DNA from: Pseudomonadales bacterium
Lineage (GTDB): Bacteria; Pseudomonadota; Gammaproteobacteria; Pseudomonadales; DC-out160
Reading direction: 5' to 3'
DNA length: 64,000 bases
Assembly (NCBI GenBank): GCA_019090455.1
Contig: JAHRWA010000054.1
Span: forward strand, 4,506-68,505
Both the position numbers and the translations under genes were made by a program. Under the pieces are notes generated by a model. That model searched no databases and was not told the DNA's origin. It saw only the letters and a program-made list of their open reading frames with translations. This document shows, in pieces, positions 1 through 64,000 of this stretch (positions within the stretch are counted from its first letter, which is position 1; the number at the start of each line of letters is the position of its first letter).

Positions 1-1
1 G

Positions 2-415
2 AGACTCTTAGCGGCCTACGGTATTTCTCTCGAGGGAATGAATGCGGTAGTTGTTGGCCGAAGCCCCATTCTAGGAAAGCCGATGGCGATGATGATGTTA
101 AACGAGAATGCCACGGTCACCATCTGTCACTCTCGGACTAAAGGGCTAAGCGATATTATCAAACGAGCCGATATTGTAGTCGGGGCAGTGGGGCGTCGGG
201 AATTTATCAGAGCGGATTGGATTAAAGAGGGAGCCGTGGTAGTGGATGCCGGTTTTCATCCGGGTGGCGTGGGCGATATAGAACTGGCGCCACTAGTTGA
301 TCGTGTACGCGCTTACACACCAGTACCAGGTGGTGTCGGCCCAATGACTATCAATACTTTGATATATCAAACGGTAGAAGCGGGTGAAAAAAAGCAGAAG
401 CAGAAGCAGAAGTAA
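2..415 (+). CDS. folD: Methylenetetrahydrofolate dehydrogenase/cyclohydrolase FolD, C-terminal part (5' end lies upstream of the window)
   Basis: The frame stays open back to nt 2, so the ORF-track Met at 38 is internal. [31 protein letters not shown]...[10 protein letters not shown] is the FolD NADP-domain signature. The tail KKQKQKQK is encoded by (GCAGAA)3 at 394-411. Confidence 0.85.
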
Positions 416-428
416 GGGTTCCATTCAC

Positions 429-2315
429 CTAACTCTTCATCAAGGTAAACCCGGCTAGCAGCTCATTTAATTTTTGAGCATGCGAATTTAAATTTTGGCT
501 TATTCCCAGAGTTCGGGTTGCCACTTCAGCGGTTTCTCCTGAGCGTGCGCTGATGGCAGCAATATTATTGTTGATGTTTTCCGTTATTTTAGATTGCTTT
601 TTTGTCGCTTCGGCAACAGTAGCGGACATATTTGTTATTTGTTGTACGGTAAAGATAATGGATTGTAGCTCTCGGCTGCAGTGATTGACGGCTTCGATAG
701 AATTTTCGCAATTTTCCTTGCTGCCTTCCATGTTGGCGATTGCGTTTTCCGTATCACCCATTAACACCGTTATTAATTCGTCTATTGTATCTGTGGATTG
801 TTGAGTTCTCGTTGCAAGCCCTCGTATCTCATCTGCAACAACCGCGAACCCTCGGCCTTGTTCTCCTGCGCGAGCGGCTTCGATAGCGGCATTCAGAGCT
901 AACATATTGGTTTGGTCTGCAATGTCTCTAATATTCTTCACTATCTGGATTATCTGAGTTGAATCTTCTGCGACACGATTGACATCCGTTGCAGTTCCGC
1001 TGATGGATAGGTTTAATTCCGATATGGTGTTGATCGATTGTGCAGCAGCGTCTTCACATTTTTTCGTTTGCTCTTGTGCTAGCTTAGAAAGCTCAGTTGT
1101 TAAAACGGTATTTCCCGCAATTTCTTGAACCTTCTCTGCGACCTCTGTAATCGCAGTCGCTGCACTGGTAATGTCATGCAGTTGGTTGTCGACCATTTTT
1201 TTTGTGAGTTCAGCATCTGATCCCGCGGAATTGGCGCTGGCTTTAATGGCTTGGCTGGTATCAGAGACCACTAACATTTTATATCGAATGCTGTTTGTTA
1301 GCATAAAAAAGAACTGGGATGGTAAATTGATTTCCCGTAGTTGACCCTTTTGCTCTGTTACGGTGAGATTGCCTTTAGCTGCGATTCCCATAGAATTTGT
1401 TAAGTTATCTATCGGCTTCATGACTAGGCGTTGTAATGTGATAACCGTAATGAGGGCAACAAAAAAAATGCAGGCGGTGTTGATCGCTATTCCTGTGAAC
1501 TGCAAGTTTTTCATTTCTGTTGACATGTCTTCAAAATCTTGTAGAACTTTTACAATGAGAATGGGGTTTCCCGATGGATCATCCACAGTCGATGTGACGG
1601 ATCGCAGATATCCATTTGTGCTACGCTCGTCTGCTATCGTCCAAGTTTCGCTGGAATAATATTCTTTATGGTCGGTATAAATGAGTTTTAGTGGTAGACC
1701 TAGCGTCTTCTCAATATCCTTTAAATTATGAGCTGGATTCGTCACTATTTCGATGTACCCTTTTAAGCTTAATCCACCGTAGGGGAGTAGCATTGAATAG
1801 AGAGGCTGATTCTTATATTGCCAATACGCGGTGGTAAGTTTATAGCGATCGGCACCCTTTCGTTTTTCAGCATAGGATTTAAGAGTTTCGGTTAGATCTT
1901 GGGTGTTTAATTCTGGGCCTAGATTTGATGTTGCGATTAGCTGGAAACTTTTATCGTAAAAACGAATTTGGATTAAGTCTAAGAGACCAGAGGTATAGTA
2001 CATTCCAATAAAATAGGAATTGAGAGCTTCGGATATTAGCTCAATATTTCCCGTTGTTTTGGCTTTTCGATACTGTTTCAAGGATTTCTTTAGTTTCTTG
2101 CTCGATTGGATTTGGATACCAAGCTCTTTCGTCGTGCTTTTAAGTTTTCTGGATGCTTGCTGTAAGGAAATATCCATGACTTTCTTGATGGATGCTACAT
2201 GCGATCTTTTAGCACTTTCCTGATACTGGAGTGAGTTGATGAGTGCGACTGAAGTGGAGGCCACAAAAACAATGCTGAGCAAGGCTAGAATTAGCTGATT
2301 TAAGGAAAACTGCAC
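429..2315 (-). CDS. Methyl-accepting chemotaxis protein with a large periplasmic sensor domain
   Basis: 628 aa. N-terminal TM helix, ~250-aa periplasmic region, second TM helix, then the highly conserved MCP signalling hairpin [39 protein letters not shown]. Confidence 0.88.
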
Positions 2316-2625
2316 TGATCAACTCCCTGTCGGTGTAAAAACGACCATTTATTCCCTAGTTCTGGTCAATTGTTAGCTGCATTATTAATTTATTGCTCCG
2401 TATTAAATTAATAATAGACGGTGATTGAGAAGTTGGAACACTGCTAAGTGATTGCTTCTAACTCAAATATATTGATTGATTTGGCTGCTTTCGTTGTCTG
2501 CTATATCCCTTTTAATTGAGTTGACTTAAACAGTGGCTTGTAGGTATCTTCCCCGCCTAAATTAACTAATCTTGGCTGACCCTAAAGGATTAGATACAGC
2601 AATCAAAGTAGTGGTGGTGCTATCA

Positions 2626-3786
2626 ATGAAAGAAAAACCAATCAGTAAACTCGGGCTCTTGTTAGGAATATTCATGTTTCTCTCGGTTATCGGGGTCGTT
2701 GTCTTTTTCGGAAATAGCTCGTCTCAAACGCAAGTGAGCAAGGCAGATCTATCTCATGTCCCTTTAAGTGTCTCTGTGTTACGTCTTGAAAGTCGGACGG
2801 TAAATGTTTATGAAGACATGCCTGGGAGAACCGCTGCATACCAGGTTGCTGAAATTCGGCCGCAAGTGACGGGTATATTGAAAGAGCGTCTATTTATAGA
2901 AGGCAGTTTTGTAGAAGAGGGCGCCGCTCTGTATCAAATAGATCCTGCACCCTATCAAGCGTCTTACAATAGTGCATTAGCAGCATTAGAAAAAACTAAA
3001 GCGAATTTAAAATCTCTTAGTGTAACCAGTCAACGATTTCAAGAATTAGTAAAATCCAAAGCCGTAAGCGAGCAAGAATATGATGATAATATTTCGCGTG
3101 TCGCTTTAGCGAAAGCGGATGTTGGTGTCGCCGAGGCTGTGGTAGCGCAAGCAAAAATCAATTTGGATTTCACTAATGTCTACGCTCCGATATCAGGAAT
3201 TATTGGGAAATCGAGGGTGACAAAAGGTGCTTTGATTACGGCTAATCAAGAGGCTCTATTAGCGATTATTACACAGCTAGATCCTATGTACGTTGATATG
3301 ACTTTAGCCAGCTCGACGTTGAGTTATTTGCGTCAAAACTTTGGGGATCTACAAAAAATACCCGTACACCTTTTTAGCGATACGGCTGAGAAAGAACCCA
3401 TTCATTCGGGTATCTTGAAATTTTACGAAGTCACTGTTGATCCTGCCACTAGCACAGTACAGCTTCGGGGAGAGTTTCCTAATGAAAGTGCGACATTGCT
3501 ACCTGGGTTATACGTGCGAGCAGCATTGGAACTTGAGTTGCAAGATGCCTTGCTTATCCCACAAAAGGCATGCCAACGTCTGCCTAATGGTAGCTTAACG
3601 GCTTGGGTGTTGGGTAAGGATGATACTGTCAATTCTGTTCCGTTTGTTTCTACCCGTGCCTACGGAGATCAGTGGTTGGTCGAATCTGGATTAAAACCGG
3701 GAGATGTGATCGTCACCGATAGTATGATTCGCATGAAGCCTGATTTGGTTATCATCCCTGAATACCAAAACAATACGGGGGATTAA
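2626..3786 (+). CDS. RND efflux periplasmic adaptor (membrane fusion protein, AcrA/MexA family)
   Basis: Motifs RPQVTGIL, LYQIDPAPYQA, coiled-coil hairpin and YAPISGIIGKS are typical HlyD/AcrA family. Probable start is ATG 2626 (MKEKPISKL, TM anchor); the ORF-track start 2572 is TTG. The stop lies 2 nt before the pump gene. Confidence 0.85.
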   Translation: MKEKPISKLGLLLGIFMFLSVIGVVVFFGNSSSQTQVSKADLSHVPLSVSVLRLESRTVNVYEDMPGRTAAYQVAEIRPQVTGILKERLFIEGSFVEEGAALYQIDPAPYQASYNSALAALEKTKANLKSLSVTSQRFQELVKSKAVSEQEYDDNISRVALAKADVGVAEAVVAQAKINLDFTNVYAPISGIIGKSRVTKGALITANQEALLAIITQLDPMYVDMTLASSTLSYLRQNFGDLQKIPVHLFSDTAEKEPIHSGILKFYEVTVDPATSTVQLRGEFPNESATLLPGLYVRAALELELQDALLIPQKACQRLPNGSLTAWVLGKDDTVNSVPFVSTRAYGDQWLVESGLKPGDVIVTDSMIRMKPDLVIIPEYQNNTGD

Positions 3787-3788
3787 TC

Positions 3789-6700
3789 ATGGCTCATTTT
3801 TTTATTGATCGCCCTGTTTTTGCGTGGGTAATTGCGATTGTAATTATGTTAGCGGGAGTGCTGTCGCTGGTAAATTTACCGGTAGAACAGTATCCCAATA
3901 TTGCACCTCCTTCGGTATCTATTAATACACAGTATCCAGGAGCATCGGCTAAAACAATTGAAAACAGTGTGACTCAAGTGATAGAGCAAAGTTTAACGGG
4001 CATTGATCATATGCGTTACTTTGTGTCGGATAGTAATTCTGCGGGGCTGTCGACGATTGTCGTCACTTTTGATCCCGATGCGGATATCGATATCGCGCAA
4101 GTTCAGGTGCAGAATCAGTTGCAGTCTGTGATGCAGCTTCTGCCACAGGAGGTTCAGCAGCAGGGTGTCACGGTGACGAAATCCAATAATAGTTTTTTGT
4201 TGGTTGCGGGTTTTTATTCTGAAAATGAAAGTATTACTCAGGTGGATTTGGGTGACTTGTTGACCTCTCATTTGAGTGATGCTGTTGCTAGGATTAATGG
4301 GGTAGGGAATGTGACTGTTTTTGGAGAGCCTCATGCGATGCGCATTTGGCTGAATCCGAATAAGTTACAGAGCTACAACCTTACCGTGATGGATGTGCAG
4401 CGTGCGGTACAGGCTCAGAATACGGATGTCTCCGCGGGTCAACTGGGTGGATTGCCATCGGTAAGGGGGCAGCAAGTTAATGCTTCGATTACGGCGCAGT
4501 CAAGACTCCAGACTGTGGGGGATTTTGAGAGAATTATCTTAAGGGTTAGATCGGACGGTTCCCAATTGCGATTACGTGATGTGGCGCGACTTGAGTTAGG
4601 GGCTCGTACCTATACAGGGACAGCCCGATATAAAGGTAAGCCAGCCGCTGGGCTTGCGGTGACATTGGCGTCGGGCGCAAATGCGCTAAATACGGCAGCA
4701 GCCGTTAAGAGTCGCATTGCTGATCTTGCTAAGGATTTACCTCCTGATGTTAAGGTTGTTTATCCATACGATACGACGCCTTTTGTTAAGTTATCTATAA
4801 AAGAAGTGGCTATCACGCTTGCTGAAGCAATTGGTCTCGTTTTTGTGGTGATGTTTCTTTTCTTACAAAATTTTAGGGCGACGTTAATACCGACTATTGC
4901 GGTGCCGGTGGTTTTATTGGGTACCTTTGCAATGTTGTCTATTTTTGGTTTTTCGATCAATGTGCTGACGATGTTTGCCATGGTGCTGGCGATTGGTTTG
5001 CTGGTGGATGATGCCATTGTCGTGGTTGAAAACGTAGAGAGGATTATGGCGGAAGAGGGATTGTCGCCAAGAGAAGCCACTCGGAAATCAATGACGCAAA
5101 TAACAGGAGCGCTTATCGGTATCGCGCTTGTTCTGTCAGCGGTGTTTGTGCCTATGGCATTTTTCCCAGGTTCTTCCGGTGCCATTTATCGCCAGTTTTC
5201 GCTAACCATCGTATCAGCAATGGGGTTGTCTGTTTTGGTGGCAATAGTCTTGTCACCGTCGTTGTGTGCGACGTTATTGAAACCGGTCAAAAAGGGGCAT
5301 CAGGAGGTATCGACTGGTTTTTTTGGATGGTTCAATCGAAACTTTAATAAAAGTCGTGATACGTTTGTTTCCGGTTCTCAATTCATGAGTCGGCGTTCTG
5401 TGCGTTTTATGGGGATATACGTTGCTCTGATTGTCTGCCTTGGTTGGTTGTTCTTAAAGTTGCCGGGTTCCTTTTTACCGAATGAAGATCAGGGGATTAT
5501 GTTTTTGATGGTAAACACCCCTCCTGGTTCGACGTTGGAGCGAACCCTTGATAGCGTTAAGGAAATTGAATCGCAACTGTTGGAACAGGAAGGTGACGCG
5601 ATTGATCATCTCTTTATGGTTGCGGGATTTAGCTTTGCAGGTCGCGCGCAAAATGTAGGTCTTGGCTTTATTGGGCTGGAGGATTGGGAGAAAAGGACTG
5701 ATCCGAGCCAATCGGTGTTTGCATTAGCGGGGAGAATGATGGGTATATTTCAGTCATTGACGGATGCGCGGGCTTTTGCATTTTATCCGCCTCCCATTCG
5801 TGAGCTAGGTAATGCATCGGGCTTTGATATGCAATTAGTGGATAGAAATGGGCTTGGCCATGACGCATTAATGCAAGCGCGCAATCAATTTTTGGGCGAG
5901 GCGTTTCAGAATCCGAAACTTCAGCGGGTTCGTCCAAATGGTCTGAATGATGTACAACAGTTTGTGATTAATATTGATCATGAGAAGGCGAGCGCACTGG
6001 GAGTGTCTATTGCTGACATCAATCAAACGTTGCAGACGGCTTGGGGTGCGACTTATGTGAATGATTTTCTGGATAAGGGGCGCATTAAGAAAGTGTTTCT
6101 CCAGGCGGATGCACCTTATCGTATGATGCCCGATGATATTAGCGATTGGACTGTACGTAATGATAACGGTGATATGGTGAGCTTTGAGAGTTTTTCATCA
6201 ACTAGCTGGGTATCTGGATCTCCTAAACTAGAACGATTTAATGGGAACAGTTCGGTTAATTTGCAGGGTTCTACGGCGCCAGGCATTAGTACAGGTGAAG
6301 CGATGGAAGAAGTAGAGAAAATTGTAGGGTTATTACCTGGCGGCTTCACAGTTGAATGGGTAGGGCTTTCCTATGAAGAGCGTCAGAGTGGTGCTCAGAC
6401 TCCGCTGCTTTATACCTTATCCGCGTTGATGGTGTTCCTTTGTTTGGCAGCATTATATGAAAGCTGGTCCGTGCCGTTCTCTGTCATGTTAGTGGTGCCT
6501 ATTGGGTTGTTGGGTTCGGCACTTGCAGCGACATTTTCTGGGCTCAATAATGATGTGTATTTTCAAGTCGGATTGTTAACGACAATGGGGCTGGCTGCGA
6601 AGAACGCGATATTGATCGTGGAGTTCGCAAACAATCTTTATAAGCAGGGTTACAGTCTGTCAGATGCAACCTCGGTCGCGGCCAAACAACGATTTCGTCC

Positions 6701-6905
6701 AATCATTATGACTTCTATTGCATTTATATTGGGAGTCACCCCTTTGGCGTTAGCAAATGGAGCGGGTTCAGCAAGTCAAAATGCGATTGGTATTAGTGTG
6801 ATGGGAGGCATGTTGTCAGCGACTTTTCTTGGGATCTTTTTCGTACCACTTTTTTATGAGTTCTTTCAGCGAATTGGTGCTCGTTGGCGAGTAGAAGAAA
6901 AATAG
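3789..6905 (+). CDS. RND multidrug/solvent efflux permease (AcrB/MexB family)
   Basis: 1038 aa. MAHFFIDRPVFAWVIAIVIMLAG N-terminus, 12-TM architecture with two large periplasmic loops, and AIGLLVDDAIVVVEN proton-relay motif. Confidence 0.92.
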   Translation: MAHFFIDRPVFAWVIAIVIMLAGVLSLVNLPVEQYPNIAPPSVSINTQYPGASAKTIENSVTQVIEQSLTGIDHMRYFVSDSNSAGLSTIVVTFDPDADIDIAQVQVQNQLQSVMQLLPQEVQQQGVTVTKSNNSFLLVAGFYSENESITQVDLGDLLTSHLSDAVARINGVGNVTVFGEPHAMRIWLNPNKLQSYNLTVMDVQRAVQAQNTDVSAGQLGGLPSVRGQQVNASITAQSRLQTVGDFERIILRVRSDGSQLRLRDVARLELGARTYTGTARYKGKPAAGLAVTLASGANALNTAAAVKSRIADLAKDLPPDVKVVYPYDTTPFVKLSIKEVAITLAEAIGLVFVVMFLFLQNFRATLIPTIAVPVVLLGTFAMLSIFGFSINVLTMFAMVLAIGLLVDDAIVVVENVERIMAEEGLSPREATRKSMTQITGALIGIALVLSAVFVPMAFFPGSSGAIYRQFSLTIVSAMGLSVLVAIVLSPSLCATLLKPVKKGHQEVSTGFFGWFNRNFNKSRDTFVSGSQFMSRRSVRFMGIYVALIVCLGWLFLKLPGSFLPNEDQGIMFLMVNTPPGSTLERTLDSVKEIESQLLEQEGDAIDHLFMVAGFSFAGRAQNVGLGFIGLEDWEKRTDPSQSVFALAGRMMGIFQSLTDARAFAFYPPPIRELGNASGFDMQLVDRNGLGHDALMQARNQFLGEAFQNPKLQRVRPNGLNDVQQFVINIDHEKASALGVSIADINQTLQTAWGATYVNDFLDKGRIKKVFLQADAPYRMMPDDISDWTVRNDNGDMVSFESFSSTSWVSGSPKLERFNGNSSVNLQGSTAPGISTGEAMEEVEKIVGLLPGGFTVEWVGLSYEERQSGAQTPLLYTLSALMVFLCLAALYESWSVPFSVMLVVPIGLLGSALAATFSGLNNDVYFQVGLLTTMGLAAKNAILIVEFANNLYKQGYSLSDATSVAAKQRFRPIIMTSIAFILGVTPLALANGAGSASQNAIGISVMGGMLSATFLGIFFVPLFYEFFQRIGARWRVEEK

Positions 6906-7154
6906 TTAGGTGAAGAAGGAATTGGTGAGCGAGAGATGTATGTGGTGTTAATAATGCTATTAAGGCTAAATCGGCTATAAGTATTTACAGTATTTGACGA
7001 TGACAGCAGGTGCTAAGATAAATGTTGCATTGATACTTCGCTTCTAATGTTGATGTGGCTAATGATCTCGTTCCAACGGTTCATAATTATATTTGTAGAG
7101 TGGAATCAGGCATTTCCTTAAATGCTTCACTTGAAAGGTAAATGTTAGGTCAAA

Positions 7155-8216
7155 ATGATCGATATTATTCTGAAAGATGAGTTACGGATACCGATGATTA
7201 TTTTACCGGCGCTAAGTCGGTATTATCGAGAGCTTGCTATCGATCCGGGTGAAGGCCTGGCTGTGATTGGAGATGCCTTTGATATCTCTGATATAGAAAA
7301 TCAGTATATTAACGTAGAACAGTTTCAGGCGTTGTTGAGAATTTTTAGAATTCACACTAAAGATGATGCTGTTGGTTTGAGTTTCGGCAAATCGTTCTCT
7401 TTTGAATTTCTCTATGACTTCGAGCTGTTGTTACAAACTGCTAGGGGCCTTGATGAGGTATTGCCATTTGCTGTTAGCCTAATAAATTCAATTAACCCGA
7501 CTTCTGTATTTTCTTGTATTAGAACTGAGTTTGGAGCTGTGGCATATCTTAGAGATAAGATTTCAGATTTGTTGGAGGATAGCGAATCTGCGATGGTCAC
7601 TGATGCCATTTTTTCGCTCTTTCAAGAGATTTGCCAGCGTGTAATAAATTCGGAATATCAAGTGAGAAGCTTAAGTGTTATGCATCGAATTTCGATTGGG
7701 AACATGAAACGGTATAAGGAATGTTTTGACGTTAACGTGAGTCCTGGAAGCCCGGTTAATGCATTGCGGTTCGAATATGTAAAAGGGCAGCACAATGCAG
7801 TTGATCGGTCAGATGAGTTACATGAGCAAGTCATTGAAGCAGTTATGCTGAAGTTAAAAAACTTACAAAATGCGAATGATTTCTCGGCGCAAGTGCTAGC
7901 GTTTATTGAAGGACATGAACAGCCGCTCGAACTTGAAATAAATGAGCTCGCATCCCGGTTAGAAGTGTCTAGACGGACTTTTCAGCGCCGATTGAAAGAT
8001 CTAGGCATAAGTTATCGCTCGCTGATAGATACGGTTATGTTCAGTAGAGCTGAGCAGTTACTTTTGGATGATGAGCTTTCCATCGATAGCGTCGCGACTT
8101 TACTCGGCTATAGTAGCCGCAGGGGTTTGAATAGATTGATTCACCGGCGTTCAGGCGCTTCTCCTAATCATTATCGCCAGACTCTTTTGCGTAAAAAAAA
8201 TGATGAAATATTGTAA
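7155..8216 (+). CDS. AraC/XylS-family transcriptional regulator with an N-terminal ligand-binding-type domain
   Basis: 353 aa. C-terminal double HTH (LASRLEVSRRTFQRRLKDLGISYRSL ... VATLLGYSSRRGLNRLIHRRSGASPNHYR). Sits directly upstream of, and co-directional with, the CuMMO operon. Confidence 0.8.
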   Translation: MIDIILKDELRIPMIILPALSRYYRELAIDPGEGLAVIGDAFDISDIENQYINVEQFQALLRIFRIHTKDDAVGLSFGKSFSFEFLYDFELLLQTARGLDEVLPFAVSLINSINPTSVFSCIRTEFGAVAYLRDKISDLLEDSESAMVTDAIFSLFQEICQRVINSEYQVRSLSVMHRISIGNMKRYKECFDVNVSPGSPVNALRFEYVKGQHNAVDRSDELHEQVIEAVMLKLKNLQNANDFSAQVLAFIEGHEQPLELEINELASRLEVSRRTFQRRLKDLGISYRSLIDTVMFSRAEQLLLDDELSIDSVATLLGYSSRRGLNRLIHRRSGASPNHYRQTLLRKKNDEIL

Positions 8217-8511
8217 TCTGTTAACTGTCGATAGCGACCTCTAAGAAAAACTGTGTCGCCAATATAACAATATTTGTTAATGCCCTCAGTGTTGTTAATC
8301 ATATATGGTTATAAAGTTTTTGTTACTTATGACGAGTTGCTTAATCTTAATTTCAACAGAATTAGCTATTTATACATGCTATGAGACGAAATGCGCCAAA
8401 TCACATATTAAGGGGATGTTTTGCGCCATTAAGAAATTAGAGCTAGTACCAAGGTGTAAAAGTTTTTGTTAGTGTTTATGTCAGGGTTCATAAGCTTTAT
8501 ATGTAGAAGAT

Positions 8512-9360
8512 ATGGACAACGAACTTATAATAAAGCTATTCGAGGTGATCTCAATGACGGAAATGAGCATGGAAAAAGCGGTAGTTGCTCCTTGGAAACT
8601 ATTCGCAACGGTACTGGGCGTGGTTGGTTGCATATTTTTATTATATCGATGGTACCAGCACGAGATGGCATTTAGTGTTGGGCTTGATTATTTTGAGCCT
8701 GAATTCCAAACATACTGGATGAATCTGATGTACACGCAATTGACCATACTGACGATTGGTGGTGCAGCATTTATGGGGTGGCTTTGGTTCACTCGCGAGA
8801 AAGAAGCTGTGCTGGAAATATCCAGGGAAGAAGAGGTATCTCGTTATCTTAAGTTCTTGGGATTGCTGTCAGTGTTTTCCTTATTAGTATGGCTCTCTAC
8901 TAGCTTGTATGCCGAAGCGGATGCGGCTTGGCATCAGGTGACTGTAAGAGATACCGATTTTACACCAACTCATATCCCTCTATTCTATTTTGCTTTGCCT
9001 TGCATGATTATAGCTGGTTGTAGTTTGTTTGTTTGGGGGCACACTCGTTTACCTGATTTGTATGGACGAATATCGCTACCATTTGCGATGACAGTTGGAG
9101 GCCCTATATTGATTATGCCTAATGTTGGTTTCAATGAGTGGGGTCACACTTTTTTCTATGCCGAAGAATTATTCGCAGCTCCGATTCACTGGGGGTTTGT
9201 ATTGTTAGGTTGGTCAATATTCTTTGTTGGCGGCTTTCTGATGCAGATCATTAAACGAATCCATGATTTAGTAGATGGTAATACAGAGTTGCAGCATATG
9301 AATAATGTTGAACCTTTAAATGCACCTAGTTATGGATACGATGTTAAAAAAGCATCGTAA
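8512..9360 (+). CDS. pmoC: Copper membrane monooxygenase subunit C (PmoC/AmoC family)
   Basis: Polytopic membrane ORF. EPEFQTYWMNLMY, DAAWHQVTVRDTDFTPTH (D-x3-H-x12-H) and NEWGHTFFYAEELFAAPIHWGF (N-x3-H-x13-H) are PmoC/AmoC hallmark motifs. Start is ambiguous: ATG 8512, or ATG 8554 preceded by GAGGTG. Confidence 0.9.
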   Translation: MDNELIIKLFEVISMTEMSMEKAVVAPWKLFATVLGVVGCIFLLYRWYQHEMAFSVGLDYFEPEFQTYWMNLMYTQLTILTIGGAAFMGWLWFTREKEAVLEISREEEVSRYLKFLGLLSVFSLLVWLSTSLYAEADAAWHQVTVRDTDFTPTHIPLFYFALPCMIIAGCSLFVWGHTRLPDLYGRISLPFAMTVGGPILIMPNVGFNEWGHTFFYAEELFAAPIHWGFVLLGWSIFFVGGFLMQIIKRIHDLVDGNTELQHMNNVEPLNAPSYGYDVKKAS

Positions 9361-9396
9361 GTAATTAGCAGCAGAAATAAGTTTGATTTTGATTTG

Positions 9397-9441
9397 CGGG
9401 GCTAGGGCCAACTTATAGAACTAAGGGTGGCTCTAGCCCCG
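9397..9441 (+). other. Intercistronic stem-loop between the subunit C and subunit A genes
   Basis: CGGGGCTAGGGCCA (9397-9410) pairs with TGGCTCTAGCCCCG (9428-9441): 14 bp including one G-U, with a 17-nt loop. It is followed only by TTT, so it is not a canonical intrinsic terminator. Confidence 0.45.
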
Positions 9442-9510
9442 TTTGATGTCTATCGATACAAAAAAGACAGATAATAAAAAATTAGCATTAATATTATTAG
9501 GGGAAGTTTT

Positions 9511-10242
9511 ATGGAAAGAATTAGTACAGTGAATGAGAGAAAACTTTTTTTGACTCTCGACATATTGTTAATACCCGTACTGGTTATTCTTTTTATGGGT
9601 GTTTTTAGTTTTCACTTTGCCCTGACCGTAGGAGATTGGGATTATTGGATTGATTGGAGGGATAGACGTTGGTGGCCACTAGTGACCCCTTTATCGTTAA
9701 TCGTACTACCAGGAGTATTTGGCTATCTACTTTGGGATAAACTTCGATGGCCTTTAGGCGGGACGATTACCATATTGGGATTAAGTTCGGCAGCCTGGGT
9801 AAGTCGAGTCTGGAATTTTGAGATATTTGCAGGATTTCCTTTGAATATGGTGACTCCATCTACCTACGTCGGTCTTGGCCTAATGTTAGATGCAACACTT
9901 GTTATAACCAAAAGCTTCATGGTGACGGGGTTGTTTGGTGGGTTTCTATTTGGCTTTTTAATATATCCTTTGAACTGGCCCATTATAGCGCCCTACCATT
10001 TACCTATTGAGATGGATGGTACCTTGATGACTGTCGCAGATGTCATGGGGTACGAGTACATTAGAACGGCTATACCTGAATATGTTCGCATAATTGAATC
10101 CTCCACGTTACGTACTTTTGGTGAGGCTGTTGTTCCTTTGACTGCGGTATTTGCCGGTTTTCTTACGGTATTGACGTATTATCTGTGGGTTTGGGTAGGT
10201 TATTTGACCTCAAAACCGACTTGGATTAAGAAAATAGTATAA
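9511..10242 (+). CDS. pmoA: Copper membrane monooxygenase subunit A (PmoA/AmoA family)
   Basis: 243 aa. GDWDYWIDWRDRRWWPLVTP and NWPIIAPYHLPIEMDGTLMTVADVMGYEYIRTAIPEYVRIIESSTLRTFG align over the full length with remembered PmoA/AmoA sequences. A GGGGAAG RBS lies upstream. Confidence 0.93.
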   Translation: MERISTVNERKLFLTLDILLIPVLVILFMGVFSFHFALTVGDWDYWIDWRDRRWWPLVTPLSLIVLPGVFGYLLWDKLRWPLGGTITILGLSSAAWVSRVWNFEIFAGFPLNMVTPSTYVGLGLMLDATLVITKSFMVTGLFGGFLFGFLIYPLNWPIIAPYHLPIEMDGTLMTVADVMGYEYIRTAIPEYVRIIESSTLRTFGEAVVPLTAVFAGFLTVLTYYLWVWVGYLTSKPTWIKKIV

Positions 10243-10292
10243 AGAAGTTCTAGTAGATTTAGTTCAGCATAACAATAAGATTTATAAATGAT

Positions 10293-11552
10293 TTGAAATT
10301 GGGGCAAAAATTGATGAATGCAAAGAGAAAGAGGCCTGTATCTGCGGTCTTCCTCCTGTTGTTAACGTTATTTACAGTAAATGAAGTAGCGGCTCACGGC
10401 GAACGCGCCCAGCAAGCTGGTATACGTATGAGGACGATACATTTTTTTGATATTGAGATATATCCACGCACTTTGAAAGTTAATGAAGAAATGACGGTTA
10501 AAGGGAAGTTTATTCCTTCTGAAAATTGGCCAGATCATTTAGCTTCTACTGAGGGGACTGCCTTCCTGAATATAGGAGTGCCAGGGCCAAAGTTTATTCG
10601 GCTTTCTTCAAGTGTAAATGGTCAACCGATGATTCGTTCAACTTCTTTTCAGGAAGGGGAATTATACGAATTTGAGATGACGTTAAAAGCTAGAAATGAA
10701 GGGGAATACCACGTACACCCTGTTATTAGTGTGCAGGACGCGGGACCTATAATCGGTCCAGGATATTGGGTCACAGTAGAAACTGGTACGGCCCCATTTG
10801 AGAACCATATAACTACGCTTTTCGGTGAAGAGTTGGATCTTGAAACACATGGTCTGTCGAATACCATATTTTGGTCAAGTCTATGGTTTGTTATAGGGTT
10901 TGCTTGGTTTGGGTATTGGTTGTTTAGATCTAAACTACCTATTATTATGCCACGCTATAAGTTGATCGCGGATGCTAAAGATGCCGATGATATTATAACT
11001 CGGCAAGATCAAATTGCTGGTGGTGTGTGCTTAGCGTTGTGCTTGTCGATCATCGGGTTTGGTTATTTGTGGGCTGAAGATAAATACCCTGTTACAACTC
11101 CATTACAAACAGGAAAGGTAAAAACTCCACTTATAGAGTGGGATAAGCATGCTGTAGCTGCTGAGCTAGTGAAAGCGGAATATCGTATTCCTGGGCGGTC
11201 TTTTAAGGTGGAAGTGAATGTGACTAATACGTTGGAGACACCTGTAAGGCTTGCGGAGTTCACTGCCGGAGGGATAAGGTTTGGCAATCCAAATGTGAGA
11301 GAGTTAAAACCTCAGGATCGACATGATTTGGTGGCAGAAGCGGGCTTGATTGTGGTTAATGAGCAGATAGAGCCTGGTGAAACTAAGTCAGTTGTATTTG
11401 AAGCGAATGACGCTCTTTGGGAAATTCAACGTCTAACGTCATTGATTTACGATCCTGATAGCCGGTTCGGTGGAATGATACAATTTGAGGCAAGAAATGG
11501 TCAACGCTATCCAGTTGAAATAGGTGGGGCGATGCTGCCCTTGTTTAATTGA
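10293..11552 (+). CDS. pmoB: Copper membrane monooxygenase subunit B (PmoB/AmoB family)
   Basis: Signal peptide ...TVNEVAA then HGERAQQAGIRMRTIHFFD; GEYHVHPVISV. Two central TM helices (FWSSLWFVIGFAWFGYWLF, GGVCLALCLSIIGFGYLW) lie between two soluble halves, as in PmoB. Start is TTG 10293 or ATG 10314. Confidence 0.9.
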   Translation: MKLGQKLMNAKRKRPVSAVFLLLLTLFTVNEVAAHGERAQQAGIRMRTIHFFDIEIYPRTLKVNEEMTVKGKFIPSENWPDHLASTEGTAFLNIGVPGPKFIRLSSSVNGQPMIRSTSFQEGELYEFEMTLKARNEGEYHVHPVISVQDAGPIIGPGYWVTVETGTAPFENHITTLFGEELDLETHGLSNTIFWSSLWFVIGFAWFGYWLFRSKLPIIMPRYKLIADAKDADDIITRQDQIAGGVCLALCLSIIGFGYLWAEDKYPVTTPLQTGKVKTPLIEWDKHAVAAELVKAEYRIPGRSFKVEVNVTNTLETPVRLAEFTAGGIRFGNPNVRELKPQDRHDLVAEAGLIVVNEQIEPGETKSVVFEANDALWEIQRLTSLIYDPDSRFGGMIQFEARNGQRYPVEIGGAMLPLFN

Positions 11553-12124
11553 TGTATCGTCTTGTTCTCTTAATCATGAGTTTGATGCCCTCCGTGCTGT
11601 ATGCCCACGGGGGGGTTAGCATGAAGGATGACATGTGCGTGATAAAGTTAGGTAGCTACAAAGCGCACTTCTCGGCGTATATGCCTAAGTTACGGGGGAC
11701 TCAAGAATTTTGTGAGTCCTTTCCTGAAATAGGTGAAGCGATAATTGCTGTTGATTTTGTGAGCAGGGAGTTGCGCGACCAACGTATACAATTTGAGGTG
11801 GTAAAGGACTTTACAGGAAAGGGCGCGAAGGCAACGGGCAAAGATTTATTTGGCGAACACTTAGCTGAATATACGAAAGCGATAATACATCAGGATGTGG
11901 GTTCGTTTCGTAAATCTGGAACACTTAACTTTCCGGTTAATTTAGAAGAAAAAGGCTGGTACATAGGTGTGATGCGAATTATCTCAGATGATAATTCCGT
12001 GATCGCAGAGAGTGTCTTTCCGTTTGAAGTAGAGCCCTCTACAATTTGGCGTTATTTTGTGCTGCTATCGTTTGTAGTCGTGTTAGTAGGTGGCTTATTC
12101 GTGGTTGTTGGTTATAAAAAATGA
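11552..12124 (+). CDS. Secreted, C-terminally membrane-anchored protein of unknown function, in the PmoD/AmoD position of the CuMMO operon
   Basis: ATG 11552 overlaps the subunit B stop (TGATG). Signal peptide MYRLVLLIMSLMPSVLYA, then a mature sequence starting HGGVSMKDDMCVIK, a ~140-aa soluble domain, the TM helix WRYFVLLSFVVVLVGGLFVVVGY, and KK. Confidence 0.7.
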   Translation: MYRLVLLIMSLMPSVLYAHGGVSMKDDMCVIKLGSYKAHFSAYMPKLRGTQEFCESFPEIGEAIIAVDFVSRELRDQRIQFEVVKDFTGKGAKATGKDLFGEHLAEYTKAIIHQDVGSFRKSGTLNFPVNLEEKGWYIGVMRIISDDNSVIAESVFPFEVEPSTIWRYFVLLSFVVVLVGGLFVVVGYKK

Positions 12125-12759
12125 ATGAAGAGCGGCTAGCATGAAGTCGCTCAGACTTATTAAAGCAATAAAGTAACTGTGTTCCTTCTAAATACAATGA
12201 TTCTTTATGAAAATGCTGAACTCAAGCACTTGAAGAGTCATTTAATTCCCTTGCAGTATATAACGCCCCTTCTCCCTAATTTGTAGTGCTATTGCTACTC
12301 GAGATTTTCCTCTTCGAATTTAGAGTTTTAATATGATGTTTGTCTTATTTTATATCGGCAACACATTTTCCGATTTACTATATATTGTGCAAATGAACTT
12401 ACCTCACCTCGACCAATACCTCGGTAATTCTGTAGTGCATTTGCATAATGGTCAGTGATTTAACAATGAGAACGAAAAGCGTTTTTCAATTTTTCCGTGA
12501 TGTAAATTAGCTAAGTTTGGTAAATTTAATCTAAAGGGCATTGATTAAATTTTGGATCTTTATTGATTTTGAGTATGTAATACTGGCCAAGAATTCCTTT
12601 TAGTTCTGATTCACCTTAAATTAGAAATCAATGCAGATTATAACTTGAACTAATTCAAAGGGGTTTGTCGACAAGAACGAAAAAACGGTGCTTATCTTCA
12701 CTTCCCATGATTAAGCGTTTACTGCTATTGTTGCGCCTAGTCTATTTCAAGGAGATGTT

Positions 12760-13626
12760 ATGGATTCGTTACAGTATTTCGCCCCGACAACGCTACAAGA
12801 AGCTGTGCAGTTATTAGAGACTAACAGTGGATGCCGAATAATGGCCGGTGGCACTGACTTAATTGTACAAATGCACATCGGTACGGCATCGCCTCCTGCG
12901 ATTGTCGATATAAAGAAGATTCCCGAATTAAATAAACTTCAACTAAGTGATTCTGATTTACTGTTGGGGCCTGCTGTATCAGGCGCCTCTATTACAGAAC
13001 AAGCAGATATCGCAGCAATATATCCAGGATTAGTGGAAGCAATAGACCTGATTGGTTCGACACAAGTGCAAGGTCGATGTTCTGTAGGCGGCAATTTATG
13101 TAACGCATCTCCCGCAGCAGATACAGTCCCCTCTTTAATAGTTAACAATGCAGTTTGTGAAATTCACGGCGCTTCTGGAGTTCGAGAAGTAGCGGCGGAG
13201 TCGTTTAATCTTGGGCCGGGTAAAAACTGTTTGTCAGAAGGTGAAATTCTATCGTTGATTCGATTGCCCAAGCCAGTGCCAGGTAGTGCAGATGCATATT
13301 TGCGTTTTATCCCTCGAACTGAAATGGATATTGCAGTTGTTGGAGCGGCAGTTTCTGTCACCATCGGAGGTGATGGGGTTTGCAGCGCTGCTAGAGTGGC
13401 AATTGGAGCTGTGGCACCCACTGCATTGTTAGTACCTGAAGCCGCGAAGGCGTTAGTTGGTACAGATTTAAATGATCAAGCGTTGGAAAATGCTGGTGCA
13501 GCTGCGAGTCAAGCAGCGAGTCCCATTTCGGATAAAAGAGGTACTGCGGAATACCGCATTAAGGTAGTTGGGGTATTAACGAGAAGAGCGGCTGCAATTG
13601 CTAAGCAACGAGCCTTACAAAACTAA
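12760..13626 (+). CDS. Molybdenum hydroxylase FAD-binding (medium, CoxM/XdhB-like) subunit
   Basis: 288 aa. FAPTTLQEAVQLL...IMAGGTDLIVQM and SPISDKRGTAEYR are typical of the FAD-binding PCMH / CO-dehydrogenase flavoprotein domains. Confidence 0.85.
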   Translation: MDSLQYFAPTTLQEAVQLLETNSGCRIMAGGTDLIVQMHIGTASPPAIVDIKKIPELNKLQLSDSDLLLGPAVSGASITEQADIAAIYPGLVEAIDLIGSTQVQGRCSVGGNLCNASPAADTVPSLIVNNAVCEIHGASGVREVAAESFNLGPGKNCLSEGEILSLIRLPKPVPGSADAYLRFIPRTEMDIAVVGAAVSVTIGGDGVCSAARVAIGAVAPTALLVPEAAKALVGTDLNDQALENAGAAASQAASPISDKRGTAEYRIKVVGVLTRRAAAIAKQRALQN

Positions 13627-13659
13627 TTCAACGGTAGATTTTAAAGAGGGATTTTATTG

Positions 13660-14136
13660 ATGGCGACTCATGTGAAAACCACTATAAACAATGAAGCGGT
13701 GGAATTTCTTTGCGAACCCCACGAATCTTTGTCCTCCGTATTGAGAGAGAGGCTTCATCTTACGGGGACAAAAGAAGGTTGTACTACGGGTGATTGCGGA
13801 GCTTGCTCGGTGATGTTAGATGATCGATTAGTCTGTTCTTGTTTAGTGCTTGGAGTAGAAACTGAAGGAATGAGCATTGATACGGTGGAAGGTGTTGCCA
13901 AGGCAGATAAATTACATCCAATACAGGAAAAGCTGTTAGAGCATGCGGCATTGCAATGTGGAATTTGTACGCCAGGGATCGTCGTTTCAGCAAAAGCGTT
14001 GTTAGAGAAAAAGGCTGACCCTACTGAAGAGGAAGTCCGTTTCTGGCTTGCCGGAAACCTATGTCGTTGTACTGGGTACGACAAGATAATACGCGCGGTA
14101 TTGGATGCCGCCTCAGTATTAAGAGAGGAGGCTTGA
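13660..14136 (+). CDS. Molybdenum hydroxylase [2Fe-2S] small (CoxS-like) subunit
   Basis: Cys clusters GCTTGDCGACSV and QCGICTPG...NLCRCTGY. ATG 13660 lies one codon inside the TTG-started ORF. Confidence 0.9.
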   Translation: MATHVKTTINNEAVEFLCEPHESLSSVLRERLHLTGTKEGCTTGDCGACSVMLDDRLVCSCLVLGVETEGMSIDTVEGVAKADKLHPIQEKLLEHAALQCGICTPGIVVSAKALLEKKADPTEEEVRFWLAGNLCRCTGYDKIIRAVLDAASVLREEA

Positions 14137-14138
14137 TA

Positions 14139-16418
14139 ATGAGTGGACAAACTTCTAGTGAATATAAGTATATCGGTACACGCTCTATACGTCCTGATGG
14201 TGCAGATAAAGTAACAGGAAGAGCCAATTATGGGGCTGATTTCTTTTTGCCAGGAATGGTGCATGGGAAGATACTTCGAAGCCCTTTAGCCCATGCAAAA
14301 ATACTCTCCATAGATGTATCTGCAGCGCTTGCGATGCCAGGTGTTCTGTCGATTGCAACCTCAGAAGATTTGCCTGATATGAATGCGGGTACTGAATCTG
14401 CCGGAGAAGGGGAAGTCGATTTTTATGATTTCTCATGTAATGTTCTTGCAAGAGAAAAAGTATTATATCACGGCCAAGCAGTTGCAGCAGTTGCCGCTAC
14501 TTCAGAGGCAATAGCTCGATCGGCCCTTGACAAGATCGTCGTTGATTATGAAGAGCTCACTCCTGTCTTAGATCTTTTGGGCGCACAAAAATCCGATTCA
14601 CCCCTGCTTCATAAGAATCAAACCACTGAAGGCCCTAAAGGTAAGGGTAAGACACCTTCAAATATTGCAAAACAGATGATGTTAGCAAGAGGTAATGTTG
14701 ATGAAGGTTTTTCTGAAGCTGATGTAGTGGTAGAGAAGACCTTCATTTCACCAATAGTTCACCAGGGGTATATTGAGCCCCATGCTTGTGTGGTGAGAAC
14801 CAACGAATCAAATCAAATAGATGTTTGGTGTAGCTCTCAGGGTCACTTCATGGTCCGCTCTTTTATGGCGAGATTGTTGGCCATGGATGTGTCTAATATA
14901 AAAGTGACACCTCTAGAAATTGGTGGTGGATTTGGTGGTAAGACGGTTATTTATTTGGAGCCAGTTGCCGCCATCTTGTCCCGAAAAGCGGGTCGTCCTG
15001 TTAAAATGGTGATGGATCGTGAAGAAGTGTTTAGAGCAACGGGACCAGGCTCCTCAAGTATTGTGAAAGTGAAGGTGGGGGCCAAGAGTGACGGCAGGAT
15101 TGTCGCTATGGAAGCTGATATAACACTTAATGCCGGTGCGTTTAAAGGTTCTCCAATGATGCCGTCAATGATGTGTGTCTTTACTCCGTATACCTGCCCA
15201 AATATGAAAGTAACTGGAAAGGATGTTGTAACAAATACCCCCAAAGTGGCAGCATATCGAGCACCAGGAGCTCCCCAGTCTCATTTAGCGGCAGAGTGCG
15301 TTGTCAACGAAATAGCTAAACGTCTGAATATTGACCCTATTGATTTGAGATTGCTTAATGCGGTTGATGAAGGTAGTCCGACTATTTATGGGCCGAAATT
15401 TAAAGCAATTGGTTTAAAAGCCGCTCTTACCGAAGCAAGGAGTCACCCGCACTATGCGTCTGCATTATCTGATAATCAGGGGCGTGGGGTAGCATGCGGC
15501 TTCTGGTTTAATGTTGGTTTGCAGTCCAGTGCCACAATTAATATAACAGAGAGTGGAAAAGCGGTTGTAATCACAGGTAATCCCGACATTGGTGGGTCTC
15601 GAGCTTCCATGGCTCTAATGGCTGCTGAATCCTTGGGTATTCCATTGGATCAAATAAAACCGATAATTGGTGATACTGAATCGGTTGGGTATAACGATGT
15701 CACTGGTGGTAGTCGAACGACATTTGCATCAGGTGGTGCAGTGATCAAGGCCGCAGAAAACCTTATTCAAGATTTGAAGAGGCGGGCAGCTAAACTGATG
15801 GATATAGATGTTGAGCTAGTGCAGTGGATTGATGGGCAAGCAGTTGCTCCCGCTGATCTAGATAAAAAGCCTCTTTCTTTGGCACGCCTTGCAAGAAAAG
15901 CAGGTGCTACCGGTGGACCACTAACGGCTACAGCAACGCAGACTGCGAGAGGAGCAGGTCCGAGTTTTGCGGTTAATATTATTGATGTAGAAGTGGATAA
16001 AGAGACCGGTAGTGTAGATGTAAAACGAGTTACTGTTTTACAAGACGCAGGTAAAGCAATACATCCTAGCTATGTGGAAGGTCAAATGCAGGGAGGAGCT
16101 GTTCAAGGAATTGGGTGGGCACTCAACGAAGAGTTTGTCTACAACGAAAAAGGTGTTATGGAAAACCCTGGTTTTTTAGATTATCGAATCCCCTTGGCTT
16201 CTGACTTACCTATGATTGACACTGTAATTATTGAAGTTCCAAATCCAGGTCATCCTTATGGGGTAAGAGGAGTCGGTGAAGCACCCATTTGTCCACCAAT
16301 GGCTGCCGTGACATCAGCAGTTAATGATGCTATTGGTTGTGGAGCTGATTTTCAATTGACTGAGTTGCCATTGAGCCCGGTGAAGGTGCTAGACGCTGCT
16401 GAAAAGTTGATGGGCTAA
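14139..16418 (+). CDS. Molybdopterin-binding large subunit of a xanthine dehydrogenase/aldehyde oxidoreductase-family enzyme
   Basis: 759 aa from ATG 14139 (RBS AGAGGAGG; 2 nt after the small-subunit stop). Family-typical GRANYGADF, HQGYIEPHA, GGGFGGK and AAYRAPGAPQ. The loop is neither VAYRCSFR nor AYRGAGR, so it is not a CODH. Confidence 0.88.
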   Translation: MSGQTSSEYKYIGTRSIRPDGADKVTGRANYGADFFLPGMVHGKILRSPLAHAKILSIDVSAALAMPGVLSIATSEDLPDMNAGTESAGEGEVDFYDFSCNVLAREKVLYHGQAVAAVAATSEAIARSALDKIVVDYEELTPVLDLLGAQKSDSPLLHKNQTTEGPKGKGKTPSNIAKQMMLARGNVDEGFSEADVVVEKTFISPIVHQGYIEPHACVVRTNESNQIDVWCSSQGHFMVRSFMARLLAMDVSNIKVTPLEIGGGFGGKTVIYLEPVAAILSRKAGRPVKMVMDREEVFRATGPGSSSIVKVKVGAKSDGRIVAMEADITLNAGAFKGSPMMPSMMCVFTPYTCPNMKVTGKDVVTNTPKVAAYRAPGAPQSHLAAECVVNEIAKRLNIDPIDLRLLNAVDEGSPTIYGPKFKAIGLKAALTEARSHPHYASALSDNQGRGVACGFWFNVGLQSSATINITESGKAVVITGNPDIGGSRASMALMAAESLGIPLDQIKPIIGDTESVGYNDVTGGSRTTFASGGAVIKAAENLIQDLKRRAAKLMDIDVELVQWIDGQAVAPADLDKKPLSLARLARKAGATGGPLTATATQTARGAGPSFAVNIIDVEVDKETGSVDVKRVTVLQDAGKAIHPSYVEGQMQGGAVQGIGWALNEEFVYNEKGVMENPGFLDYRIPLASDLPMIDTVIIEVPNPGHPYGVRGVGEAPICPPMAAVTSAVNDAIGCGADFQLTELPLSPVKVLDAAEKLMG

Positions 16419-16469
16419 TAGCTCTAGGGTTTATGTTCGATGTGTTGAATATCGATGCTGGGTTTTCAT

Positions 16470-16715
16470 ATGGTGAAAATTATATTTGCCTCCGCTATGG
16501 AACAGTACACTAGAGGCGAAAAAGAAATAAGAATTAATGTAACGACATATCGACAAGCCTGTGAGCTACTAATGAGAGAGTTTCCTCTGCTAAATAAAGA
16601 AACTCTTTCTGAATTTTCAGTGGCAATAGATGATGAAATAATACATGAGCCATTGTTGGAGTCATTTGAACTGAATAGTGTGGTGTTCTTTGTTCCTAAA
16701 ATAGCGGCAGGTTGA
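16470..16715 (+). CDS. Putative MoaD/ThiS-like beta-grasp small protein (C-terminus ...KIAAG)
   Basis: 81 aa from ATG 16470. MVKIIFASAMEQYTRGEKEIRI... and ...SVVFFVPKIAAG resemble the MoaD termini (MIKVLFFA... / ...FFPPVTGG) by eye. Sits immediately after the Mo-enzyme genes. Confidence 0.45.
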   Translation: MVKIIFASAMEQYTRGEKEIRINVTTYRQACELLMREFPLLNKETLSEFSVAIDDEIIHEPLLESFELNSVVFFVPKIAAG

Positions 16716-16786
16716 TAATAAGATGATATACGAATATCTAACATTGCTAGTGTTTTGTTAAAGACCCAATATGTTAAGGAAGAGAT

Positions 16787-17917
16787 ATGAGACATTGTTT
16801 TACGGATGAGCACGAGCAGTTTAGAGAATTTGTTCGAAAGTTCATGAGTACAAATTCAGATGCGATAGCAGTTCGAAGAGTGATGGAGACTGAAGCGGGA
16901 TATGACGCTGATGTTTGGGGTAATTTGTCTGAATCGTTAGGGTTGCCTGGTGTACATATACCCGAAAAATTCGGTGGTCAAGGTTTCGGCCCAGTGGAGC
17001 TTTGCATTGCTTTAGAAGAAATGGGGCGATCACTTCTTTGTGCTCCTTTTTTTGGATCCTCCGTTATGGCAACCACGGCCATATTAAATGCGGGCTCAAT
17101 CAGTGACAAAGAAAAGCTACTACCTGACCTTGCAGCGGGAAAATTGGTGGCCTCATTAGCCATTGCTGAAGAATCAGGTCAATGGGAAGCCTCAGATATA
17201 GAAATGACTGCCATAGAAGCTGGTGGCACTTACCGATTAAGTGGTGAAAAGAAATTCGTATTAGATGGTCATTCTTCTGATTTGATTGTTGTGGTTGCTC
17301 GTGTACCAGGTTCTAGTGGTGAAGATGGGATTTCCTTTTTTACTGTTAAGGGTGATGCTGCTGGATTGGGTAGACGTTTACTCAATACTATTGATGAAAC
17401 TCGAAAACTGGCAGTGTTACAGTTTGATAGCGTAGAAGCTACACCGTTAGGTGAAGTTGGTGCCGGATCAAAAGCACTCGAAAAAACCTTGGTGCTCTCC
17501 TATGTGGCTCTTGCTAACGAGATGATGGGTGGTGCACAAAAACTGTTAGAAAGTGCGATAGAGTATGCGCAAATGCGAGTTCAATTTGGACGAGCAATCG
17601 GTTCTTTCCAATCCATGAAGCATAAGTTTGCAGATTTACTGATGGATGTAGAGTTAGCCAAAACCACGGCTTATTATGCTGCAGAAGCTGCTGAAGATGA
17701 GGCCGATGATTTAGTTGCAGTGGCGTCGATGGCAAAAGCATATGCGTCAGATACTTATTATAAGGTGGCTGCAGCTTGTATACAGGTTCATGGTGGTATT
17801 GGATTTACTTGGGAAAATGACACTCACCTGTATTTTAAACGGGCTAAGAGCTCCGAGGTGTTTCTCGGCACGCCAGCGTTGCACCGGGATCGTCTGATAA
17901 CAAATTGGAATGCCTAA
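16787..17917 (+). CDS. Acyl-CoA dehydrogenase family protein (short member of an adjacent pair)
   Basis: 376 aa. ACAD N-terminal, middle and C-terminal layout; YAQMRVQFGRAIGSFQSMKHKFADL; QVHGGIGFTWENDTHLYFKRAK. Confidence 0.85.
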   Translation: MRHCFTDEHEQFREFVRKFMSTNSDAIAVRRVMETEAGYDADVWGNLSESLGLPGVHIPEKFGGQGFGPVELCIALEEMGRSLLCAPFFGSSVMATTAILNAGSISDKEKLLPDLAAGKLVASLAIAEESGQWEASDIEMTAIEAGGTYRLSGEKKFVLDGHSSDLIVVVARVPGSSGEDGISFFTVKGDAAGLGRRLLNTIDETRKLAVLQFDSVEATPLGEVGAGSKALEKTLVLSYVALANEMMGGAQKLLESAIEYAQMRVQFGRAIGSFQSMKHKFADLLMDVELAKTTAYYAAEAAEDEADDLVAVASMAKAYASDTYYKVAAACIQVHGGIGFTWENDTHLYFKRAKSSEVFLGTPALHRDRLITNWNA

Positions 17918-17972
17918 CAGTTGCTTCGATTTGTGGGGTTAGGGAAAATGGAATTTAGGTTAGGAGATAATA

Positions 17973-19235
17973 ATGACAGATGTGAGTGAAGAGTCCATTC
18001 GTTCCGAAGTGAAGGCTTGGCTAGAAGAAAACTGGAATGCTGATTTGGGCTTGGTTGAGTGGCGCAGCCTTCTTGCCGAGTCTGGATGGGGGACACCTAG
18101 CTGGCCTAAGCAATGGTATGGGAGAGGCCTCTCTGCTAAATTATCTTCAGCCGTGTTGGATGAAATTCGTCAGTTTGGGGCAATCGGTGCTGCCGATTCC
18201 GGTGTAAGGATGTTAGCGTCAGCCACGTTGATGGAGCACGCCACTGATTACCAGAAAGATAAGTTATTACACAGAATAATTACAGGGGAGGATTCTTGGT
18301 GTCAGTTGTTTAGTGAACCTGGAAGTGGGTCCGATCTTGCGGGTTTAACAACTCGAGCGGATTTGGACGGTGATAACTGGATTATCAATGGTCAGAAGGT
18401 CTGGACTACAAGCGCCCATCATGCGAATTACGGTTTATTATTAGCGAGAACCGATTGGGATGTTCCTAAGCATCAAGGTATTTCTTATTTCGTTTTAGAT
18501 GTTACTCAGCCCGGTGTGGAGGTGCGTCCATTGCGACAAATGAATGGGCATGCATCCTTCAATGAAGTTTTTATGACCGATGCGGTTGTACCAGCGAATA
18601 TGCTTGTTGGGAAACTGAATGGCGGTTGGCAGGTCGGAATGACCACGCTTTCCCATGAACGTCGATTAGCCGATGGTTTGCGACCGATTGGTGGTAGTGG
18701 CGCGAAAAAAGCGAAGGGGAAAATATTTAGCGAGCTCGCTGCTGAAGTTAAAGTTGCTCAAGAACCCTACCGTTGGTACCCCCAGCGTGCTGGACGTCCA
18801 GATTTAACGGTATCGCGAGCGAGAGATACTGGCGCTCTCGAAGATCCAGTGATACGACAAGAGGTTGCTAAAGCGCTCACAATTCACCAGGCTAGTCAGT
18901 GGACGGCTCGACGAGCACGACAAGCACAGAGGCTAGGGCGACCTCCGGGACCTGAAGGTTCGCTAGGAAAATTAGCTGCTAGTAATGTAGCGAGGGCAGC
19001 CGCGTTGGCACATACGCTTACCAGTGGAGCGGATTCTATGTTGAAGGGAGAAGACGGCCCCAAAGACGGAATCATTGCTGAAATTTTGCTTTCAGTTCCT
19101 GCGGTATCTATCGCTGGTGGCACAGATGAAATACAAAGAAATATTATTTCTGAGCGAGTGTTAGGTCTTCCAAAAGAACCTAGAACTGATGCCGATGGCC
19201 CCTTTAAGGATGTTCCCAGAAATATTGTGAAATAA
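17973..19235 (+). CDS. Acyl-CoA dehydrogenase family protein (long member of an adjacent pair)
   Basis: 420 aa. WCQLFSEPGSGSDLAGL, INGQKVWTTSAHHANY and the C-terminal IAGGTDEIQRNIISERVLGLPKEP. Confidence 0.85.
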   Translation: MTDVSEESIRSEVKAWLEENWNADLGLVEWRSLLAESGWGTPSWPKQWYGRGLSAKLSSAVLDEIRQFGAIGAADSGVRMLASATLMEHATDYQKDKLLHRIITGEDSWCQLFSEPGSGSDLAGLTTRADLDGDNWIINGQKVWTTSAHHANYGLLLARTDWDVPKHQGISYFVLDVTQPGVEVRPLRQMNGHASFNEVFMTDAVVPANMLVGKLNGGWQVGMTTLSHERRLADGLRPIGGSGAKKAKGKIFSELAAEVKVAQEPYRWYPQRAGRPDLTVSRARDTGALEDPVIRQEVAKALTIHQASQWTARRARQAQRLGRPPGPEGSLGKLAASNVARAAALAHTLTSGADSMLKGEDGPKDGIIAEILLSVPAVSIAGGTDEIQRNIISERVLGLPKEPRTDADGPFKDVPRNIVK

Positions 19236-19274
19236 TTTCAAATACAAAGACAAAATCTGTGTTCTTCTTTCTGC

Positions 19275-19336
19275 CTCATTGAGAGATTAAACCAAACTAA
19301 ATAGAGCTATTTAGTTTGGTTTAATCTCTCAATGAG
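19275..19336. terminator. 29-bp perfect inverted repeat (4-nt spacer) between convergent genes; probable bidirectional terminator
   Basis: CTCATTGAGAGATTAAACCAAACTAAATA (19275-19303) is the exact reverse complement of 19308-19336. The right arm is the last 9 codons plus TA of the stop of the minus-strand ORF 19307-20830. Confidence 0.6.
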
Positions 19337-20830
19337 TTCTTCGAAGTCACTATCGATTTTGAGGGAAGATGAAGAGTTTGTTAAAATTAGGTTTGAAGAA
19401 TCAATCACCAGTTTTAGTAATTTATTTTTAACTTTACCTTCTATTGTAAGAGGTGCTAGAGCGCCTTTGTAATCCGAAATGAGTTGTTCTGAAACCTGTC
19501 TAACCTCTTTTATATGCTTTTTGTAATTCCCATTTAAGGAGTCTAAAGTACTTTTTGTTGTTTTAGTTAACAGGCGAAACCTATCGCTTTCGTTTTTTTG
19601 TGCAATTTTTGCATCGATCATACCGATGACTGAATCGAGGGTTAAGGATAGAGTTTGCAAATTATCTCGTAAGCGATCTAGAGTTTCAGAATCTTCTATA
19701 GCCGCTGCGCTGACGCATAACTTGGCTTTTTCACCATGTAATAAATAGAGTTCATCGTGAATAGATAGTCTCCCATCTGCTTCTTGACTCCATATGCTAC
19801 TTTCGCCATTTAAACCAAGTTCATCCTTACTGCAAAAAAAGAGCGGATTCTTGCCGTTGAATATTAGCAGCGCTGCATCCGTATTCATCGATTTTGTCAG
19901 TGAAAATAATTTATTCGATACTTCTTCTTGTGTATTGCATTTGTTGCACTCGGTGATAAATAGAAGAATTGCTCCTAAATCAGCACAGTTCTTCATAAAG
20001 CCAAAAACCATTTCCGTAGTTTGATTGAGCTCAGTTTCAAGGCCATCTATTTTATTTTGTTTTTCATCCAAAATGCCCGCATCTTCATTTGAACTTTGTT
20101 TAACAGTTGATTCCACCTTTGAAGAACTACCTTTCTCCTTCAGCGTATTATTCTCTTGAATAAGTAATTCTACTCTTTCCTCCAATGCTTTTAACTGTTC
20201 ATTGGAAGAACTTTGCGTATCTTGGAGAGACTTTAAAGTCCTCAACTGTAATTGGGCAGCACTATTGTCGCTACTATCTAGCTCGTTGAGTTCTTCGGTA
20301 TCTGTGATTAATTGAGTCGTTAAATTCGATTGTTGGCGCATCTCATCATTTAACCCACTGAAGAGTGAGCTATAGCTATTGTTTGTCTGTGTCGTAGCTG
20401 GAGTTTCTATAAGTGGCGAAGAGGCCGGAGATGATGAGTTCAGTGCGTCGGTTTTGAGTTTCTCCAACTGATCATAGGTTTCAAAAAATAATTGTTTGAA
20501 TTTTTCTAGGTTTTTTATTCTTTGATTGAAATTGTCAATAATGTTCGAATCTGGTTTTGCGAGAGTCTGAGTACCGGTGTCTTGTGCGCTCATTAGACTT
20601 AGGATGTCTACTAGACCAACGCCCAACATGGCCCAATCCGTGTAAGGATTATCGTCTTCCTTTAAGGCTGCAATTTCCAGTTTTAGATATGAGGACCGTA
20701 TAAACGAGGCTTTTTGTAATAATGGACTTTCCGAAAGTGATGCGTAATCCGACTTGGATTGAGGGCATCTATCTTCGCCAAGTATTAGTTCTTTTTCAAA
20801 AAAAGCTCTTATAATCTTGTCGCTAGACAT
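19307..20830 (-). CDS. Hypothetical 507-aa protein with a central Ser/Gln/Asn-rich coiled-coil region
   Basis: Long ORF with no signal peptide or TM helix. Heptad-like segment LQLRTLKSLQDTQSSSNEQLKALEERVELLIQENNTLKEK. I recognise no family motif. Confidence 0.55.
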   Translation of the reverse strand: MSSDKIIRAFFEKELILGEDRCPQSKSDYASLSESPLLQKASFIRSSYLKLEIAALKEDDNPYTDWAMLGVGLVDILSLMSAQDTGTQTLAKPDSNIIDNFNQRIKNLEKFKQLFFETYDQLEKLKTDALNSSSPASSPLIETPATTQTNNSYSSLFSGLNDEMRQQSNLTTQLITDTEELNELDSSDNSAAQLQLRTLKSLQDTQSSSNEQLKALEERVELLIQENNTLKEKGSSSKVESTVKQSSNEDAGILDEKQNKIDGLETELNQTTEMVFGFMKNCADLGAILLFITECNKCNTQEEVSNKLFSLTKSMNTDAALLIFNGKNPLFFCSKDELGLNGESSIWSQEADGRLSIHDELYLLHGEKAKLCVSAAAIEDSETLDRLRDNLQTLSLTLDSVIGMIDAKIAQKNESDRFRLLTKTTKSTLDSLNGNYKKHIKEVRQVSEQLISDYKGALAPLTIEGKVKNKLLKLVIDSSNLILTNSSSSLKIDSDFEELIERLNQTK

Positions 20831-21250
20831 GAGTGAATTATCGCAATTTGGTTCTAATTAAACCCTAAATGTCGCCAGTAATTTGGTTTTATGTAAAATG
20901 GAAGTGAATATCTAGACTGTATCGCCTTTAGGATATGCTTAACTAGCCATTTACAATTGAACCATTTTTACGGTGGTGTGGCGATATGCCTTAATTTGGA
21001 TTGGTTTTTTTCTTACTCTTCATAAATATAGCAGACATCAACCTAGTGGCGGATTTGTATGAATCCTAGGGGTAGTGATAGATAGATTAATCCGGGATAG
21101 TATGGAAAGAAGCAAGTGCGTGTTTAAAGTTTATAAGCTTTAAAATTAACTCACATGAGGCTGAATTGGCTAGGTAAGGCCGAATCTGTCTGGTTTCATG
21201 AATAGTTTCAATTCCCATCAATTTAGATATTAGCTGAATGAGGTCAATAT

Positions 21251-22162
21251 ATGTCGATCGGTATTGGGTTGGGCGTTGCGCGTTTTCCTTTTGAAAAGGT
21301 CGACCAGTTTTGGGAATGGGTACAGCTCTGTGAATCTGGTGGCGTCGATTCTCTGTGGCAGACAGACCGGCTTGTATCGAAGCAACCCTATTTAGAGTGT
21401 ATGAGTACCATGGCAGCTATCGCTGGTGCGACTCAACGGATTAAGTTTGGAATGAATGTGGCTTCGGTCGGCTTAAGAGATCCGCTACTACTGGCAAAAC
21501 AGTGTGCGAGCATAGATTTTCTTAGCAAAGGAAGATTGCTGCCAGCATTTGGTATTGGAGGGGCTATATCCGGAGAATGGAAAGCCATAGGGCAAACAAC
21601 CAAAGGTAGAGGCAAGCGTGCAGATGAAGCGCTCGATATAATGAAGGGGCTTTGGCAAGGAAAACCTGTGACCTATCAAGGGGAATATTACGATTATACC
21701 GATGTAATAATTTCACCTACACCTCATCAAGAAGCGCTACCTCTATGGATAGGAGGAAGCAGTCCAGCAGCTATCGCGCGGACAGCGCGCGTTGGGACGG
21801 GGTGGCAAGCGGGTTTCGAATCTCCTAAGAAGACAGGTGCAGTAAAAAAGAAAATTGAAATTGCTTTAAAGGCAGTGGGTCGATCGATTGATGATGATCA
21901 TTATGGAGCGGGCTTTCAATTTCATTTTGGAAGTAACGATGACCCGTGTTATCAGCGTGAAATGATGAGGATGACTAAGTTTGCACCTGACCGGGATATG
22001 TCTCATACCATCGCTATAGATGCGTGCCAAATAATAGAACGAATAAACCAATTTATAGATGAGGGCATATCGAAATTTATTCTACAACCATTAGGGGATA
22101 ATGATGGGGATTTGTTGGCACAAACGGACAAGTTAATTAGTGAAGTTTTGCCACATTGTTGA
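21251..22162 (+). CDS. Luciferase-like (LLM class) flavin/F420-dependent oxidoreductase
   Basis: 303 aa. GVDSLWQTDRL, FGMNVASVGLRDPLLLAKQCASIDFLSKGRLLPAFGIG and LPLWIGGSSPAAIARTARVGTGW are typical of the LLM family. Confidence 0.75.
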   Translation: MSIGIGLGVARFPFEKVDQFWEWVQLCESGGVDSLWQTDRLVSKQPYLECMSTMAAIAGATQRIKFGMNVASVGLRDPLLLAKQCASIDFLSKGRLLPAFGIGGAISGEWKAIGQTTKGRGKRADEALDIMKGLWQGKPVTYQGEYYDYTDVIISPTPHQEALPLWIGGSSPAAIARTARVGTGWQAGFESPKKTGAVKKKIEIALKAVGRSIDDDHYGAGFQFHFGSNDDPCYQREMMRMTKFAPDRDMSHTIAIDACQIIERINQFIDEGISKFILQPLGDNDGDLLAQTDKLISEVLPHC

Positions 22163-22262
22163 AAGTGAAAGTGAAAGTGGAATTCATAATCTAGTATGGG
22201 AATCAGATTACTATAAATCTCGATAGTATTGATTCCCGTGTTGAGAGGTGATTCCGTATTGT

Positions 22263-23420
22263 TTACGCGACTTCTACCTTTTCTTCTTTCATTCGCCAGG
22301 ATTTTTTGCCAGCTGGCAGATTAAATAAGGCGGCAGTGTTGTCGCGGAATATAGCCTGCTTTTGTTCTTCTGTTAAATGAGGTGTTTGTTCTCGGATTAA
22401 TTGTTGTGATCGAGGCCAAGTAGAATCGGTGTGAGGGAAATCACTTGCCCACAAAATGTTTTTGTAATTCATCATATACAGAGAATGATAGGCTGTCACA
22501 TCATCCTGAAATGTTCCGTAAACATTATTTTTTACATATTCGCTAGGCAACTTAGAAAGCCCTTTGATAATACCGCCTTCGGCGTGTAATTTTGCAGAAT
22601 GATCCATTCGGGTCATATAGTGAGGTATCCAGCCCACATCGCTTTCCGCCACAACCAACTTGAGTTTAGGGTGACGTTCAAAGACTCCGCCATACACCAT
22701 GAGCCCAACGACATCTTGAACAGCTCGAATAATGCTGAGAAAGCCATTCATTGAGTGGCCTCTAGGTTTAGTGTGTAAGCTACCTGCACGAGATGTAAGT
22801 ATGTGAAATGCAATGGGCATATCGAGATCTGTGGCACACTGCCATAAAGCATCATAGTCAGGGTGATCGTAATCTTCATAAACAGGGTCGCCTGGCATCA
22901 TCATTCCAACCATGCCCAATTCCTTACCCATTTCAAAATCTTTAATGGCTCTATCTACGCTCATGACAGCTGTTTGTGCCAAACCAAATATTCGGTAGGG
23001 TTGTTCTGCGCACAAAGTCTGTAGCCATCTGTTATATGCGTGCATGCAAGCGTTTTTATACTCTGCGTCACGATGCATGCAGATACCCATTCCAACAGAC
23101 GGATAAATTAATTCAGCAGCAATTCCATCTTGGTCCATATAAGGAGTGCGTTCATTGCCTTTGTATGCGCCTTCTCTTACGTCTGAAAATTTTAATGTTT
23201 TTGCCCGTATCGCGCGTTCTTTGATGCTATATCCAGCCCCATCAATAAATCCTAGTGGAGTAGGCTTTTTCATGCCGGCGATTTCAAATGCTTCCATGCC
23301 TCCTTCTAACACCACTCTACGAGGTGCATCAGCCTTATATTTAGGGTCGATAAAATCCACATAACAATTTGCGGGTTCGCAAACGTGTCCATCAGCAGAG
23401 ATAATTCCTCTAGGTATCAT
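22263..23420 (-). CDS. Amidohydrolase_2-family metal-dependent hydrolase/decarboxylase
   Basis: 385 aa. N-terminal ISADGHVCEP, and later LWASDFPHTDSTWP, are typical of the amidohydrolase 2 (ACMSD/LigW-like) family. Confidence 0.75.
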   Translation of the reverse strand: MIPRGIISADGHVCEPANCYVDFIDPKYKADAPRRVVLEGGMEAFEIAGMKKPTPLGFIDGAGYSIKERAIRAKTLKFSDVREGAYKGNERTPYMDQDGIAAELIYPSVGMGICMHRDAEYKNACMHAYNRWLQTLCAEQPYRIFGLAQTAVMSVDRAIKDFEMGKELGMVGMMMPGDPVYEDYDHPDYDALWQCATDLDMPIAFHILTSRAGSLHTKPRGHSMNGFLSIIRAVQDVVGLMVYGGVFERHPKLKLVVAESDVGWIPHYMTRMDHSAKLHAEGGIIKGLSKLPSEYVKNNVYGTFQDDVTAYHSLYMMNYKNILWASDFPHTDSTWPRSQQLIREQTPHLTEEQKQAIFRDNTAALFNLPAGKKSWRMKEEKVEVA

Positions 23421-23795
23421 TATTTGACTCCTTGTCTTCCTTGGTTTTTTGGATTTATGGATTTATGGATTTATTAAAAATTAAGCACCTTACGTCGATG
23501 ATTTATTTACACTGAGAATATACTAGCGTATTCATCGTAGCTTATGCTAGTGAGAATGGAGGAAGAATGAGGCTTCTTGAAAGTAAGGGCTATCGGAAGC
23601 ACTGATGTAGTGACTTTGAAATCCTGAATTACTTGATAGAAAATAAATAGACATTAAAAAAACTTCTCATTGAATAGGCAGGGGAGTATCTTGAAAGCAC
23701 ATGAATTCACTACCAGAAAGTAGAAAATAATTTGAGTAAAATTTCCTGTCTAGTGAAACGATAAATTTGGCTTATCAATGAAAAAGGGAGAAGTG

Positions 23796-24899
23796 ATGAA
23801 AGCTAAGGCAGCGGTATTTCGAGAAAAAGGCGTAGAGTTAAAAATAGAAGAAGTGGAAATTGATAATCCACAAGCCAATGAAGTGCTGATAAGAACTGTA
23901 GCCTGCGGGGTATGTCACAGTGATTTACATTTCGTTAAAGGGTCAATTCTTGGGCCCGTACCGACTATTCCTGGGCATGAACCTGCTGGAGTCGTTGAAG
24001 CAGTGGGCTCGGCAGTCAGATCTGTCGCCGTTGGCGATCATGTCATAGCCTGTACATCGATGTTTTGTGGACAATGTAAGCAGTGTCAATTAGGGCGGCC
24101 TTATTTGTGTGCTGATAAAAGAGCGACTCAACGGAAAAAAGGGGATACACCTAGGATTTCATTGGATGGAAAACCTTTAGCTCAGTTCGCCGACTTGTCT
24201 GCTTTTTGTGAAAAAATGTTAGTGCACGAAACGGCAGTGGTAAAGATAGATGATGACATACCTCTAGATAGTGCGGCTTTGGTCGGCTGTGCGGTGACAA
24301 CTGGAGTGGGTGCTGCTTTAAATACCGCGCGTGTAAAGCCTGGGTCGACTGTCGCTATTTTTGGGGCAGGGGGGATTGGTGTTTCTATTATTCAAGGTGC
24401 TCGTATAGCGGGTGCGAAACAAATTATTGTAATAGATTTAGTGCCCGAGAAATTGGAGGTTGCTCGTAAATTTGGTGCGACTCATACAATACTAGGTGGG
24501 CCAGATAGCCCTGATGGGGACCCTGTTAAGGCGATAAAGAAACTGAGTCGGGGTGGTGTTGACTATGCATTCGATGCCGTTGGGCTCACCCAGCTGTCAC
24601 AGCAATGTTTCTATGCATTAGCGCCACGTGGATTGGCCATCATCGTTGGTGCAATTCCTCCTGGCCAAAAGCTCGAATTGGAGCCCGGACATTTTTATGT
24701 GGAGAAGTCGATAATCGGGTGCTTTATGGGGTCTAACCGTTTTCATATTGATGCGTTGGATTACCTTGATCTATATAAGCAGGAGAGGTTAGATTTGGAT
24801 TCTATGATTTCAGAGCGTATGCCTCTTGAAAATATCAATGAAGCGTTCAACATGATGGATGGCGGGAAGGTTACGCGAACGGTAATTACTTTCGATTAA
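23796..24899 (+). CDS. Zinc-dependent alcohol dehydrogenase (medium-chain dehydrogenase/reductase)
   Basis: GVCHSDLH, GHEPAGVVEAVG, a structural-Zn Cys cluster CGQCKQCQLGRPYLC, and the Rossmann motif GAGGIGVSIIQGA. ATG 23796 follows AGGGAGAAG. Confidence 0.88.
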   Translation: MKAKAAVFREKGVELKIEEVEIDNPQANEVLIRTVACGVCHSDLHFVKGSILGPVPTIPGHEPAGVVEAVGSAVRSVAVGDHVIACTSMFCGQCKQCQLGRPYLCADKRATQRKKGDTPRISLDGKPLAQFADLSAFCEKMLVHETAVVKIDDDIPLDSAALVGCAVTTGVGAALNTARVKPGSTVAIFGAGGIGVSIIQGARIAGAKQIIVIDLVPEKLEVARKFGATHTILGGPDSPDGDPVKAIKKLSRGGVDYAFDAVGLTQLSQQCFYALAPRGLAIIVGAIPPGQKLELEPGHFYVEKSIIGCFMGSNRFHIDALDYLDLYKQERLDLDSMISERMPLENINEAFNMMDGGKVTRTVITFD

Positions 24900-24985
24900 C
24901 CTGTTTGTCGGCAATCTAATTATCGATAATCTAAATCGTAGAGAGTAAAAAACAGTTTGTTGAAAATTCTGTTTTAATAATAGTA

Positions 24986-25022
24986 GAAGGCTTGTACGAT
25001 CGGGTAGGTCGAACAAGCCTTC
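24986..25022. terminator. Hairpin terminator between convergent genes
   Basis: GAAGGCTTGT (24986-24995) pairs with ACAAGCCTTC (25013-25022), with further inner pairing. Flanked by T-rich sequence on the + strand and A-rich sequence upstream. Confidence 0.6.
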
Positions 25023-25110
25023 TTGGTTTCAACTAGTGAGTTCAGCAGAGTAGGAAAAGAAAATCATTTAAAGTATAGGTAATAGGGTAGTTAATACAGG
25101 TTGTGGGTAT

Positions 25111-25584
25111 TTACGATTGTTCTCGAACTATCATCACGTTCCCATCTACAGCACAAATTTCCACTCGCATTCCGGGTTCAAGGGAGTCTAGCGACGAGCT
25201 ATCATCGAGTCTTGCTTGCCAGTCAATACCCGAATGCCGAATGCTACCACCATTGACTGTGACCTCATTTTTAACCGGCACCATCTGACCAATCATATCG
25301 CTACTCCCATCACTCACCTGACTTGTGCCTTGAAATTTTTTGAGAGGTTTCCATAAAAATACAGCGCTAAGTATTGATAGAGTTCCCACTGAAGTAACTT
25401 CAATCTCCCAAGATGTTAGGAGGCCCAAACTTGTGAATACGCCTGTAATACAACAACCGATAGCGAAAAAAAGTAGTGGTCCACTCAGACCCATTAACGT
25501 CAGTTCTAAGACAAAGCTTACACCGGCTATGAGGTATAGCAGCTTGTCATGGTGCTCTAAGAAATAGTCAATAATTGCTTCCAT
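25111..25584 (-). CDS. NfeD-family membrane protein (partner of the SPFH protein)
   Basis: 157 aa. Three N-terminal TM helices and a C-terminal OB-like domain (MVPVKNEVTVNGGSIRHSGIDWQARL...VEICAVDGNVMIV). Lies 15 nt downstream of the SPFH gene. Confidence 0.8.
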   Translation of the reverse strand: MEAIIDYFLEHHDKLLYLIAGVSFVLELTLMGLSGPLLFFAIGCCITGVFTSLGLLTSWEIEVTSVGTLSILSAVFLWKPLKKFQGTSQVSDGSSDMIGQMVPVKNEVTVNGGSIRHSGIDWQARLDDSSSLDSLEPGMRVEICAVDGNVMIVREQS

Positions 25585-25599
25585 TATCGTATTACCAAC

Positions 25600-26583
25600 T
25601 TATATTTTGATATCGTTAAGTTGCAATGCGTTAGATACCGCAATAGCTTGAGCAACCGTGTCTGATACATTATTTCCGGTTTTACCATCAGTCAATACGA
25701 CTGAACCTGTTGCAGCGATTGCTCTGTGTGCTTCAATGGTTTGCTGGGCGAGAGTCAACTGAACTGCGTGCTTTCCTTGTAAGGTTGCGGCTTCTGTGCC
25801 CACCAATTTAAGTGCGGTTGCATCGGCGTCGGCGACTAATCGAATCGCTTCAGCTTTACCGGTTGCCTCTAGGATTTGCTGTTCTTTTTCCGCTTCTGCT
25901 AGCAGGACCTGTTGTGCTTTTTCTGCTTCCGCCGATAATACTAGGGCTTGTTTTTCGCCTTCTGCTTTTGTGATGGCTGCCATCTTTACGCCTTCAGCCG
26001 TGAGTATGACAGATCGTTTTTCTCGCTCAGCTGTCATTTGTTTTTCCATGTCTTCTTTGATCGATTGAGGCGGCGTAATATCTTTTATCTCATAACGTGT
26101 GACCTGCACTCCCCAAGGAGCGGTGGCTTCAGTCATAGCTGTTAAAATGCTACCGTTGATTAGGTCGCGATTCTGAAAACACTCATCTAACTCCATTGAT
26201 CCAATTGCATTTCGCATCGTTGTCATGGCCAGTTGTATTACTGCTAGTTTGTAATCGCTAATGTTATTCGTTGCCGCTGCGGCGTCAGTTACTTTCATGA
26301 AGAGTATGCCGTCTATCTGCAAGGTGATATTGTCTTTAGTGATGGCGGATTGCGAGCTGATTTCTAATGATTGTTCTTTCAAGTTTCTGTCGGCAGCAAC
26401 GTGCTGTACGAATGGGATAATAAAATTGAGACCAGCGCTGAGTGTCCCGCTGTATTTTCCTAGGGTATAAATGACATATCCTCTATTTTGCGGTACAAAA
26501 AGAATACCTTTACGCAGTGCAAATAAGCCAACGATAGTGAGCCATAAAAGGGGGGAGGTAAGAATTGAAATTGCAATTTCCAT
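25600..26583 (-). CDS. SPFH/band-7 (stomatin-like) protein
   Basis: 327 aa. N-terminal TM helix, an SPFH core (TKDNITLQIDGILFMKVTD...AMTTMRNAIGSMELDE), and an Ala/Glu-rich coiled-coil tail. Confidence 0.88.
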   Translation of the reverse strand: MEIAISILTSPLLWLTIVGLFALRKGILFVPQNRGYVIYTLGKYSGTLSAGLNFIIPFVQHVAADRNLKEQSLEISSQSAITKDNITLQIDGILFMKVTDAAAATNNISDYKLAVIQLAMTTMRNAIGSMELDECFQNRDLINGSILTAMTEATAPWGVQVTRYEIKDITPPQSIKEDMEKQMTAEREKRSVILTAEGVKMAAITKAEGEKQALVLSAEAEKAQQVLLAEAEKEQQILEATGKAEAIRLVADADATALKLVGTEAATLQGKHAVQLTLAQQTIEAHRAIAATGSVVLTDGKTGNNVSDTVAQAIAVSNALQLNDIKI

Positions 26584-26704
26584 TTTGTTTCCTTGTCGTG
26601 ATTAAGGCAGCTGGCTTTGAGAGAAAAGCACCCTAATTTGAGAAAAACCTCTGCTAATATACGATTAGTGGAGGTTTTTAATAAGCTGACTTTAAATAAT
26701 GATA

Positions 26705-27457
26705 TTAAGTGGCAGTATAGCCACCGTCGATCACAAGCTCGGAACCGGTCATATAAGACGATTCATCAGAAGCTAGAAATAATACTCCCCATGATATTTC
26801 CTTCGGTTGTGCTGGGCGGCGAATGATAGCGCTACCCAATAATGCTTCCGTATTGGCCTCTTCCGTTAAAAAATCTTTAGTCATGTTGGTTGCAATGACG
26901 CCTGGGTGAACGGAGTTAACTCGGATATTAAATTCTGCATATTCTACCGCAGCGGTTTTGGTGAGTAAGCGCACAGCCCCTTTAGATGCTTGATAGGCGG
27001 AGGCACTGGGTGCACCGATAATCCCATAAATAGAGGAGATATTAATGATTGATCCACTACCGGCTTTTTGCATCGCAGTGAGAACGTACTTAACCCCAAA
27101 GAATACGCCTCGGGTATTAATACTTTGTACAAAATCCCAATCTTCTGTGGTGGTTTCCTGAATTGGTTTTAGAACGAGTACGCCCGCATTATTGACAAGA
27201 ACATCGATTTTTCCAAAATGTTGGCACCCTTTATCAACGACCTGTTTCCAATCCTCTTCAGAGGCAGTATCGTGTTTGATGAAAATCGCATCCCCACCGG
27301 AGTCATTAATTTCTTTGGCGATGGCTTCACCCTCATCGGTTTTAATGTCAGTGAGAATAAGCTTAGCGCCTTCTTCAGCTAAGAGTAGGGCATGCTCGCG
27401 CCCCATACCTAAAGCGGCACCCGTAATTAAGCATACTTTGTCTTGTACTCTACCCAT
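26705..27457 (-). CDS. Short-chain dehydrogenase/reductase (classical SDR)
   Basis: TGAALGMG cofactor motif, NNAG, S...YQASKGAV catalytic motif, PGVIAT. Confidence 0.88.
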   Translation of the reverse strand: MGRVQDKVCLITGAALGMGREHALLLAEEGAKLILTDIKTDEGEAIAKEINDSGGDAIFIKHDTASEEDWKQVVDKGCQHFGKIDVLVNNAGVLVLKPIQETTTEDWDFVQSINTRGVFFGVKYVLTAMQKAGSGSIINISSIYGIIGAPSASAYQASKGAVRLLTKTAAVEYAEFNIRVNSVHPGVIATNMTKDFLTEEANTEALLGSAIIRRPAQPKEISWGVLFLASDESSYMTGSELVIDGGYTAT

Positions 27458-27608
27458 TTTCTTTTACCTTATTGATTGTTATCAGTTGCAGGTACTTTCT
27501 CAATTTAGCTCTGAATAATAATTTTGAATACTTGTTTTAAAAGATGACCTGAGTATTTCTGAAACCGTATAACTCATGCGTTAAGGAGCTATACGGTCCG
27601 CTGTCGAT

Positions 27609-29246
27609 TTATAATACTTCAGCAGCAACAGCATCAAGCGCTGTCTTTTTCGCCCATTTATAATCTGCTTTGCCATTTGGAGCGCGCTTTACCTGATCGA
27701 CAATGACGACTTGTCTCGGCGATTTGTATCCAGCGATATGTTTGCGTGATTCTGTAATCAGATCTTCCTCGACGAGGGTTTTACCCTCTTGGGGAGAAGC
27801 GACGGCAATCACTCTTTCGCCGAATCGTTCGTCGGGTACGCCCACTACCAAACAGTCATAAACTGTTGAGTGTCGCTTCACTGCCTCTTCTACCTCCTCT
27901 GGAAATATCTTTTCGCCTCCGCTATTGATGCAGACCGACCCACGGCCTAGTAATTTAATACTGCCATCTGCTGCAACGATGGCATAATCTCCAGGAAAGC
28001 TGTATCTCTCCCCGTCGATAGTGCGGAATGTTTTAGCGGACTTCTCAGGGTCTTTGTAATAACCGACTGGTACCATGCCGCCGGCGGCAATCATTCCCTT
28101 TTCTTCAGAACCCGCTTTGACCTCTTCATCATTGTCATTAAAAACTTTGGTATGCTCGCCCATATCAAATTTTGCTGTACTGCTATCAGATTGTCGATTG
28201 GTGATAGAGCGTCCCATGGAGCCTTCAGTGGATCCCATGGCATCAATCAGCATCATGTCGTGGTGCTTAAGCATTCGTTGTTTCACTTCCGCCGTCCACA
28301 TGACACCTGATGAAATAACCATGCCGATGGAGGATATATCGTGCGGCTTACCCGCATCGAGAGCGTCATCTAACGCTTTGGCTATGGGTTTCGCAAAAGC
28401 ATCGCCAACGATGATTAAATCAGTCACTTTATTTTTAGTAACTTCTTGCAGTAAATTGTCGGGATCAAATGAAATGTTAGGAATGGTGACAGCACAGCCG
28501 CCTATCATCAGTGGGGCAAACGCACCTACCCAAATGCCAGTTCCATGCATTAAGGGGCAAGCAGCCAATGCAACGGGTAATGCGCCTTTTTCATCTAGAG
28601 ATAAAATAACCTTGGCCAATTCTTTCTTATTTCTGGGTCGCTTCAATCCGCGAAAATCGTAACTTAACCCCATGCCTTTGCTGTGGTCGCCTTGACGATA
28701 CATAACCCCTTTGGGCATTCCGGTGGTGCCGCCGGTGTAAAGCATATAAATATCATCTTCGGATCGCTCAATGCGTGGCATGGGTTTGGCGCTCGCTAGA
28801 AACTCCTCATATGCAATAGCGCCCTCAATCAAGGGTGTATTGGTTTCATCATCAACTTGAATGAGTAGCTTCAATTTAGGTAGCTTATCTTTTACGGCAG
28901 CAATTCGATCTGCCAATCTGCCATGAAATAAAACAGCTTCGCTATCACTATTGTCGAGGAGATAAATGAGTTCTTCTTCTAAATACCGATAATTAACATT
29001 GATTGGGGAGGCGCGCATTTTAAAAGCCGCAAAATGGGATTCGATATATTCGTTGCAGTTATAGAGATAATGCCCAATCTTAGCGTCCCGCTTTAAGCCG
29101 GCCTCTACTAAAGCGCCTGCGAATTGGCTGGAGCGCTGCTCAAATTCGCTCCATGTTCGTGTTGAATCCCCATGAATAATGGCGGGACGATTTGGAATGA
29201 TATCTGAAATGCATTCCCAGATGGAGGCGTAATTATCAATTATCAT
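27609..29246 (-). CDS. AMP-dependent acyl-CoA synthetase/ligase
   Basis: 545 aa. YTGGTTGMPKGV (AMP-binding motif), GDYAIVAADGSIKLLGRGS, and C-terminal PNGKADY. Confidence 0.88.
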   Translation of the reverse strand: MIIDNYASIWECISDIIPNRPAIIHGDSTRTWSEFEQRSSQFAGALVEAGLKRDAKIGHYLYNCNEYIESHFAAFKMRASPINVNYRYLEEELIYLLDNSDSEAVLFHGRLADRIAAVKDKLPKLKLLIQVDDETNTPLIEGAIAYEEFLASAKPMPRIERSEDDIYMLYTGGTTGMPKGVMYRQGDHSKGMGLSYDFRGLKRPRNKKELAKVILSLDEKGALPVALAACPLMHGTGIWVGAFAPLMIGGCAVTIPNISFDPDNLLQEVTKNKVTDLIIVGDAFAKPIAKALDDALDAGKPHDISSIGMVISSGVMWTAEVKQRMLKHHDMMLIDAMGSTEGSMGRSITNRQSDSSTAKFDMGEHTKVFNDNDEEVKAGSEEKGMIAAGGMVPVGYYKDPEKSAKTFRTIDGERYSFPGDYAIVAADGSIKLLGRGSVCINSGGEKIFPEEVEEAVKRHSTVYDCLVVGVPDERFGERVIAVASPQEGKTLVEEDLITESRKHIAGYKSPRQVVIVDQVKRAPNGKADYKWAKKTALDAVAAEVL

Positions 29247-29324
29247 AGACGTTTTTTCCTATTGCTTTAGTAGTAGAGATAGTTTTTTTCTTGTTTAAGT
29301 TGGTTTTTGTTAGGTGAATTGGTT

Positions 29325-30068
29325 CTAGCCAGGAAGGTATAGGCCTCCATTGACGTGAATGGTTTGTCCCGTAATATATCCAGCTCCCTTTGAAATAAGG
29401 AAAGCAACGGTGGCGGCAATTTCTTCTGGCTTGCCGGACCTTTTCATCGGAACTTCCTCAAAAGTGGGAGTGGTCCCTTCAGGAAAGACGTCTGCCAAAC
29501 GTTGGTGCCAAATATAGCCAGGGGCGATTGCGTTCACCGTGACACCTGATGATGCGAGATCTAATGCTACAGAGCGGGTATAACCTGTGATAGCCGCTTT
29601 TCCTGCAGCATAGGGACCCTGACCACGGCCTGGATGATAAGCGAAGAGGGAAGCGACATTAATTATCCGGCCGAAACCGGCTTCTGTCATCGCCTTACTG
29701 AAAGCTCTGGTAAGATAAAAAGTGCCGTCAATATTGACGCGCATGACACGTTCCCAGGTTTTCGTCGTCATCTCCCAAGGTTTTGCAGCGCCTTGAATGC
29801 CGGCATTATTGATGAGGTACGAGATGGATATGTTCCGAGAATTTAAAACCTCAGCGAGTTCGTCAACCTGCTGCTCCTGGGTTACGTCTAGGGGGTAAAA
29901 GCTGACATTGTTGCGAGCGATTTCCGGTAAGCTTTCTTGCCAGGCCTCAAAATCTTCTCTTCTTCGATCTACTGCAATAATGGGGATGCCGGCTTCACTA
30001 ATAGCAACAGTCATGGCGGTACCTAGACCACCCAAAGCCCCTGTTAATAGAGCGTGTCCGTTTTCCAT
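29325..30068 (-). CDS. Short-chain dehydrogenase/reductase (FabG-like)
   Basis: TGALGGLGTAM, NNAGI, YAAGKAAI, PGYI. Confidence 0.85.
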   Translation of the reverse strand: MENGHALLTGALGGLGTAMTVAISEAGIPIIAVDRRREDFEAWQESLPEIARNNVSFYPLDVTQEQQVDELAEVLNSRNISISYLINNAGIQGAAKPWEMTTKTWERVMRVNIDGTFYLTRAFSKAMTEAGFGRIINVASLFAYHPGRGQGPYAAGKAAITGYTRSVALDLASSGVTVNAIAPGYIWHQRLADVFPEGTTPTFEEVPMKRSGKPEEIAATVAFLISKGAGYITGQTIHVNGGLYLPG

Positions 30069-30339
30069 GATTATTTCCTTTAAAAAACGTTTAAGTCGCT
30101 TATACGGAAAAAGAGGATTATCTTATCCATTGATAAAAGAGGGTTTAGCGGTAGGAATTAATTTCTTATTATAAATTCGACGCTAAATCAATGTACGGGT
30201 TTTTGTGGTTCAAATCAAAGCATTCTCTTAGGGAAGTGTCTATTTCTAATTATTATTTGGTAGTATTCATGGATGGAAATTGTTGCCGTACATTAGGCGC
30301 AGAATCAATATTGTGAATAAGCAAACAGGGACATTGAAA

Positions 30340-30705
30340 ATGACGAATGCAAATGAATCTTTTCGACTTGAAAATGGATATCCGGTGATTATAGGCACCA
30401 CTTGCGCTAGTTGTGATTTCGCTTGGTTTCCCCCCGTTGAATTTGGATGTGAGCGTTGTGGCAGTTATGGAAAGTCGCTAATTGAGTCCTCGTTTTTACT
30501 AAAAGGGACTCTCCTTTCTTTCGCCGATATTATGCCAGGTACAGATACGAGCTTCTTATTATCGACGATTGAGTTGGAAAATGGAGCAACCATTCGAGCA
30601 ATTTTGGGTTGTACGACCGAAATGGCGATTGGTGATTTAACGCATGGGCGTATAGAGACGATTGAAGATAAACCTGCCATTCGATTCTATGGAATTGGGG
30701 AGTAA
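30340..30705 (+). CDS. DUF35-type Zn-ribbon/OB-fold protein (acyl-CoA-associated)
   Basis: 121 aa from ATG 30340. A four-Cys ribbon CASCDFAWFPPVEFGCERCG, then an OB-like segment. Its stop lies 1 nt before the thiolase-like gene. Confidence 0.7.
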   Translation: MTNANESFRLENGYPVIIGTTCASCDFAWFPPVEFGCERCGSYGKSLIESSFLLKGTLLSFADIMPGTDTSFLLSTIELENGATIRAILGCTTEMAIGDLTHGRIETIEDKPAIRFYGIGE

Positions 30706-30706
30706 C

Positions 30707-31855
30707 ATGGCAAAATCAATAAAAGAAATGAGGCCTGTATATGTAGTTGGAATCGGGTTAGATCGGTATCAACGTATATCGGAGCGACCCTACGTTGAAC
30801 TGGGTCTTGCCGCTATCCGTTCTGCCCTCACTGATGCAGGTATCAGCTGGCCAGATGTTGAGTCATTCTATTTGGGAACTGCCTTGCTGGGGATGGCTCC
30901 AGGGCGTGCGATGATCAAACATTTGGGGGCGACTGGAATTCCCATTGCCCAAGTTGAGAATGCATCGGCATCGGGTTCAACCTCCTTTAGGCAAGCTTGT
31001 ATCGACGTGGCTTGTGGATTGGTTGATGTGTCCATGGCGGCAGGAGTTGATAAACCAGGACCGCCATTAAAGGCTGCAAATGCGGGCCGGTCTCGAGATA
31101 TAGTGGGTAAGCGTACGGCTCCAGTTGCTCACTTCGCGTTGTTAGCAAATCGGTATATGGCTCAAAGTGGTATTACTTCAGAGCACCTCGCATCTGTTGC
31201 CGTCAAGAATCATCGCAATGGTGCATTAAATCCTTTTGCTCAAAGGCAAAAGGAAAGATCTATGGCTGATGTATTGGAGCCACCCTTTATGGCAGGTCCG
31301 TTGACGCGATTACAATGCTGCCCTGTGGGTGAAGGCGCTGCTGCCGTCGTTGTTTGTTCTGAAGAGGCGGTAGAGAGGCTGAATATTGACTCAAACCGGT
31401 TAGTTAAGGTTATGGCATCAGTGTCTGCCTCCGAACAGCTTTATCCCCCGGGCACGGATATCGATTCTGCTCTCACTCGGAGTACTGTTTTTAAGGCTTA
31501 TGATCAGAGTGGAATATCGCCAGATGACGTGGATGTGGTGGAGCTACACGATGCCTTTAGTATCGAAGAGATATTGTATGCTGAAGCCATGGGTTTATGC
31601 GGCGAAGGTGAGGCCGCGGAACTCATAGCAACGGGTGCTTTCGATATCGGAGGACGGTGTGCATTGAGTCCATCAGGTGGGCTATTAGCAATGGGGCATC
31701 CGATTGGTCCCACGGGTACAGGACAAATTGTCGAAATCACTCGACAATTAAGAGGTGAGGCGAGTCTACGACAACAACCCAATGCGAAGGTAGGGCTAGC
31801 TCACATGGTGGGCATCGGAGCGGTCTGTTTAGTGCACTTGTTACAAAAGGTTTAG
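30707..31855 (+). CDS. Thiolase-like protein (SCP-x/Ltp type) lacking the nucleophilic Cys
   Basis: 382 aa from ATG 30707 (RBS GGGGAG). Thiolase-fold motifs VGIGLDRY, DGAAAVVV-like EGAAAVVVCS, and SPSGGLLAMGHPIGPTGTGQ. The nucleophile position reads N-A-S-A-S-G-S (Ser, not Cys). Confidence 0.78.
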   Translation: MAKSIKEMRPVYVVGIGLDRYQRISERPYVELGLAAIRSALTDAGISWPDVESFYLGTALLGMAPGRAMIKHLGATGIPIAQVENASASGSTSFRQACIDVACGLVDVSMAAGVDKPGPPLKAANAGRSRDIVGKRTAPVAHFALLANRYMAQSGITSEHLASVAVKNHRNGALNPFAQRQKERSMADVLEPPFMAGPLTRLQCCPVGEGAAAVVVCSEEAVERLNIDSNRLVKVMASVSASEQLYPPGTDIDSALTRSTVFKAYDQSGISPDDVDVVELHDAFSIEEILYAEAMGLCGEGEAAELIATGAFDIGGRCALSPSGGLLAMGHPIGPTGTGQIVEITRQLRGEASLRQQPNAKVGLAHMVGIGAVCLVHLLQKV

Positions 31856-31887
31856 AGTACAAAAGGTTTAGAGTACAAAAGCTTCAG
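31844..31887. repeat. 16-bp tandem repeat (about 2.75 copies) spanning the thiolase-like stop codon
   Basis: CAAAAGGTTTAGAGTA at 31844-31859 and again at 31860-31875, then the partial copy CAAAAGCTTCAG. The first copy holds the final codons and the TAG stop (31853-31855). Confidence 0.85.
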
Positions 31888-32047
31888 GTCACTAAAGATA
31901 TTAGGTCACACAAAAAGCCTATTGATTTAACGGATTTTCGAGTGGTTGCTAACAGACGAATACGACCATTTTATGACGACGATATATTATGAACAGTAAA
32001 ACTATCAATAAGAAAAATAGCGCGAAGCTAGGAAAGGGGAATCAGGC

Positions 32048-32915
32048 GTGTCGATAAAACAGCTTAAAGGTAAAGTAGCGGTAGTAACAGGGGCAGGTTC
32101 AGGTATAGGTCAAGCAACGGCGATTGCACTAGCTCAAGAAGGGTGTCATTTGGCTTTATCCGATAATTGATGATGTCCGTTTGCAGAAAACACGGTCTCA
32201 AATTGCAGCCTTGGGTGTAAAGGTCAGTAGCTATAGTCTAAACGTCGCAGACAAAGACGCTTTTCATCAATACGCAGCGGATGTTTATAAAGAGTTTGGT
32301 CAGGTCAATATCGTTCTTAATAATGCGGGAGTGGCTCATGGCGCAGATCTTGAAAGTACCACCTATAACGATTTCGAATGGTTAATGGGAATTAATTTTT
32401 GGGGGATGGTTTACGGCTCTAAAGCATTCTTACCGTATCTAAAGAAGAGTGGTGAAGGGGTTATTGTCAATATTTCCAGTATTATGGGTTTTATCGCGCC
32501 GGGTGGTTCGGGAGCCTATAATTGTTCTAAATTTGCGATTCGTGGCTTTAGTGAAACCCTACGCATGGAATTGGACATTGAAGATTGCGGTGTAAGTTGT
32601 ATATCAGTACATCCTGGTTTTATTAAGACGAACATATTTCAAAGTAGTCGTATGGATGAGACGTTATTGTCGGATCATGATTTGACAAAAACAGATGTGG
32701 CTAACTTAGTCTCTCGGTTGGCGCCCACTACGCCAGAAAAAGCAGCTAGTATTATTGTGAAGGGTATTAAGAAAAATAAAATGAGGATTTTGGTAGGGCC
32801 TGACGCCGTAATGGTGGATTGTATGGTTCGCTATTTTCCGCAGTTGTGGAGAAAGGCTGCGGTGTTAGGTTGGCGTAAATATGGCGATCGATTCATTGGG
32901 TCTGCAGCTAAGTAA
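32048..32915 (+). pseudogene. Short-chain dehydrogenase/reductase interrupted by a +1 frameshift (or an assembly error)
   Basis: GTG 32048...TGA 32170 encodes [40 protein letters not shown]. The rest of the SDR (NNAG, YNCSKFAI, PGFI) continues in the +1 frame at 32181-32915, and that frame reads back as ...[13 protein letters not shown]. Confidence 0.7.
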
Positions 32916-32935
32916 GAACAGGAGCAGGAGAGTAG

Positions 32936-33847
32936 GTGACGTTTACTTCGAAGTTATTAGGCAATATTGATTTGTCATTGTTAGTGACGTTTCAAATGGT
33001 ACTCGCAGAAAAAAATGCGACTAAAGCGGCTCAGAAGCTGGGACTGACTCAGGGTGCCGTTAGTAAACAAATTTCCAAATTAGAGAGAATAACGGGGCTT
33101 GAGTTATTTCTGCGAAAAAACAATGGTCTTCAGCCTACAGCCAGCGCTGATGAGCTAGGGGATGCCGTTCATACGGCATTGGGTGCTCTACTTGGTGTGT
33201 TGGACCAACAAGAATATAATTATCAAAGTGATGCCGTTAAGGTGAAAATTGGTGCAACAGATTATTTTTCTTCGTTTATCTATCCCAGCTTTATTGATTA
33301 TTTGGAGAGTATAAATGCTGCCATTCACATTGAGATTATTCCTATTCCTTGTCGACTGGACACGGAGGCCTTTACAGAAAATGATCTGAGGAGGCTTCTA
33401 GTGGGTGGTACAGTGGATTTGCTGATATATCACGATGGAGCAGCATTGCAAAATTCAAAATCTCAACAGCTTATCTCCGATCCCTGGTTCCTAGTGGGTG
33501 GGGAGTATTCAGATTTAGCGACAGATTCTATAGTACAAAATACAAGTTTAAAGTACATCAGTGCAGGGCCGTTACCTGTGGATTTGATTAAAGAATACGG
33601 CACACAAGTATTTTCATACACCGGTTATTATAGTGCTCTATTTGACACGGTTGCCAAATCGAATGTTGTTGGCATTGGTCCGTCAAAAGTGTTTGATTTT
33701 AATAATCCCACGATTGCTAGCCGAGCATTAAAAATTGAGAACGCTAAACCCTTTCAGCTATCCCAATTTTGGAATCCTCAACGTTCAGAAGATCGTAGTT
33801 TGAAGTTTATTCGTAGTTTGATTTGGAATTATTGTAGTGAATTATGA
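32936..33847 (+). CDS. LysR-family transcriptional regulator
   Basis: N-terminal wHTH LLVTFQMVLAEKNATKAAQKLGLTQGAVSKQISKLERITGLELF, followed by a ~200-aa substrate-binding-type domain. Confidence 0.82.
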   Translation: MTFTSKLLGNIDLSLLVTFQMVLAEKNATKAAQKLGLTQGAVSKQISKLERITGLELFLRKNNGLQPTASADELGDAVHTALGALLGVLDQQEYNYQSDAVKVKIGATDYFSSFIYPSFIDYLESINAAIHIEIIPIPCRLDTEAFTENDLRRLLVGGTVDLLIYHDGAALQNSKSQQLISDPWFLVGGEYSDLATDSIVQNTSLKYISAGPLPVDLIKEYGTQVFSYTGYYSALFDTVAKSNVVGIGPSKVFDFNNPTIASRALKIENAKPFQLSQFWNPQRSEDRSLKFIRSLIWNYCSEL

Positions 33848-34703
33848 CAAGCCGTTTAGGCACAAAAAAAGAGGAGTATTACTTCTCGTTGGCGATTCAG
33901 GAAAATCTCTTTTCGGTACAATTTCGGCGTTAATCGGCGATATTCTTGATGTAAAAATCATTGATATGAATTCAGAATCCATTGCGCTAAGTATTGAGAA
34001 CTATGCTCCCAGTGTTATCACCTTTGTGCACGATGGAGCAAACAATACCGTTTTTTTAGCGACTTTAGAGCTATTCAAAAAGTATGCGTATAAATCGATT
34101 ATCATCTCCACTAGTCATTTCAAAGAGATTGAAGAAATCGTTTGCTCAGCAGGTTATTCCGAATATTGGTATTCCCCTATTGGGCGGGAAGTTTTAAAAA
34201 AGCGAATCGATACGATATCGGCATTTTCAGAAAAGATTACAGCATTGGATCGTAGTTTTCTTCTTAAAAGAAGCGTTCGAACTCGACTTTTGATCGTCGA
34301 AGATAATGAATATGATCGGATTCTTCTAGTAGAAACATTAAAAAATAAATATGAATTGATGATTGTGAGCTCTGCTAAAGAAGCGCTTTCGATATTAGCT
34401 ATCTCTCAGGAAGAGGGTAATGAAATTGCCGGTATTATTTTGGATGTTTTTCTTCCTGGCGAAAATGGCTTCGATGTATTCGATAGCATTCGTGCAGATG
34501 AATCGTACAGGGATATTCCGATTTTGTTTTCGACTTCCAAAACTGCGTGGAGAGATGTATTACATGGGTTAAATCTGGGTGCTGCTGATTATTTAAAAAA
34601 ACCGATTCAGCCGTTTAAGGTGTTGGCTAAAGTCAATGCTGCTATGTTTCGCGCGAGAATAGAACAAGTCTGGCGAATTGAAAAAGGCGGGTCTGGCTCC
34701 TAG
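33837..34703 (+). CDS. Response regulator with a canonical receiver domain preceded by a degenerate receiver-like domain; no output domain
   Basis: C-terminal REC: RLLIVEDNEYDR...IILDVFLPGENGFDVF...PILFSTSK...GAADYLKKP. The N-terminal half (VLLLVGDSGKS...) looks receiver-like. Overlaps the LysR gene by 11 nt. Confidence 0.75.
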   Translation: MNYDKPFRHKKRGVLLLVGDSGKSLFGTISALIGDILDVKIIDMNSESIALSIENYAPSVITFVHDGANNTVFLATLELFKKYAYKSIIISTSHFKEIEEIVCSAGYSEYWYSPIGREVLKKRIDTISAFSEKITALDRSFLLKRSVRTRLLIVEDNEYDRILLVETLKNKYELMIVSSAKEALSILAISQEEGNEIAGIILDVFLPGENGFDVFDSIRADESYRDIPILFSTSKTAWRDVLHGLNLGAADYLKKPIQPFKVLAKVNAAMFRARIEQVWRIEKGGSGS

Positions 34704-34757
34704 AGTTTAGCGTTTGAATATGGGCATCTGATTTGTTTGTTGTTAGATCCTCTTTCC

Positions 34758-37568
34758 TCAGTTAGTCGGTTTTCTAAAACTCGGTTTTTTAAATTCCTGT
34801 GTAGCCTCTAGAGTTTCCGGTATTTCGCGAAGTAGATATACAATAGAATTCTTATCCTCTTCGGATAGCTGCGGTAAATGATGGGATATAAACTCTAATA
34901 GCGCACCATATCGACTAAATCCAATGTTGCCCGTGATAGATATGGCCTCATGAGCCAGTCGTTGTACTGCGGCATCGTCGTTATTATTGTTCGAAATTTC
35001 TATTCGATTAATTAATTGCACTAAAGACTGGTATGAATTAGCAACGAATTCATCTCGTTTAATTGATGATTCAAATACCTTGTCCAAGTGACTGATTTGT
35101 ATTTTGTCACTTTTTTTAGTGCTGTTATGATGTGGTTCGCTTTGGAAATGTTGAATCCAATGGTTTATTTTTTTATGCAGTTCAACAAAATTAACGGGCT
35201 TATTGATAAAATCATTCATACCGGAAGATCGGCTTTGGTGTTCGTCCAGTTCAGTGGTGGCGGCTGAAAGTGCAATTATCGATAGCTGCTCATAACCTAA
35301 TTTTCTAATTTGTTCTGTGGCTTCATATCCGTCCATTATTGGCATTTGAACATCCATAAGAATCACATCATAGTCATTCAATAGTACTTTGCAAATCGCT
35401 TCGATGCCATTTCTGGCTGAATCGATAAGGGTGACTTTGTTTGTGAGATAGTTGGTCATAAACTCAATGTTTAACTCAGAATCATCAACTAATAGTATTC
35501 TCGATTGTTCTGGAATGACTTCAGTATCTTGAGAAAGAACAATGTTAGCGTTGATTTCATATTCGGATGTTTCAGATGTTGAAATACTGAAAGGTAGGGT
35601 CACAGTAAATGTACTTCCCTGGCCCGGTTTACTTCTTGCTGTAATGGTTCCTTTCATTAACTTTACAAGGCTGCTAGAAATGCTAAGTCCCAATCCCGTC
35701 CCCTCGTATTGACGAGTGCTGGATACATCCGCTTGTTCAAATGGCAGAAATAAGCGTTCTATTCTTTTGGAGTCTATTCCAATGCCACTGTCACTGACTT
35801 TGAAACTAAAAATGATAGAGCCGTCACCTTTAGAAGGTAAGTGGGTTTCTTCATTGACTACGATGGAGATAAATCCTTGCTGAGTGAATTTAAAGGCATT
35901 GCCAATTAAATTGACCAGAATGCGAAATAGGTTGTGTGGGTCACCAAGAAGATAGCAAGAAGTCGTCTTGTCCTCGATGGTAAAATTGATTGCTTTATCT
36001 GATGCGGGGAAATATTGAATGAGTCGCTGCCTTATGTCAGCAATGCGAAAGACTTCATTCTTTAATTGAAATCGGCCGTAATCCATTTTAGAAAAATCTA
36101 AAATATTGTTAATGGTATTCAAAAGATAGGATGAGTTTTCAGCGACTTTGATAAGGTATTTATCTTTTTCAATCGGTGAGGCTTCACTAAGTGCTTGAGA
36201 TGAATAACCGATGACTCTGTTCATTGGGTCTCTTAGCTCGTGGCTCATGTTTGCCAGAAACTCACTTTTCACCTGCGCCGTTTTTTCAGCGAGGGCTTTT
36301 TCTTTTTCAATATTCTCAACCTGAGCTTTGGAATTGTTGATTTGTTCCGCGATACTCAATGACGCAAAAATGGCTTGCCATGCAATCCCAATTTTAATGA
36401 GTTTAAAAGAGAATAGGGGATCGATGAAATATTCAAACCATGACGCGCCGAAAACAACACCGAAAACCAGCGGCAATGACCAGCCTATTACAAATAAACG
36501 TAATTGGGCTAGCTTAAGCTTCTCATAGCTAAAGAACATATAAACGGTAAAGAATCCAAGGTAGGTCGCGAAGAAGAAAAATACAATAATGAAGCTATAC
36601 CGAGGCTCTAATAAGCCGATGAAAGGCGTGCACAGAGTGTGAAAATTGAGAAGAATTATGAAGAATCGATGAGGCTTTGGGAAATTGATTTTGCTATTGG
36701 TCATTATCAAGGCGTGACGCATAGCCAGATTAAATTGTAGGTTAGGAAAAACAATGAGGAAGTAGTATTGGTGGAGGGAGAATTCAAAATAGCGTGTAAT
36801 GTAATTGTCGTAGACGGAGAATCCAATAATGGCAAAAAGCAAATAGCCACAGTAAAGCATGTAGGATCTATCTCGTATCCTAAGCAATAATAAGAAACTA
36901 TAAATTAAAAAGGCGATTGCTGTGCCATAAAAAAAACCGTCGAACATCACGCTGCTTTGCGCTAATTTAAAAAACTCCGCTCTATTCGTTATATTGAGTG
37001 CAAGCTGAAGCGGTAATCCGGGCCCATTATTGATACTCAAATAATAGGTAGAAATCGATTCCGGGCCTGGTACTAAATCAAAATTGAGTAGATTGCTGTG
37101 GTAGACCTTTTCGTCCCAGGCCTTTAATAGGCAAATGTGCTTTTTCCTATATCCATTCGGTGTCGGTGAATAGAGGGCTATGTCGTAGGTGAAGGGAAAT
37201 AACTGCGATAAATAGAATTGAGTACCTTCATCAGTATTCGAGAAATCAACGCTGAATTTAATCCAATGCTGTTTTTTCGAATAGACTAAGTTGAGTACAT
37301 TATCGTCTATGGGTTTAAATTGAGAATCTAGCTCGGCCATGTCTTCAATTGAGATCGTATGGTCGGGATCCTCGAGAATAGAACTAAACTGATTAATATT
37401 GAGTTGAGATAAGCCGCTTGCGATAACGATGTCACCAGATTGGTCGGCATATGAGTTTATTTGGGACTTTGAAATCAAGAATACGCTTAATATGGTGAAG
37501 GCAAATAGTAGATAAACAGCATAGATCGATAATCTATCTTCTTTTAGAAATTGGCTATGATTATTCAT
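34758..37568 (-). CDS. Hybrid sensor histidine kinase with a 7TMR-DISM-type sensor, HisKA/HATPase, receiver and HPt domains
   Basis: 936 aa. Extracytoplasmic domain plus ~7 TM helices, H-box MSHELRDPMNRVIGY, G-box GTGLGLSISSSLVKLMKG, REC ILLVDDSELN...ILMDVQMPIMDGYEAT, and C-terminal HPt-like LAHEAISITGNIG. Confidence 0.85.
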   Translation of the reverse strand: MNNHSQFLKEDRLSIYAVYLLFAFTILSVFLISKSQINSYADQSGDIVIASGLSQLNINQFSSILEDPDHTISIEDMAELDSQFKPIDDNVLNLVYSKKQHWIKFSVDFSNTDEGTQFYLSQLFPFTYDIALYSPTPNGYRKKHICLLKAWDEKVYHSNLLNFDLVPGPESISTYYLSINNGPGLPLQLALNITNRAEFFKLAQSSVMFDGFFYGTAIAFLIYSFLLLLRIRDRSYMLYCGYLLFAIIGFSVYDNYITRYFEFSLHQYYFLIVFPNLQFNLAMRHALIMTNSKINFPKPHRFFIILLNFHTLCTPFIGLLEPRYSFIIVFFFFATYLGFFTVYMFFSYEKLKLAQLRLFVIGWSLPLVFGVVFGASWFEYFIDPLFSFKLIKIGIAWQAIFASLSIAEQINNSKAQVENIEKEKALAEKTAQVKSEFLANMSHELRDPMNRVIGYSSQALSEASPIEKDKYLIKVAENSSYLLNTINNILDFSKMDYGRFQLKNEVFRIADIRQRLIQYFPASDKAINFTIEDKTTSCYLLGDPHNLFRILVNLIGNAFKFTQQGFISIVVNEETHLPSKGDGSIIFSFKVSDSGIGIDSKRIERLFLPFEQADVSSTRQYEGTGLGLSISSSLVKLMKGTITARSKPGQGSTFTVTLPFSISTSETSEYEINANIVLSQDTEVIPEQSRILLVDDSELNIEFMTNYLTNKVTLIDSARNGIEAICKVLLNDYDVILMDVQMPIMDGYEATEQIRKLGYEQLSIIALSAATTELDEHQSRSSGMNDFINKPVNFVELHKKINHWIQHFQSEPHHNSTKKSDKIQISHLDKVFESSIKRDEFVANSYQSLVQLINRIEISNNNNDDAAVQRLAHEAISITGNIGFSRYGALLEFISHHLPQLSEEDKNSIVYLLREIPETLEATQEFKKPSFRKPTN

Positions 37569-37866
37569 AATTAACGGGGCTAGAGAAATCTCGATTATTT
37601 ACGTTGTAGTAGGATTTTTACTCAAAAAAATGTTGATATTAGTGTAGTTGTACTAATCTGGAAAGTGAATAATCCATTAACAACAAGCGATTGGCAGCTT
37701 AATAGCATCTTCTTTCCAGCCTCTTTAAAAGTCTCTTTCATATACTGGGTATTCTAAAACGGAATGACCGTATTCTGTATCATGTGGCTCAAATTGGACT
37801 CAAAACCTATGGGGTGATAACGAATTAGCGTATATCTAATACATAACGTATTACGCTGACGACGTT

Positions 37867-37891
37867 GGCCGGCAAAAGCCGGTTTTTTTTT
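37867..37891 (+). terminator. Rho-independent terminator with no upstream + strand gene (orphan)
   Basis: GGCCGGC-AAAA-GCCGG followed by nine T (37883-37891). The nearest upstream gene is on the opposite strand and diverges from this region. Confidence 0.6.
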
Positions 37892-37981
37892 CAATAGAGA
37901 TTGACCTATCTGTTTCTAACTAGTTGGTCATTTTTGGGAATGGGCAGATTGCCAGATGTTGTGAATTTAGGAGAGAGTGAA

Positions 37982-38338
37982 ATGGAGTCTTTACAAAGCG
38001 ACCAGGATATCCGAGGCATTATTAGCCACAATATACAACAGTTGGAAAGAAACCCTGCTGATATTGATACCTGTTGTGATACGGCAGAACTACTTGTTCA
38101 GTTGGATCGGGTTGATACCGCCATTGAGGTGGTTAACAATTGCCTTACTATCAATAGGGGAGACCCATGGTTACGGTTTAGATTAGCAGGGCTTTATCTA
38201 AGCAAAGGGCTGCAATCTGAAGTATCGAAAATTGTGGAGCAATTTAAAGCTGAAAATATTGATACTCCGGCATTGAGAAAACTACGTATTGAATTGCAAA
38301 AAATGCGCCGAAGAGAATCCATGCTTAGGTTAGTTTAA
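37982..38338 (+). CDS. Hypothetical small helical (TPR-like) protein
   Basis: 118 aa from ATG 37982 (RBS GGAGAGAG). Helical repeat-like sequence with no recognisable catalytic motif. Confidence 0.45.
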   Translation: MESLQSDQDIRGIISHNIQQLERNPADIDTCCDTAELLVQLDRVDTAIEVVNNCLTINRGDPWLRFRLAGLYLSKGLQSEVSKIVEQFKAENIDTPALRKLRIELQKMRRRESMLRLV

Positions 38339-38459
38339 TCGTAGACTTTTCGAATCAAACGCTCGCTCGAAACCCCTTCTTTCACACCATTATGTTACAA
38401 AGCAAACTAATGATAGGATTAGTTTGCTCGATTTTTTGTAGTCGTTATAGCGTAGATTT

Positions 38460-39803
38460 TTACTCCGTATTTCCTATTATTTCTTCGCAGTCAGCACTTC
38501 CAATCATCGGGTCAGAGTAGCTTGGAGCCGGTCCCGATTTGAGGTGATAATCTAAAAAGCTAAACACATTTAATACAGTTTTTTCTATATTTCCCCCAGC
38601 GAAATGTTGTTTAACATTGCGATAATCGATATAAGATAAATGCCCACCTGTTGGGTAAAGAAGGAAGGTCGCGTCGGTGCCTCCCGCCGCTTCAATCGCT
38701 AATTTTAGCTCACACCCTTGAGAGGTTGGTACTAGAAAATCCTCTTCACTGTTAAGAATCAAAAAAGGTTTGGCAGCTGATTCGGCGTCAACGAAATAGA
38801 CCGGAGAAGCTTGTTTTATAGTAAGGTTTTCTTCTCCTTCTATGGGTACTTCACCTAAGAGCCCCTCTAGTGTATCAGCGGCGACTTGAGTGGGGTTGTC
38901 GAAATAAACCGATTCCAGATTATGTACTCCCGCCATGCTAACCACTGCTTGCACGCTATCGTTAATGTCTATATTCCCGCCTTCTATTAACTGTACGTCG
39001 CCGTTATTAAACCCGTCAATGACAGCTTGCTTAACCGGATCGTTAGATGAGTCAGTGACACCTAACATAGCAGCTAAATGCCCGCCTGCTGAGTGTCCGA
39101 CTGCGGCGATGGCGGCAGGGTTTATATTCAGGGTCGATGCATTAGACCTTAGCCAACGTACTGCACATTTCACATCTTGAATGTGCCCTGGCCAAACGAT
39201 CTGGCCTTCGATGTTTAACCGGTAGCTGACTGAGACAGCAACGTATCCCCTGGTAGTGGCTTCAGGCAGGTATTTATAAAGCTCAGTGTAGTCGCCCCCG
39301 GACCAGCCACCGCCGTGAATGAAGACTACAGCGGGATAATTGCCGTTGGGAAAGTTTGTAGGGTTTGGGACCTGAATATCCAGTTCAACTGCGTACGGGG
39401 ACTCTAAATTGTCGTTGCCCGTGCAGTATTCGCGTAGGACGACTACATCTACATCTGTTTCAGTGATAGTTGTATCGTTACCCGTGAAATTTGCAGTGTA
39501 GCTTGATGTATATTTCGGTGTGAACAATATGCTATTTGTCTGTGTATCCACAGTACCGATGTTAGGTTGGATGTTAATGCTGGCGAGAGCGCCTGTTTGT
39601 TCCTCTATTTTCAATAAATCCCATCCTAACCGCGCATCATCTCCGATATGTATTTCAACGTATTCGTTTTGTACCCCCGGCTTATCTGTTGTCTCGGCCC
39701 AAAAGAGAGGGGTACCACAACCGGTAAGGGCCGTTAGGGATATGAAAATGGGTGTATAGGATAGCTTGAATAAGTTTCTCGTTTTTGTTTTTGTTCGACT
39801 CAT
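38460..39803 (-). CDS. Lipoprotein alpha/beta-hydrolase (HSL/family IV-type carboxylesterase) with an N-terminal extra domain
   Basis: Probable start is the Met of MSRTKTKTRNLFKL. Lipobox LTALTGC, oxyanion motif FIHGGGWSGGD, nucleophile elbow GHSAGGH, and a late His in YPTGGHLSY. Paralogue of 46338-47669. Confidence 0.8.
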   Translation of the reverse strand: MSRTKTKTRNLFKLSYTPIFISLTALTGCGTPLFWAETTDKPGVQNEYVEIHIGDDARLGWDLLKIEEQTGALASINIQPNIGTVDTQTNSILFTPKYTSSYTANFTGNDTTITETDVDVVVLREYCTGNDNLESPYAVELDIQVPNPTNFPNGNYPAVVFIHGGGWSGGDYTELYKYLPEATTRGYVAVSVSYRLNIEGQIVWPGHIQDVKCAVRWLRSNASTLNINPAAIAAVGHSAGGHLAAMLGVTDSSNDPVKQAVIDGFNNGDVQLIEGGNIDINDSVQAVVSMAGVHNLESVYFDNPTQVAADTLEGLLGEVPIEGEENLTIKQASPVYFVDAESAAKPFLILNSEEDFLVPTSQGCELKLAIEAAGGTDATFLLYPTGGHLSYIDYRNVKQHFAGGNIEKTVLNVFSFLDYHLKSGPAPSYSDPMIGSADCEEIIGNTE

Positions 39804-40033
39804 TTTTTCTGGCCTTCTATTTAAAGGGACATCTGTGTGAGAATATGCATCGCAATTCGTCCAATGCACTCAGGTTTTAAAATCGATCTTTATTAACGCC
39901 TAGGTTGGTAGGCGAAAAATATTTCTCATTATCCCATTAGAATGAGAAACGTCCAGAAAAAAATACAGAGAAAGCCGACTAATATCCCATTTGGGGTCTA
40001 GTATTCTTAATAGGGGAATGGAATCAATTATGG

Positions 40034-40903
40034 TTACTGAAGCTGAGATGCATTAGTACGTAACTTCTCGATTTTAGTGCGTATTGAGGGCGCAAAACTC
40101 ACATCAGGAGCGACAGACAAGAAATGCTCTAACTGGGATATCGCACTTTGAAAGCATTCCAATTGCTCTAATATAAGGCCTCGATCCAGTACGTCTTGGA
40201 GACTCTCAGGCTCGAGTAATAGGCGTCGTTCGCAATAAGTCAGGCTTTCAGTAAAATTTTGATGTGACAGATAATGTAGTTTTAAATTATTTAAAATGCG
40301 TAGGATAATTTCTTTGTTGCTTGCCGCTTTTAGGTAATGCTCTAAACGTTCCGCAGGCTCACCTGCATTGCGAAGTAAGGTGATACAGTCTCGGCGGGAA
40401 TTGATTTTCCCGTGAAATGGGTCAATGATGATCTCGCGTTCACCTATAATCTTTATCAGAAAATGGCCTGGAAAACTGATTCCTTTTACTTTTAAGCCAA
40501 GTGCATGCCCAACGCCCATATAGATAATCGCGATGGAAATGGGTATTCCTTTATGTGATTCGAGAACCTTGTCCAGAAAACTATTATCTGGATTATCATA
40601 ATCATCGGCATTGCCTTTGAAGCCTTGGTTTTGATAAAGGTATTTGCATAATTCAGCGGCAATCTCTTCTATAGGAGCATTAGTATGAACACAGAATCGT
40701 GCCCCTTCTGCTAGACGTGTGATCTGTGACCGGCAAGAAGGAATGTCAATTGTTGGATTGTGCTCACCGGCGATGAGTAGTGTGGCTTCAATTAAATCAA
40801 TTTCACTTTCTTTGCGAGACATCTCATTAATAAAGCGTTGACGGTAGTCTTCAGTACTCAACATGATCACCTCATTACTTTTTGTGTCAAATGTAGGGTC
40901 CAC
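40034..40903 (-). CDS. SirB1/YchA-like protein (transglutaminase-like N-domain + TPR-like C-domain)
   Basis: 289 aa. The layout and motifs (IDLIEATLLIAGEHNP..., GIPISIAIIYMGVGHALGL, PGHFLIK) match my memory of the UPF0162/SirB1 family. Confidence 0.65.
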   Translation of the reverse strand: MDPTFDTKSNEVIMLSTEDYRQRFINEMSRKESEIDLIEATLLIAGEHNPTIDIPSCRSQITRLAEGARFCVHTNAPIEEIAAELCKYLYQNQGFKGNADDYDNPDNSFLDKVLESHKGIPISIAIIYMGVGHALGLKVKGISFPGHFLIKIIGEREIIIDPFHGKINSRRDCITLLRNAGEPAERLEHYLKAASNKEIILRILNNLKLHYLSHQNFTESLTYCERRLLLEPESLQDVLDRGLILEQLECFQSAISQLEHFLSVAPDVSFAPSIRTKIEKLRTNASQLQ

Positions 40904-41126
40904 TTCATGAAGTCATCTTACCGCTGAGAAAAATTCTACGCAATCAGCCTTCTAGCTCTAAGAGAGGGTGGATTGATATTAGTAGGTCATGATAGGGAAG
41001 GGTCCACTTAGCGGGTGGTTAACAATTGAGTAGAATTAGAAACCAGTAATGGATACTATTGGTGCCCCACACAAGAGTGGACAAAAACAATAGAGATGTA
41101 TCACTATCAAATAACTGGAGTTAGAT

Positions 41127-41534
41127 ATGAGTAATACTGCAATTGCCCTGCTAGGCTTTACTTCTTGGACATTATTTCTGGTCTTTAGTATTGCATCGTT
41201 GAGGGGATTTTGGAGTCTCAAAGGCGGGCATGCTTTGAATGCATTCTCTCCCGACGGGTCTGATGTTTCGCCGTTTTCTAATCGTATCTGTCGAGCTCAT
41301 GCCAATTGTCTTGAAAATTTACCTGTATTTGCTGCGATTGCGCTTTATGCCTTAGCAACTGATCAGACTGCCATAACAGATCCATTGGCGCTTTATGTGT
41401 TAGCGGCAAGAGTGGGTCAAAGTACAGTTCACATGATTAGCACAACAGTACCTGCGGTATTGGTTCGGGCGAATTTGTTTGTTGTTCAGGTTGTTATTAT
41501 GGGTTGGTTGTTATTTCAATTGGCGACTAGTTGA
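41127..41534 (+). CDS. MAPEG-family membrane protein
   Basis: 135 aa with 3-4 TM helices. NRICRAHANCLENLPVFAAI matches the MAPEG R-x-H-x-N-x-x-E-N motif. Confidence 0.72.
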   Translation: MSNTAIALLGFTSWTLFLVFSIASLRGFWSLKGGHALNAFSPDGSDVSPFSNRICRAHANCLENLPVFAAIALYALATDQTAITDPLALYVLAARVGQSTVHMISTTVPAVLVRANLFVVQVVIMGWLLFQLATS

Positions 41535-41560
41535 CGCATTAGAGAACGAATGAAGGGAAG

Positions 41561-41592
41561 CAGGCAACTAGTTCTTGTTGCCTGTTTTTTTT
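41561..41592 (+). terminator. Rho-independent terminator after the MAPEG gene
   Basis: CAGGCAAC (41561-41568), loop TAGTTCTT, GTTGCCTG (41577-41584), then T8. Confidence 0.8.
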
Positions 41593-41611
41593 AAATCAAG
41601 GAGGCGGAGGG

Positions 41612-42061
41612 CTATTCAGATTCTACAGGCACGATTAGATCGTCGCGACTGCGGGTATTGCCGCGAAATATGACAACAGTCTTACCATCCTGGTTCTTAA
41701 CTTCTGCATCGTAAATCCCGCTTCGCTTTTGTGAAAATATTTGCTTACATTCCACTGTTAACTTATCGCCGATGAGTGCTGGGCTGACGTAATCAATGGT
41801 GCAGTTCACCCCAAATGTCACGCGATTGTGCATGCTGCAAGCCATACCAAAGGCGGTATCACAAAAAGTAAATGTGACTCCGCCGTGACAAACTCCATGA
41901 ATGTTACACATGTTTTCATCAATGATCATCGATAAACGACTGTAGCCAACGTCTAACGCTTCAACCTGAAAGTTAAATAACTCACTAATTTTTTCTTTTT
42001 TAGAGAGCATATCCCTTAGTTTTTCTAAAGTGGCATCAGAAATATTGTGGTCGCTGTTCAT
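41612..42061 (-). CDS. PaaI/hotdog-fold acyl-CoA thioesterase
   Basis: 149 aa. NIHGVCHGGVTFTFCDTAFGMA is the PaaI-type thioesterase motif. Confidence 0.8.
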   Translation of the reverse strand: MNSDHNISDATLEKLRDMLSKKEKISELFNFQVEALDVGYSRLSMIIDENMCNIHGVCHGGVTFTFCDTAFGMACSMHNRVTFGVNCTIDYVSPALIGDKLTVECKQIFSQKRSGIYDAEVKNQDGKTVVIFRGNTRSRDDLIVPVESE

Positions 42062-42384
42062 AGGTTTCTAGTCCTGTTACTACTCATCGTATCTGTACTA
42101 GGTGGGCCCCAGGGAACGATAAGCATAATGAAGTCGGAATGAATAAATAGGGTAACGTAATGTTACTTGAGTCACTGGTTGCGCTTACTAAGCCGATTGG
42201 ATCGGAGCTTGTTTTGGTAGCGGCGCTCGTTATACCATATTTGATTGTTCCAGTATCATAATGTTGTAGGAAAATTAGTCTTTTTGAAGCCACAACAGTT
42301 GAATTACAACAGTAGGGTTACAAGAGTAGGAATACAAAAGAAAGGTCGCAAATTTCTGACCGTAATAATAGGTGAGTTAATCAT

Positions 42385-43566
42385 ATGGATAAGAAGGAAG
42401 AGTTTAGAAAGGATGTTCGAGCATGGTTAGGTGACAATTGTCCGCCGAGCCTTTGCGACAAGGGAGTGGAATTCAGTGCGGGTTTATCGTTGAAGCACCG
42501 AAATGGAGACTCAAAAATATGGTTAGAGCGTATGGCCGCCAAAGGGTGGACTGCCCCGACTTGGCCAACTCAGTATGGTGGTGGAGGGCTCAGCTTTGCC
42601 GAGAATGCGATTCTGTTGAAAGAATTACGGCGAATCAATGCCCCAATCCCATTGGCAGGTATGGGATTAGTGATGATTGGCCCAACATTGCTTGAACTGG
42701 GTACTGAGGAACAAAAACAGTGCCACCTTCCAAAGATAACATCCGGTGAAGTGAGTTGGTGCCAGGGTTATAGTGAACCGAACGCGGGTTCTGACTTAGC
42801 CAATCTGCAAACCAAAGCAGAAGACAAAGGGGATCACTTCCTTATTAATGGTTCTAAGATTTGGACATCCGGGGCAATGCATGCTGATTGGATGTTTTGC
42901 TTAGTGAGAACCGATTTCAATGTTCAAAAACAAAAGGGAATTAGTTTTGTATTATTTCCCATGACTGATCCGGGTGTCACCCGAAAGCCGATAAAATTGA
43001 TCAGTGGTGATTCACTCTTTTGCCAAGTCTTTTTCGATGATGTGAAGGCGAAGAAAGAAGATTTAGTCGGCAAGTTAAATCAAGGCTGGACTGTGGGTAA
43101 ACGGCTTTTGGAATTTGAACGTTCCTCCATTGGTAGCGGTAGTATCGGAATAGGCTCTAGTGTCGGCGTTAATCTAGTTGATATCGCACAGCGATACCGA
43201 GGGGACGACGAGGGTAAAATTGAAGATCCACTTCTAAGAAATCAAGTTGTCCAGCACGAAATGAATTCTCGATCATTCAACGCCAGTACCCAGCGCCTGA
43301 TGGCGGAACTTAAAACGGGGAAAACACCCGGCTTCGCCACATCGGTGATGAAATATTATAGTTCTGAAATGACGCAGAAAAAATCAGAAATGATGGTCTC
43401 TATCCTCGGGCAGAACGGCTTGGGCCGAGAGGGTGATGAATTTAACACTCAAGAACTTGCCATTACAAAACGTTGGTTATTTGATAAAGCGTTTACGATT
43501 GCCGGTGGCAGTTCAGAAGTACAACTTAATATCATCGCAAAGAGAATCTTGGATTTGCCCGTATAA
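42385..43566 (+). CDS. Acyl-CoA dehydrogenase family protein (long member of pair 2)
   Basis: 393 aa. WCQGYSEPNAGSDLANL, INGSKIWTSGAMHADW, and C-terminal IAGGSSEVQLNIIAKRILDLP. Confidence 0.85.
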   Translation: MDKKEEFRKDVRAWLGDNCPPSLCDKGVEFSAGLSLKHRNGDSKIWLERMAAKGWTAPTWPTQYGGGGLSFAENAILLKELRRINAPIPLAGMGLVMIGPTLLELGTEEQKQCHLPKITSGEVSWCQGYSEPNAGSDLANLQTKAEDKGDHFLINGSKIWTSGAMHADWMFCLVRTDFNVQKQKGISFVLFPMTDPGVTRKPIKLISGDSLFCQVFFDDVKAKKEDLVGKLNQGWTVGKRLLEFERSSIGSGSIGIGSSVGVNLVDIAQRYRGDDEGKIEDPLLRNQVVQHEMNSRSFNASTQRLMAELKTGKTPGFATSVMKYYSSEMTQKKSEMMVSILGQNGLGREGDEFNTQELAITKRWLFDKAFTIAGGSSEVQLNIIAKRILDLPV

Positions 43567-43583
43567 TAAAAAGGAATGACACA

Positions 43584-44729
43584 ATGGCTTTAACGTTAAA
43601 CGAAGAGCAGCAATTACTCAGTGATTCTGCCAAAGATTTTTTCTCCAAGAGTATGCCCGTCAGCTTGCTAAGAGAATTGCGGGACAATGACAATGAACTC
43701 GGCTATTCCGAATCCCATTGGAAGGAAATGATCGAACTAGGCTGGGGCGGTATTGTCGTTCCTGAAGCCTTTGGTGGTTTGGATTTCGGCTATCAAGGTT
43801 TAGGTGTGGTGCTAGAAGAGGCAGGCCGAACATTGGCAGCATCTCCTTTATTTACCACTTGTGTTTTGGGTGGGGCTAGCCTTGCATTAGCAGGGAGCGA
43901 ACAACAAAAAAGTGAATTGTTACCCTTAATCGTTTCAGGTGAATTGTTGTTTGCCTTAGCTATCGAAGAGAGTGCGACCCACGGACCCAAGCGAACAAAA
44001 ACAAGTGCGATCAAAATAGACAAGGGTTATCGTATTACCGGCGACAAAACATTTGTGTTGGATGGCCATATTGCCAATAAGTTGGTTGTAGTAACGAGAA
44101 CATCAGGAGAGGCTGGTTCAGAGGAAGGGTTAACCTTATTTTTGGTGGATAGAGACAGTTCAGGAATTGAAATTACACAGCGCAAAATGGTAGACAGTCG
44201 TAACGCTTCTGATATCAGCTTCCGCGATGTTGAGGTGTCCAGTTCTGAAATGTTGGGTACGCTCGATCAGGGGTACAGTGTCTTAGATAATGTATTGAGT
44301 ATTGCTCAAATATGTTATGCATCTGAAATGTTAGGTAGCATGCAGGAGGCGTTTGAGCGTACCGTTGAGTACATCAAAACCCGTGTTCAATTTGATGTGC
44401 CCTTAGGTTCTTTTCAAGTATTGCAGCATCGAGCCGCAAAAATGTATGTCGAGATTGATCTTTGCAAATCAATTGTGATCGCTGCATTATCTGCGTTAGA
44501 TGACGATGCCAATGCGAATGAACTTGGCCAGCACGCTAGCTTGGTTAAAGCGAAAGTGACTGAAACATTTAATTTGGTTAGTAGTGAAGCGATACAAATG
44601 CATGGCGGCATTGGTATGACAGATGAAGAAGAGATTGGTTTTTTTCTCAAACGTGCTCGAGTTGCTGAACATACTTTAGGGGATATTCGGTATCACCAAA
44701 ATCGTTACGGCGACTTGATAGGAATATAG
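43584..44729 (+). CDS. Acyl-CoA dehydrogenase family protein (short member of pair 2)
   Basis: 381 aa. YIKTRVQFDVPLGSFQVLQHRAAKM and IQMHGGIGMTDEEEIGFFLKRAR. Starts 17 nt after its partner. Confidence 0.85.
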   Translation: MALTLNEEQQLLSDSAKDFFSKSMPVSLLRELRDNDNELGYSESHWKEMIELGWGGIVVPEAFGGLDFGYQGLGVVLEEAGRTLAASPLFTTCVLGGASLALAGSEQQKSELLPLIVSGELLFALAIEESATHGPKRTKTSAIKIDKGYRITGDKTFVLDGHIANKLVVVTRTSGEAGSEEGLTLFLVDRDSSGIEITQRKMVDSRNASDISFRDVEVSSSEMLGTLDQGYSVLDNVLSIAQICYASEMLGSMQEAFERTVEYIKTRVQFDVPLGSFQVLQHRAAKMYVEIDLCKSIVIAALSALDDDANANELGQHASLVKAKVTETFNLVSSEAIQMHGGIGMTDEEEIGFFLKRARVAEHTLGDIRYHQNRYGDLIGI

Positions 44730-44760
44730 AGTGACATCTATATTCCTAGATACAAGAGGA

Positions 44761-45426
44761 CTAACCTAGTACTTTTTGAAACCATTGACTGATGTGATTT
44801 ATCTCCGGTAAGCAGACTTCATGCGCCATAGGGTACTGATGCCAGGAAACGTTATAATTCGCTTTTTCTAGCGACTCAAACGCGTTTCGTCCCATCATCA
44901 ATGGCAGCATGGGGTCTTGCTCACCGTGACAAACCATAATCGGGATATCCGCATTCGTTGCCGTTTTCGCGGTACCAAAACCTTCAGTATTCAGCAAAAA
45001 AGTGGACAAGGCGAGTATCCCAGCCAGTGGCTTTCGAAGAAACAAAGCGGTCTCTAGCGCGACTGCCCCACCCTGTGAAAACCCCGCCAATATAATTCGA
45101 TTCGAAGGAATGCCACGATCCACTTCTTGTTGAATTAAATCCTTTACCTGAAACACTGATTTTTTCAATCCATTCTGATCTATTTCCATCGCTGCACCAA
45201 TATCAAACCATGCAGGCATGGAAGCGCCACCATTCAACGTCACATTGCGATTGGGTGCATGTGGGAAGATAAACCGAATCGGCAAGCTTTCGGGCAATTG
45301 AAGTTGCGGCACGATAGGCTCAAAATCATGGCCATTGGCGCCTAGACCATGAAGCCAAATCACCACCGCAGTGGGGTCTTGTGATGGCGGGTTAACTTCA
45401 ATGTAGGGTAAAGGGGTTGCTAGCAT
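44761..45426 (-). CDS. Alpha/beta-hydrolase carboxylesterase (phospholipase/carboxylesterase family)
   Basis: 221 aa. VIWLHGLGANGHDF, GFSQGGAVAL, and late Asp/His (HGEQDPMLP, MAHEV). Confidence 0.82.
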   Translation of the reverse strand: MLATPLPYIEVNPPSQDPTAVVIWLHGLGANGHDFEPIVPQLQLPESLPIRFIFPHAPNRNVTLNGGASMPAWFDIGAAMEIDQNGLKKSVFQVKDLIQQEVDRGIPSNRIILAGFSQGGAVALETALFLRKPLAGILALSTFLLNTEGFGTAKTATNADIPIMVCHGEQDPMLPLMMGRNAFESLEKANYNVSWHQYPMAHEVCLPEINHISQWFQKVLG

Positions 45427-45513
45427 AAATAATCCTTAGCGAGTCAATCATGAATCGTATTGGTAGATTCTTATTGTTGATCCTGTTTGTTGATCGTACG
45501 TGTAGATTATACC

Positions 45514-45975
45514 CTAAGCTCTGCTGTTTTTTCGTAACTCCTCGACCCAACCTTCTTCAAGGGAGGAGAGTAGGTGCATGGTGACAACGCGTGAATGCAT
45601 TTTCCATACGCCAGCGACTTTATGGTATACGTCATCATAATATCCCGCCGCGATAACGCTTTTGCCATCTTGTACGCCTAGGATTTCTACATAACAAGTT
45701 CCGGTTGCGGAATCAAGGCTGTCTAGATTAATGACATGATTATGAATGAACGGGCGAGGTAACATATTACGCAGCGCTTTTTCATATAGCTTCAGTAGAT
45801 CTGGGTGCCCTTTGACGGGTCTTTTGCCCATGTTAATCCAGCCATCTTCTGTAAATAGATCGACAATGCCGGGGATATCTTGCTGCCATACACAGTGACA
45901 ATAGATATTGGGTAAATCACGAATGGCTTCTCTATCGAGTAATTGTTGCAATAGCGTGTCGGTATCGGTGCTCAT
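45514..45975 (-). CDS. SnoaL-like / NTF2-superfamily protein
   Basis: 153 aa. LLDREAIRDLPNIYCHCVWQQD...FTEDGWI...GYYDDVYHKVAGVWK is a typical SnoaL_4-type pattern. Confidence 0.65.
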   Translation of the reverse strand: MSTDTDTLLQQLLDREAIRDLPNIYCHCVWQQDIPGIVDLFTEDGWINMGKRPVKGHPDLLKLYEKALRNMLPRPFIHNHVINLDSLDSATGTCYVEILGVQDGKSVIAAGYYDDVYHKVAGVWKMHSRVVTMHLLSSLEEGWVEELRKNSRA

Positions 45976-46337
45976 CTTAATTCCCTTTTTGTTGTTAATG
46001 ATAAAAAATTAATCTTAGCTACATGCCTTGTGACGAGATAGTAATATCATCAATGACGATATCGCCACAAGCTTGATTTCTTTGGTGGTGTCCTTTGCCT
46101 ATACGTTAGAGTAAGTATACAAAACTCTGTCATAAATCTTATTTATCGCGTAACTTATCATAAGTCATTTAATCTGGACCCAGTTCAACGATGCTTATCT
46201 ATGGGGTCAAAATGACGGTTTGCCTTGATCAATATCTAAATCGGTACTTGGTTAGGTCGAGCTTGAGTTGAGTTTGAATGCGTAAAGAATAAATAGAACA
46301 ATCAATTGAATAACTAAAATAATAAGGCATATAACTT

Positions 46338-47669
46338 ATGCAAATCCGATCTAGAACTACCCACCTTGAAAAGAAATCCCTAAGTTGGTCTTTACTCCTT
46401 GGTACTAGTTTATTGCTAACGGGATGCCCTGAAGTACCTGACTCTGCTTTTTGGGCCGAGAATGTTGCTGAACCCGGCATAAAAAAGGAGTACGTGGAAG
46501 TTAGGGTAGGGGAGTCAGCAACCTTAGCTTGGAATCGTTCACAAATAATAGCCGATATTGGTGAAATAACTGAAATCGATATTACTCCGCAAATTGGAAC
46601 TGTTGATCCCCTAGCGAATGGAGTGACTTTTGTTCCTGAAATATCGAGCCATTATACCGCCGCGATAGTCGGTAGCGAAGATCTCTTAATGGTAGATAGT
46701 GGTGAGGTTATAGTGCTGCGGGAATATTGTGACGGCACGGATGTTCATGGCAATGAGTATCAGGTTGATTTAGATCTACAGCTGCCCAATGATGCTGAAT
46801 TTCCTAACGGTAATTTTCCGGCGATTGTCTTCATCCATCCTGGTGGTTGGGATACAGGTGACTATTCTGATTTTTATGCTTATATGCCTGAAGCGACTGG
46901 GCGCGGTTACGCTGCAATATCTATCAATCATAGGTTAAGTCAATCAGATGAGATGGTATGGCCCGGTCACATTCAAGATGCGAAGTGCGCAGTACGCTGG
47001 TTGAGGGCCAATGCCCAGACCTATAATTTAAATCCCGAAGCCATCGCAGCCGTTGGTTTTTCGGCAGGTGGCCACTTAGCCGCGATGTTAGGTGTTACCG
47101 ACCAGTCTAGTACCCCAGAAAAACAATCTGAAATAGACCGCTTCAAAAATGAGGGAGGCTTTTCGGGTGTAGATGATAGTGTTCAAGCAGTGGTGAGTAT
47201 TGCCGGGTTACATGATTTGGCAGCCTCTTATTTTAACGAAGGAGGAGGGGACGTATACACGAAATTCTTAGGGCGATTGCCTGTCGATGGTGATGATGCG
47301 CTCTATGCGCTTGCTTCACCGGTTCATTACGTCGATGCGCAGTCTGCGGCGAAGCCATTCTTAATGATCAATAGTGAGTTAGATATCACGGTAACACCCG
47401 TGAATGGTTGCAGATTAAAATTGGCTCTTGAATCTGCGGGTAGCAATAATGCTCACATGTTGCTTTATCCTGAAGGTAGCCACCTATCGTATGTAGAATA
47501 TCGCGATTTCAGAAATGTGTTTAGTGGCGCGACGCTCCATAAAACGATTAATAATGTTTTTCTGTTTTTGGATTATCAATTTATGTCTGGCCCTGAGCCT
47601 AGTGCTAGTTATTCCGACCCTTTAGTTAGCAGTGCAAGTTGCGAGACCCTGGTTCAGAATGATATATGA
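46338..47669 (+). CDS. Lipoprotein alpha/beta-hydrolase esterase, paralogue of 38460-39803
   Basis: Lipobox LLLTGC, FIHPGGWDTGD, GFSAGGH, YPEGSHLSY. Long blocks are near-identical to the paralogue (PGHIQDAKCAVRWLRANAQTYNLNPEAIAAVGFSAGGHLAAMLGVTD). Confidence 0.8.
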   Translation: MQIRSRTTHLEKKSLSWSLLLGTSLLLTGCPEVPDSAFWAENVAEPGIKKEYVEVRVGESATLAWNRSQIIADIGEITEIDITPQIGTVDPLANGVTFVPEISSHYTAAIVGSEDLLMVDSGEVIVLREYCDGTDVHGNEYQVDLDLQLPNDAEFPNGNFPAIVFIHPGGWDTGDYSDFYAYMPEATGRGYAAISINHRLSQSDEMVWPGHIQDAKCAVRWLRANAQTYNLNPEAIAAVGFSAGGHLAAMLGVTDQSSTPEKQSEIDRFKNEGGFSGVDDSVQAVVSIAGLHDLAASYFNEGGGDVYTKFLGRLPVDGDDALYALASPVHYVDAQSAAKPFLMINSELDITVTPVNGCRLKLALESAGSNNAHMLLYPEGSHLSYVEYRDFRNVFSGATLHKTINNVFLFLDYQFMSGPEPSASYSDPLVSSASCETLVQNDI

Positions 47670-47735
47670 ATGGGATGGGTCGAATGGAATAGGAGGGGTT
47701 GAATGGAAAGGACGAATAAGATAAAGGACTAACCT

Positions 47736-48953
47736 ATGCAAACTCAACATATACTAGACGGGTATCGCGTTTTGGATATCACCCAGCATATCGCTGGCCC
47801 CACTGTGACTCGCTTAATGGTGGAAATGGGCGCTGAAGTCATTAAGGTCGAGATCTTACCCTACGGAGATCCAACCCGTTTAGGTGCCTTTCGACGGGAC
47901 AAACGCAGCGGTCTCAATATTCAACATAACCGAGGAAAGAAGAGTCTGTGTCTTGATGTGAAAAGTGAAAAGGGCCGACAGATTCTCAAAGAATTGGTAG
48001 AAAAATGCGATGTCATACTTGAAAATTTCGCCCCCGGTGTGATTGGACGTATGGGACTCGATTGGGAGACGGTGAAATCCTTAAACCCGAAAGCTGTTAT
48101 GTGTTCCATTTCAGCATTTGGTCAAACTGGACCATTAGCACCATTACCGGGTTTTGATTATATCGCGCAAGCCTATGCCGGTGTCACCGATATGATTGGC
48201 GATGCCGATGGACCGCCATCGATTCCACAACTGGCATTGGGTGACGTAGGTACGGGCGTACACGCGGCCTGCGCCATTGGTTATGCATTATTGCATCGAG
48301 AGCGAACCGGGAAGGGCCAATTTCTGGATATATCGTTACTCGATTGCTATTTTCACGCGCACGAAGCCAATGTTGAATTGTACAGTGGGACGCAAGGTAA
48401 AGTGGTCCCCACTCGCAACGGGTCACAACACTACTCGCTAGTGCCTGTGGGCGTTTACCGCTCGAAGGAAGGTTATATTTTGATTCTTGCCCATATGGAA
48501 AATCATTGGAAAAACCTGTGTGGTGTTATCGGTAACGAAGCATTAACAACAGAGGAGCGCTTCACCGACCCTAAGACTCGCATCCGAGCAAAAGAAGAAA
48601 TTGTCGCTATCATCGAGCAATGGTTGCAAGCGCAAGAAAGTGATCAGGCGGCGATAGAGCTACTACAACAAGCGCATGTACCCGTAGCACCCGTATTGAC
48701 GATAGGCGAAGCAATCTCTCATCCCCATTTGGTAGAACGTGGAACGGTTCAGACGGTCAACGATCGAATACTGGGTGAGTTCAAAATACCAGGTAACCCA
48801 CTTCGTTATTCCGAGTTTCCGGAACCATTGCCTCTCGATGCTCCTTTTCTTGGTGAACATAATAAAGAGGTGCTGACTGAGATTCTTGCTTATAGTGATG
48901 AGGATGTAGCCGCGATGGAAAGCGAAAAAATTATTCGCCAAACCACTTATTAG
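47736..48953 (+). CDS. Family III CoA-transferase (CaiB/BaiF; alpha-methylacyl-CoA racemase-like)
   Basis: LDGYRVLDITQHIAGPTVTRLMVEMGAEVIKVE..GDPTR, and ENFAPGVIGRMGLDWE. Confidence 0.85.
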   Translation: MQTQHILDGYRVLDITQHIAGPTVTRLMVEMGAEVIKVEILPYGDPTRLGAFRRDKRSGLNIQHNRGKKSLCLDVKSEKGRQILKELVEKCDVILENFAPGVIGRMGLDWETVKSLNPKAVMCSISAFGQTGPLAPLPGFDYIAQAYAGVTDMIGDADGPPSIPQLALGDVGTGVHAACAIGYALLHRERTGKGQFLDISLLDCYFHAHEANVELYSGTQGKVVPTRNGSQHYSLVPVGVYRSKEGYILILAHMENHWKNLCGVIGNEALTTEERFTDPKTRIRAKEEIVAIIEQWLQAQESDQAAIELLQQAHVPVAPVLTIGEAISHPHLVERGTVQTVNDRILGEFKIPGNPLRYSEFPEPLPLDAPFLGEHNKEVLTEILAYSDEDVAAMESEKIIRQTTY

Positions 48954-49024
48954 TTTATCCTTAAGCCTGTTCAATACTTGGTTCTAGATCTTGTTAAAAC
49001 TCGCTTTGAAGGAATCTGCGTGCG

Positions 49025-49765
49025 ATGGCGAAAATATTAGTAGTCGGCGCAACCTCAACGGTTGCATCGATATTTGCTCAAGCTAGGGCGAAAAGCGGAG
49101 ACGAATTATTTTGTCTTGCCCGCAATGAAGAAAAATTAGCAGGTCTCACTGACTCCTTCCCAGAGGCAGTAAAAGGTGTCCATTGTTTTGATTTTAATGC
49201 GACGGATATAGCAACCATTGCAGTAAAAAAAGCGGTGGAATGTTTAGGCGCTATCGATATTGTTTTGATCGCGCATGGAGATCTCACGCCTCAAATGGAA
49301 AGCGAACAAAACTTTCAAATAGCCAAAAGTGCTTTCGACATCAATTTGTTAAGTGTCATCGCATTACTGATACCTATTTCGGAACAAATGGTAACGCAAG
49401 GTTACGGAAAAATCGGAGTTATCACTTCGGTGGCAGGTGATCGAGGACGGCCTAGAAATTATACCTATGGCGCTGCGAAAGGTGCATTATCATTATACCT
49501 TCAAGGCTTACGCTCGACACTGTGGCAAAGCGGTGTCGAGATTTACGATTTCAAATCAGGTCCTGTGGATACCCCTATGTCGGCCTCCCACAAGAAAAAC
49601 TTTTCATTTTCCAGCCCTGAGCTGGTCGCCAGTGAAATCTGGAATGCATTTCAGAGACGAAAATTCTGTGTCTATATACCGGGATATTGGCGTTGGGTTA
49701 TGCTTTGTGTTCGCAATATGCCTGAGTTCATTTTTCAGCGGCTTAAGTTTTTGTCGGCTCGCTAG
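49025..49765 (+). CDS. Short-chain dehydrogenase/reductase (atypical cofactor motif)
   Basis: ILVVGATSTVASIFA, ITSVAGDRGRPRNYTYGAAKGAL (S...YxxxK). Confidence 0.75.
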   Translation: MAKILVVGATSTVASIFAQARAKSGDELFCLARNEEKLAGLTDSFPEAVKGVHCFDFNATDIATIAVKKAVECLGAIDIVLIAHGDLTPQMESEQNFQIAKSAFDINLLSVIALLIPISEQMVTQGYGKIGVITSVAGDRGRPRNYTYGAAKGALSLYLQGLRSTLWQSGVEIYDFKSGPVDTPMSASHKKNFSFSSPELVASEIWNAFQRRKFCVYIPGYWRWVMLCVRNMPEFIFQRLKFLSAR

Positions 49766-49914
49766 GGTGGCCCTTACGGAAAATCCAACGCGGCAAAATT
49801 CATGGCGGAAAATCCCCATAAAATGTTATTATTTATTGAGCAGTATTGTGAATTGAACAGTTCTGTAAATCGAATAATGTTGTAAACCACTGTGAGATAA
49901 GTAAAAGGTAATTT

Positions 49915-50562
49915 ATGGCTTTTCCCCCCGCAGCGCCACGCAAACACTTACACAACCGAAACATAGATTGCCAAGGTTATTTACGTGATGACGGCTTCTG
50001 GGATATTGAAGCGCGAATTGTCGATGTTAAAACTTACACCGTTGATAATCGTTGGCGGGGTCCATTAGAACCGGGTAACCCGATACACAATATGGGTGTT
50101 CGTCTTACCATCGATCATACTTTTACGGTACGTGAGGTGGCAACGACGATGGATGATCAGCCACACCAAATTTGCCATGAAGTGCTAGTTAATTTCCAAC
50201 GCTTGGTTGGCTTAAGTATAGGGCCGGGCTGGGGTCGTAAAGTCAAAGAAAGACAAGGAGGCTCTGCCGGTTGCACGCATTTAGTGGATCTATTAGGCCC
50301 TATGGCAACGGTCGCATTTCAGACCACGGCATCGGATGCTGCGCGAGACATGGCGCGTCAGGTGAATCCTGAAATCTATCCCGAGGTTAAAACAGACCCG
50401 ACTAAAAAACCCTTCGTATTAAATGGATGCTATACCTGGAGTAGTGGCAGCTCTGCTGTTAAAGAGGTTTACCCTTTGCACTATACGGGAGATAAGAGTG
50501 TCGAAGAGGTGGCCCAAGACAGTAAGAATGATAGCGCGGATAAGACGATATTTCGTGGATGA
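49915..50562 (+). CDS. DUF2889-family protein
   Basis: 215 aa. LHNRNIDCQGYLRDDGFWDIEARIVDVKTY and GGSAGCTHLVDLLGPMATVAFQT match my memory of the DUF2889 family. Confidence 0.6.
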   Translation: MAFPPAAPRKHLHNRNIDCQGYLRDDGFWDIEARIVDVKTYTVDNRWRGPLEPGNPIHNMGVRLTIDHTFTVREVATTMDDQPHQICHEVLVNFQRLVGLSIGPGWGRKVKERQGGSAGCTHLVDLLGPMATVAFQTTASDAARDMARQVNPEIYPEVKTDPTKKPFVLNGCYTWSSGSSAVKEVYPLHYTGDKSVEEVAQDSKNDSADKTIFRG

Positions 50563-50566
50563 CTTT

Positions 50567-50610
50567 GTTGATGACCGGATGGGTTGATGACCGGGTGGGT
50601 TAATGAATTG
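50567..50610. repeat. 16-bp tandem repeat (about 2.7 copies) starting 5 nt after the DUF2889 stop
   Basis: GTTGATGACCGGATGG (50567-50582), GTTGATGACCGGGTGG (50583-50598), then the partial copy GTTAATGAATTG. Confidence 0.8.
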
Positions 50611-50640
50611 TTGATTGAGTCGCTAATTCAAGGAAAGAAA

Positions 50641-50678
50641 GCCTGTGTGGGAGCGATCTGAGTTGTTCCTACACAGGC
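50641..50678. terminator. Hairpin between convergent genes
   Basis: GCCTGTGTGGG (50641-50651) pairs with CCTACACAGGC (50668-50678): 11 bp including one G-U. Confidence 0.5.
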
Positions 50679-50712
50679 AATATATACGACTTTATTTTAT
50701 GGTTTGATCAAC

Positions 50713-50800
50713 TACACCGGACCACTTTTTATTTACTAGACCACTTCTCATTTACTAGACCACTTCTCATTTACTAGGCCACTTCTCATTTACTAGATAA
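50713..50800. repeat. 19-bp tandem repeat (three good copies plus degenerate flanking copies) overlapping the stop of the minus-strand DUF35 gene
   Basis: TTTACTAGACCACTTCTCA at 50732-50750 and 50751-50769. TTTACTAGGCCACTTCTCA at 50770-50788. A degenerate copy from 50789 contains the CTA (= TAG stop) at 50793-50795. Another degenerate copy lies upstream at about 50713-50731. Confidence 0.85.
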
Positions 50801-51221
50801 CCTCCCATTGAGGGATTTTTAAAGTCACACCCGCTTTCTCATCTTCAATGGTTTCAAACACCGCTTTCACTTTCTGCCCAACCTCTACCTTATTTGGATC
50901 TATATTCACGGGATTACCGAGGATTCTAATTTCCGGATGATCGTTTAAGCTAACCAGGATCACGGTATAAGGGACTCGATCTTTTAGTGTCCCTGGTATC
51001 GGATGTTCTACTACGGTATGGCTATAGACGACACCTTCGCCACTACAGGTTTGCCAATCGAAAGAGGTTTCTTGGCAAACGTGGCATACATCTTCTGGGG
51101 GATGTTGTGCCGTCTGACAGCTTTTGCATGTTTGAACGACGATTTTTCCCGAAGTAAAAAACGCTTTATTATTATCATTGAGGGCAGGTAGTGCCCACCA
51201 ATCAGGCATGTAACGTTGCAT
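50793..51221 (-). CDS. DUF35-type Zn-ribbon/OB-fold protein
   Basis: 142 aa. A four-Cys ribbon CKSCQTAQHPPEDVCHVCQ, then an OB-like domain. Lies downstream of the thiolase-like gene on the same strand. Confidence 0.72.
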   Translation of the reverse strand: MQRYMPDWWALPALNDNNKAFFTSGKIVVQTCKSCQTAQHPPEDVCHVCQETSFDWQTCSGEGVVYSHTVVEHPIPGTLKDRVPYTVILVSLNDHPEIRILGNPVNIDPNKVEVGQKVKAVFETIEDEKAGVTLKIPQWEVI

Positions 51222-51314
51222 TGTTTTCTCCTAAATTCGTTAAATAGGGTTTGCGCTAATTCTTGTTGAAGAGCTAATTTTTAGAAATTCAGCTTAAGCT
51301 CTAATCTTTAACCT

Positions 51315-52472
51315 TTAATCTTTAGAAAAGAGAACCGCGCTGCCCGGTGAATATCCCGGACCCGAAACGACTAAGCTATGTTCTACATCAGCGACCTGAC
51401 AGGTTGAATCCCCTCTCACTTGTCTCACGGCTTCATTGATTAATTCGAATCCGTGCATATAGCCTTCCGCAAGATTGCCTCCACTGGTATTTATGGGAAG
51501 TTTTGCATTGGGTCCTTGGAGATTACCGTTGGCGACAAACTCGTTGATTTCTTCCTTCTCGCAGAATCCCATTTCCGCAATGGCCATTAATACGGGCCCT
51601 GTGAAGTTCTCGTAAAACTGAGCAACTTGAACATCTTTGGGCGTAATGCCGGATCGTTGCCATATTTGTTGTCCTACCTCACTGTTAAAAGAAGTAGGGA
51701 AGCTGGGTTCGTTAAATTGCAACGCACCGTCTCGCTGTCCCAGTCCTTGGGCAGCGGCAAGTATCGGTACCGGTTTTTGTTTAAGATCCCGTGCACGGTC
51801 TATGCTGGTGACCACGATGGCTGTCGCGCCATCGTTTTCCGGGCAGCAATCATATATATGGAAAGGTTTAGCAATCCAGCGAGAGGCGTGATACTCCTCG
51901 CGTGTCAGCGGCTTTCCATAACGTATGGCTCGAGGATTGAGTTGTGCATGAGCATGAGCGGTTAATGCAATCTCGGCGAGTGAATCTTGAGTGATACCGT
52001 ATTCGTGCATAAAACGAGTGGTTTGCAATGCACAGGTATGAGCAGGTGAGAGCATTCCATAAGTGGCGCTAAAGGCGTTATTCCCATGAGCGTGAGTAGC
52101 CGGTTTGGACTGCCCAAAACGACCAAACTGTCCTTGTGCTAGGGCTCTAAAAACCACAACATTTTTTGCATAACCGGCACTAACAGCCGCATCAGCAAGA
52201 CCCACGGATGCAGCGACACCATTGCCACCGCCGCCCCAAGGTTGAGCCGCGAAGGCCACGTTCTTCATTCCGAGTGCAGCAGATAAGCGACCGGGATCAT
52301 TACGAGATTCCATATAGGAAGAAAATCCATCGATGTCCTTGAGTTCTAATCCTGCGTCCGCAACGGCCTTGGTGATGGCTTCGCTAGCGAGTTGAAATTC
52401 TGTTTTCGGGGACTGACCGCGTTTGTAATAGCGCGTCTCACCAATGCCGACTACGGCTGATTTACCTTGCAC
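51315..52472 (-). CDS. Thiolase-like protein (SCP-x/Ltp type) lacking the nucleophilic Cys
   Basis: 385 aa. VVGIGETRYYKRG, YDCCPENDGATAIVV, NTSGGNLAEGYMHGF. The segment where thiolases carry N-x-C-x-x-G-S reads AAQPWGGGGNGVAASVG (no Cys). Confidence 0.75.
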   Translation of the reverse strand: MQGKSAVVGIGETRYYKRGQSPKTEFQLASEAITKAVADAGLELKDIDGFSSYMESRNDPGRLSAALGMKNVAFAAQPWGGGGNGVAASVGLADAAVSAGYAKNVVVFRALAQGQFGRFGQSKPATHAHGNNAFSATYGMLSPAHTCALQTTRFMHEYGITQDSLAEIALTAHAHAQLNPRAIRYGKPLTREEYHASRWIAKPFHIYDCCPENDGATAIVVTSIDRARDLKQKPVPILAAAQGLGQRDGALQFNEPSFPTSFNSEVGQQIWQRSGITPKDVQVAQFYENFTGPVLMAIAEMGFCEKEEINEFVANGNLQGPNAKLPINTSGGNLAEGYMHGFELINEAVRQVRGDSTCQVADVEHSLVVSGPGYSPGSAVLFSKD

Positions 52473-52723
52473 GTTTTATTCTCCTTGTCAGTTGTGATTT
52501 GGTTCGTGATCTGAGAGTCATAATCACATAAAAAAAGTGTGACTGCGATGGTTGAAATTAGTATTCGTTAATGGAAAAAAATGGCAATAATGAAAAGTTA
52601 TGAAAAGGGGGCGTGCATTGGTAGCTTAGTTGCACCCGATCGCGCTCAGCCATTACAATAGTTAACAACAGAAAAGCATAGAAAAACTCGATACGGTTTT
52701 TATAAAACGAAAAGGAAATTCTA

Positions 52724-53437
52724 ATGGGAAATTTTGAAAATAAAGTAGTGATTGTAACCGGAGCAGCAGGTGCATTGGGTACTGCAGTCACGCAATATTT
52801 TTTATCCAATGGCGCATCAGTGGCGTGCTTAGATTACAGTGACGAATTATTGGATAAAGCGTTTCCTGAAGCCAGTACCAATCCGAAACTGTTTTCCATC
52901 GTGGCGGATTTGAATCAGAGAGGAAGCTGTGATGAGGCGATTATCGCAATCAAGAAAGAATTTGGACAGATCGATATTTTGACGAATATCGCAGGTGGGT
53001 TTGTGATGGGAGAACCGGTGCACGCTACTACGGATGAAACTTGGGATTTTCTGTTTAACCTCAATACCCGTTCTATTGTCTATACCAGTGCTGCTGTCGT
53101 GCCTATTATGTTAGCGCAAGGCGCAGGTAAAATCGTCAATATCTCTGCACGCGCCGCAGTGGCAGGCGCAAAAAACATGGGCGCTTATACTGCGTCTAAA
53201 GCCGCAGTGACGCGTTTAACTGAAAGTATGGCGTTGGAATTGCGGGAGAAAAATATCAATGTGAATTGCATCATGCCAGGCACTATTGATACGGCTAGAA
53301 ATCGTAGCGATATGCCCAATGCGGATTACAGCAAATGGGTTGCTACCAGTGATATTGCGAATGTGATTGGTTTTCTTTGTGGTGAGGAATCTTCTGCTGT
53401 TAATGGCGCAGCGCTACCTGTTTATGGTCTAAGTTAA
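52724..53437 (+). CDS. Short-chain dehydrogenase/reductase
   Basis: VTGAAGALGTAV, NIAGG, YTASKAAV, PGTIDT. Confidence 0.85.
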   Translation: MGNFENKVVIVTGAAGALGTAVTQYFLSNGASVACLDYSDELLDKAFPEASTNPKLFSIVADLNQRGSCDEAIIAIKKEFGQIDILTNIAGGFVMGEPVHATTDETWDFLFNLNTRSIVYTSAAVVPIMLAQGAGKIVNISARAAVAGAKNMGAYTASKAAVTRLTESMALELREKNINVNCIMPGTIDTARNRSDMPNADYSKWVATSDIANVIGFLCGEESSAVNGAALPVYGLS

Positions 53438-53480
53438 ATTCTAGATTAATTTGAGTTCTGGATGTACGTTACATGAAATA

Positions 53481-53531
53481 ACCCACCTGATCGATAACAG
53501 TTACCTTTCGCTGTTATCGATCAGGTCGGGT
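53481..53531. terminator. Strong hairpin between convergent genes (bidirectional terminator)
   Basis: CCTGATCGATAACAG (53486-53500) and CTGTTATCGATCAGG (53511-53525) form a perfect 15-bp stem with a 10-nt loop. The stem extends by ACCC/GGGT across a 1-nt bulge. Confidence 0.7.
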
Positions 53532-53573
53532 GTTACAAAACCAGCTACATAACTAGTTCTATTACCTACTACA

Positions 53574-54659
53574 TTACCAACCCTGAGCCACTGCCGCTTC
53601 TTCACGAATCAGTTCAGGTGCACCTAATAATTGTCGATCCAAACCAATACGTTTAAACCAGTAGTGCAATCCCAGTAGATCAGTAAAGCCCATACCACCA
53701 TGCACTTCGGTGGAGGTTCTCGCAACAAAACGTCCCACTTCCGATAGGTGTGCTTTAGCGTGACATGCCAAAACTCGACTTTCTTCTGGAATATGATTCA
53801 TAGAGTGAGCCGCATACCAGAGCAGAGAGCGACAAGGCTCTAATTCTGAAGCCATTTCAGCACACATGTGTTTGACCGCCTGAAAGGAGCCAATAACGCG
53901 ATTAAATTGCTTGCGCTCTTTCGCGTAGGCTACGGCTTTTTCAATCATCACATCGGATGCACCCATGCTATCGGCTGCTAGCATTATCCGGCCCGCATCA
54001 ATGGTTTTTAGTAGTGCTTCGTTACTCTTTTCAGATCTGGGTAACAACTCTGCCTCTGCATCTTCGAAAATGATTTCGGCTAGTGCTCGGGTTTTGTCGA
54101 TTGTTTTTAGCTTTTGGCGAGTGACGCCATTGGCATTGGCATCGACGATATGTAGCGCGCCGTTGTCGTCTGCGATTATCAGCATGTCAGCGTCAAGACC
54201 ATCAACGACGAACATTGCTTTTCCTGTGAGCTTGCCAGCAGAGCTGACGATACCGTCAGTTTCTCTTCGGCCAATTTGTTCACTCACGCCGACACCAAAA
54301 ACCGTATCGCCTGATGCGATCTTGGGAAGCCAGGTTTCTTTTTGACGCTCATCGCCCGCGTTTAGAAGCGCGACAGGGGCCATAATGGATGACCCAATAA
54401 AAGGTACGGGTGCGACGGCTCGACCTAATGCTTCAGCGACTAAGGCCGCGTCTAAAAAACCAAGGCCTACGCCGCCCAATTCTTCAGGGATAACGATCCC
54501 TAAAATACCGAGTTCGCTAATGCCTTGCCATACATCACTGGGTTTAGTGACGTTATCCTCAGCGGCTTGGCGTACTTCGTCTAGAGTGCATTTGCTCTCT
54601 AGGTATCCTGTAATACTGTCTTGCAGCATTCGCTGCTCTTCGCTTAATGCAAATTCCAT
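53574..54659 (-). CDS. Acyl-CoA dehydrogenase family protein (short member of pair 3)
   Basis: 361 aa. YAKERKQFNRVIGSFQAVKHMCAEM and EVHGGMGFTDLLGLHYWFKRI. Starts 11 nt after its partner's stop. Confidence 0.85.
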   Translation of the reverse strand: MEFALSEEQRMLQDSITGYLESKCTLDEVRQAAEDNVTKPSDVWQGISELGILGIVIPEELGGVGLGFLDAALVAEALGRAVAPVPFIGSSIMAPVALLNAGDERQKETWLPKIASGDTVFGVGVSEQIGRRETDGIVSSAGKLTGKAMFVVDGLDADMLIIADDNGALHIVDANANGVTRQKLKTIDKTRALAEIIFEDAEAELLPRSEKSNEALLKTIDAGRIMLAADSMGASDVMIEKAVAYAKERKQFNRVIGSFQAVKHMCAEMASELEPCRSLLWYAAHSMNHIPEESRVLACHAKAHLSEVGRFVARTSTEVHGGMGFTDLLGLHYWFKRIGLDRQLLGAPELIREEAAVAQGW

Positions 54660-54670
54660 GAATACGCCCC

Positions 54671-55861
54671 TTAGCTCGCTTTTAATTTTGGTTCTTTAGG
54701 CAAACCGAGAGCCCGTTCACCAATCATATTTTTCTGAATCTGGGCTGTGCCCCCGCCAATTATCAATCCAAGATCAAGCATGTAGTTTCGTTGCCACATA
54801 CCGTAATCTCGAAGATATGGACTCTCGTCATATAACACGCCAAGTTCGCCCATGGCATCGATAGCCAATGCCGCCATTTGATGGTTCAGCTCACAACCAA
54901 CCAGTTTGACGATCCATCGAGGTAGACCCGGTTCTTTGTTGTTGTTGCTGGCAGTCAAGATGCGCATGCCGTTGTATTTCATCGACAGCATTCGAGCTTG
55001 TAGCCGCACAAGTTGATCTCTGTAAAGTGGCATTTCGATTAGCGGTTTGCCATCGATCTTTTCGTTTTTCAAGATGCTGACCAATGCGCGAAACCGAGCT
55101 TCTAACTGATTTGGATCACCTAAGCTACCGCGTTCGTGCTTAAGAGTGGCATTGGCAACAAACCAGCCTTCTCCACGCTTGCCAATAATCTGTTCCTTCG
55201 GAACGCGCACATCAGTGAAAAATGTTTCGTTGAAAATCGCTTCACCCGTCATGGTGACCAAAGGACGTACTTCTATTCCTGGGGTATCCATCGTGAAAAT
55301 GAGATAGCTAATCCCTTTGTGCTTTGGTGCATCAGGCTCAGTCCTCACCAAACAAAAACACATGTCGGCGTATTGAGCGCCTGAGGTCCAGATTTTTTGT
55401 CCGTTAATAACCCATTCATCACCTTCGAGAACGGCTTTAGTGGAAAGAGAGGCTAAGTCGGAGCCGGAACCGGGTTCAGAATAGCCCTGACACCAAGTCA
55501 TCTCTCCTCGAATAGTGGGGCCTACTAAGGCGTGTTTTTGTTCCTCGGTGCCTAATTCAAGAACGACCGGTACTAAACGGGCATCACCGCTGTGTCCTGG
55601 TCTTACCTTAGCGTTGGCGAATTCTTCTGCGATTATGTGGTTCTTAAGAATATCGGGTTCGGCACCATAGCCACCATACTCTTTCGGTATAGTACGAGCT
55701 GCGTAACCATGCTTGATCAAAAGCTGTTGCCACGCTTTGGATTCCTCGTCAGGATTTCCCCATCCGGCTCTGCCTTTCGGTGCTTTGCTTTTGTTCTCCT
55801 TAAGAAACTGTTGTACCTCAGCCCTGAACGCTTCGTATTCTTCGTTATAGGCAAGATCCAT
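54671..55861 (-). CDS. Acyl-CoA dehydrogenase family protein (long member of pair 3)
   Basis: 396 aa. WCQGYSEPGSGSDLASL, INGQKIWTSGAQYADM, and C-terminal IGGGTAQIQKNMIGERALGLPKEP. An AAGGAGG RBS lies upstream. Confidence 0.87.
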   Translation of the reverse strand: MDLAYNEEYEAFRAEVQQFLKENKSKAPKGRAGWGNPDEESKAWQQLLIKHGYAARTIPKEYGGYGAEPDILKNHIIAEEFANAKVRPGHSGDARLVPVVLELGTEEQKHALVGPTIRGEMTWCQGYSEPGSGSDLASLSTKAVLEGDEWVINGQKIWTSGAQYADMCFCLVRTEPDAPKHKGISYLIFTMDTPGIEVRPLVTMTGEAIFNETFFTDVRVPKEQIIGKRGEGWFVANATLKHERGSLGDPNQLEARFRALVSILKNEKIDGKPLIEMPLYRDQLVRLQARMLSMKYNGMRILTASNNNKEPGLPRWIVKLVGCELNHQMAALAIDAMGELGVLYDESPYLRDYGMWQRNYMLDLGLIIGGGTAQIQKNMIGERALGLPKEPKLKAS

Positions 55862-55880
55862 AGGTAACCTCCTTAGTTTT

Positions 55881-55973
55881 TGTGAACGTAGTTATTGTGA
55901 ACGTAGTTATTGTGGTCTTAGTTATTGTTGTCTTGGTTCTTTAGTTCTGTAGGTATTTAGGTATTTAGGTATT
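55881..55973. repeat. Compound tandem repeats in the divergent ACAD/CYP153 intergenic region
   Basis: 15-bp unit TGTGAACGTAGTTAT at 55881 and 55896, with degenerate copies TGTGGTCTTAGTTAT (55911) and TGTTGTCTTGGTTCT (55926). Then the 8-bp unit AGGTATTT x3 at 55951-55973. Confidence 0.85.
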
Positions 55974-56292
55974 GCGAAAATGTCAGTGAAAGATTAAACC
56001 AATTCGCGGGTTCATAGGCAACTGCAAATAGCGGGTTAAGTTCTGCTCCCAAAAACTGATAGGATCAAAAATATTATTGTCGAATAGAAAGTGAGGCATC
56101 AGAATTTGAATAGATGGTTTGTCATGTAAATTGTCAGATGGCATAACGCTTTTTTTGTCGTGTTTAGATGAAGAGAGGATCAAAGTTGAGATCCCCTTGT
56201 TTTGGGTTTAAAGTCCTTGGGCTGCAAATTAGGATGACGGGTCGTTGTTTTCACAATGACTTAATACGGATGTTACAAAAGGGAGCAATATC

Positions 56293-57573
56293 ATGAGTGC
56301 GACAATGGAGAAGAAAAAGCCTCGGTTCAGGATGTTAGGCAAAGATCCTTATAGCATTCCTCTGGATAAGTTCGATGTATCAGAAGAAGAGTTGTATGAA
56401 ACAGATACTATCTTCGGTTTTTTTGAACGTATGCGTAAAGAAGACCCAGTACATTATTGTAAAGAATCAAGATACGGACCCTATTGGTCGGTGACGAAAT
56501 TCAAAGACATTATGGAAGTGGAAAGTTACCCCGAAATATATTCAGCTGAGCCCATGGTCAGCATTCAAGATCTCACAGAGGATTTTGAAATATCAATGTT
56601 CATCGCGATGGATGAGCCGGCCCATGGCCATCAACGCCGAACGGTACAAGGCGCTGTGGCTCCGCGAAACTTAGCAAAGATGGAAGGCCTGATTCGAGAA
56701 AGGGTTGGGATTATTTTAGATGCACTCCCTGTTGGCGAGACGTTGAATTGGGTGGATAAAGTTTCTATTGAGCTAACGGGGCAGATGTTAGCGACTTTGT
56801 TTGATTTCCCCTTCGAAGATAGACGCCTATTAACTTATTGGAGCGATGTGGCCACCACTGGACGTCCAGCACCGGGTCTCATTGTCGAAACTCCCGAAGA
56901 ACGAAATCGAATCATGCTGCAAGATTGTATGGGCACCTTCGTCAAAATGTGGAAGGAGCGTGCAGCGAAACCCCCTCAAATCGATTTAATCTCCATGATG
57001 GCTCACGGAGAAGAAACCAAGGATATGCCTTTCAAGCGCCCGATGGAGTTTATGGGCAATTTAATGTTGCTTATCATCGGTGGCAACGATACGACTCGAA
57101 ACAGCATATCCGCTAGCGTATTACTGCTAAATGAATTTCCTGATCAGTATCAGAAGCTGCGCGAGAATCCAGAGTTAGTGACGAATATGGTACCGGAAGT
57201 GATTCGTCTTCAATCTCCAGTTGTGCATATACGCAGAACCGCGACACAGGATACGGTGTTGGGTGGCAAGCAGATTAAAAAAGGTGACAAAGTTGTTATG
57301 TGGTTTGTTTCCGGCAATCGGGATGAAGAGGTAATTGAGAATCCCAATGATTTTATCATTGATAGAGACAAGTCGCGTCATCACCTTTCTTTTGGTTTTG
57401 GTATTCATCGCTGCATGGGCAATCGATTAGCAGAGATGCAAATTAGAGTGCTTTGGGAAGAGATTCTCAAGCGGTTTGAAAAAATTGAAGTCGTTGGTGA
57501 TGTGGTTAGAGTTAACTCCAATATCATTCGAGGAATCGCTGAACTACCTGTGAGAATTCATCCATTAAAATGA
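56293..57573 (+). CDS. Cytochrome P450, CYP153 family (terminal alkane hydroxylase type)
   Basis: 426 aa. DPVHYCKESRYGPYWSVTKFKDIMEVE, I-helix LLIIGGNDTTRNS, and heme loop HLSFGFGIHRCMGNRLAEMQIRVLWEEIL are near-identical to remembered CYP153A signatures. Confidence 0.9.
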   Translation: MSATMEKKKPRFRMLGKDPYSIPLDKFDVSEEELYETDTIFGFFERMRKEDPVHYCKESRYGPYWSVTKFKDIMEVESYPEIYSAEPMVSIQDLTEDFEISMFIAMDEPAHGHQRRTVQGAVAPRNLAKMEGLIRERVGIILDALPVGETLNWVDKVSIELTGQMLATLFDFPFEDRRLLTYWSDVATTGRPAPGLIVETPEERNRIMLQDCMGTFVKMWKERAAKPPQIDLISMMAHGEETKDMPFKRPMEFMGNLMLLIIGGNDTTRNSISASVLLLNEFPDQYQKLRENPELVTNMVPEVIRLQSPVVHIRRTATQDTVLGGKQIKKGDKVVMWFVSGNRDEEVIENPNDFIIDRDKSRHHLSFGFGIHRCMGNRLAEMQIRVLWEEILKRFEKIEVVGDVVRVNSNIIRGIAELPVRIHPLK

Positions 57574-57639
57574 GTTTTCGATACAGGTGGTAAATATTAT
57601 CTAAGAGCGAGTTAAAAAATTTCATCAAGGAGGCATGAA

Positions 57640-59364
57640 ATGTTAGATTATTTAATAAAGGGTGGCACCATAGTTGATGGTACCGGAGCGGCAAGGCGAG
57701 TCGCTAATGTGGGCATTAAAGATGGACGCATTACTGCTATCGGAAAGATTGATGAGCCGGCGACAGAAACGATTGATGCCACCGGTAAAATAGTCTCACC
57801 CGGTTTCGTTGATGTGCATACCCATTACGATGCGCAAGTTTTTTGGGATCCTTATATTAGTCCTTCCTCTTATCACGGCGTGACTTCCTGCTTTGCTGGA
57901 AACTGCGGGTTTTCCATTGCGCCTTTAAAACCCGATACGGGTGATTATTTGATGAGTATGCTGGCCAATGTTGAAGGCATGCCGTTAGTGTCCCTCAAGA
58001 GTGGTGTGCCGTGGGATTGGACTAGCTTTGACAGCTATCTAAAAAAACTCGAAGGCAAGGTGGCGATTAATATCGGATTTCTAGTAGGGCATTCCGCCTT
58101 ACGCCGGTATGTGATGGGAGAAGATACCGACAAACCTTCCACACCAGCACAACTAGAAGAAATGAAGGCTCTACTTAAAAAATCGATTGCTGAAGGCGGT
58201 ATGGGTTTTTCATCCTCTCAGTCGCCAACCCATAACGATGGGTCGGGTGAACCGGTACCATCACGAGCGGCTACCCCTGAAGAGCTAATTGAATTAGCGG
58301 GTTGCTTACGAGAGTATCCTGGCACTTTGCTGGAATTTATTCCGCCCATCGGAGCAACGGGTGATGCACGGGCAAAATTGATGACGGATATGTCCTTAGC
58401 GGCTCAACGATCCTTAAATTGGAACGTACTCATCGTCACTAAAGGCGGTAAGAAGATGGTCGAAGCCCAATTGCAAGCCAGTGATTACGCGAAAGAAAGA
58501 GGTGCTGATATAAAAGCATTGACCTTCGCGCAACCGGTTTCATTACGGGTCAATGTTATGACGGGTTTTGCCATGGGCTCTTTTCCTGGTTGGGGAGAAA
58601 TTTTAGCGTTACCCGTAGAGGACCGTAAGAAGGCTTTTCTCGATCCGGCTGTTCGGAAAGAATTAGTTACCGGAGCAGCACATAAAGATGTTCCTGCGGC
58701 GCTGCGTCCTGTGGGTAATTTTGAACGCATGCTAGTGGAGCAAACACATAGCCCAGAAACGAAAGCATATGAAGGCCGAATGATTGGTGATTTGGTGAAG
58801 GAGCTGGGGAAGAGCGCTAGCGATATATTCTTCGATATCGCAGTAGCAGACGATCTGCGAACAACGTTCTTACCGTCTTTGGGCGGACACGATGATGAAT
58901 CGTGGGCGCTTCGAGGTGAGGTATTTAAAGATCCAAGAACATTAGTAGGAGCATCCGACGCCGGCGCTCACCTGGACATGATCGATACCTTCGCATTTAG
59001 CACAACGTTGTTGTCTGAAGGCGTTAGGAAACATAATTTACTTAGCCTTGAAGAAGGCATTTACGAAATCACCGAAAAGCCCGCTCGTTATCTCGGTCTT
59101 AAACAACGAGGTCGCTTGCAAGAAGGTTGGTATGCCGATGTTGTCGTCTTTGACGATGTCACTGTTGGGAAAGGCCCGATACATACTCGATACGATTTAC
59201 CTGAAGGAGCAGGGCGGTTGTATTGTGAAGCGCTGGGTATTCAAAACGTCCTTGTTAATGGGAAAGAGATTGTTCGTAACAATGAACTGACTGGGGTCAA
59301 AGCAGGAGTGGTAATGAGGTCAGGTAGGGATACCGAAACTGTACCGTTGCCTGGGGTGTCTTAA
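57640..59364 (+). CDS. Amidohydrolase of the N-acyl-D-amino-acid deacylase (D-aminoacylase-like) family
   Basis: 574 aa. GGTIVDGTG...VSPGFVDVHTHYD at the N-terminus and ASDAGAHLD late in the sequence. RBS AAGGAGG. Lies 66 nt after the P450 gene. Confidence 0.8.
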   Translation: MLDYLIKGGTIVDGTGAARRVANVGIKDGRITAIGKIDEPATETIDATGKIVSPGFVDVHTHYDAQVFWDPYISPSSYHGVTSCFAGNCGFSIAPLKPDTGDYLMSMLANVEGMPLVSLKSGVPWDWTSFDSYLKKLEGKVAINIGFLVGHSALRRYVMGEDTDKPSTPAQLEEMKALLKKSIAEGGMGFSSSQSPTHNDGSGEPVPSRAATPEELIELAGCLREYPGTLLEFIPPIGATGDARAKLMTDMSLAAQRSLNWNVLIVTKGGKKMVEAQLQASDYAKERGADIKALTFAQPVSLRVNVMTGFAMGSFPGWGEILALPVEDRKKAFLDPAVRKELVTGAAHKDVPAALRPVGNFERMLVEQTHSPETKAYEGRMIGDLVKELGKSASDIFFDIAVADDLRTTFLPSLGGHDDESWALRGEVFKDPRTLVGASDAGAHLDMIDTFAFSTTLLSEGVRKHNLLSLEEGIYEITEKPARYLGLKQRGRLQEGWYADVVVFDDVTVGKGPIHTRYDLPEGAGRLYCEALGIQNVLVNGKEIVRNNELTGVKAGVVMRSGRDTETVPLPGVS

Positions 59365-59406
59365 GGGAGATTTTGCTGTGCTTATTTACAGCCTCTTGAG
59401 ACTTCG

Positions 59407-61095
59407 TTATTGAGACTCCAAACACAACACATACATCTCACCCACTATCCATTCACCTTTATGCTTACGCACATTCACCTGCTCGCGGATAAGTATCTGA
59501 AACCCGTGATCGATACACAGACGTTTAAAATACTGCGGTGAATGGGCATAGCGGCCCGTTGACTGCAGTAAATAATCACTCTGATCTGTTAATTCCGTTG
59601 AAAATATAAAATAGGCACCATCAGCTAAGCAATGGGCGAGTAGTTCAAACAGGATTTTGAGTTCACCCATATACACCAGCACGTCTGTAGCAATACAAAT
59701 GTCGAAGGATTTTTTACCGCTGACTGTTTCAATTTTGTTGATGGCATCATTACGTAAAAAATCGATGATATCGAGACAGTGCACTTCCTTATACAGTCCT
59801 GATTGCCTGGCTTTGGCTACCATATTGGGTGCAAGCTCCACGCCAATCGAAACGTCAACTAGGTCCTTAAAGGCTTTGCAAGATAGTCCAGTACCACAGC
59901 CTAAATCCAGCATGCCCTCAAACAGGCCATTAGCCGAAGAATTTGATTTGAATCCGTTTTGACTGAAGATCCCTCGTAATAATTCAGGGACATGATAATC
60001 AAGACTATCAACCAAATGGGTTTCAAAATTTTCAGCATATCCATCAAATAAATCTTTCACATATTCCTTCGGTAAAGAGGCGGATTGATCTCCCTCTAAC
60101 ACCGACAACATATGTTGAGCACTCCCATTGCTGGGTTCCAGTTCAAGCACTTGGTGATAGAATTTTTTTGCTAGATCATTTGACTGACTCTCAAAATAGA
60201 GATTGCCTAAATTTAGAGGTGCATTACGATCTTGAGGATCGACTCTCATAGCTGATTCAAAGCAATCAATCGCCTTGTTGGTTTCACCGATTGTTTTATA
60301 CACCAGTCCCAAATTGTTATACGCAAGTGAATAAGAAGGGTTAATCTTTAGAGCCTCACAGAAACTCGCAATCGCCGATTCAGCATCCCCCCTTTGGCGA
60401 TACACTTCTCCCAATCCATTGATGGCTCTCACATCATTGGGGTGAATTAACAGCGCCTTTTGAAAATACTCCTCCGAGGCGTCGTACAACCCCAGCGCCG
60501 CATTCATATTTCCGATATTAACGTAGGCATTGAGGTAGTTGGGGTTTATCGACAAGGCTTGTTGCGCACTTTTAATCCCTCTACTCATATCGCCAAGAGC
60601 CTGGTATACCAAACCGAGATTGTTGTGGGCCTCGACTAAATTGGGCTCAAGCTTGAGTGATTTTTGAAAACAATATTCCGCTTTGTCATATTGTTTTTGG
60701 TAGTACCGACACAGTCCCTGAATATTGTAGGCTTGTGCATGTTGAGGATTATTCTGCACGGCCTTATCGCTGTACTTTAACGCCAAATCCACATCGTCAC
60801 TTTGAATATAGGCGGCCGCTAGATCGCTGTTGGCATCCGCGTTTCTTGGGTCTCCCTCCACTGCACGCACGAGCATCTCCTTCGCGGTACGCACATCGCC
60901 CGTAATCATCGTCAACAAGCCCATCATATGCAGAAAGCGGGGATGATTGGGTTCGACCTTTAAGCCCCGATTGAAATGCATAGCCGCGACATCGTACTTT
61001 CCCTCTTGCAGGCAAAGGACTCCTTGGTTGAAGGGCTCCTCTAAAAAAGGACTCATTTTTTTACTGGTGTTACGGCCAGGTTTTCTTTTAGCCAT
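59407..61095 (-). CDS. TPR-repeat protein fused to a class I SAM-dependent methyltransferase domain
   Basis: 562 aa. About nine 34-residue TPR units (repeated ...A...Y...AL.LNP.N/Y...NLG pattern), then the SAM motif I MLDLGCGTGL. Confidence 0.8.
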   Translation of the reverse strand: MAKRKPGRNTSKKMSPFLEEPFNQGVLCLQEGKYDVAAMHFNRGLKVEPNHPRFLHMMGLLTMITGDVRTAKEMLVRAVEGDPRNADANSDLAAAYIQSDDVDLALKYSDKAVQNNPQHAQAYNIQGLCRYYQKQYDKAEYCFQKSLKLEPNLVEAHNNLGLVYQALGDMSRGIKSAQQALSINPNYLNAYVNIGNMNAALGLYDASEEYFQKALLIHPNDVRAINGLGEVYRQRGDAESAIASFCEALKINPSYSLAYNNLGLVYKTIGETNKAIDCFESAMRVDPQDRNAPLNLGNLYFESQSNDLAKKFYHQVLELEPSNGSAQHMLSVLEGDQSASLPKEYVKDLFDGYAENFETHLVDSLDYHVPELLRGIFSQNGFKSNSSANGLFEGMLDLGCGTGLSCKAFKDLVDVSIGVELAPNMVAKARQSGLYKEVHCLDIIDFLRNDAINKIETVSGKKSFDICIATDVLVYMGELKILFELLAHCLADGAYFIFSTELTDQSDYLLQSTGRYAHSPQYFKRLCIDHGFQILIREQVNVRKHKGEWIVGEMYVLCLESQ

Positions 61096-61335
61096 GGTGA
61101 GTTCTCCTTTGGGAGATGTCGTTACTTATTTAAATTTAGCGTTTTTTGGTTACTTGTCCACATCGCCTAATTGGTCGCCTGCTTTGAGCGCGTGACTGCA
61201 GTGGCTTTACGCTATGTGCGTGAGAGCTTTCAACACGGCCAGTCTTTTAAAACGTGACATAAAGACAATTTTTCCGTGATATCTTTGAACCCGCTGATCT
61301 CTACACTAAAGCTATAGAATCAACGGAATCAGATC

Positions 61336-62130
61336 ATGTCATCTACGCCAGAAAAACTACTTCACCTAAACTTACCGATAATAAAACTCTTTTTATTGTG
61401 GTTCTGCTCGGTAACAGTATGCATGCCGGTTACCGCTCAGATTATCAGTAGCCCGACAGTGCAGGTGAACATGCTGGAAGTATATACGTCACAAGGTTGC
61501 AGTAGTTGTCCACCGGCTGAACGTTGGATGTCCCAATTTAAGAAAGATTTTCGTTTGTGGAAAAAGCTAGTGCCTATGAATTTTCATGTGGATTATTGGG
61601 ATTACCTGGGTTGGTCAGATCCCTATGCATCGAAGATTTTTACGAATCGTCAACGGTCATTTAAAAGTTTAGGACTTAGTCCTACCGTGGCGACTCCGGG
61701 CTTTATCGTAGCGGGAAAAGGCTGGAACGGATGGTTTCGGGGTCGGCCAGTACCTATAAAAACGCCCGTGGATGTTGGGGTCTTAACTGCAAACGTGTTA
61801 ACTGAAAATGCAGAAGAGATGAAGGCCGAAGTCAGCTTTCATCCCACTCAAAATGTAGATAAAGCTTTGCTATTGCATGTGGCTATACTCGGATTCGACC
61901 AGCTGACTAAGGTTATGGCAGGCGAAAACTCTGGCAAGGAATTACCGCATGATTTTGTCGTGCTAGGTTACAATCGGTCCGCATTGGAAGAAATGAATAA
62001 TAAATTATCGGCGCAAATTAAATTACCTGAAGTTTCCCAATTCAATTCACCGCGTAAGGCTTTAGTGTTCTGGGTGTCACGACATGGCGACCCAACCCCT
62101 ATACAAGTCGCTGCTGATTGGTATTTTTGA
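61336..62130 (+). CDS. DUF1223-family thioredoxin-like secreted protein
   Basis: Signal peptide, then LEVYTSQGCSSCPPAERW and HVDYWDYLGWSDP, which I recall as DUF1223 hallmarks. Confidence 0.7.
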   Translation: MSSTPEKLLHLNLPIIKLFLLWFCSVTVCMPVTAQIISSPTVQVNMLEVYTSQGCSSCPPAERWMSQFKKDFRLWKKLVPMNFHVDYWDYLGWSDPYASKIFTNRQRSFKSLGLSPTVATPGFIVAGKGWNGWFRGRPVPIKTPVDVGVLTANVLTENAEEMKAEVSFHPTQNVDKALLLHVAILGFDQLTKVMAGENSGKELPHDFVVLGYNRSALEEMNNKLSAQIKLPEVSQFNSPRKALVFWVSRHGDPTPIQVAADWYF

Positions 62131-62852
62131 ATGAGAACTATTTTAATACCAAGCTAACGAAATGAGTATCGTGATTAAGTGACTCGATGCTCACTTTACT
62201 AGTTGAAACCAAGGTCTGTTAATGTCGCGATATCTATGACATTAACAGAGACATCACTCTTCGCAACACCGGTCTCCAGAGTATTGGTTACAGCGACTGT
62301 AATTTGCAGAAAGCAGGCCAGCATTGCAAAAGAGCACCAGCGTATATTCTTACGACACAGAAGATGTGACTGATGATACGAATGCGACAATTTATTCACT
62401 ACTCCATTCCTAAATTTATCAGCTGCACCCGCAAGGGGCTTAAAGAAGCGCCAAGTCTGCATTAATGTGACGCAATCACATAGGCTAGCACATCGGACTA
62501 AATCGGGCTGATTATTCTGCTTCAATGGAATCAAATACGCCTTCCATACAACGGTGTATAAAATGGAATATAGCGAGTTGGCCGCACCGTGCAGTGGAAT
62601 TTGAAAGAATCTATGCGTGACGATAACCCGGCGAGAATAGCGTATTTTTAAAGCTGTATGTATCGATAGGTATAAGTGGAAACCAGATCAGAGGGTGGGG
62701 GTCTCGTGACTACAAATCAGTGACGCTGTGTTTGTTTGGGCGTGAGGGTTCCATGTCAGTGCTATTGAGAGAACTGTATTTTCCTTGCTGAGTGTTTACG
62801 AGCTTAATCAGCTCTGTGTAATAAACTAGTCTCGATTCTTCCAATAGGCGGT

Positions 62853-63181
62853 ATGAAAATGATTGATGAGATGGCGCTTCGGGGTTTGAGTGATGCGATA
62901 CAAACGGCCTACCTGTACGCAGTTCGCCGGTTAATGCAGTATCATAACCGGTCCCCAGATCGACTAGGTAGAGGTGAGATTAAGCACTGAATTTTTTCTC
63001 TCTCACAGGAGAGAAAAAATTCAGTGCTTCCCGTGTGAGGCAAATGATTAATGGCGTTTTCTTCTATTACTACAAGGTCCTTAAGTGGCCACATTTCACG
63101 CTCGACCGTAGCTGTGAGAAGGCGAAGATCACCAAAAAAGTGAGCGACACACCCAATTCTCAGTGGCATGGCGGTGACTGA
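62853..63181 (+). pseudogene. Fragments of a tyrosine recombinase (integrase N-terminal SAM-like domain), disrupted
   Basis: 62853-62990 encodes MKMIDEMALRGLSDAIQTAYLYAVRRLMQYHNRSPDRLGRGEIKH*. 63032-63181 encodes ...INGVFFYYYKVLKWPHFTLDRSCEKAKITKKVSDTPNSQ.... Both resemble the integrase N-terminal domain, but they are separated by a hairpin and lack a catalytic domain. Confidence 0.55.
62982..63029. repeat. 21-bp perfect inverted repeat (6-nt loop) inside the decayed integrase
   Basis: AAGCACTGAATTTTTTCTCTC (62982-63002), loop TCACAG, GAGAGAAAAAATTCAGTGCTT (63009-63029). Confidence 0.85.
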
Positions 63182-63286
63182 ATTACAGCTCATTTACCCT
63201 CAATCGTTGAAGCCTTAACGCAGACCCATTATCCATGACCGTCGTCGCCACGACAAAGCCAGGTCCTAGGGCGTCTCACCCGTTGT

Positions 63287-63850
63287 CGCACACCGGTCAG
63301 AGCCAATCCGAAGGTCCTCTACAGCATACTTCATAAAGCGGCGTGGAAAACCATAAAGACCCTGGGCGCAGATCAAAAAAGGTTGGACGGTAAAATGGGT
63401 ATGACCTCCTTTTTACATACCTGGGGTCAACAGATCAATCATCACATACGCCTACATTGCATTGTTTAAAACAATGGTATTTGGCTAAGTCAACTTACCT
63501 GTTTCCCGTAAGAGCCATGTCACGAGTGTTTAGAAGCAGCTTCGTCAGTCAACTACGCTCAGCTTACAAAGAGCAGAAAATAGGCTTTCATGGCCAGAGC
63601 GAAGCGAGCTACTGCGTCGCTATCTATAGCATGTACTTCCAGTAGGATTCATGCGTATCCGTCACTACGGTTTTTAGGCAGTCGCTACAAGCAGAAAAAC
63701 CTTGATCTGATTCGGCGATTATAAAGAGCCGCACCGGTTATCCGAAAGGTTAAACCAGCGGAGAATTATATTGAGCAGATGCGAAGAGTGTCGGGAAAAG
63801 AATTGGATCAGTGCAAAGCCTGCAAGCAAGGGCGACATCCCCCGATTTAG
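63287..63850 (+). mobile_element. Decayed IS91-family (Y2/rolling-circle) transposase remnant with frameshifts, stops and internal deletions
   Basis: Three frames carry IS91-like blocks: KVLYSILHKAAWKTIKTLGADQKRLDGKMGMTSFLHTWGQQINHHIRLHCIV*, YLFPVRAMSRVFRSSFVSQLRSAYKEQKIGFHGQ, and FMRIRHYGF*. After a slip in a T-run comes LGSRYKQKNLDLIRRL, then KELDQCKACKQGRH. Confidence 0.65.
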
Positions 63851-64000
63851 GCTGCTTGCCCCGGATTAGAAAAAAGACCTGACACTCCTCTAGTGTTTTA
63901 GTAAAAGATTCAAACATTGGCGCTCTTTAAATCAAGAGGGTGGGATGGTGCTTGTGCTAAGCTCAAGAATCACGGAAATAACACACAATTTAGGGCTCGA

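Follow-up and report, generated by a model that had tools for sequence, protein, structure and literature searches.

The stretch of DNA analysed here (the window, 64,000 nucleotides) comes from a marine heterotrophic gammaproteobacterium labeled “Pseudomonadales bacterium” in GenBank and contains an intact four-gene operon for a copper membrane monooxygenase (CuMMO) in the order C-A-B-D (Table 1). A sequence-only reading of the same DNA had described three consecutive plus-strand genes of the PmoC, PmoA and PmoB families, and the Pfam searches it proposed agree (E 1e-75 to 1e-123), each match spanning nearly the whole model. The C-A-B order it gave was correct, but the gene set was incomplete: a PmoD/AmoD homologue directly follows xmoB, and the unit is therefore named xmoCABD.

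Table 1. Features of the xmoCABD operon and of its surroundings in the window.
Feature	Position	Strand	Description
AraC-family regulator	7155-8216	+	Pfam HTH_18, Arabinose_bd; 295 nt 5' of operon
xmoC (PmoC/AmoC family)	8512-9360	+	longest ORF 282 aa; Pfam AmoC 9.6e-75
RNA hairpin	9396-9442	+	15-bp stem and inner 4-bp stem, in 150-nt C-A spacer
xmoA (PmoA/AmoA family)	9511-10242	+	243 aa; Pfam AMO 1.8e-78
xmoB (PmoB/AmoB family)	10314-11552	+	412 aa from ATG 10314; Pfam Monooxygenase_B 1.6e-123
xmoD	11552-12124	+	190 aa; PmoD/AmoD homologue, Cx9HxnC class
Mo-hydroxylase FAD subunit	12760-13626	+	Pfam FAD_binding_5/CO_deh_flav_C
Mo-hydroxylase 2Fe-2S subunit	13657-14136	+	Pfam Fer2_2
Mo-hydroxylase Mo subunit	14139-16418	+	Pfam Ald_Xan_dh_C/MoCoBD_1/2
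ACAD pair	16787-19235	+	376 and 420 aa; Pfam ACAD domains; part of conserved block
Zn-ADH	23778-24899	+	Pfam ADH_N, ADH_zinc_N; candidate second step
Acyl-CoA synthetase	27609-29246	-	NCBIfam PRK07798, 633 bits vs cut-off 543
CYP153 P450 alkane hydroxylase	56293-57573	+	PDB 3rwl CYP153A7, E 9e-148

Subunits, copper ligands and the fourth gene

The likely start of xmoC is ATG 8554 (268 aa), which is preceded at 6 nt by a GAGGTG Shine-Dalgarno sequence and corresponds to the xmoC start in one assembly's gene call and in the orthologous gene. For xmoB, TTG 10293 is an alternative start yielding 419 aa, while gene callers use the 412-aa form. Identity to M. capsulatus pMMO is 42% for subunit A, 42% for B and 44% for C, and subunit C is 43% identical to an AmoC. 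The divergence from canonical proteins seen earlier is thus real, although the estimate that roughly half of the PmoA positions match was a little too high.

Comparison by aligned position with the M. capsulatus pMMO chains confirms every copper ligand that had been called intact. In subunit C, D137/H141/H154 correspond to D156/H160/H173 of CuC (spacing D-x3-H-x12-H) and N208/H212/H226 to N227/H231/H245 of CuD (N-x3-H-x13-H). In subunit B (419-aa numbering), H35/H140/H142 correspond to H33/H137/H139 of CuB, and H50 to H48. The signal peptide ending in AA is likewise predicted, with cleavage (...EVAA/HGERAQ) directly before H35, which would become the first residue of mature XmoB; this N-terminal histidine would form the CuB histidine brace. 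The bis-His site is incomplete in XmoB, since the position of M. capsulatus His72 is occupied by Ile.

The start of xmoD overlaps the stop of xmoB (TGATG), by which the two genes are predicted to be translationally coupled. In XmoD, a signal peptide precedes a periplasmic cupredoxin-like domain, and a transmembrane helix lies at the C-terminus. The family profile of XmoD matches PDB 6cpd, the PmoD structure from Methylocystis sp. Rockwell (E 1.6e-19), and 6cpd_A is also the top fold match of its AlphaFold model (pLDDT 83; E 1.7e-9, target TM 0.80). Both proteins share this architecture and two invariant cysteines, and both are encoded after the subunit B gene. However, they are only about 20% identical, and XmoD has a Cx9HxnC motif instead of Cx7MxHxnC and lacks the Met49 ligand. 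A homologue lies downstream of xmoB in 82 of the fetched loci; H19, D27, C29, H39, C54 and QEFCE are invariant across 71 unique homologues, and an invariant His stands at the predicted mature N-terminus, a region in which the model is unreliable. PmoD occurs mostly in methane and ammonia oxidisers, and the Cx9H class, when tested, did not form the CuA-like dimer site (PMC6189053). As a member of this class, XmoD should bind copper without such a site.

Relatives of the operon

A bootstrapped tree of subunits A and B, with M. capsulatus pMMO as the sole outgroup and without AMO, Pxm, Haliea, Cycloclasticus or actinobacterial enzymes, pairs the operon with the marine Pseudomonadales MAG NORP220 (100% bootstrap). 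Together they are the basal branch of a 96% clade that also comprises the CuMMOs of Nevskiales and of Polaromonas, Rhodoferax and Hydrogenophaga. This Nevskiales/Burkholderiales/marine Pseudomonadales xmoCABD clade contains the closest relatives (55-72% identity), and its named members (Solimonas, Panacagrimonas, Polaromonas, Rhodoferax) are heterotrophs. Cycloclasticus, one of the groups named earlier, is more distant (49% in subunit A) and was rejected as a placement; Haliea and actinobacterial sequences are absent from the named matches. A placement among Porticoccaceae was rejected as well, since these form a separate 100% clade with 48-52% identity in subunit A. Nevertheless, Porticoccaceae B045/Ca. 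Reddybacter and Cycloclasticus are hydrocarbon-degrading marine Gammaproteobacteria whose pHMO operons run C-A-B-D and include a PmoD of the same class as XmoD, and their genomes are likewise ACAD-rich with a single P450 (bioRxiv 10.1101/2022.11.07.515388).

The clade has been known since 2018-2020: Nevskiales xmoCABD clusters, e.g., in Solimonas aquatica, appear in PMC6215863, and the title of Rochman et al. 2020 (ISME J 14:714), as cited in PMC8630023 and PMC9213486, speaks of “alkane-utilizing Betaproteobacteria”. PMC6215863 and PMC8630023 still list such CuMMOs as function unknown. Judged by its sequence, the operon is a member of this already recognised clade, which has been linked to short-chain alkane use, and lies outside the methane and ammonia oxidisers. 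The 2020 work of Rochman and colleagues reportedly ties the clade to ethane and propane by SIP and RT-PCR on enrichments, not by enzymology.

In the clusters of Polaromonas/Rhodoferax/Hydrogenophaga and Nevskiales, the genes likewise run C-A-B-D, and B is immediately followed by a PmoD gene of the Cx9H type. Their hosts are heterotrophs, and alcohol, aldehyde and acyl-CoA genes are close by; identity to the window is 61-72% for A, 47-55% for B and 34-48% for D. Genes adjoining the relatives' operons encode PQQ-ADH, aldehyde dehydrogenase, GMC oxidoreductase and acyl-CoA ligase. At L010 and L011, two loci of the Polaromonas/Hydrogenophaga type, the adjacent PQQ-ADH includes a cytochrome c domain, and we take it to be a type II quinohaemoprotein alcohol dehydrogenase. 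Where relatives carry CopC/CopD-cytochrome c, multicopper oxidase or PQQ-ADH genes beside the operon, the window has none of these, but a Mo-hydroxylase and an ACAD pair.

It is quite improbable that the operon encodes a cryptic monooxygenase for methane or ammonia and that the host is a methanotroph or nitrifier not recognised as such, or a heterotroph co-oxidising either compound. Such an enzyme would explain why M. capsulatus Bath pMMO (PDB 1yew/3rgb/7ev9) and bacterial AMO (9cl6, 9leg, 9pxf) can be matched along their entire length (E 1e-56 to 1e-100) with identical CuB, CuC and CuD ligands and a common C-A-B order, why a PmoD homologue is present, and why subunit B clears the NCBIfam cut-offs of AmoB_BACT (484 vs 336) and CH4_NH3mon_ox_B/TIGR03079 (414.5 vs 394.9); the view is, moreover, confined to 64 kb of the genome. 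Yet subunits A and C score under every NCBIfam pMMO/AMO equivalog cut-off, identity to pMMO/AMO is 42-44%, and XmoD does not belong to the Cx7MxH class, which forms CuA and is encoded in pmo/amo operons. Instead of nesting within pMMO or AMO, which the sequence-only reading had named as refuting its proposal of a non-methane CuMMO, the operon falls into a separate, well-supported clade with heterotrophic named members, which supports that proposal. The absence from the window of genes for methanol, hydroxylamine and C1-assimilation metabolism holds as well: among all ORFs scanned in the 64 kb there is no PQQ-dehydrogenase, HAO, RuMP or serine-cycle domain, hence no sign there of a methanotrophic or nitrifying pathway, while genes for hydrocarbon and fatty-acid oxidation are many. 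PQQ methanol dehydrogenase, HAO, RuMP and serine-cycle genes are also absent beside the relatives' operons.

Conservation and regulation of the locus

An orthologous operon is found in “Pseudomonadales bacterium NORP220” (GCA_016765265.1); its contigs are those of L092 and L093, the latter from a metagenome. NORP220 represents another lineage at the species level (where the two align, nucleotide identity is about 75-78%), yet C, A, B and D are 85%, 87%, 76% and 77% identical to those of the window, and gene order is unchanged through the Mo-hydroxylase (81-91%) and the ACAD pair (82% and 90% in L092). This block is thus kept in NORP220, whereas the Mo-hydroxylase is not beside the operon in any other relative. 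In NORP220, an alpha/beta-hydrolase gene of opposite orientation comes after xmoD and before the Mo-hydroxylase, which makes co-transcription of xmoD and the Mo-hydroxylase unlikely; in the window, these are separated by a 635-nt AT-rich spacer. A NORP220 paralogue (L016; C/A/B/D 69/70/68/57%) is the 100% bootstrap partner of the window.

Against the NORP220 orthologue, dN is 0.09-0.16 (0.15 for xmoD) with saturated dS, and all four genes are under purifying selection. It is accordingly very hard to credit that the operon lacks a present function, whether as a relic that is decaying or not expressed or as a chimera of the assembly, even though the source is a MAG and scans of the operon for consensus sigma-70 promoters and intrinsic terminators gave nothing better than shuffles: the four ORFs are full-length and intact with every ligand conserved, GC content equals that of the surrounding window, and the locus is identical in four or more assemblies made independently from several samples. 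XmoA is identical (100%) to GenBank MBV1882819.1, which was deposited under a generic name.

The hairpin in the C-A spacer has a dG of -35.9 kcal/mol (z -6.1), and none of 200 shuffles was equally stable. In L093, a hairpin occupies the corresponding position, in which the outer CGGGG/CCCCG is kept and the inner pairs differ, and the spacers of L016 and L009 carry hairpins too. The element may serve in mRNA processing, stability or attenuation. The AraC-family gene, which weakly matches the NCBIfam models QhpR and CypR, may regulate the operon, to which it is linked by adjacency. AraC genes also flank L005/L006, with only the HTH domain in common with that of the window; in L093, no AraC gene end is visible 5' of xmoC.

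Metabolic context and possible substrates

The CYP153, Zn-ADH, molybdenum enzyme, acyl-CoA synthetase and six ACADs reported earlier were all recovered by profile or structure matches, six being the exact ACAD total of the window; thiolases are also present. CYP153, with further matches to 8b2p (“alkane hydroxylase”, 1e-139) and 5fyf (1e-136), would be a second, independent alkane-activating enzyme. The Zn-ADH scores under the cut-offs of class III/formaldehyde dehydrogenase models. The Mo-hydroxylase reaches none of the NCBIfam equivalog cut-offs and may be an aldehyde oxidoreductase that works downstream of the monooxygenase in the pathway.

An enzyme of the same architecture might act on a larger, cyclic or branched hydrocarbon (e.g., methylcycloalkanes, as proposed for the pHMO of Porticoccaceae B045/Ca. 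Reddybacter; bioRxiv 10.1101/2022.11.07.515388), on an alkene or on a ketone rather than on a gaseous n-alkane, and the lineage-specific Mo-hydroxylase and PimCD-like ACADs would then process cyclic, branched or dicarboxylic acids. The paired ACADs indeed best match PimD/PimC, IpdE2 and cyclohexane-carboxyl-CoA dehydrogenases, but every NCBIfam match is far under cut-off (pimD_small 170 bits, pimC_large 194 bits). SCP-x thiolases with a DUF35/ChsH2 partner, a family III CoA-transferase, BD-FAE esterases and a SnoaL protein give the window a repertoire resembling that of B045, and this lineage alone keeps the Mo-hydroxylase and the ACADs together next to the operon. In addition, CuMMOs are promiscuous (PMC6215863), and one pMMO homologue oxidises acetone (PMC8630023). 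However, the operon lies outside the Porticoccaceae clade, the assignment to pHMO in B045 is itself hypothetical, the P450 being the other candidate there, and the CYP153 of the window could equally take larger substrates, leaving small ones to the CuMMO. A larger or otherwise different substrate therefore seems rather unlikely, though clearly less so than methane or ammonia.

The most likely reading, with a probability of roughly 0.6, is that the locus encodes a functional xmoCABD enzyme that hydroxylates a hydrocarbon; C2-C4 alkanes are the leading substrate candidate because of clade membership. XmoC, XmoA and XmoB would together form a pMMO/AMO-type copper monooxygenase bound to the membrane, in which the periplasmic domain of B carries the histidine-brace CuB and C carries CuC and CuD, and XmoD would be a membrane-anchored periplasmic copper protein, most likely for copper delivery or assembly. 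The alcohol formed from the hydrocarbon by XmoCAB would be oxidised by an alcohol dehydrogenase, and the aldehyde converted to the acid, possibly via the adjacent Mo-hydroxylase. Activated by an acyl-CoA synthetase, the acid could then enter beta-oxidation in this marine heterotroph.

Subunits, copper ligands and the fourth gene

The PmoC-, PmoA- and PmoB-like genes xmoC, xmoA and xmoB follow one another on one strand (see table), and their products match almost the entire length of the respective Pfam models, with scores well above gathering level, in agreement with the three consecutive genes of an earlier sequence-only reading. By Pfam match and gene order, the C, A and B families are encoded together, which places the locus in the CuMMO superfamily. 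The top matches among solved structures are AMO subunit C for xmoC (8e-59), Methylococcus capsulatus PmoA for xmoA (3e-62) and PmoB for xmoB (8e-100). Residue-by-residue alignment with M. capsulatus places xmoC D137, H141 and H154 at the CuC ligands D156, H160 and H173, and xmoC N208, H212 and H226 at the CuD ligands N227, H231 and H245. In xmoB (numbered for the 419-aa form starting at TTG 10293), H35, H140 and H142 align with the CuB residues H33, H137 and H139, and H50 with H48. All ligands of the three sites are thus kept at aligned positions, which bears out the intact motifs noticed earlier by eye. The predicted signal peptide of xmoB ends in EVAA and is followed by HGERAQ, i.e., H35 comes immediately after it, at the placement needed for a histidine brace; isoleucine at the M. 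capsulatus His72 position renders the second periplasmic site incomplete. Homology suggests that C, A and B assemble in the membrane into a complex of the pMMO type, with identical copper sites. The true start of xmoC is likely ATG 8554, based on GAGGTG 6 nt upstream, one gene call and the start of the orthologue, and that of xmoB is likely ATG 10314. The operon and its surroundings have the same GC content.

The three-gene operon originally described holds for C, A and B, but a fourth gene, xmoD, was overlooked. Its start sits within the xmoB stop codon (TGATG), and this coupling of a PmoD homologue to xmoB makes xmoCABD (8512-12124) the operon unit. xmoD has no match in Pfam or NCBIfam. A gene of 190-207 aa without a Pfam match holds the same position in every first-fetched relative; these proteins are homologous to one another, and a profile of the proteins at the xmoD position matches the PmoD crystal structure 6cpd (E 1.6e-19). 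The AlphaFold model of xmoD (mean pLDDT 83) has 6cpd_A as best Foldseek match (E 1.7e-9, target TM 0.80), and matches CrdA and CopC, both periplasmic copper proteins, less well. The protein comprises a hydrophobic N-terminus ending in LYA before HGG, a beta-sandwich domain and a hydrophobic C-terminal stretch (model helices at residues 2-16 and 165-189). Domain homology, invariant cysteines (C29 and C54, in 71/72 aligned sequences), and a predicted signal peptide and C-terminal TM helix identify it as a member of the PmoD/AmoD family. D homologues are present in 82 fetched loci, and the C-A-B-D layout recurs in the relative loci L005-L011, of which L010 and L011 are of Polaromonas/Hydrogenophaga type.

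The motif HGGV..DD.C-x9-H...Y.P..R..QEFCE..P, preceded by A or G, is practically invariant across 71 unique homologues from all fetched loci. In xmoD it reads C29-x9-H39...C54, and 71/71 homologues belong to the Cx9H class; the CuA-forming set Cx7MxHxnC, which is typical of pmo/amo operons, is absent from xmoD. The Cx9HxnC class binds Cu but forms no CuA-like dimer site, unlike the Cx7MxH class (Fisher et al. 2018, PMC6189053). The xmoD product is predicted to be a membrane-anchored periplasmic copper protein, co-translated with B, with a putative role in copper delivery or assembly (PMC6189053). The N-terminal His of the predicted mature PmoD is universal in the sampled non-methane, non-ammonia proteobacterial clades, yet a histidine brace at this residue can be proposed only tentatively, because the model is unreliable at residues 18-26 (pLDDT below 50). 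In GenBank, xmoD appears as the 167-aa 'hypothetical protein KUG82_14385', whose start at an internal Met removes the signal peptide and the invariant His19 from the annotation.

The 150-nt spacer between C and A folds into a stable hairpin. For stem-loops in the amoC-amoA interval, roles in processing or stability have been discussed, and the present hairpin may act in a similar way. The orthologous metagenome contig L093 carries a hairpin at the same place, in which the outer CGGGG/CCCCG pairs are kept whereas the inner stem is different; spacer hairpins also occur in the paralogous locus L016 and in the relative locus L009. Scans for consensus promoters and terminators performed no better than on shuffles, and neither Rfam families nor tRNAs were found in the window.

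Features of the xmoCABD locus and its surroundings
Feature	Coordinates	Strand	Evidence or remark
xmoC	8512-9360	+	Pfam AmoC, 9.6e-75
C-A spacer hairpin	9396-9442		dG -35.9 kcal/mol, z -6.1, no shuffle as stable
xmoA	9511-10242	+	Pfam AMO, 1.8e-78
xmoB	10293-11552	+	Pfam Monooxygenase_B, 1.6e-123
xmoD, PmoD/AmoD homologue, 190 aa	11552-12124	+	profile and fold match to 6cpd
Spacer, xmoD to Mo-hydroxylase	12125-12759		635 nt, AT-rich, 34% GC, no convincing ORF
86-aa ORF	16455-16715	+	between Mo-hydroxylase large subunit and first ACAD; no family match
ACAD pair	16787-19235		sole pair scanned against NCBIfam; best PimD/PimC, far under cut-off
507-aa ORF	19307-20830	-	no Pfam, NCBIfam or PDB match; Ser/Glu/Leu-rich, coiled-coil-like
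Response-regulator protein	33837-34703	+	
7TMR-DISM hybrid histidine kinase	34758-37568	-	
ACAD pair	42385-44729		
SCP-x thiolase adjoining DUF35/ChsH2-type protein	50793-52472	-	
ACAD pair	53574-55861	-	
CYP153 P450	56293-57573		3rwl CYP153A7, E 8.9e-148 over residues 21-423

Position relative to pMMO, AMO and other CuMMOs

Subunits A and C score below the NCBIfam pMMO/AMO equivalog cut-offs (TIGR03080, 254.7 vs 318.15; TIGR03078, 245.3 vs 280.6) and below those of AmoA_BACT (NF041557, 271.1 vs 290) and AmoC_BACT (NF041641, 273.5 vs 319). Only B passes its TIGR model (TIGR03079, 414.5 vs 394.9). It also exceeds the AmoB_BACT equivalog cut-off (484 vs 336) though the enzyme is not an AMO, which constitutes an annotation trap. 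Identity to M. capsulatus is 42% for A, 42% for B and 44% for C, and C is 43% identical to AmoC of 9cl6. By the A and C cut-offs, these identities and the tree described below, the operon is not equivalent at sequence level to methanotroph PmoCAB, nor, by the AmoA and AmoC cut-offs and the AmoC identity, to bacterial AmoCAB. In domain scans, neither the 64-kb window nor the operon neighbourhoods of relatives contained genes for methanol dehydrogenase or formaldehyde assimilation, and no hydroxylamine dehydrogenase with its cytochromes was found within the window; PQQ dehydrogenase, HAO, RuMP and serine-cycle genes were all absent from the scanned ORFs, as the sequence-only reading had maintained. 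Judged from the scores of A and C, the tree and the 64-kb window, cryptic oxidation of methane or ammonia by this enzyme is highly improbable.

The xmoA product and MBV1882819.1, from a MAG labelled 'Pseudomonadales bacterium', are identical (100%), and the locus has been independently assembled in at least four assemblies. The next matches are at 80% (a short contig) and then at 60-72%, in Panacagrimonas, Solimonas aquatica, Nevskia, Sinimarinibacterium and Hydrogenophaga/Polaromonas. An alignment scan with subunit A, using one genome per species, yielded 80 loci; a scan with a single subunit B protein yielded none. Closest among the 80 is L016 of the marine Pseudomonadales MAG NORP220 (GCA_016765265.1; C 69%, A 70%, B 68%, D 57%), and the other scanned loci show 44-59% identity in B and 34-48% in D. 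In a neighbour-joining tree of A+B (74 taxa, 623 columns, Kimura distances, 100 bootstraps, M. capsulatus pMMO as sole outgroup), the window pairs with NORP220 at 100%, and this pair is basal in a 34-taxon clade (96%) of Nevskiales and Polaromonas/Rhodoferax/Hydrogenophaga enzymes; the operon lies outside the pMMO branch, which serves as the outgroup. Sister to the 34-taxon clade is a group of marine Pseudomonadales, Thiotrichaceae and Ca. Macondimonas, and Porticoccaceae/Ca. Reddybacter form a separate clade, a split supported at 100%. Both this placement, within the limits of a distance tree with a single outgroup, and a pmoD-like gene directly after C-A-B assign the operon to the Nevskiales/Burkholderiales/marine Pseudomonadales xmoCABD clade.

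The relatives named in the sequence-only reading have to be revised accordingly: xmoA is only 49% identical to that of Cycloclasticus, and the nearest enzymes are those of the xmoCABD clade. Assignment to the Cycloclasticus or Porticoccaceae clade was rejected on the identity in A (49% for Cycloclasticus, 48-52% for Porticoccaceae) and, for Porticoccaceae, on the tree. The named xmoA matches contained no actinobacterial or Haliea sequences, and the comparison excludes both.

Two or three divergent CuMMO operons occur together in many individual genomes (A 55-87% identical to that of the window), which suggests paralogues differing in substrates or regulation. These are NORP220 (L092/L093, L016 and L072), NORP120 (L051, L066 and L067), ETDI82, UBA3067, CTOTU26803, both Thiotrichaceae MAGs, NORP74 and Panacagrimonas SAW216. 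In the Ca. Macondimonas-type loci L053, L056, L058, L060, L062, L063 and L064, A-B-D is present but C could not be detected ahead of A within the fetched flank; in that group C must therefore be differently ordered or located.

The orthologous block and the surrounding genes

A search with PmoD revealed the true orthologue on NORP220 contig L092 and the matching metagenome contig L093 (C 85%, A 87%, B 76%, D 77%). The order of the following genes is kept as well: FAD, FeS and Mo subunits of a Mo-hydroxylase (81-91%), a small ORF and two ACADs (82% and 90%), and the block ends, as in the window, with a roughly 500-aa protein of unknown function on the opposite strand. In seven of seven genes tested, dN is 0.07-0.16, which, with synonymous sites saturated, indicates purifying selection; this saturation is also the reason that dN is reported alone, without dS. 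A non-functional relic is a highly improbable explanation of the operon. Among the fetched loci, a Mo-hydroxylase beside the operon is peculiar to the lineage of the window.

The opposite-strand 507-aa ORF is 49% identical to its syntenic counterpart at the end of the conserved block (L092, 8691-10187). It was considered as a hydrocarbon uptake protein and rejected, given its coiled-coil and low-complexity character and the lack of a signal peptide and of any family or structure match. The 86-aa ORF is called in other assemblies, and a 72-aa ORF lies at the same place in L092. The NORP220 interval that corresponds to the spacer behind xmoD holds an alpha/beta-hydrolase gene in opposite orientation.

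All ORFs of at least 150 aa in the window, and smaller ones in gaps, were scanned with Pfam and NCBIfam. Upstream of the operon lie an MCP, an RND efflux pump and, 295 nt before C, an AraC regulator. The latter was dismissed as a conserved partner: no such gene shows up ahead of the orthologue, and with the AraC genes in L005 and L006 it has only the HTH domain in common. The window further encodes six ACADs in three adjacent pairs, a luciferase-like oxidoreductase, two amidohydrolases, a Zn-ADH, several SDRs, an acyl-CoA synthetase above its NCBIfam cut-off, two SCP-x-type thiolases, one of them partnered by DUF35/ChsH2, a family III CoA-transferase, two BD-FAE esterases and a thioesterase. 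The P450 resembles characterised CYP153 enzymes over its full length (about 1e-137 to 1e-140 against 8b2p and 5fyf). Domain and structure matches have thus recovered the entire catabolic context that had been listed before, i.e., CYP153, Zn-ADH, Mo-enzyme, six ACADs and acyl-CoA synthetase. CopC, CopD and multicopper oxidase genes were not found in the window, small ORFs included, whereas the operon neighbours in relatives comprise CopC with a CopD-cytochrome c, multicopper oxidase, PQQ-ADH with a cytochrome c domain, aldehyde dehydrogenase, GMC oxidoreductase and acyl-CoA ligase. In the middle of the catabolic region, the hybrid histidine kinase and the response-regulator protein are possible sensors for the catabolic gene set.

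Substrate and implications

Membership in the xmoCABD clade, together with neighbouring genes for the oxidation of alcohols, aldehydes and acyl-CoAs in the window as well as in relatives, argues for a functional hydrocarbon monooxygenase with short-chain alkanes as most likely substrates, to which, judged from sequence, we would assign a probability of roughly 0.6. The betaproteobacterial CuMMOs of the clade have reportedly been tied to ethane and propane by SIP and RT-PCR, with methane assimilation excluded. They are described as those of 'alkane-utilizing Betaproteobacteria' in the title of Rochman et al. 2020 (via PMC8630023, PMC9213486), but are still classed as being of unknown function (PMC6215863, PMC8630023). 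The non-methane hydrocarbon CuMMO suspected from the outset is supported by the clade, the sub-cut-off scores of A and C, and the hydrocarbon and fatty-acid gene context of the window.

The main rival, which we consider unlikely, is that the same enzyme acts on larger, cyclic or branched hydrocarbons. The ACAD pairs and the SCP-x/DUF35 genes hint that beta-oxidation here is directed at branched, cyclic or dicarboxylic acyl-CoAs and not at plain fatty acids, and the PimCD-like ACADs, the SCP-x/DUF35 thiolase, the esterases and the parallel with the proposal for Porticoccaceae B045 (bioRxiv 10.1101/2022.11.07.515388) would all be in line with such substrates; however, the operon lies outside the Porticoccaceae clade, and CYP153 could serve those compounds. 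A bolder and still more doubtful version is that the CuMMO of this basal marine lineage was recruited for a substrate class new to the family, which could be a cyclic, branched or medium-chain hydrocarbon. Its product would be handed to a Mo-dependent aldehyde oxidoreductase reserved for it and to a heteromeric ACAD of PimCD-like type, both with genes kept beside the operon. In this version, a histidine brace at the invariant N-terminal His of the Cx9H-type PmoD could provide a copper site required for loading or activation of the enzyme. Only a few metagenomes, among them crustal-aquifer samples of North Pond type, have yielded the lineage.

To our knowledge, CuMMOs are the only copper enzymes that activate methane and ammonia, and their non-canonical members decide small-hydrocarbon consumption in sea and subsurface. 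Automatic names are misleading for this clade, since B passes the 'AmoB' cut-off and PmoD is called as a truncated hypothetical protein, and this can lead to overestimates of methanotroph or nitrifier numbers in metagenomes. A public entry with a generic name already exists for the sequence, recognition of the clade dates back years, and the picture of the family is unchanged. What is of interest is the basal position, the lineage-specific Mo-hydroxylase/ACAD neighbourhood, the co-resident CYP153 and the universally conserved Cx9H PmoD; with its own neighbourhood and the CYP153, the locus is a reasonable target for substrate-range experiments and xmoA probe design, and it extends the alkane-associated xmoCABD clade by a basal marine branch that is well resolved.

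Follow-up and report, generated by a model that had tools for sequence, protein, structure and literature searches.

The fourth gene of a divergent CuMMO operon in a Pseudomonadales MAG encodes a predicted copper protein of the PmoD/AmoD family

A pmoCAB-type operon of a divergent CuMMO lies within the 64-kb stretch of Pseudomonadales MAG DNA analysed here (the window), and its last gene is a pmoD-family gene. The operon is composed of the following genes:

8512..9360, + strand: CuMMO subunit C gene (PF04896, E 9.6e-75)
9511..10242, + strand: CuMMO subunit A gene (PF02461, E 1.8e-78)
10293..11552, + strand: CuMMO subunit B gene, PmoB/AmoB-like (PF04744, E 1.6e-123; NF041640, 484 bits, above cutoff)
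11552..12124, + strand: pmoD/amoD-family gene, 190 codons and a TGA stop at 12122-12124

Subunits A and C scored under the NCBIfam equivalog cutoffs, and for subunit A this indicates a divergent lineage. Many enzymes of alcohol, aldehyde and acyl-CoA oxidation are encoded in the surrounding gene region, a context which suggests that the substrate of the CuMMO is a hydrocarbon. A scan of positions 8100-12900 for promoters and terminators gave sites that were no commoner than in shuffled sequence, with none at the operon end.

The stop codon of subunit B (TGA, 11550-11552) and the ATG of the fourth gene (11552-11554) have one A in common (TGATG). A co-oriented fourth CuMMO gene with this overlap had been claimed in a preliminary description of the DNA and was confirmed; the arrangement permits coupled translation. 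One codon upstream of the ATG, a TTG at 11549 offers an alternative start that adds one Met. In the NCBI annotation the product begins at an internal methionine, Met24, and the resulting protein of 167 aa has neither the signal peptide nor the N-terminal His described below. The same start was picked by gene callers in several MAGs (P0001, P0003, P0014, P0015), and a G-rich, Shine-Dalgarno-like run (GGGGGGG) is located 6-12 nt upstream of the Met24 ATG. However, this run represents the His-Gly-Gly codons, and HGG is kept family-wide as protein sequence. Moreover, no stop codon interrupts the frame between the subunit B stop and Met24, and a start at Met24 would leave the cupredoxin domain and two conserved Cys in the cytoplasm, unlike in the remaining family. 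Homologues called full-length, with 50-63% identity, keep both the signal peptide and the A/HGGVS junction, and a tblastn match to a 77%-identical locus spans residues 1-190, which argues that the long reading frame is the real one. The Met24 start of the public annotation was thus rejected as highly improbable. Starts annotated too far downstream have the consequence that signal peptide and conserved His are lost from the records. The present gene and several orthologues are labelled 'hypothetical protein', and a fitting name would be pmoD-family gene with the upstream start.

The encoded protein is predicted to consist of three parts:

11552..11605, + strand: Sec-type signal peptide, residues 1-18 (MYRLVLLIMSLMPSVLYA), recognised by hydropathy and the conserved junction, with predicted cleavage after Ala18
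11606..12046, + strand: periplasmic cupredoxin-like soluble domain, residues 19-165 (~147 aa), predicted by AlphaFold and Foldseek
12047..12121, + strand: predicted C-terminal TM helix (~residues 166-187) and a Gly-Tyr-Lys-Lys cytoplasmic tail, from hydropathy, AlphaFold and the alignment to PmoD

The combination of signal peptide, soluble domain and C-terminal TM helix followed by KK had been proposed before and was borne out by hydropathy, AlphaFold and alignments. A first hydropathy peak covers residues 1-19, in which a single Arg is found. A Tat signal was rejected since the signal peptide has no twin-Arg, and a lipoprotein signal was rejected since a lipobox Cys is absent. The second hydropathy peak (~residues 163-190) corresponds to a helix at residues 165-189 in the AlphaFold model and aligned with the TM helix of PmoD, and the C-terminus of the protein is KK. 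For the soluble domain a model with pLDDT 88.6 and pTM 0.82 was obtained, the other model having pLDDT 80.6. The protein would be exported via Sec and cleaved after Ala18, and the C-terminal helix would anchor it in the membrane with the domain exposed to the periplasm.

Both the position and this architecture had been likened to PmoD/AmoD in the preliminary description, which holds true. It had further stated that no convincing PmoD-like similarity could be seen, and this was overturned by sequence profiles, pairwise BLASTP and fold comparison. When the profile of the homologues was searched against PDB sequences by hmmsearch, PmoD (6cpd_A) was the sole significant match (E 2.2e-15, profile positions 27-160). 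Alignment to 14 Methylocystis-type PmoDs by hhalign yielded a probability of 99.7% (E 2.1e-26) over 166 columns, with the signal peptide at one end and the TM helix at the other, and the BLASTP alignment with full-length Rockwell PmoD was collinear over 184 aa (23% identity, E 3e-12). A Foldseek comparison, as had been suggested, gave 6cpd_A as the best PDB match of both AlphaFold models (TMt 0.81-0.82, E ~1e-9; TMq 0.71, TMt 0.82 and E 7.6e-10 for the model with pLDDT 88.6), followed by CrdA (TMt 0.63), while CopC matched weakly. A relationship to CopC, YcnI or PCuAC was rejected, as no sequence match was found and fold scores were weak.

Profile similarity, a cupredoxin-like fold, a predicted signal peptide, two conserved Cys, a TM helix and adjacency to CuMMO genes were all found, and from its sequence and predicted fold the product is assigned to the known PmoD/AmoD family of membrane-tethered, periplasmic cupredoxin-like copper proteins that are encoded beside CuMMO genes. 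In Pfam-A and NCBIfam scans the ORF matched no family, even at E <= 1. The PmoD relatives of Methylocystis are likewise without a precomputed Pfam domain; Pfam and NCBIfam appear to hold no PmoD model, so that the empty scan says nothing against membership. A novel copper protein that is confined to this lineage and has no relation to PmoD would fit the missing Pfam and NCBIfam matches and the 'hypothetical protein' entries of the public records, but the sequence, profile and fold matches to PmoD are highly significant and an orthologue has already been catalogued as PmoD, which leaves this reading next to no chance. With the orthologue listed in the supplement of PMC6189053, the earlier idea of a partner restricted to this CuMMO lineage does not hold. 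Novelty had been made dependent on profile searches not revealing an ordinary PmoD/AmoD member, and they revealed one.

To describe the putative metal ligands, the following codons are relevant:

11606..11608, + strand: His19 (CAC), predicted residue 1 of the mature protein; 'H1' of Fisher et al. 2018
11636..11638, + strand: Cys29 (C1), equivalent to PmoD Cys41
11660..11662, + strand: Lys37, at the position of PmoD Met49; the CuA ligand is missing here
11666..11668, + strand: His39 (H2), equivalent to PmoD His51
11711..11713, + strand: Cys54 (C2), equivalent to PmoD Cys65, within a conserved E-F-C-E-x-x-P motif

His19 is followed by GGVSMKDDMC29, with H39 and C54 further on. The two Cys near the predicted N-terminal His that had been pointed out earlier proved to be conserved: C29, H39 and C54 are invariant in the homologue alignment, and profile, BLASTP and hhalign alignments place them on C41, H51 and C65 of PmoD. 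The motif reads H19(+1)-x9-C29-x9-H39-x14-C54, with K37 and A38, and corresponds to the Cx9HxnC subclass. For the CuA-forming subclass Cx7MxHxnC, the Cys at C1 and the His at C1+10 are present and the Met at C1+8 is absent; the equivalent of Met49 is K, R or Q in 14 distinct homologues. Among the 80 closest genome relatives, which comprise Gamma- and Betaproteobacteria that are neither methanotrophs nor nitrifiers as well as unclassified MAGs, all belong to the Cx9H class and none has a Met at C1+8 or C1+9.

In PmoD, Cys41 is a CuA ligand and, in the crystal, a disulfide partner (PMC6189053), and CuA is abolished by the mutation M49A (Fisher et al., 2018; PMC6189053). MettrDRAFT_0370, the one tested protein of the Cx9HxnC class, bound 1.40 Cu per protein and gave type-2 EPR signals but no CuA (PMC6189053), where stoichiometry and EPR come from a Ser-Met construct and may differ from those of the native site. 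Given the Lys at the CuA Met position, the product should, by analogy, bind copper without forming the dimeric CuA centre of Methylocystis PmoD. C29 and C54 may form a structural disulfide as in 6CPD and not act as ligands. An electron-transfer partner, a dimer with a mixed-valent CuA-type Cu2S2 centre at its core that delivers electrons to the monooxygenase, would be in line with the alignment of Cys29 and His39 to the CuA ligands Cys41 and His51 and with an operon position that is the same as for the CuA-forming PmoD and AmoE proteins. Its required third ligand, however, is replaced in the present protein, in its close homologues and in all 80 relatives, and both the M49A mutant and the tested Cx9HxnC protein are without CuA. 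Even for Methylocystis PmoD the CuA site has not been tied to a function in vivo, and we regard electron transfer via CuA as quite unlikely for the present protein.

A census of homologues for adjacency to CuMMO genes, as called for in the preliminary description, showed that in 80 of the 80 relatives (species-representative genomes) the gene is co-oriented with and directly 3' of the subunit B gene. Among the accessory proteins, PmoD/AmoD follow the occurrence of CuMMOs most closely. The pmoD-family gene is immediately followed by a multicopper oxidase gene in 40 of these relatives and by copC-copD in 18, with copCD found further on in another 5. When the 64-kb window was searched by tblastn for copC, copD, multicopper oxidase and a second pmoD, none was found; the copper-handling context is thus borrowed from the relatives. 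The in-operon PmoD of all 80 is of the class for which no CuA is expected, with the predicted N-terminal His retained, which argues that the service of PmoD to the monooxygenase is independent of a CuA centre.

The strict position behind subunit B is also what would be seen for a structural or assembly subunit, whose TM helix and soluble domain dock on the CuMMO trimer and stabilise the trimer or membrane arrays, with copper being incidental. The overlap of start and stop codon suits matched expression, the TM helix is kept together with a conserved W-R-Y segment ahead of it, and structural stabilisation is among the roles proposed by Fisher et al. (PMC6189053). On the other hand, a 2026 review of pMMO and AMO structures recently determined in native membranes reports no strong evidence of PmoD in the complex (PMC13058606). 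Conservation is highest at potential metal ligands (H19, D27, C29, H39, E52, C54 and E55) and not in the TM helix, and the copCD or multicopper oxidase genes that are often found next to pmoD indicate copper chemistry. A structural role is accordingly judged to be unlikely.

Copper handling for the monooxygenase is the most likely function, and the copper-related periplasmic role proposed earlier remains the best guess. Candidate ligands of a mononuclear copper, of which some would be used, are His19 (perhaps together with its free amine), His39, both Cys if these are not disulfide-bonded, and the nearby carboxylates D26, D27, E52 and E55, and the copper would be handed to the monooxygenase or retained there, the protein not being an electron carrier. 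It was published that M. trichosporium OB3b shows a copper-dependent growth defect when its operonic pmoD is deleted, and that co-expression of Methylacidiphilum IT6 PmoD with pMMO made acetone oxidation possible. In a search of the PmoD literature since 2019, PMC8764830 was the sole new relevant paper found, most matches referring to the unrelated 'PMOD' software. Taken together, we consider it likely that the gene encodes a Cx9HxnC PmoD that is exported, anchored and, as predicted, copper-binding, and that supplies or retains copper for the CuMMO.

The prediction of His19 as the mature N-terminus was examined across the family. A His at C1-10 is found in 80/80 genome relatives and in 139 of 151 wider family representatives (92%). 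The cleavage site was judged by the (-3,-1) rule in the 139 representatives with this His. Position -1 is taken by A (114 representatives), G (15), S (5), P (4) or T (1), so that 134/139 have A, G or S at the junction, and position -3 is occupied by A (74), V (27), L (18), I (6), S (6), T (4), G (3) or C (1). The predicted N-terminal His noticed in the preliminary description is a real feature of the sequence, yet one that the family shares and not a peculiarity of this lineage. The reading ...NEVAA/HGER, which had been given for the neighbouring subunit B, was likewise found to be correct. Expression constructs of Fisher et al. (2018) were designed from the equivalent His, as seen from the primers (PMC6189053), and no signal-peptide fragments were detected by proteomics in the same study (PMC6189053).

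The second His (H39) is invariant, while the mature His1 is predicted from the conserved cleavage pattern. In the AlphaFold model of the mature domain residues 1-8 have a pLDDT below 50 although the core improved (88.6), so that His19 is not placed with confidence relative to His39. Searches for homology to histidine-brace families gave no Pfam match at E <= 1, including PF04234, and TM scores of 0.33-0.56 to CopC and LPMOs in Foldseek. A search of open-access literature found no paper that mentions both PmoD and 'histidine brace'. As a tentative and rather doubtful proposal, His1 might be exposed by signal-peptide cleavage in most PmoD/AmoD proteins, the present one among them, and might form, via amine and imidazole, a histidine-brace-like mononuclear Cu site together with nearby carboxylates and the invariant His that follows 20 residues later; this site might be the ancestral functional centre of the family. 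A Ser-Met extension ahead of His1 would make an NH2-X-X-His (ATCUN-like) site. Such extensions were present in the recombinant PmoD constructs, in MettrDRAFT_0370 before His1 (PMC6189053), and the crystallised PmoD is without N-terminal His, its deposited chain beginning after the N-terminal segment. A His1 site could have been overlooked because the sole crystallised PmoD belongs to the alpha-methanotroph clade, in which His1 is exchanged for Glu, because its deposited chain starts past this segment, and because the Ser-Met constructs, where they begin at His1, would add an artificial X-X-His site. If the proposal is true, the non-methane CuMMO operons, in which PmoD has no CuA Met in 80/80 cases, would indicate that CuA arose as a derived speciality and that the core function of the family lies elsewhere.

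A mature N-terminal His is likewise predicted in CopC, the PmoB CuB site and LPMOs, which are periplasmic or secreted beta-sandwich proteins, but the likeness would be a possible functional analogy only. The fold match to CopC (5icu) was weak, with E 1.4e-3 and TMt 0.56 in one Foldseek run and absence from the top 50 in the other, and LPMO matches were weak as well (TM ~0.4). Closer is the PmoD of Methylocystis sp. Rockwell (Met49242_1452; 6CPD; PMC6189053), which belongs to the same family, has the same fold, architecture and place after pmoB, and shares C1, H2, C2 and the E-[FY]-C-[ED]-x-x-P motif with the present protein. It differs in being only 23% identical, in having Met49 where Lys is found here, in Glu instead of His after the signal peptide (RA/EGGAGPEAMSMGNMC), in a four-residue insertion before C1 and in its methanotrophic host. 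MettrDRAFT_0370 of Methylosinus trichosporium OB3b is of the same class as the present protein, with Lys at the Met position ('VKV') and His at H1, but unlike the present gene it lies outside a CuMMO operon (neighbourhood 'none'). AmoD (orf5, NE0941) and AmoE (orf4, NE0942) of Nitrosomonas europaea are members of the same family encoded as genes four and five of amoCAB with His at H1, whereas their motifs Cx8MHxnC and Cx7MxHxnC contain the Met and they serve an ammonia monooxygenase. The orthologous subfamily is represented by Ga0070002_104146 of Solimonas aquatica DSM 25927 (37% identity, E 1e-43), which is listed as an in-operon PmoD of group 'other' with the arrangement 'cabdcd', the motif Cx9HxnC and H1 = H (PMC6189053 supplement) and which was equated with locus L038:6935-7531 by matching coordinates and length. 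Like the present gene, it directly follows subunit B and encodes an A/HGGVS N-terminus and Cx9HxnC; in Solimonas it is followed by copC-copD, whereas the window is without downstream copper genes.

The ORF described as the fourth gene of the CuMMO (copper membrane monooxygenase) operon was found in the window with all of its reported features, including the overlap with the subunit B gene, the N-terminus, the helix and the terminal lysines.

Features of the window ORF and its product
11552-12124, + strand: pmoD-type ORF, 190 codons
Residues 1-18: hydrophobic N-terminus, MYRLVLLIMSLMPSVLYA
Directly after the hydrophobic N-terminus: His19-Gly-Gly-Val-Ser
Residues 29, 39 and 54: Cys29, His39 and Cys54
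Residues ~163-190: second hydrophobic stretch (hydropathy; AlphaFold helix 165-189)
C-terminus: Lys-Lys

At 11550-11554 (TGATG) one A is common to the subunit B stop codon TGA and the ATG of the window ORF, while an alternative TTG start at 11549 would lengthen the product by one residue. In public annotation the identical protein (P0001) is listed as a 'hypothetical protein' of a Pseudomonadales MAG, and there, as in the orthologues P0002, P0003, P0014 and P0015, the start was placed at the internal Met24 (nt 11621), which strips the signal peptide and the conserved histidine from the annotated protein. Met24 was rejected as the true start, as homologues called at full length (50-63% identity) retain the signal peptide and the A/HGGVS junction, and tblastn aligned residues 1-190 to a locus with 77% identity. 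The G-run resembling a ribosome binding site 5' of Met24 consists of the His-Gly-Gly codons CAC GGG GGG, which mimic a Shine-Dalgarno site. These sequence comparisons indicate that the public start is wrong for the window ORF.

Pfam and NCBIfam scans of the window ORF gave no match, which is the reason why it looks like an orphan. A profile was built from 16 homologues drawn from a collection of 5.8 billion proteins and searched against all PDB sequences; the sole significant match was 6CPD, the soluble domain of Methylocystis sp. Rockwell PmoD (E 2.2e-15, profile positions 27-160). The BLASTP alignment with full-length Methylocystis PmoD was collinear from the signal peptide to the TM helix, with 184 aa aligned at 23% identity (E 3e-12), and profile-profile comparison with 14 Methylocystis-type PmoDs gave a probability of 99.7% (E 2e-26). 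AlphaFold models of the full-length protein (pLDDT 80.6) and the mature domain (pLDDT 88.6, pTM 0.82) both had 6cpd_A as top hit in the PDB (E about 1e-9), with the mature-domain model reaching TMq 0.71 and TMt 0.82, followed by the copper-resistance protein CrdA (TMt 0.63) and then generic Ig-like folds. When 1.84 billion cluster representatives were searched exhaustively with phmmer, 420 relatives came out at E <= 1e-3; the family is large. Taken together, the window ORF is almost certainly a member of the PmoD/AmoD family. The preliminary description had proposed a partner specific to this CuMMO lineage; the profile search identified an ordinary PmoD/AmoD protein instead, an outcome which that description had itself named as counting against its proposal, and the claim of novelty does not hold. 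The gene is real, yet it belongs to a known family, and the interest that remains is general to that family: it lies in the conserved histidine at the predicted mature N-terminus and in the non-methane CuMMO operons whose PmoD lacks the CuA ligands.

CuMMO operon and its surroundings in the window
2572-6905, + strand: RND efflux pair (membrane-fusion protein and AcrB-type pump), upstream of the AraC-family regulator
7155-8216, + strand: AraC-family regulator, directly upstream of the CuMMO operon
8512-9360, + strand: CuMMO subunit C (PF04896, E 1e-74)
9511-10242, + strand: CuMMO subunit A (PF02461, E 2e-78)
10293-11552, + strand: CuMMO subunit B (PF04744, E 2e-123)
12760-16418, + strand: CoxM/CoxS/CoxL-type molybdenum hydroxylase, three genes (FAD, 2Fe-2S and MoCo subunits)

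Subunit B passed the NCBI equivalog cutoffs for bacterial AMO and pMMO but subunits A and C did not reach them, and the enzyme is thus a divergent CuMMO family member. The Cox-type genes start ~640 nt 3' of the operon and may serve in oxidation of an aldehyde arising downstream of the monooxygenase; the large-subunit ORF as listed (14061-) shares 76 nt with the 2Fe-2S gene, and its true start therefore probably lies further in. Acyl-CoA dehydrogenases, a luciferase-like monooxygenase, a Zn alcohol dehydrogenase, short-chain dehydrogenases, an acyl-CoA ligase and thiolases are also encoded in the window, and these neighbouring genes would fit the further oxidation of a product derived from a hydrocarbon. 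An ORF at 19307-20830 (- strand; 507 aa) has abundant Ser, Glu, Leu and Lys and resembles a coiled coil; it matched no Pfam family at E <= 1e-3.

A scan of 185,579 species-representative genomes returned 163 confirmed relatives, of which the best 80 were fetched. The hosts were Nevskiales (Solimonas, Panacagrimonas, Nevskia, Sinimarinibacterium, Polycyclovorans), Porticoccaceae and other Pseudomonadales, Polaromonas, Rhodoferax, Hydrogenophaga, Macondimonas, Thiotrichaceae and a few alphaproteobacterial MAGs; canonical methanotrophs or nitrifiers were not among the census organisms. The pmoD-type gene lay directly 3' of subunit B and co-oriented with it, in the order C-A-B-D, in every one of these best 80 loci.

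Genes downstream of pmoD in the 80 fetched loci
Multicopper oxidase immediately after pmoD: 40 loci
copC-copD immediately after pmoD: 18 loci
copCD a few kb beyond pmoD: 5 loci
Neither multicopper oxidase nor copCD within the flank: 15 loci
Contig end after pmoD: 2 loci

The copC-copD arrangement was seen mostly in Nevskiales. Examples of genes next to pmoD in the fetched loci (L009-L087) are L010:7589-9256 and L011:7657-9937, and the same two downstream arrangements were found on metagenome contigs. The window locus falls into the group with neither: copC, copD, a multicopper oxidase or a second pmoD were not found within the 64 kb. In several loci two conserved Pfam-less ORFs follow the multicopper oxidase (e.g. 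L001:10467-12216), and a tandem subunit C pair stands 5' of A and B in L001, L004, L020, L026 and L030. The subunit B match at L065:5645-6863 is in two pieces, possibly owing to a frameshift or pseudogene.

Across the family, the residues before the histidine that corresponds to His19 match the signal peptidase I pattern, and cleavage is predicted to leave His19 as mature residue 1. A histidine exactly 10 residues before the first conserved cysteine (C1, Cys29) was present in 80/80 of the best genome relatives (of 163) and, whatever the motif class, in 139 of 151 family representatives whose N-terminus was intact; the remaining 12 have Gly. In 134 of these 139 the preceding residue is Ala, Gly or Ser, and all 139 have a small or aliphatic residue at position -3. 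The predicted N-terminal histidine is real and conserved, although it is a trait of the family rather than of the lineage. A minority clade carries Gly-Gly-Gly or Ala-Gly-Gly in place of His-Gly-Gly after the signal peptide (P0030, P0048, P0049, P0055, P0079, P0094, P0099, P0148, P0153 and others) and retains C1, H2 (His39) and C2 (Cys54). Mature residues 1-8 were below pLDDT 50 in both AlphaFold models, and homology to CopC, YcnI or LPMOs was not detectable by Pfam or Foldseek; both were counted against a rigid brace. No paper linking PmoD with a histidine brace was found in the open-access literature. In the table of Fisher et al. (2018; PMC6189053), the 'H1' column gives the predicted mature N-terminal position, at which N. 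europaea AmoD and AmoE as well as MCA2130 have His, and alpha-methanotroph operonic PmoDs have Glu or Ala. Full-length Rockwell PmoD reads RA/EGGAGPEAMSMGNMC at this junction, whereas the deposited chain begins SMGNMC. According to the construct primers, recombinant homologues starting at His1 carried a vector-derived Ser-Met in front (PMC6189053). With such extended constructs the free His1 amine was never present in vitro. Ser-Met-His is an NH2-X-X-His (ATCUN-type) motif, which binds Cu(II) unaided, and the reported type-2 copper signals may partly be an artefact of this N-terminus.

The analysis shows the family, fold, motif class and operon position of the window ORF and the association of its relatives with copper genes; the proposed role is inferred. 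The protein would be exported by Sec, cleaved after Ala18 and anchored in the membrane by its C-terminal helix, leaving the Lys-Lys tail on the inner side. Mononuclear copper would be bound by some of the residues His19, His39, Cys29 and Cys54 (if reduced) and the conserved acidic D26, D27, E52 and E55, and the protein would supply or maintain copper at the monooxygenase. Copper handling as its function stands at roughly even chances. Published support is indirect: in M. trichosporium OB3b, deletion of the in-operon pmoD caused a growth defect only with copper present and pMMO in use, and co-expression of a verrucomicrobial PmoD with a heterologous pMMO enabled acetone oxidation. A mainly structural role is improbable, as a 2026 review found no strong evidence of association when PmoD was sought in native pMMO and AMO structures (PMC13058606), and electron transfer is equally doubtful. 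We consider the explanation as a whole, a PmoD/AmoD protein that would handle copper, probable, with most of the weight on its identity.

Relatives had been catalogued before. Fisher et al. tabulated the motifs and neighbourhoods of 860 PmoD sequences in their supplement, among them Ga0070002_104146 of Solimonas aquatica DSM 25927 (198 aa, contig coordinates 165511-166107; group 'other', within a CuMMO operon, neighbourhood 'cabdcd', motif Cx9HxnC, H1 = H), with a Cycloclasticus 'cabd' entry in the adjoining row (PMC6189053). This gene is the one fetched as L038:6935-7531 and its product shares 37% identity with that of the window ORF (E 1e-43). Non-methane CuMMOs with an adjacent pmoD were also reported in Methylacidiphilum (pmoCAB3-pmoD) and Binatota.

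The CuA centre of Methylocystis PmoD (motif Cx7MxHxnC) requires Cys41, Met49 and His51 from both monomers, while Cys65 is a non-ligand and forms a disulfide with Cys41 in the crystal (PMC6189053). Cys41, His51 and Cys65 align with Cys29, His39 and Cys54 of the window protein, but Met49 is replaced by Lys37, and by Lys, Arg or Gln in the 14 distinct homologues of its alignment. By its motif, the window protein belongs to the Cx9HxnC class of Fisher et al., whose tested representative MettrDRAFT_0370 likewise has Lys at this position and bound 1.40 Cu per protein with type-2 EPR signals and no CuA (PMC6189053). All 80 of the best genome relatives (of 163) are of the Cx9H class, and none has Met at C1+8 or C1+9; the CuA ligand set is absent from the PmoD of a whole group of non-methane CuMMO operons. 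Whereas Cx7MxH or Cx8MH motifs predominate among in-operon PmoDs (PMC6189053), this subfamily is an exception, being always in-operon and never with Met (80/80).
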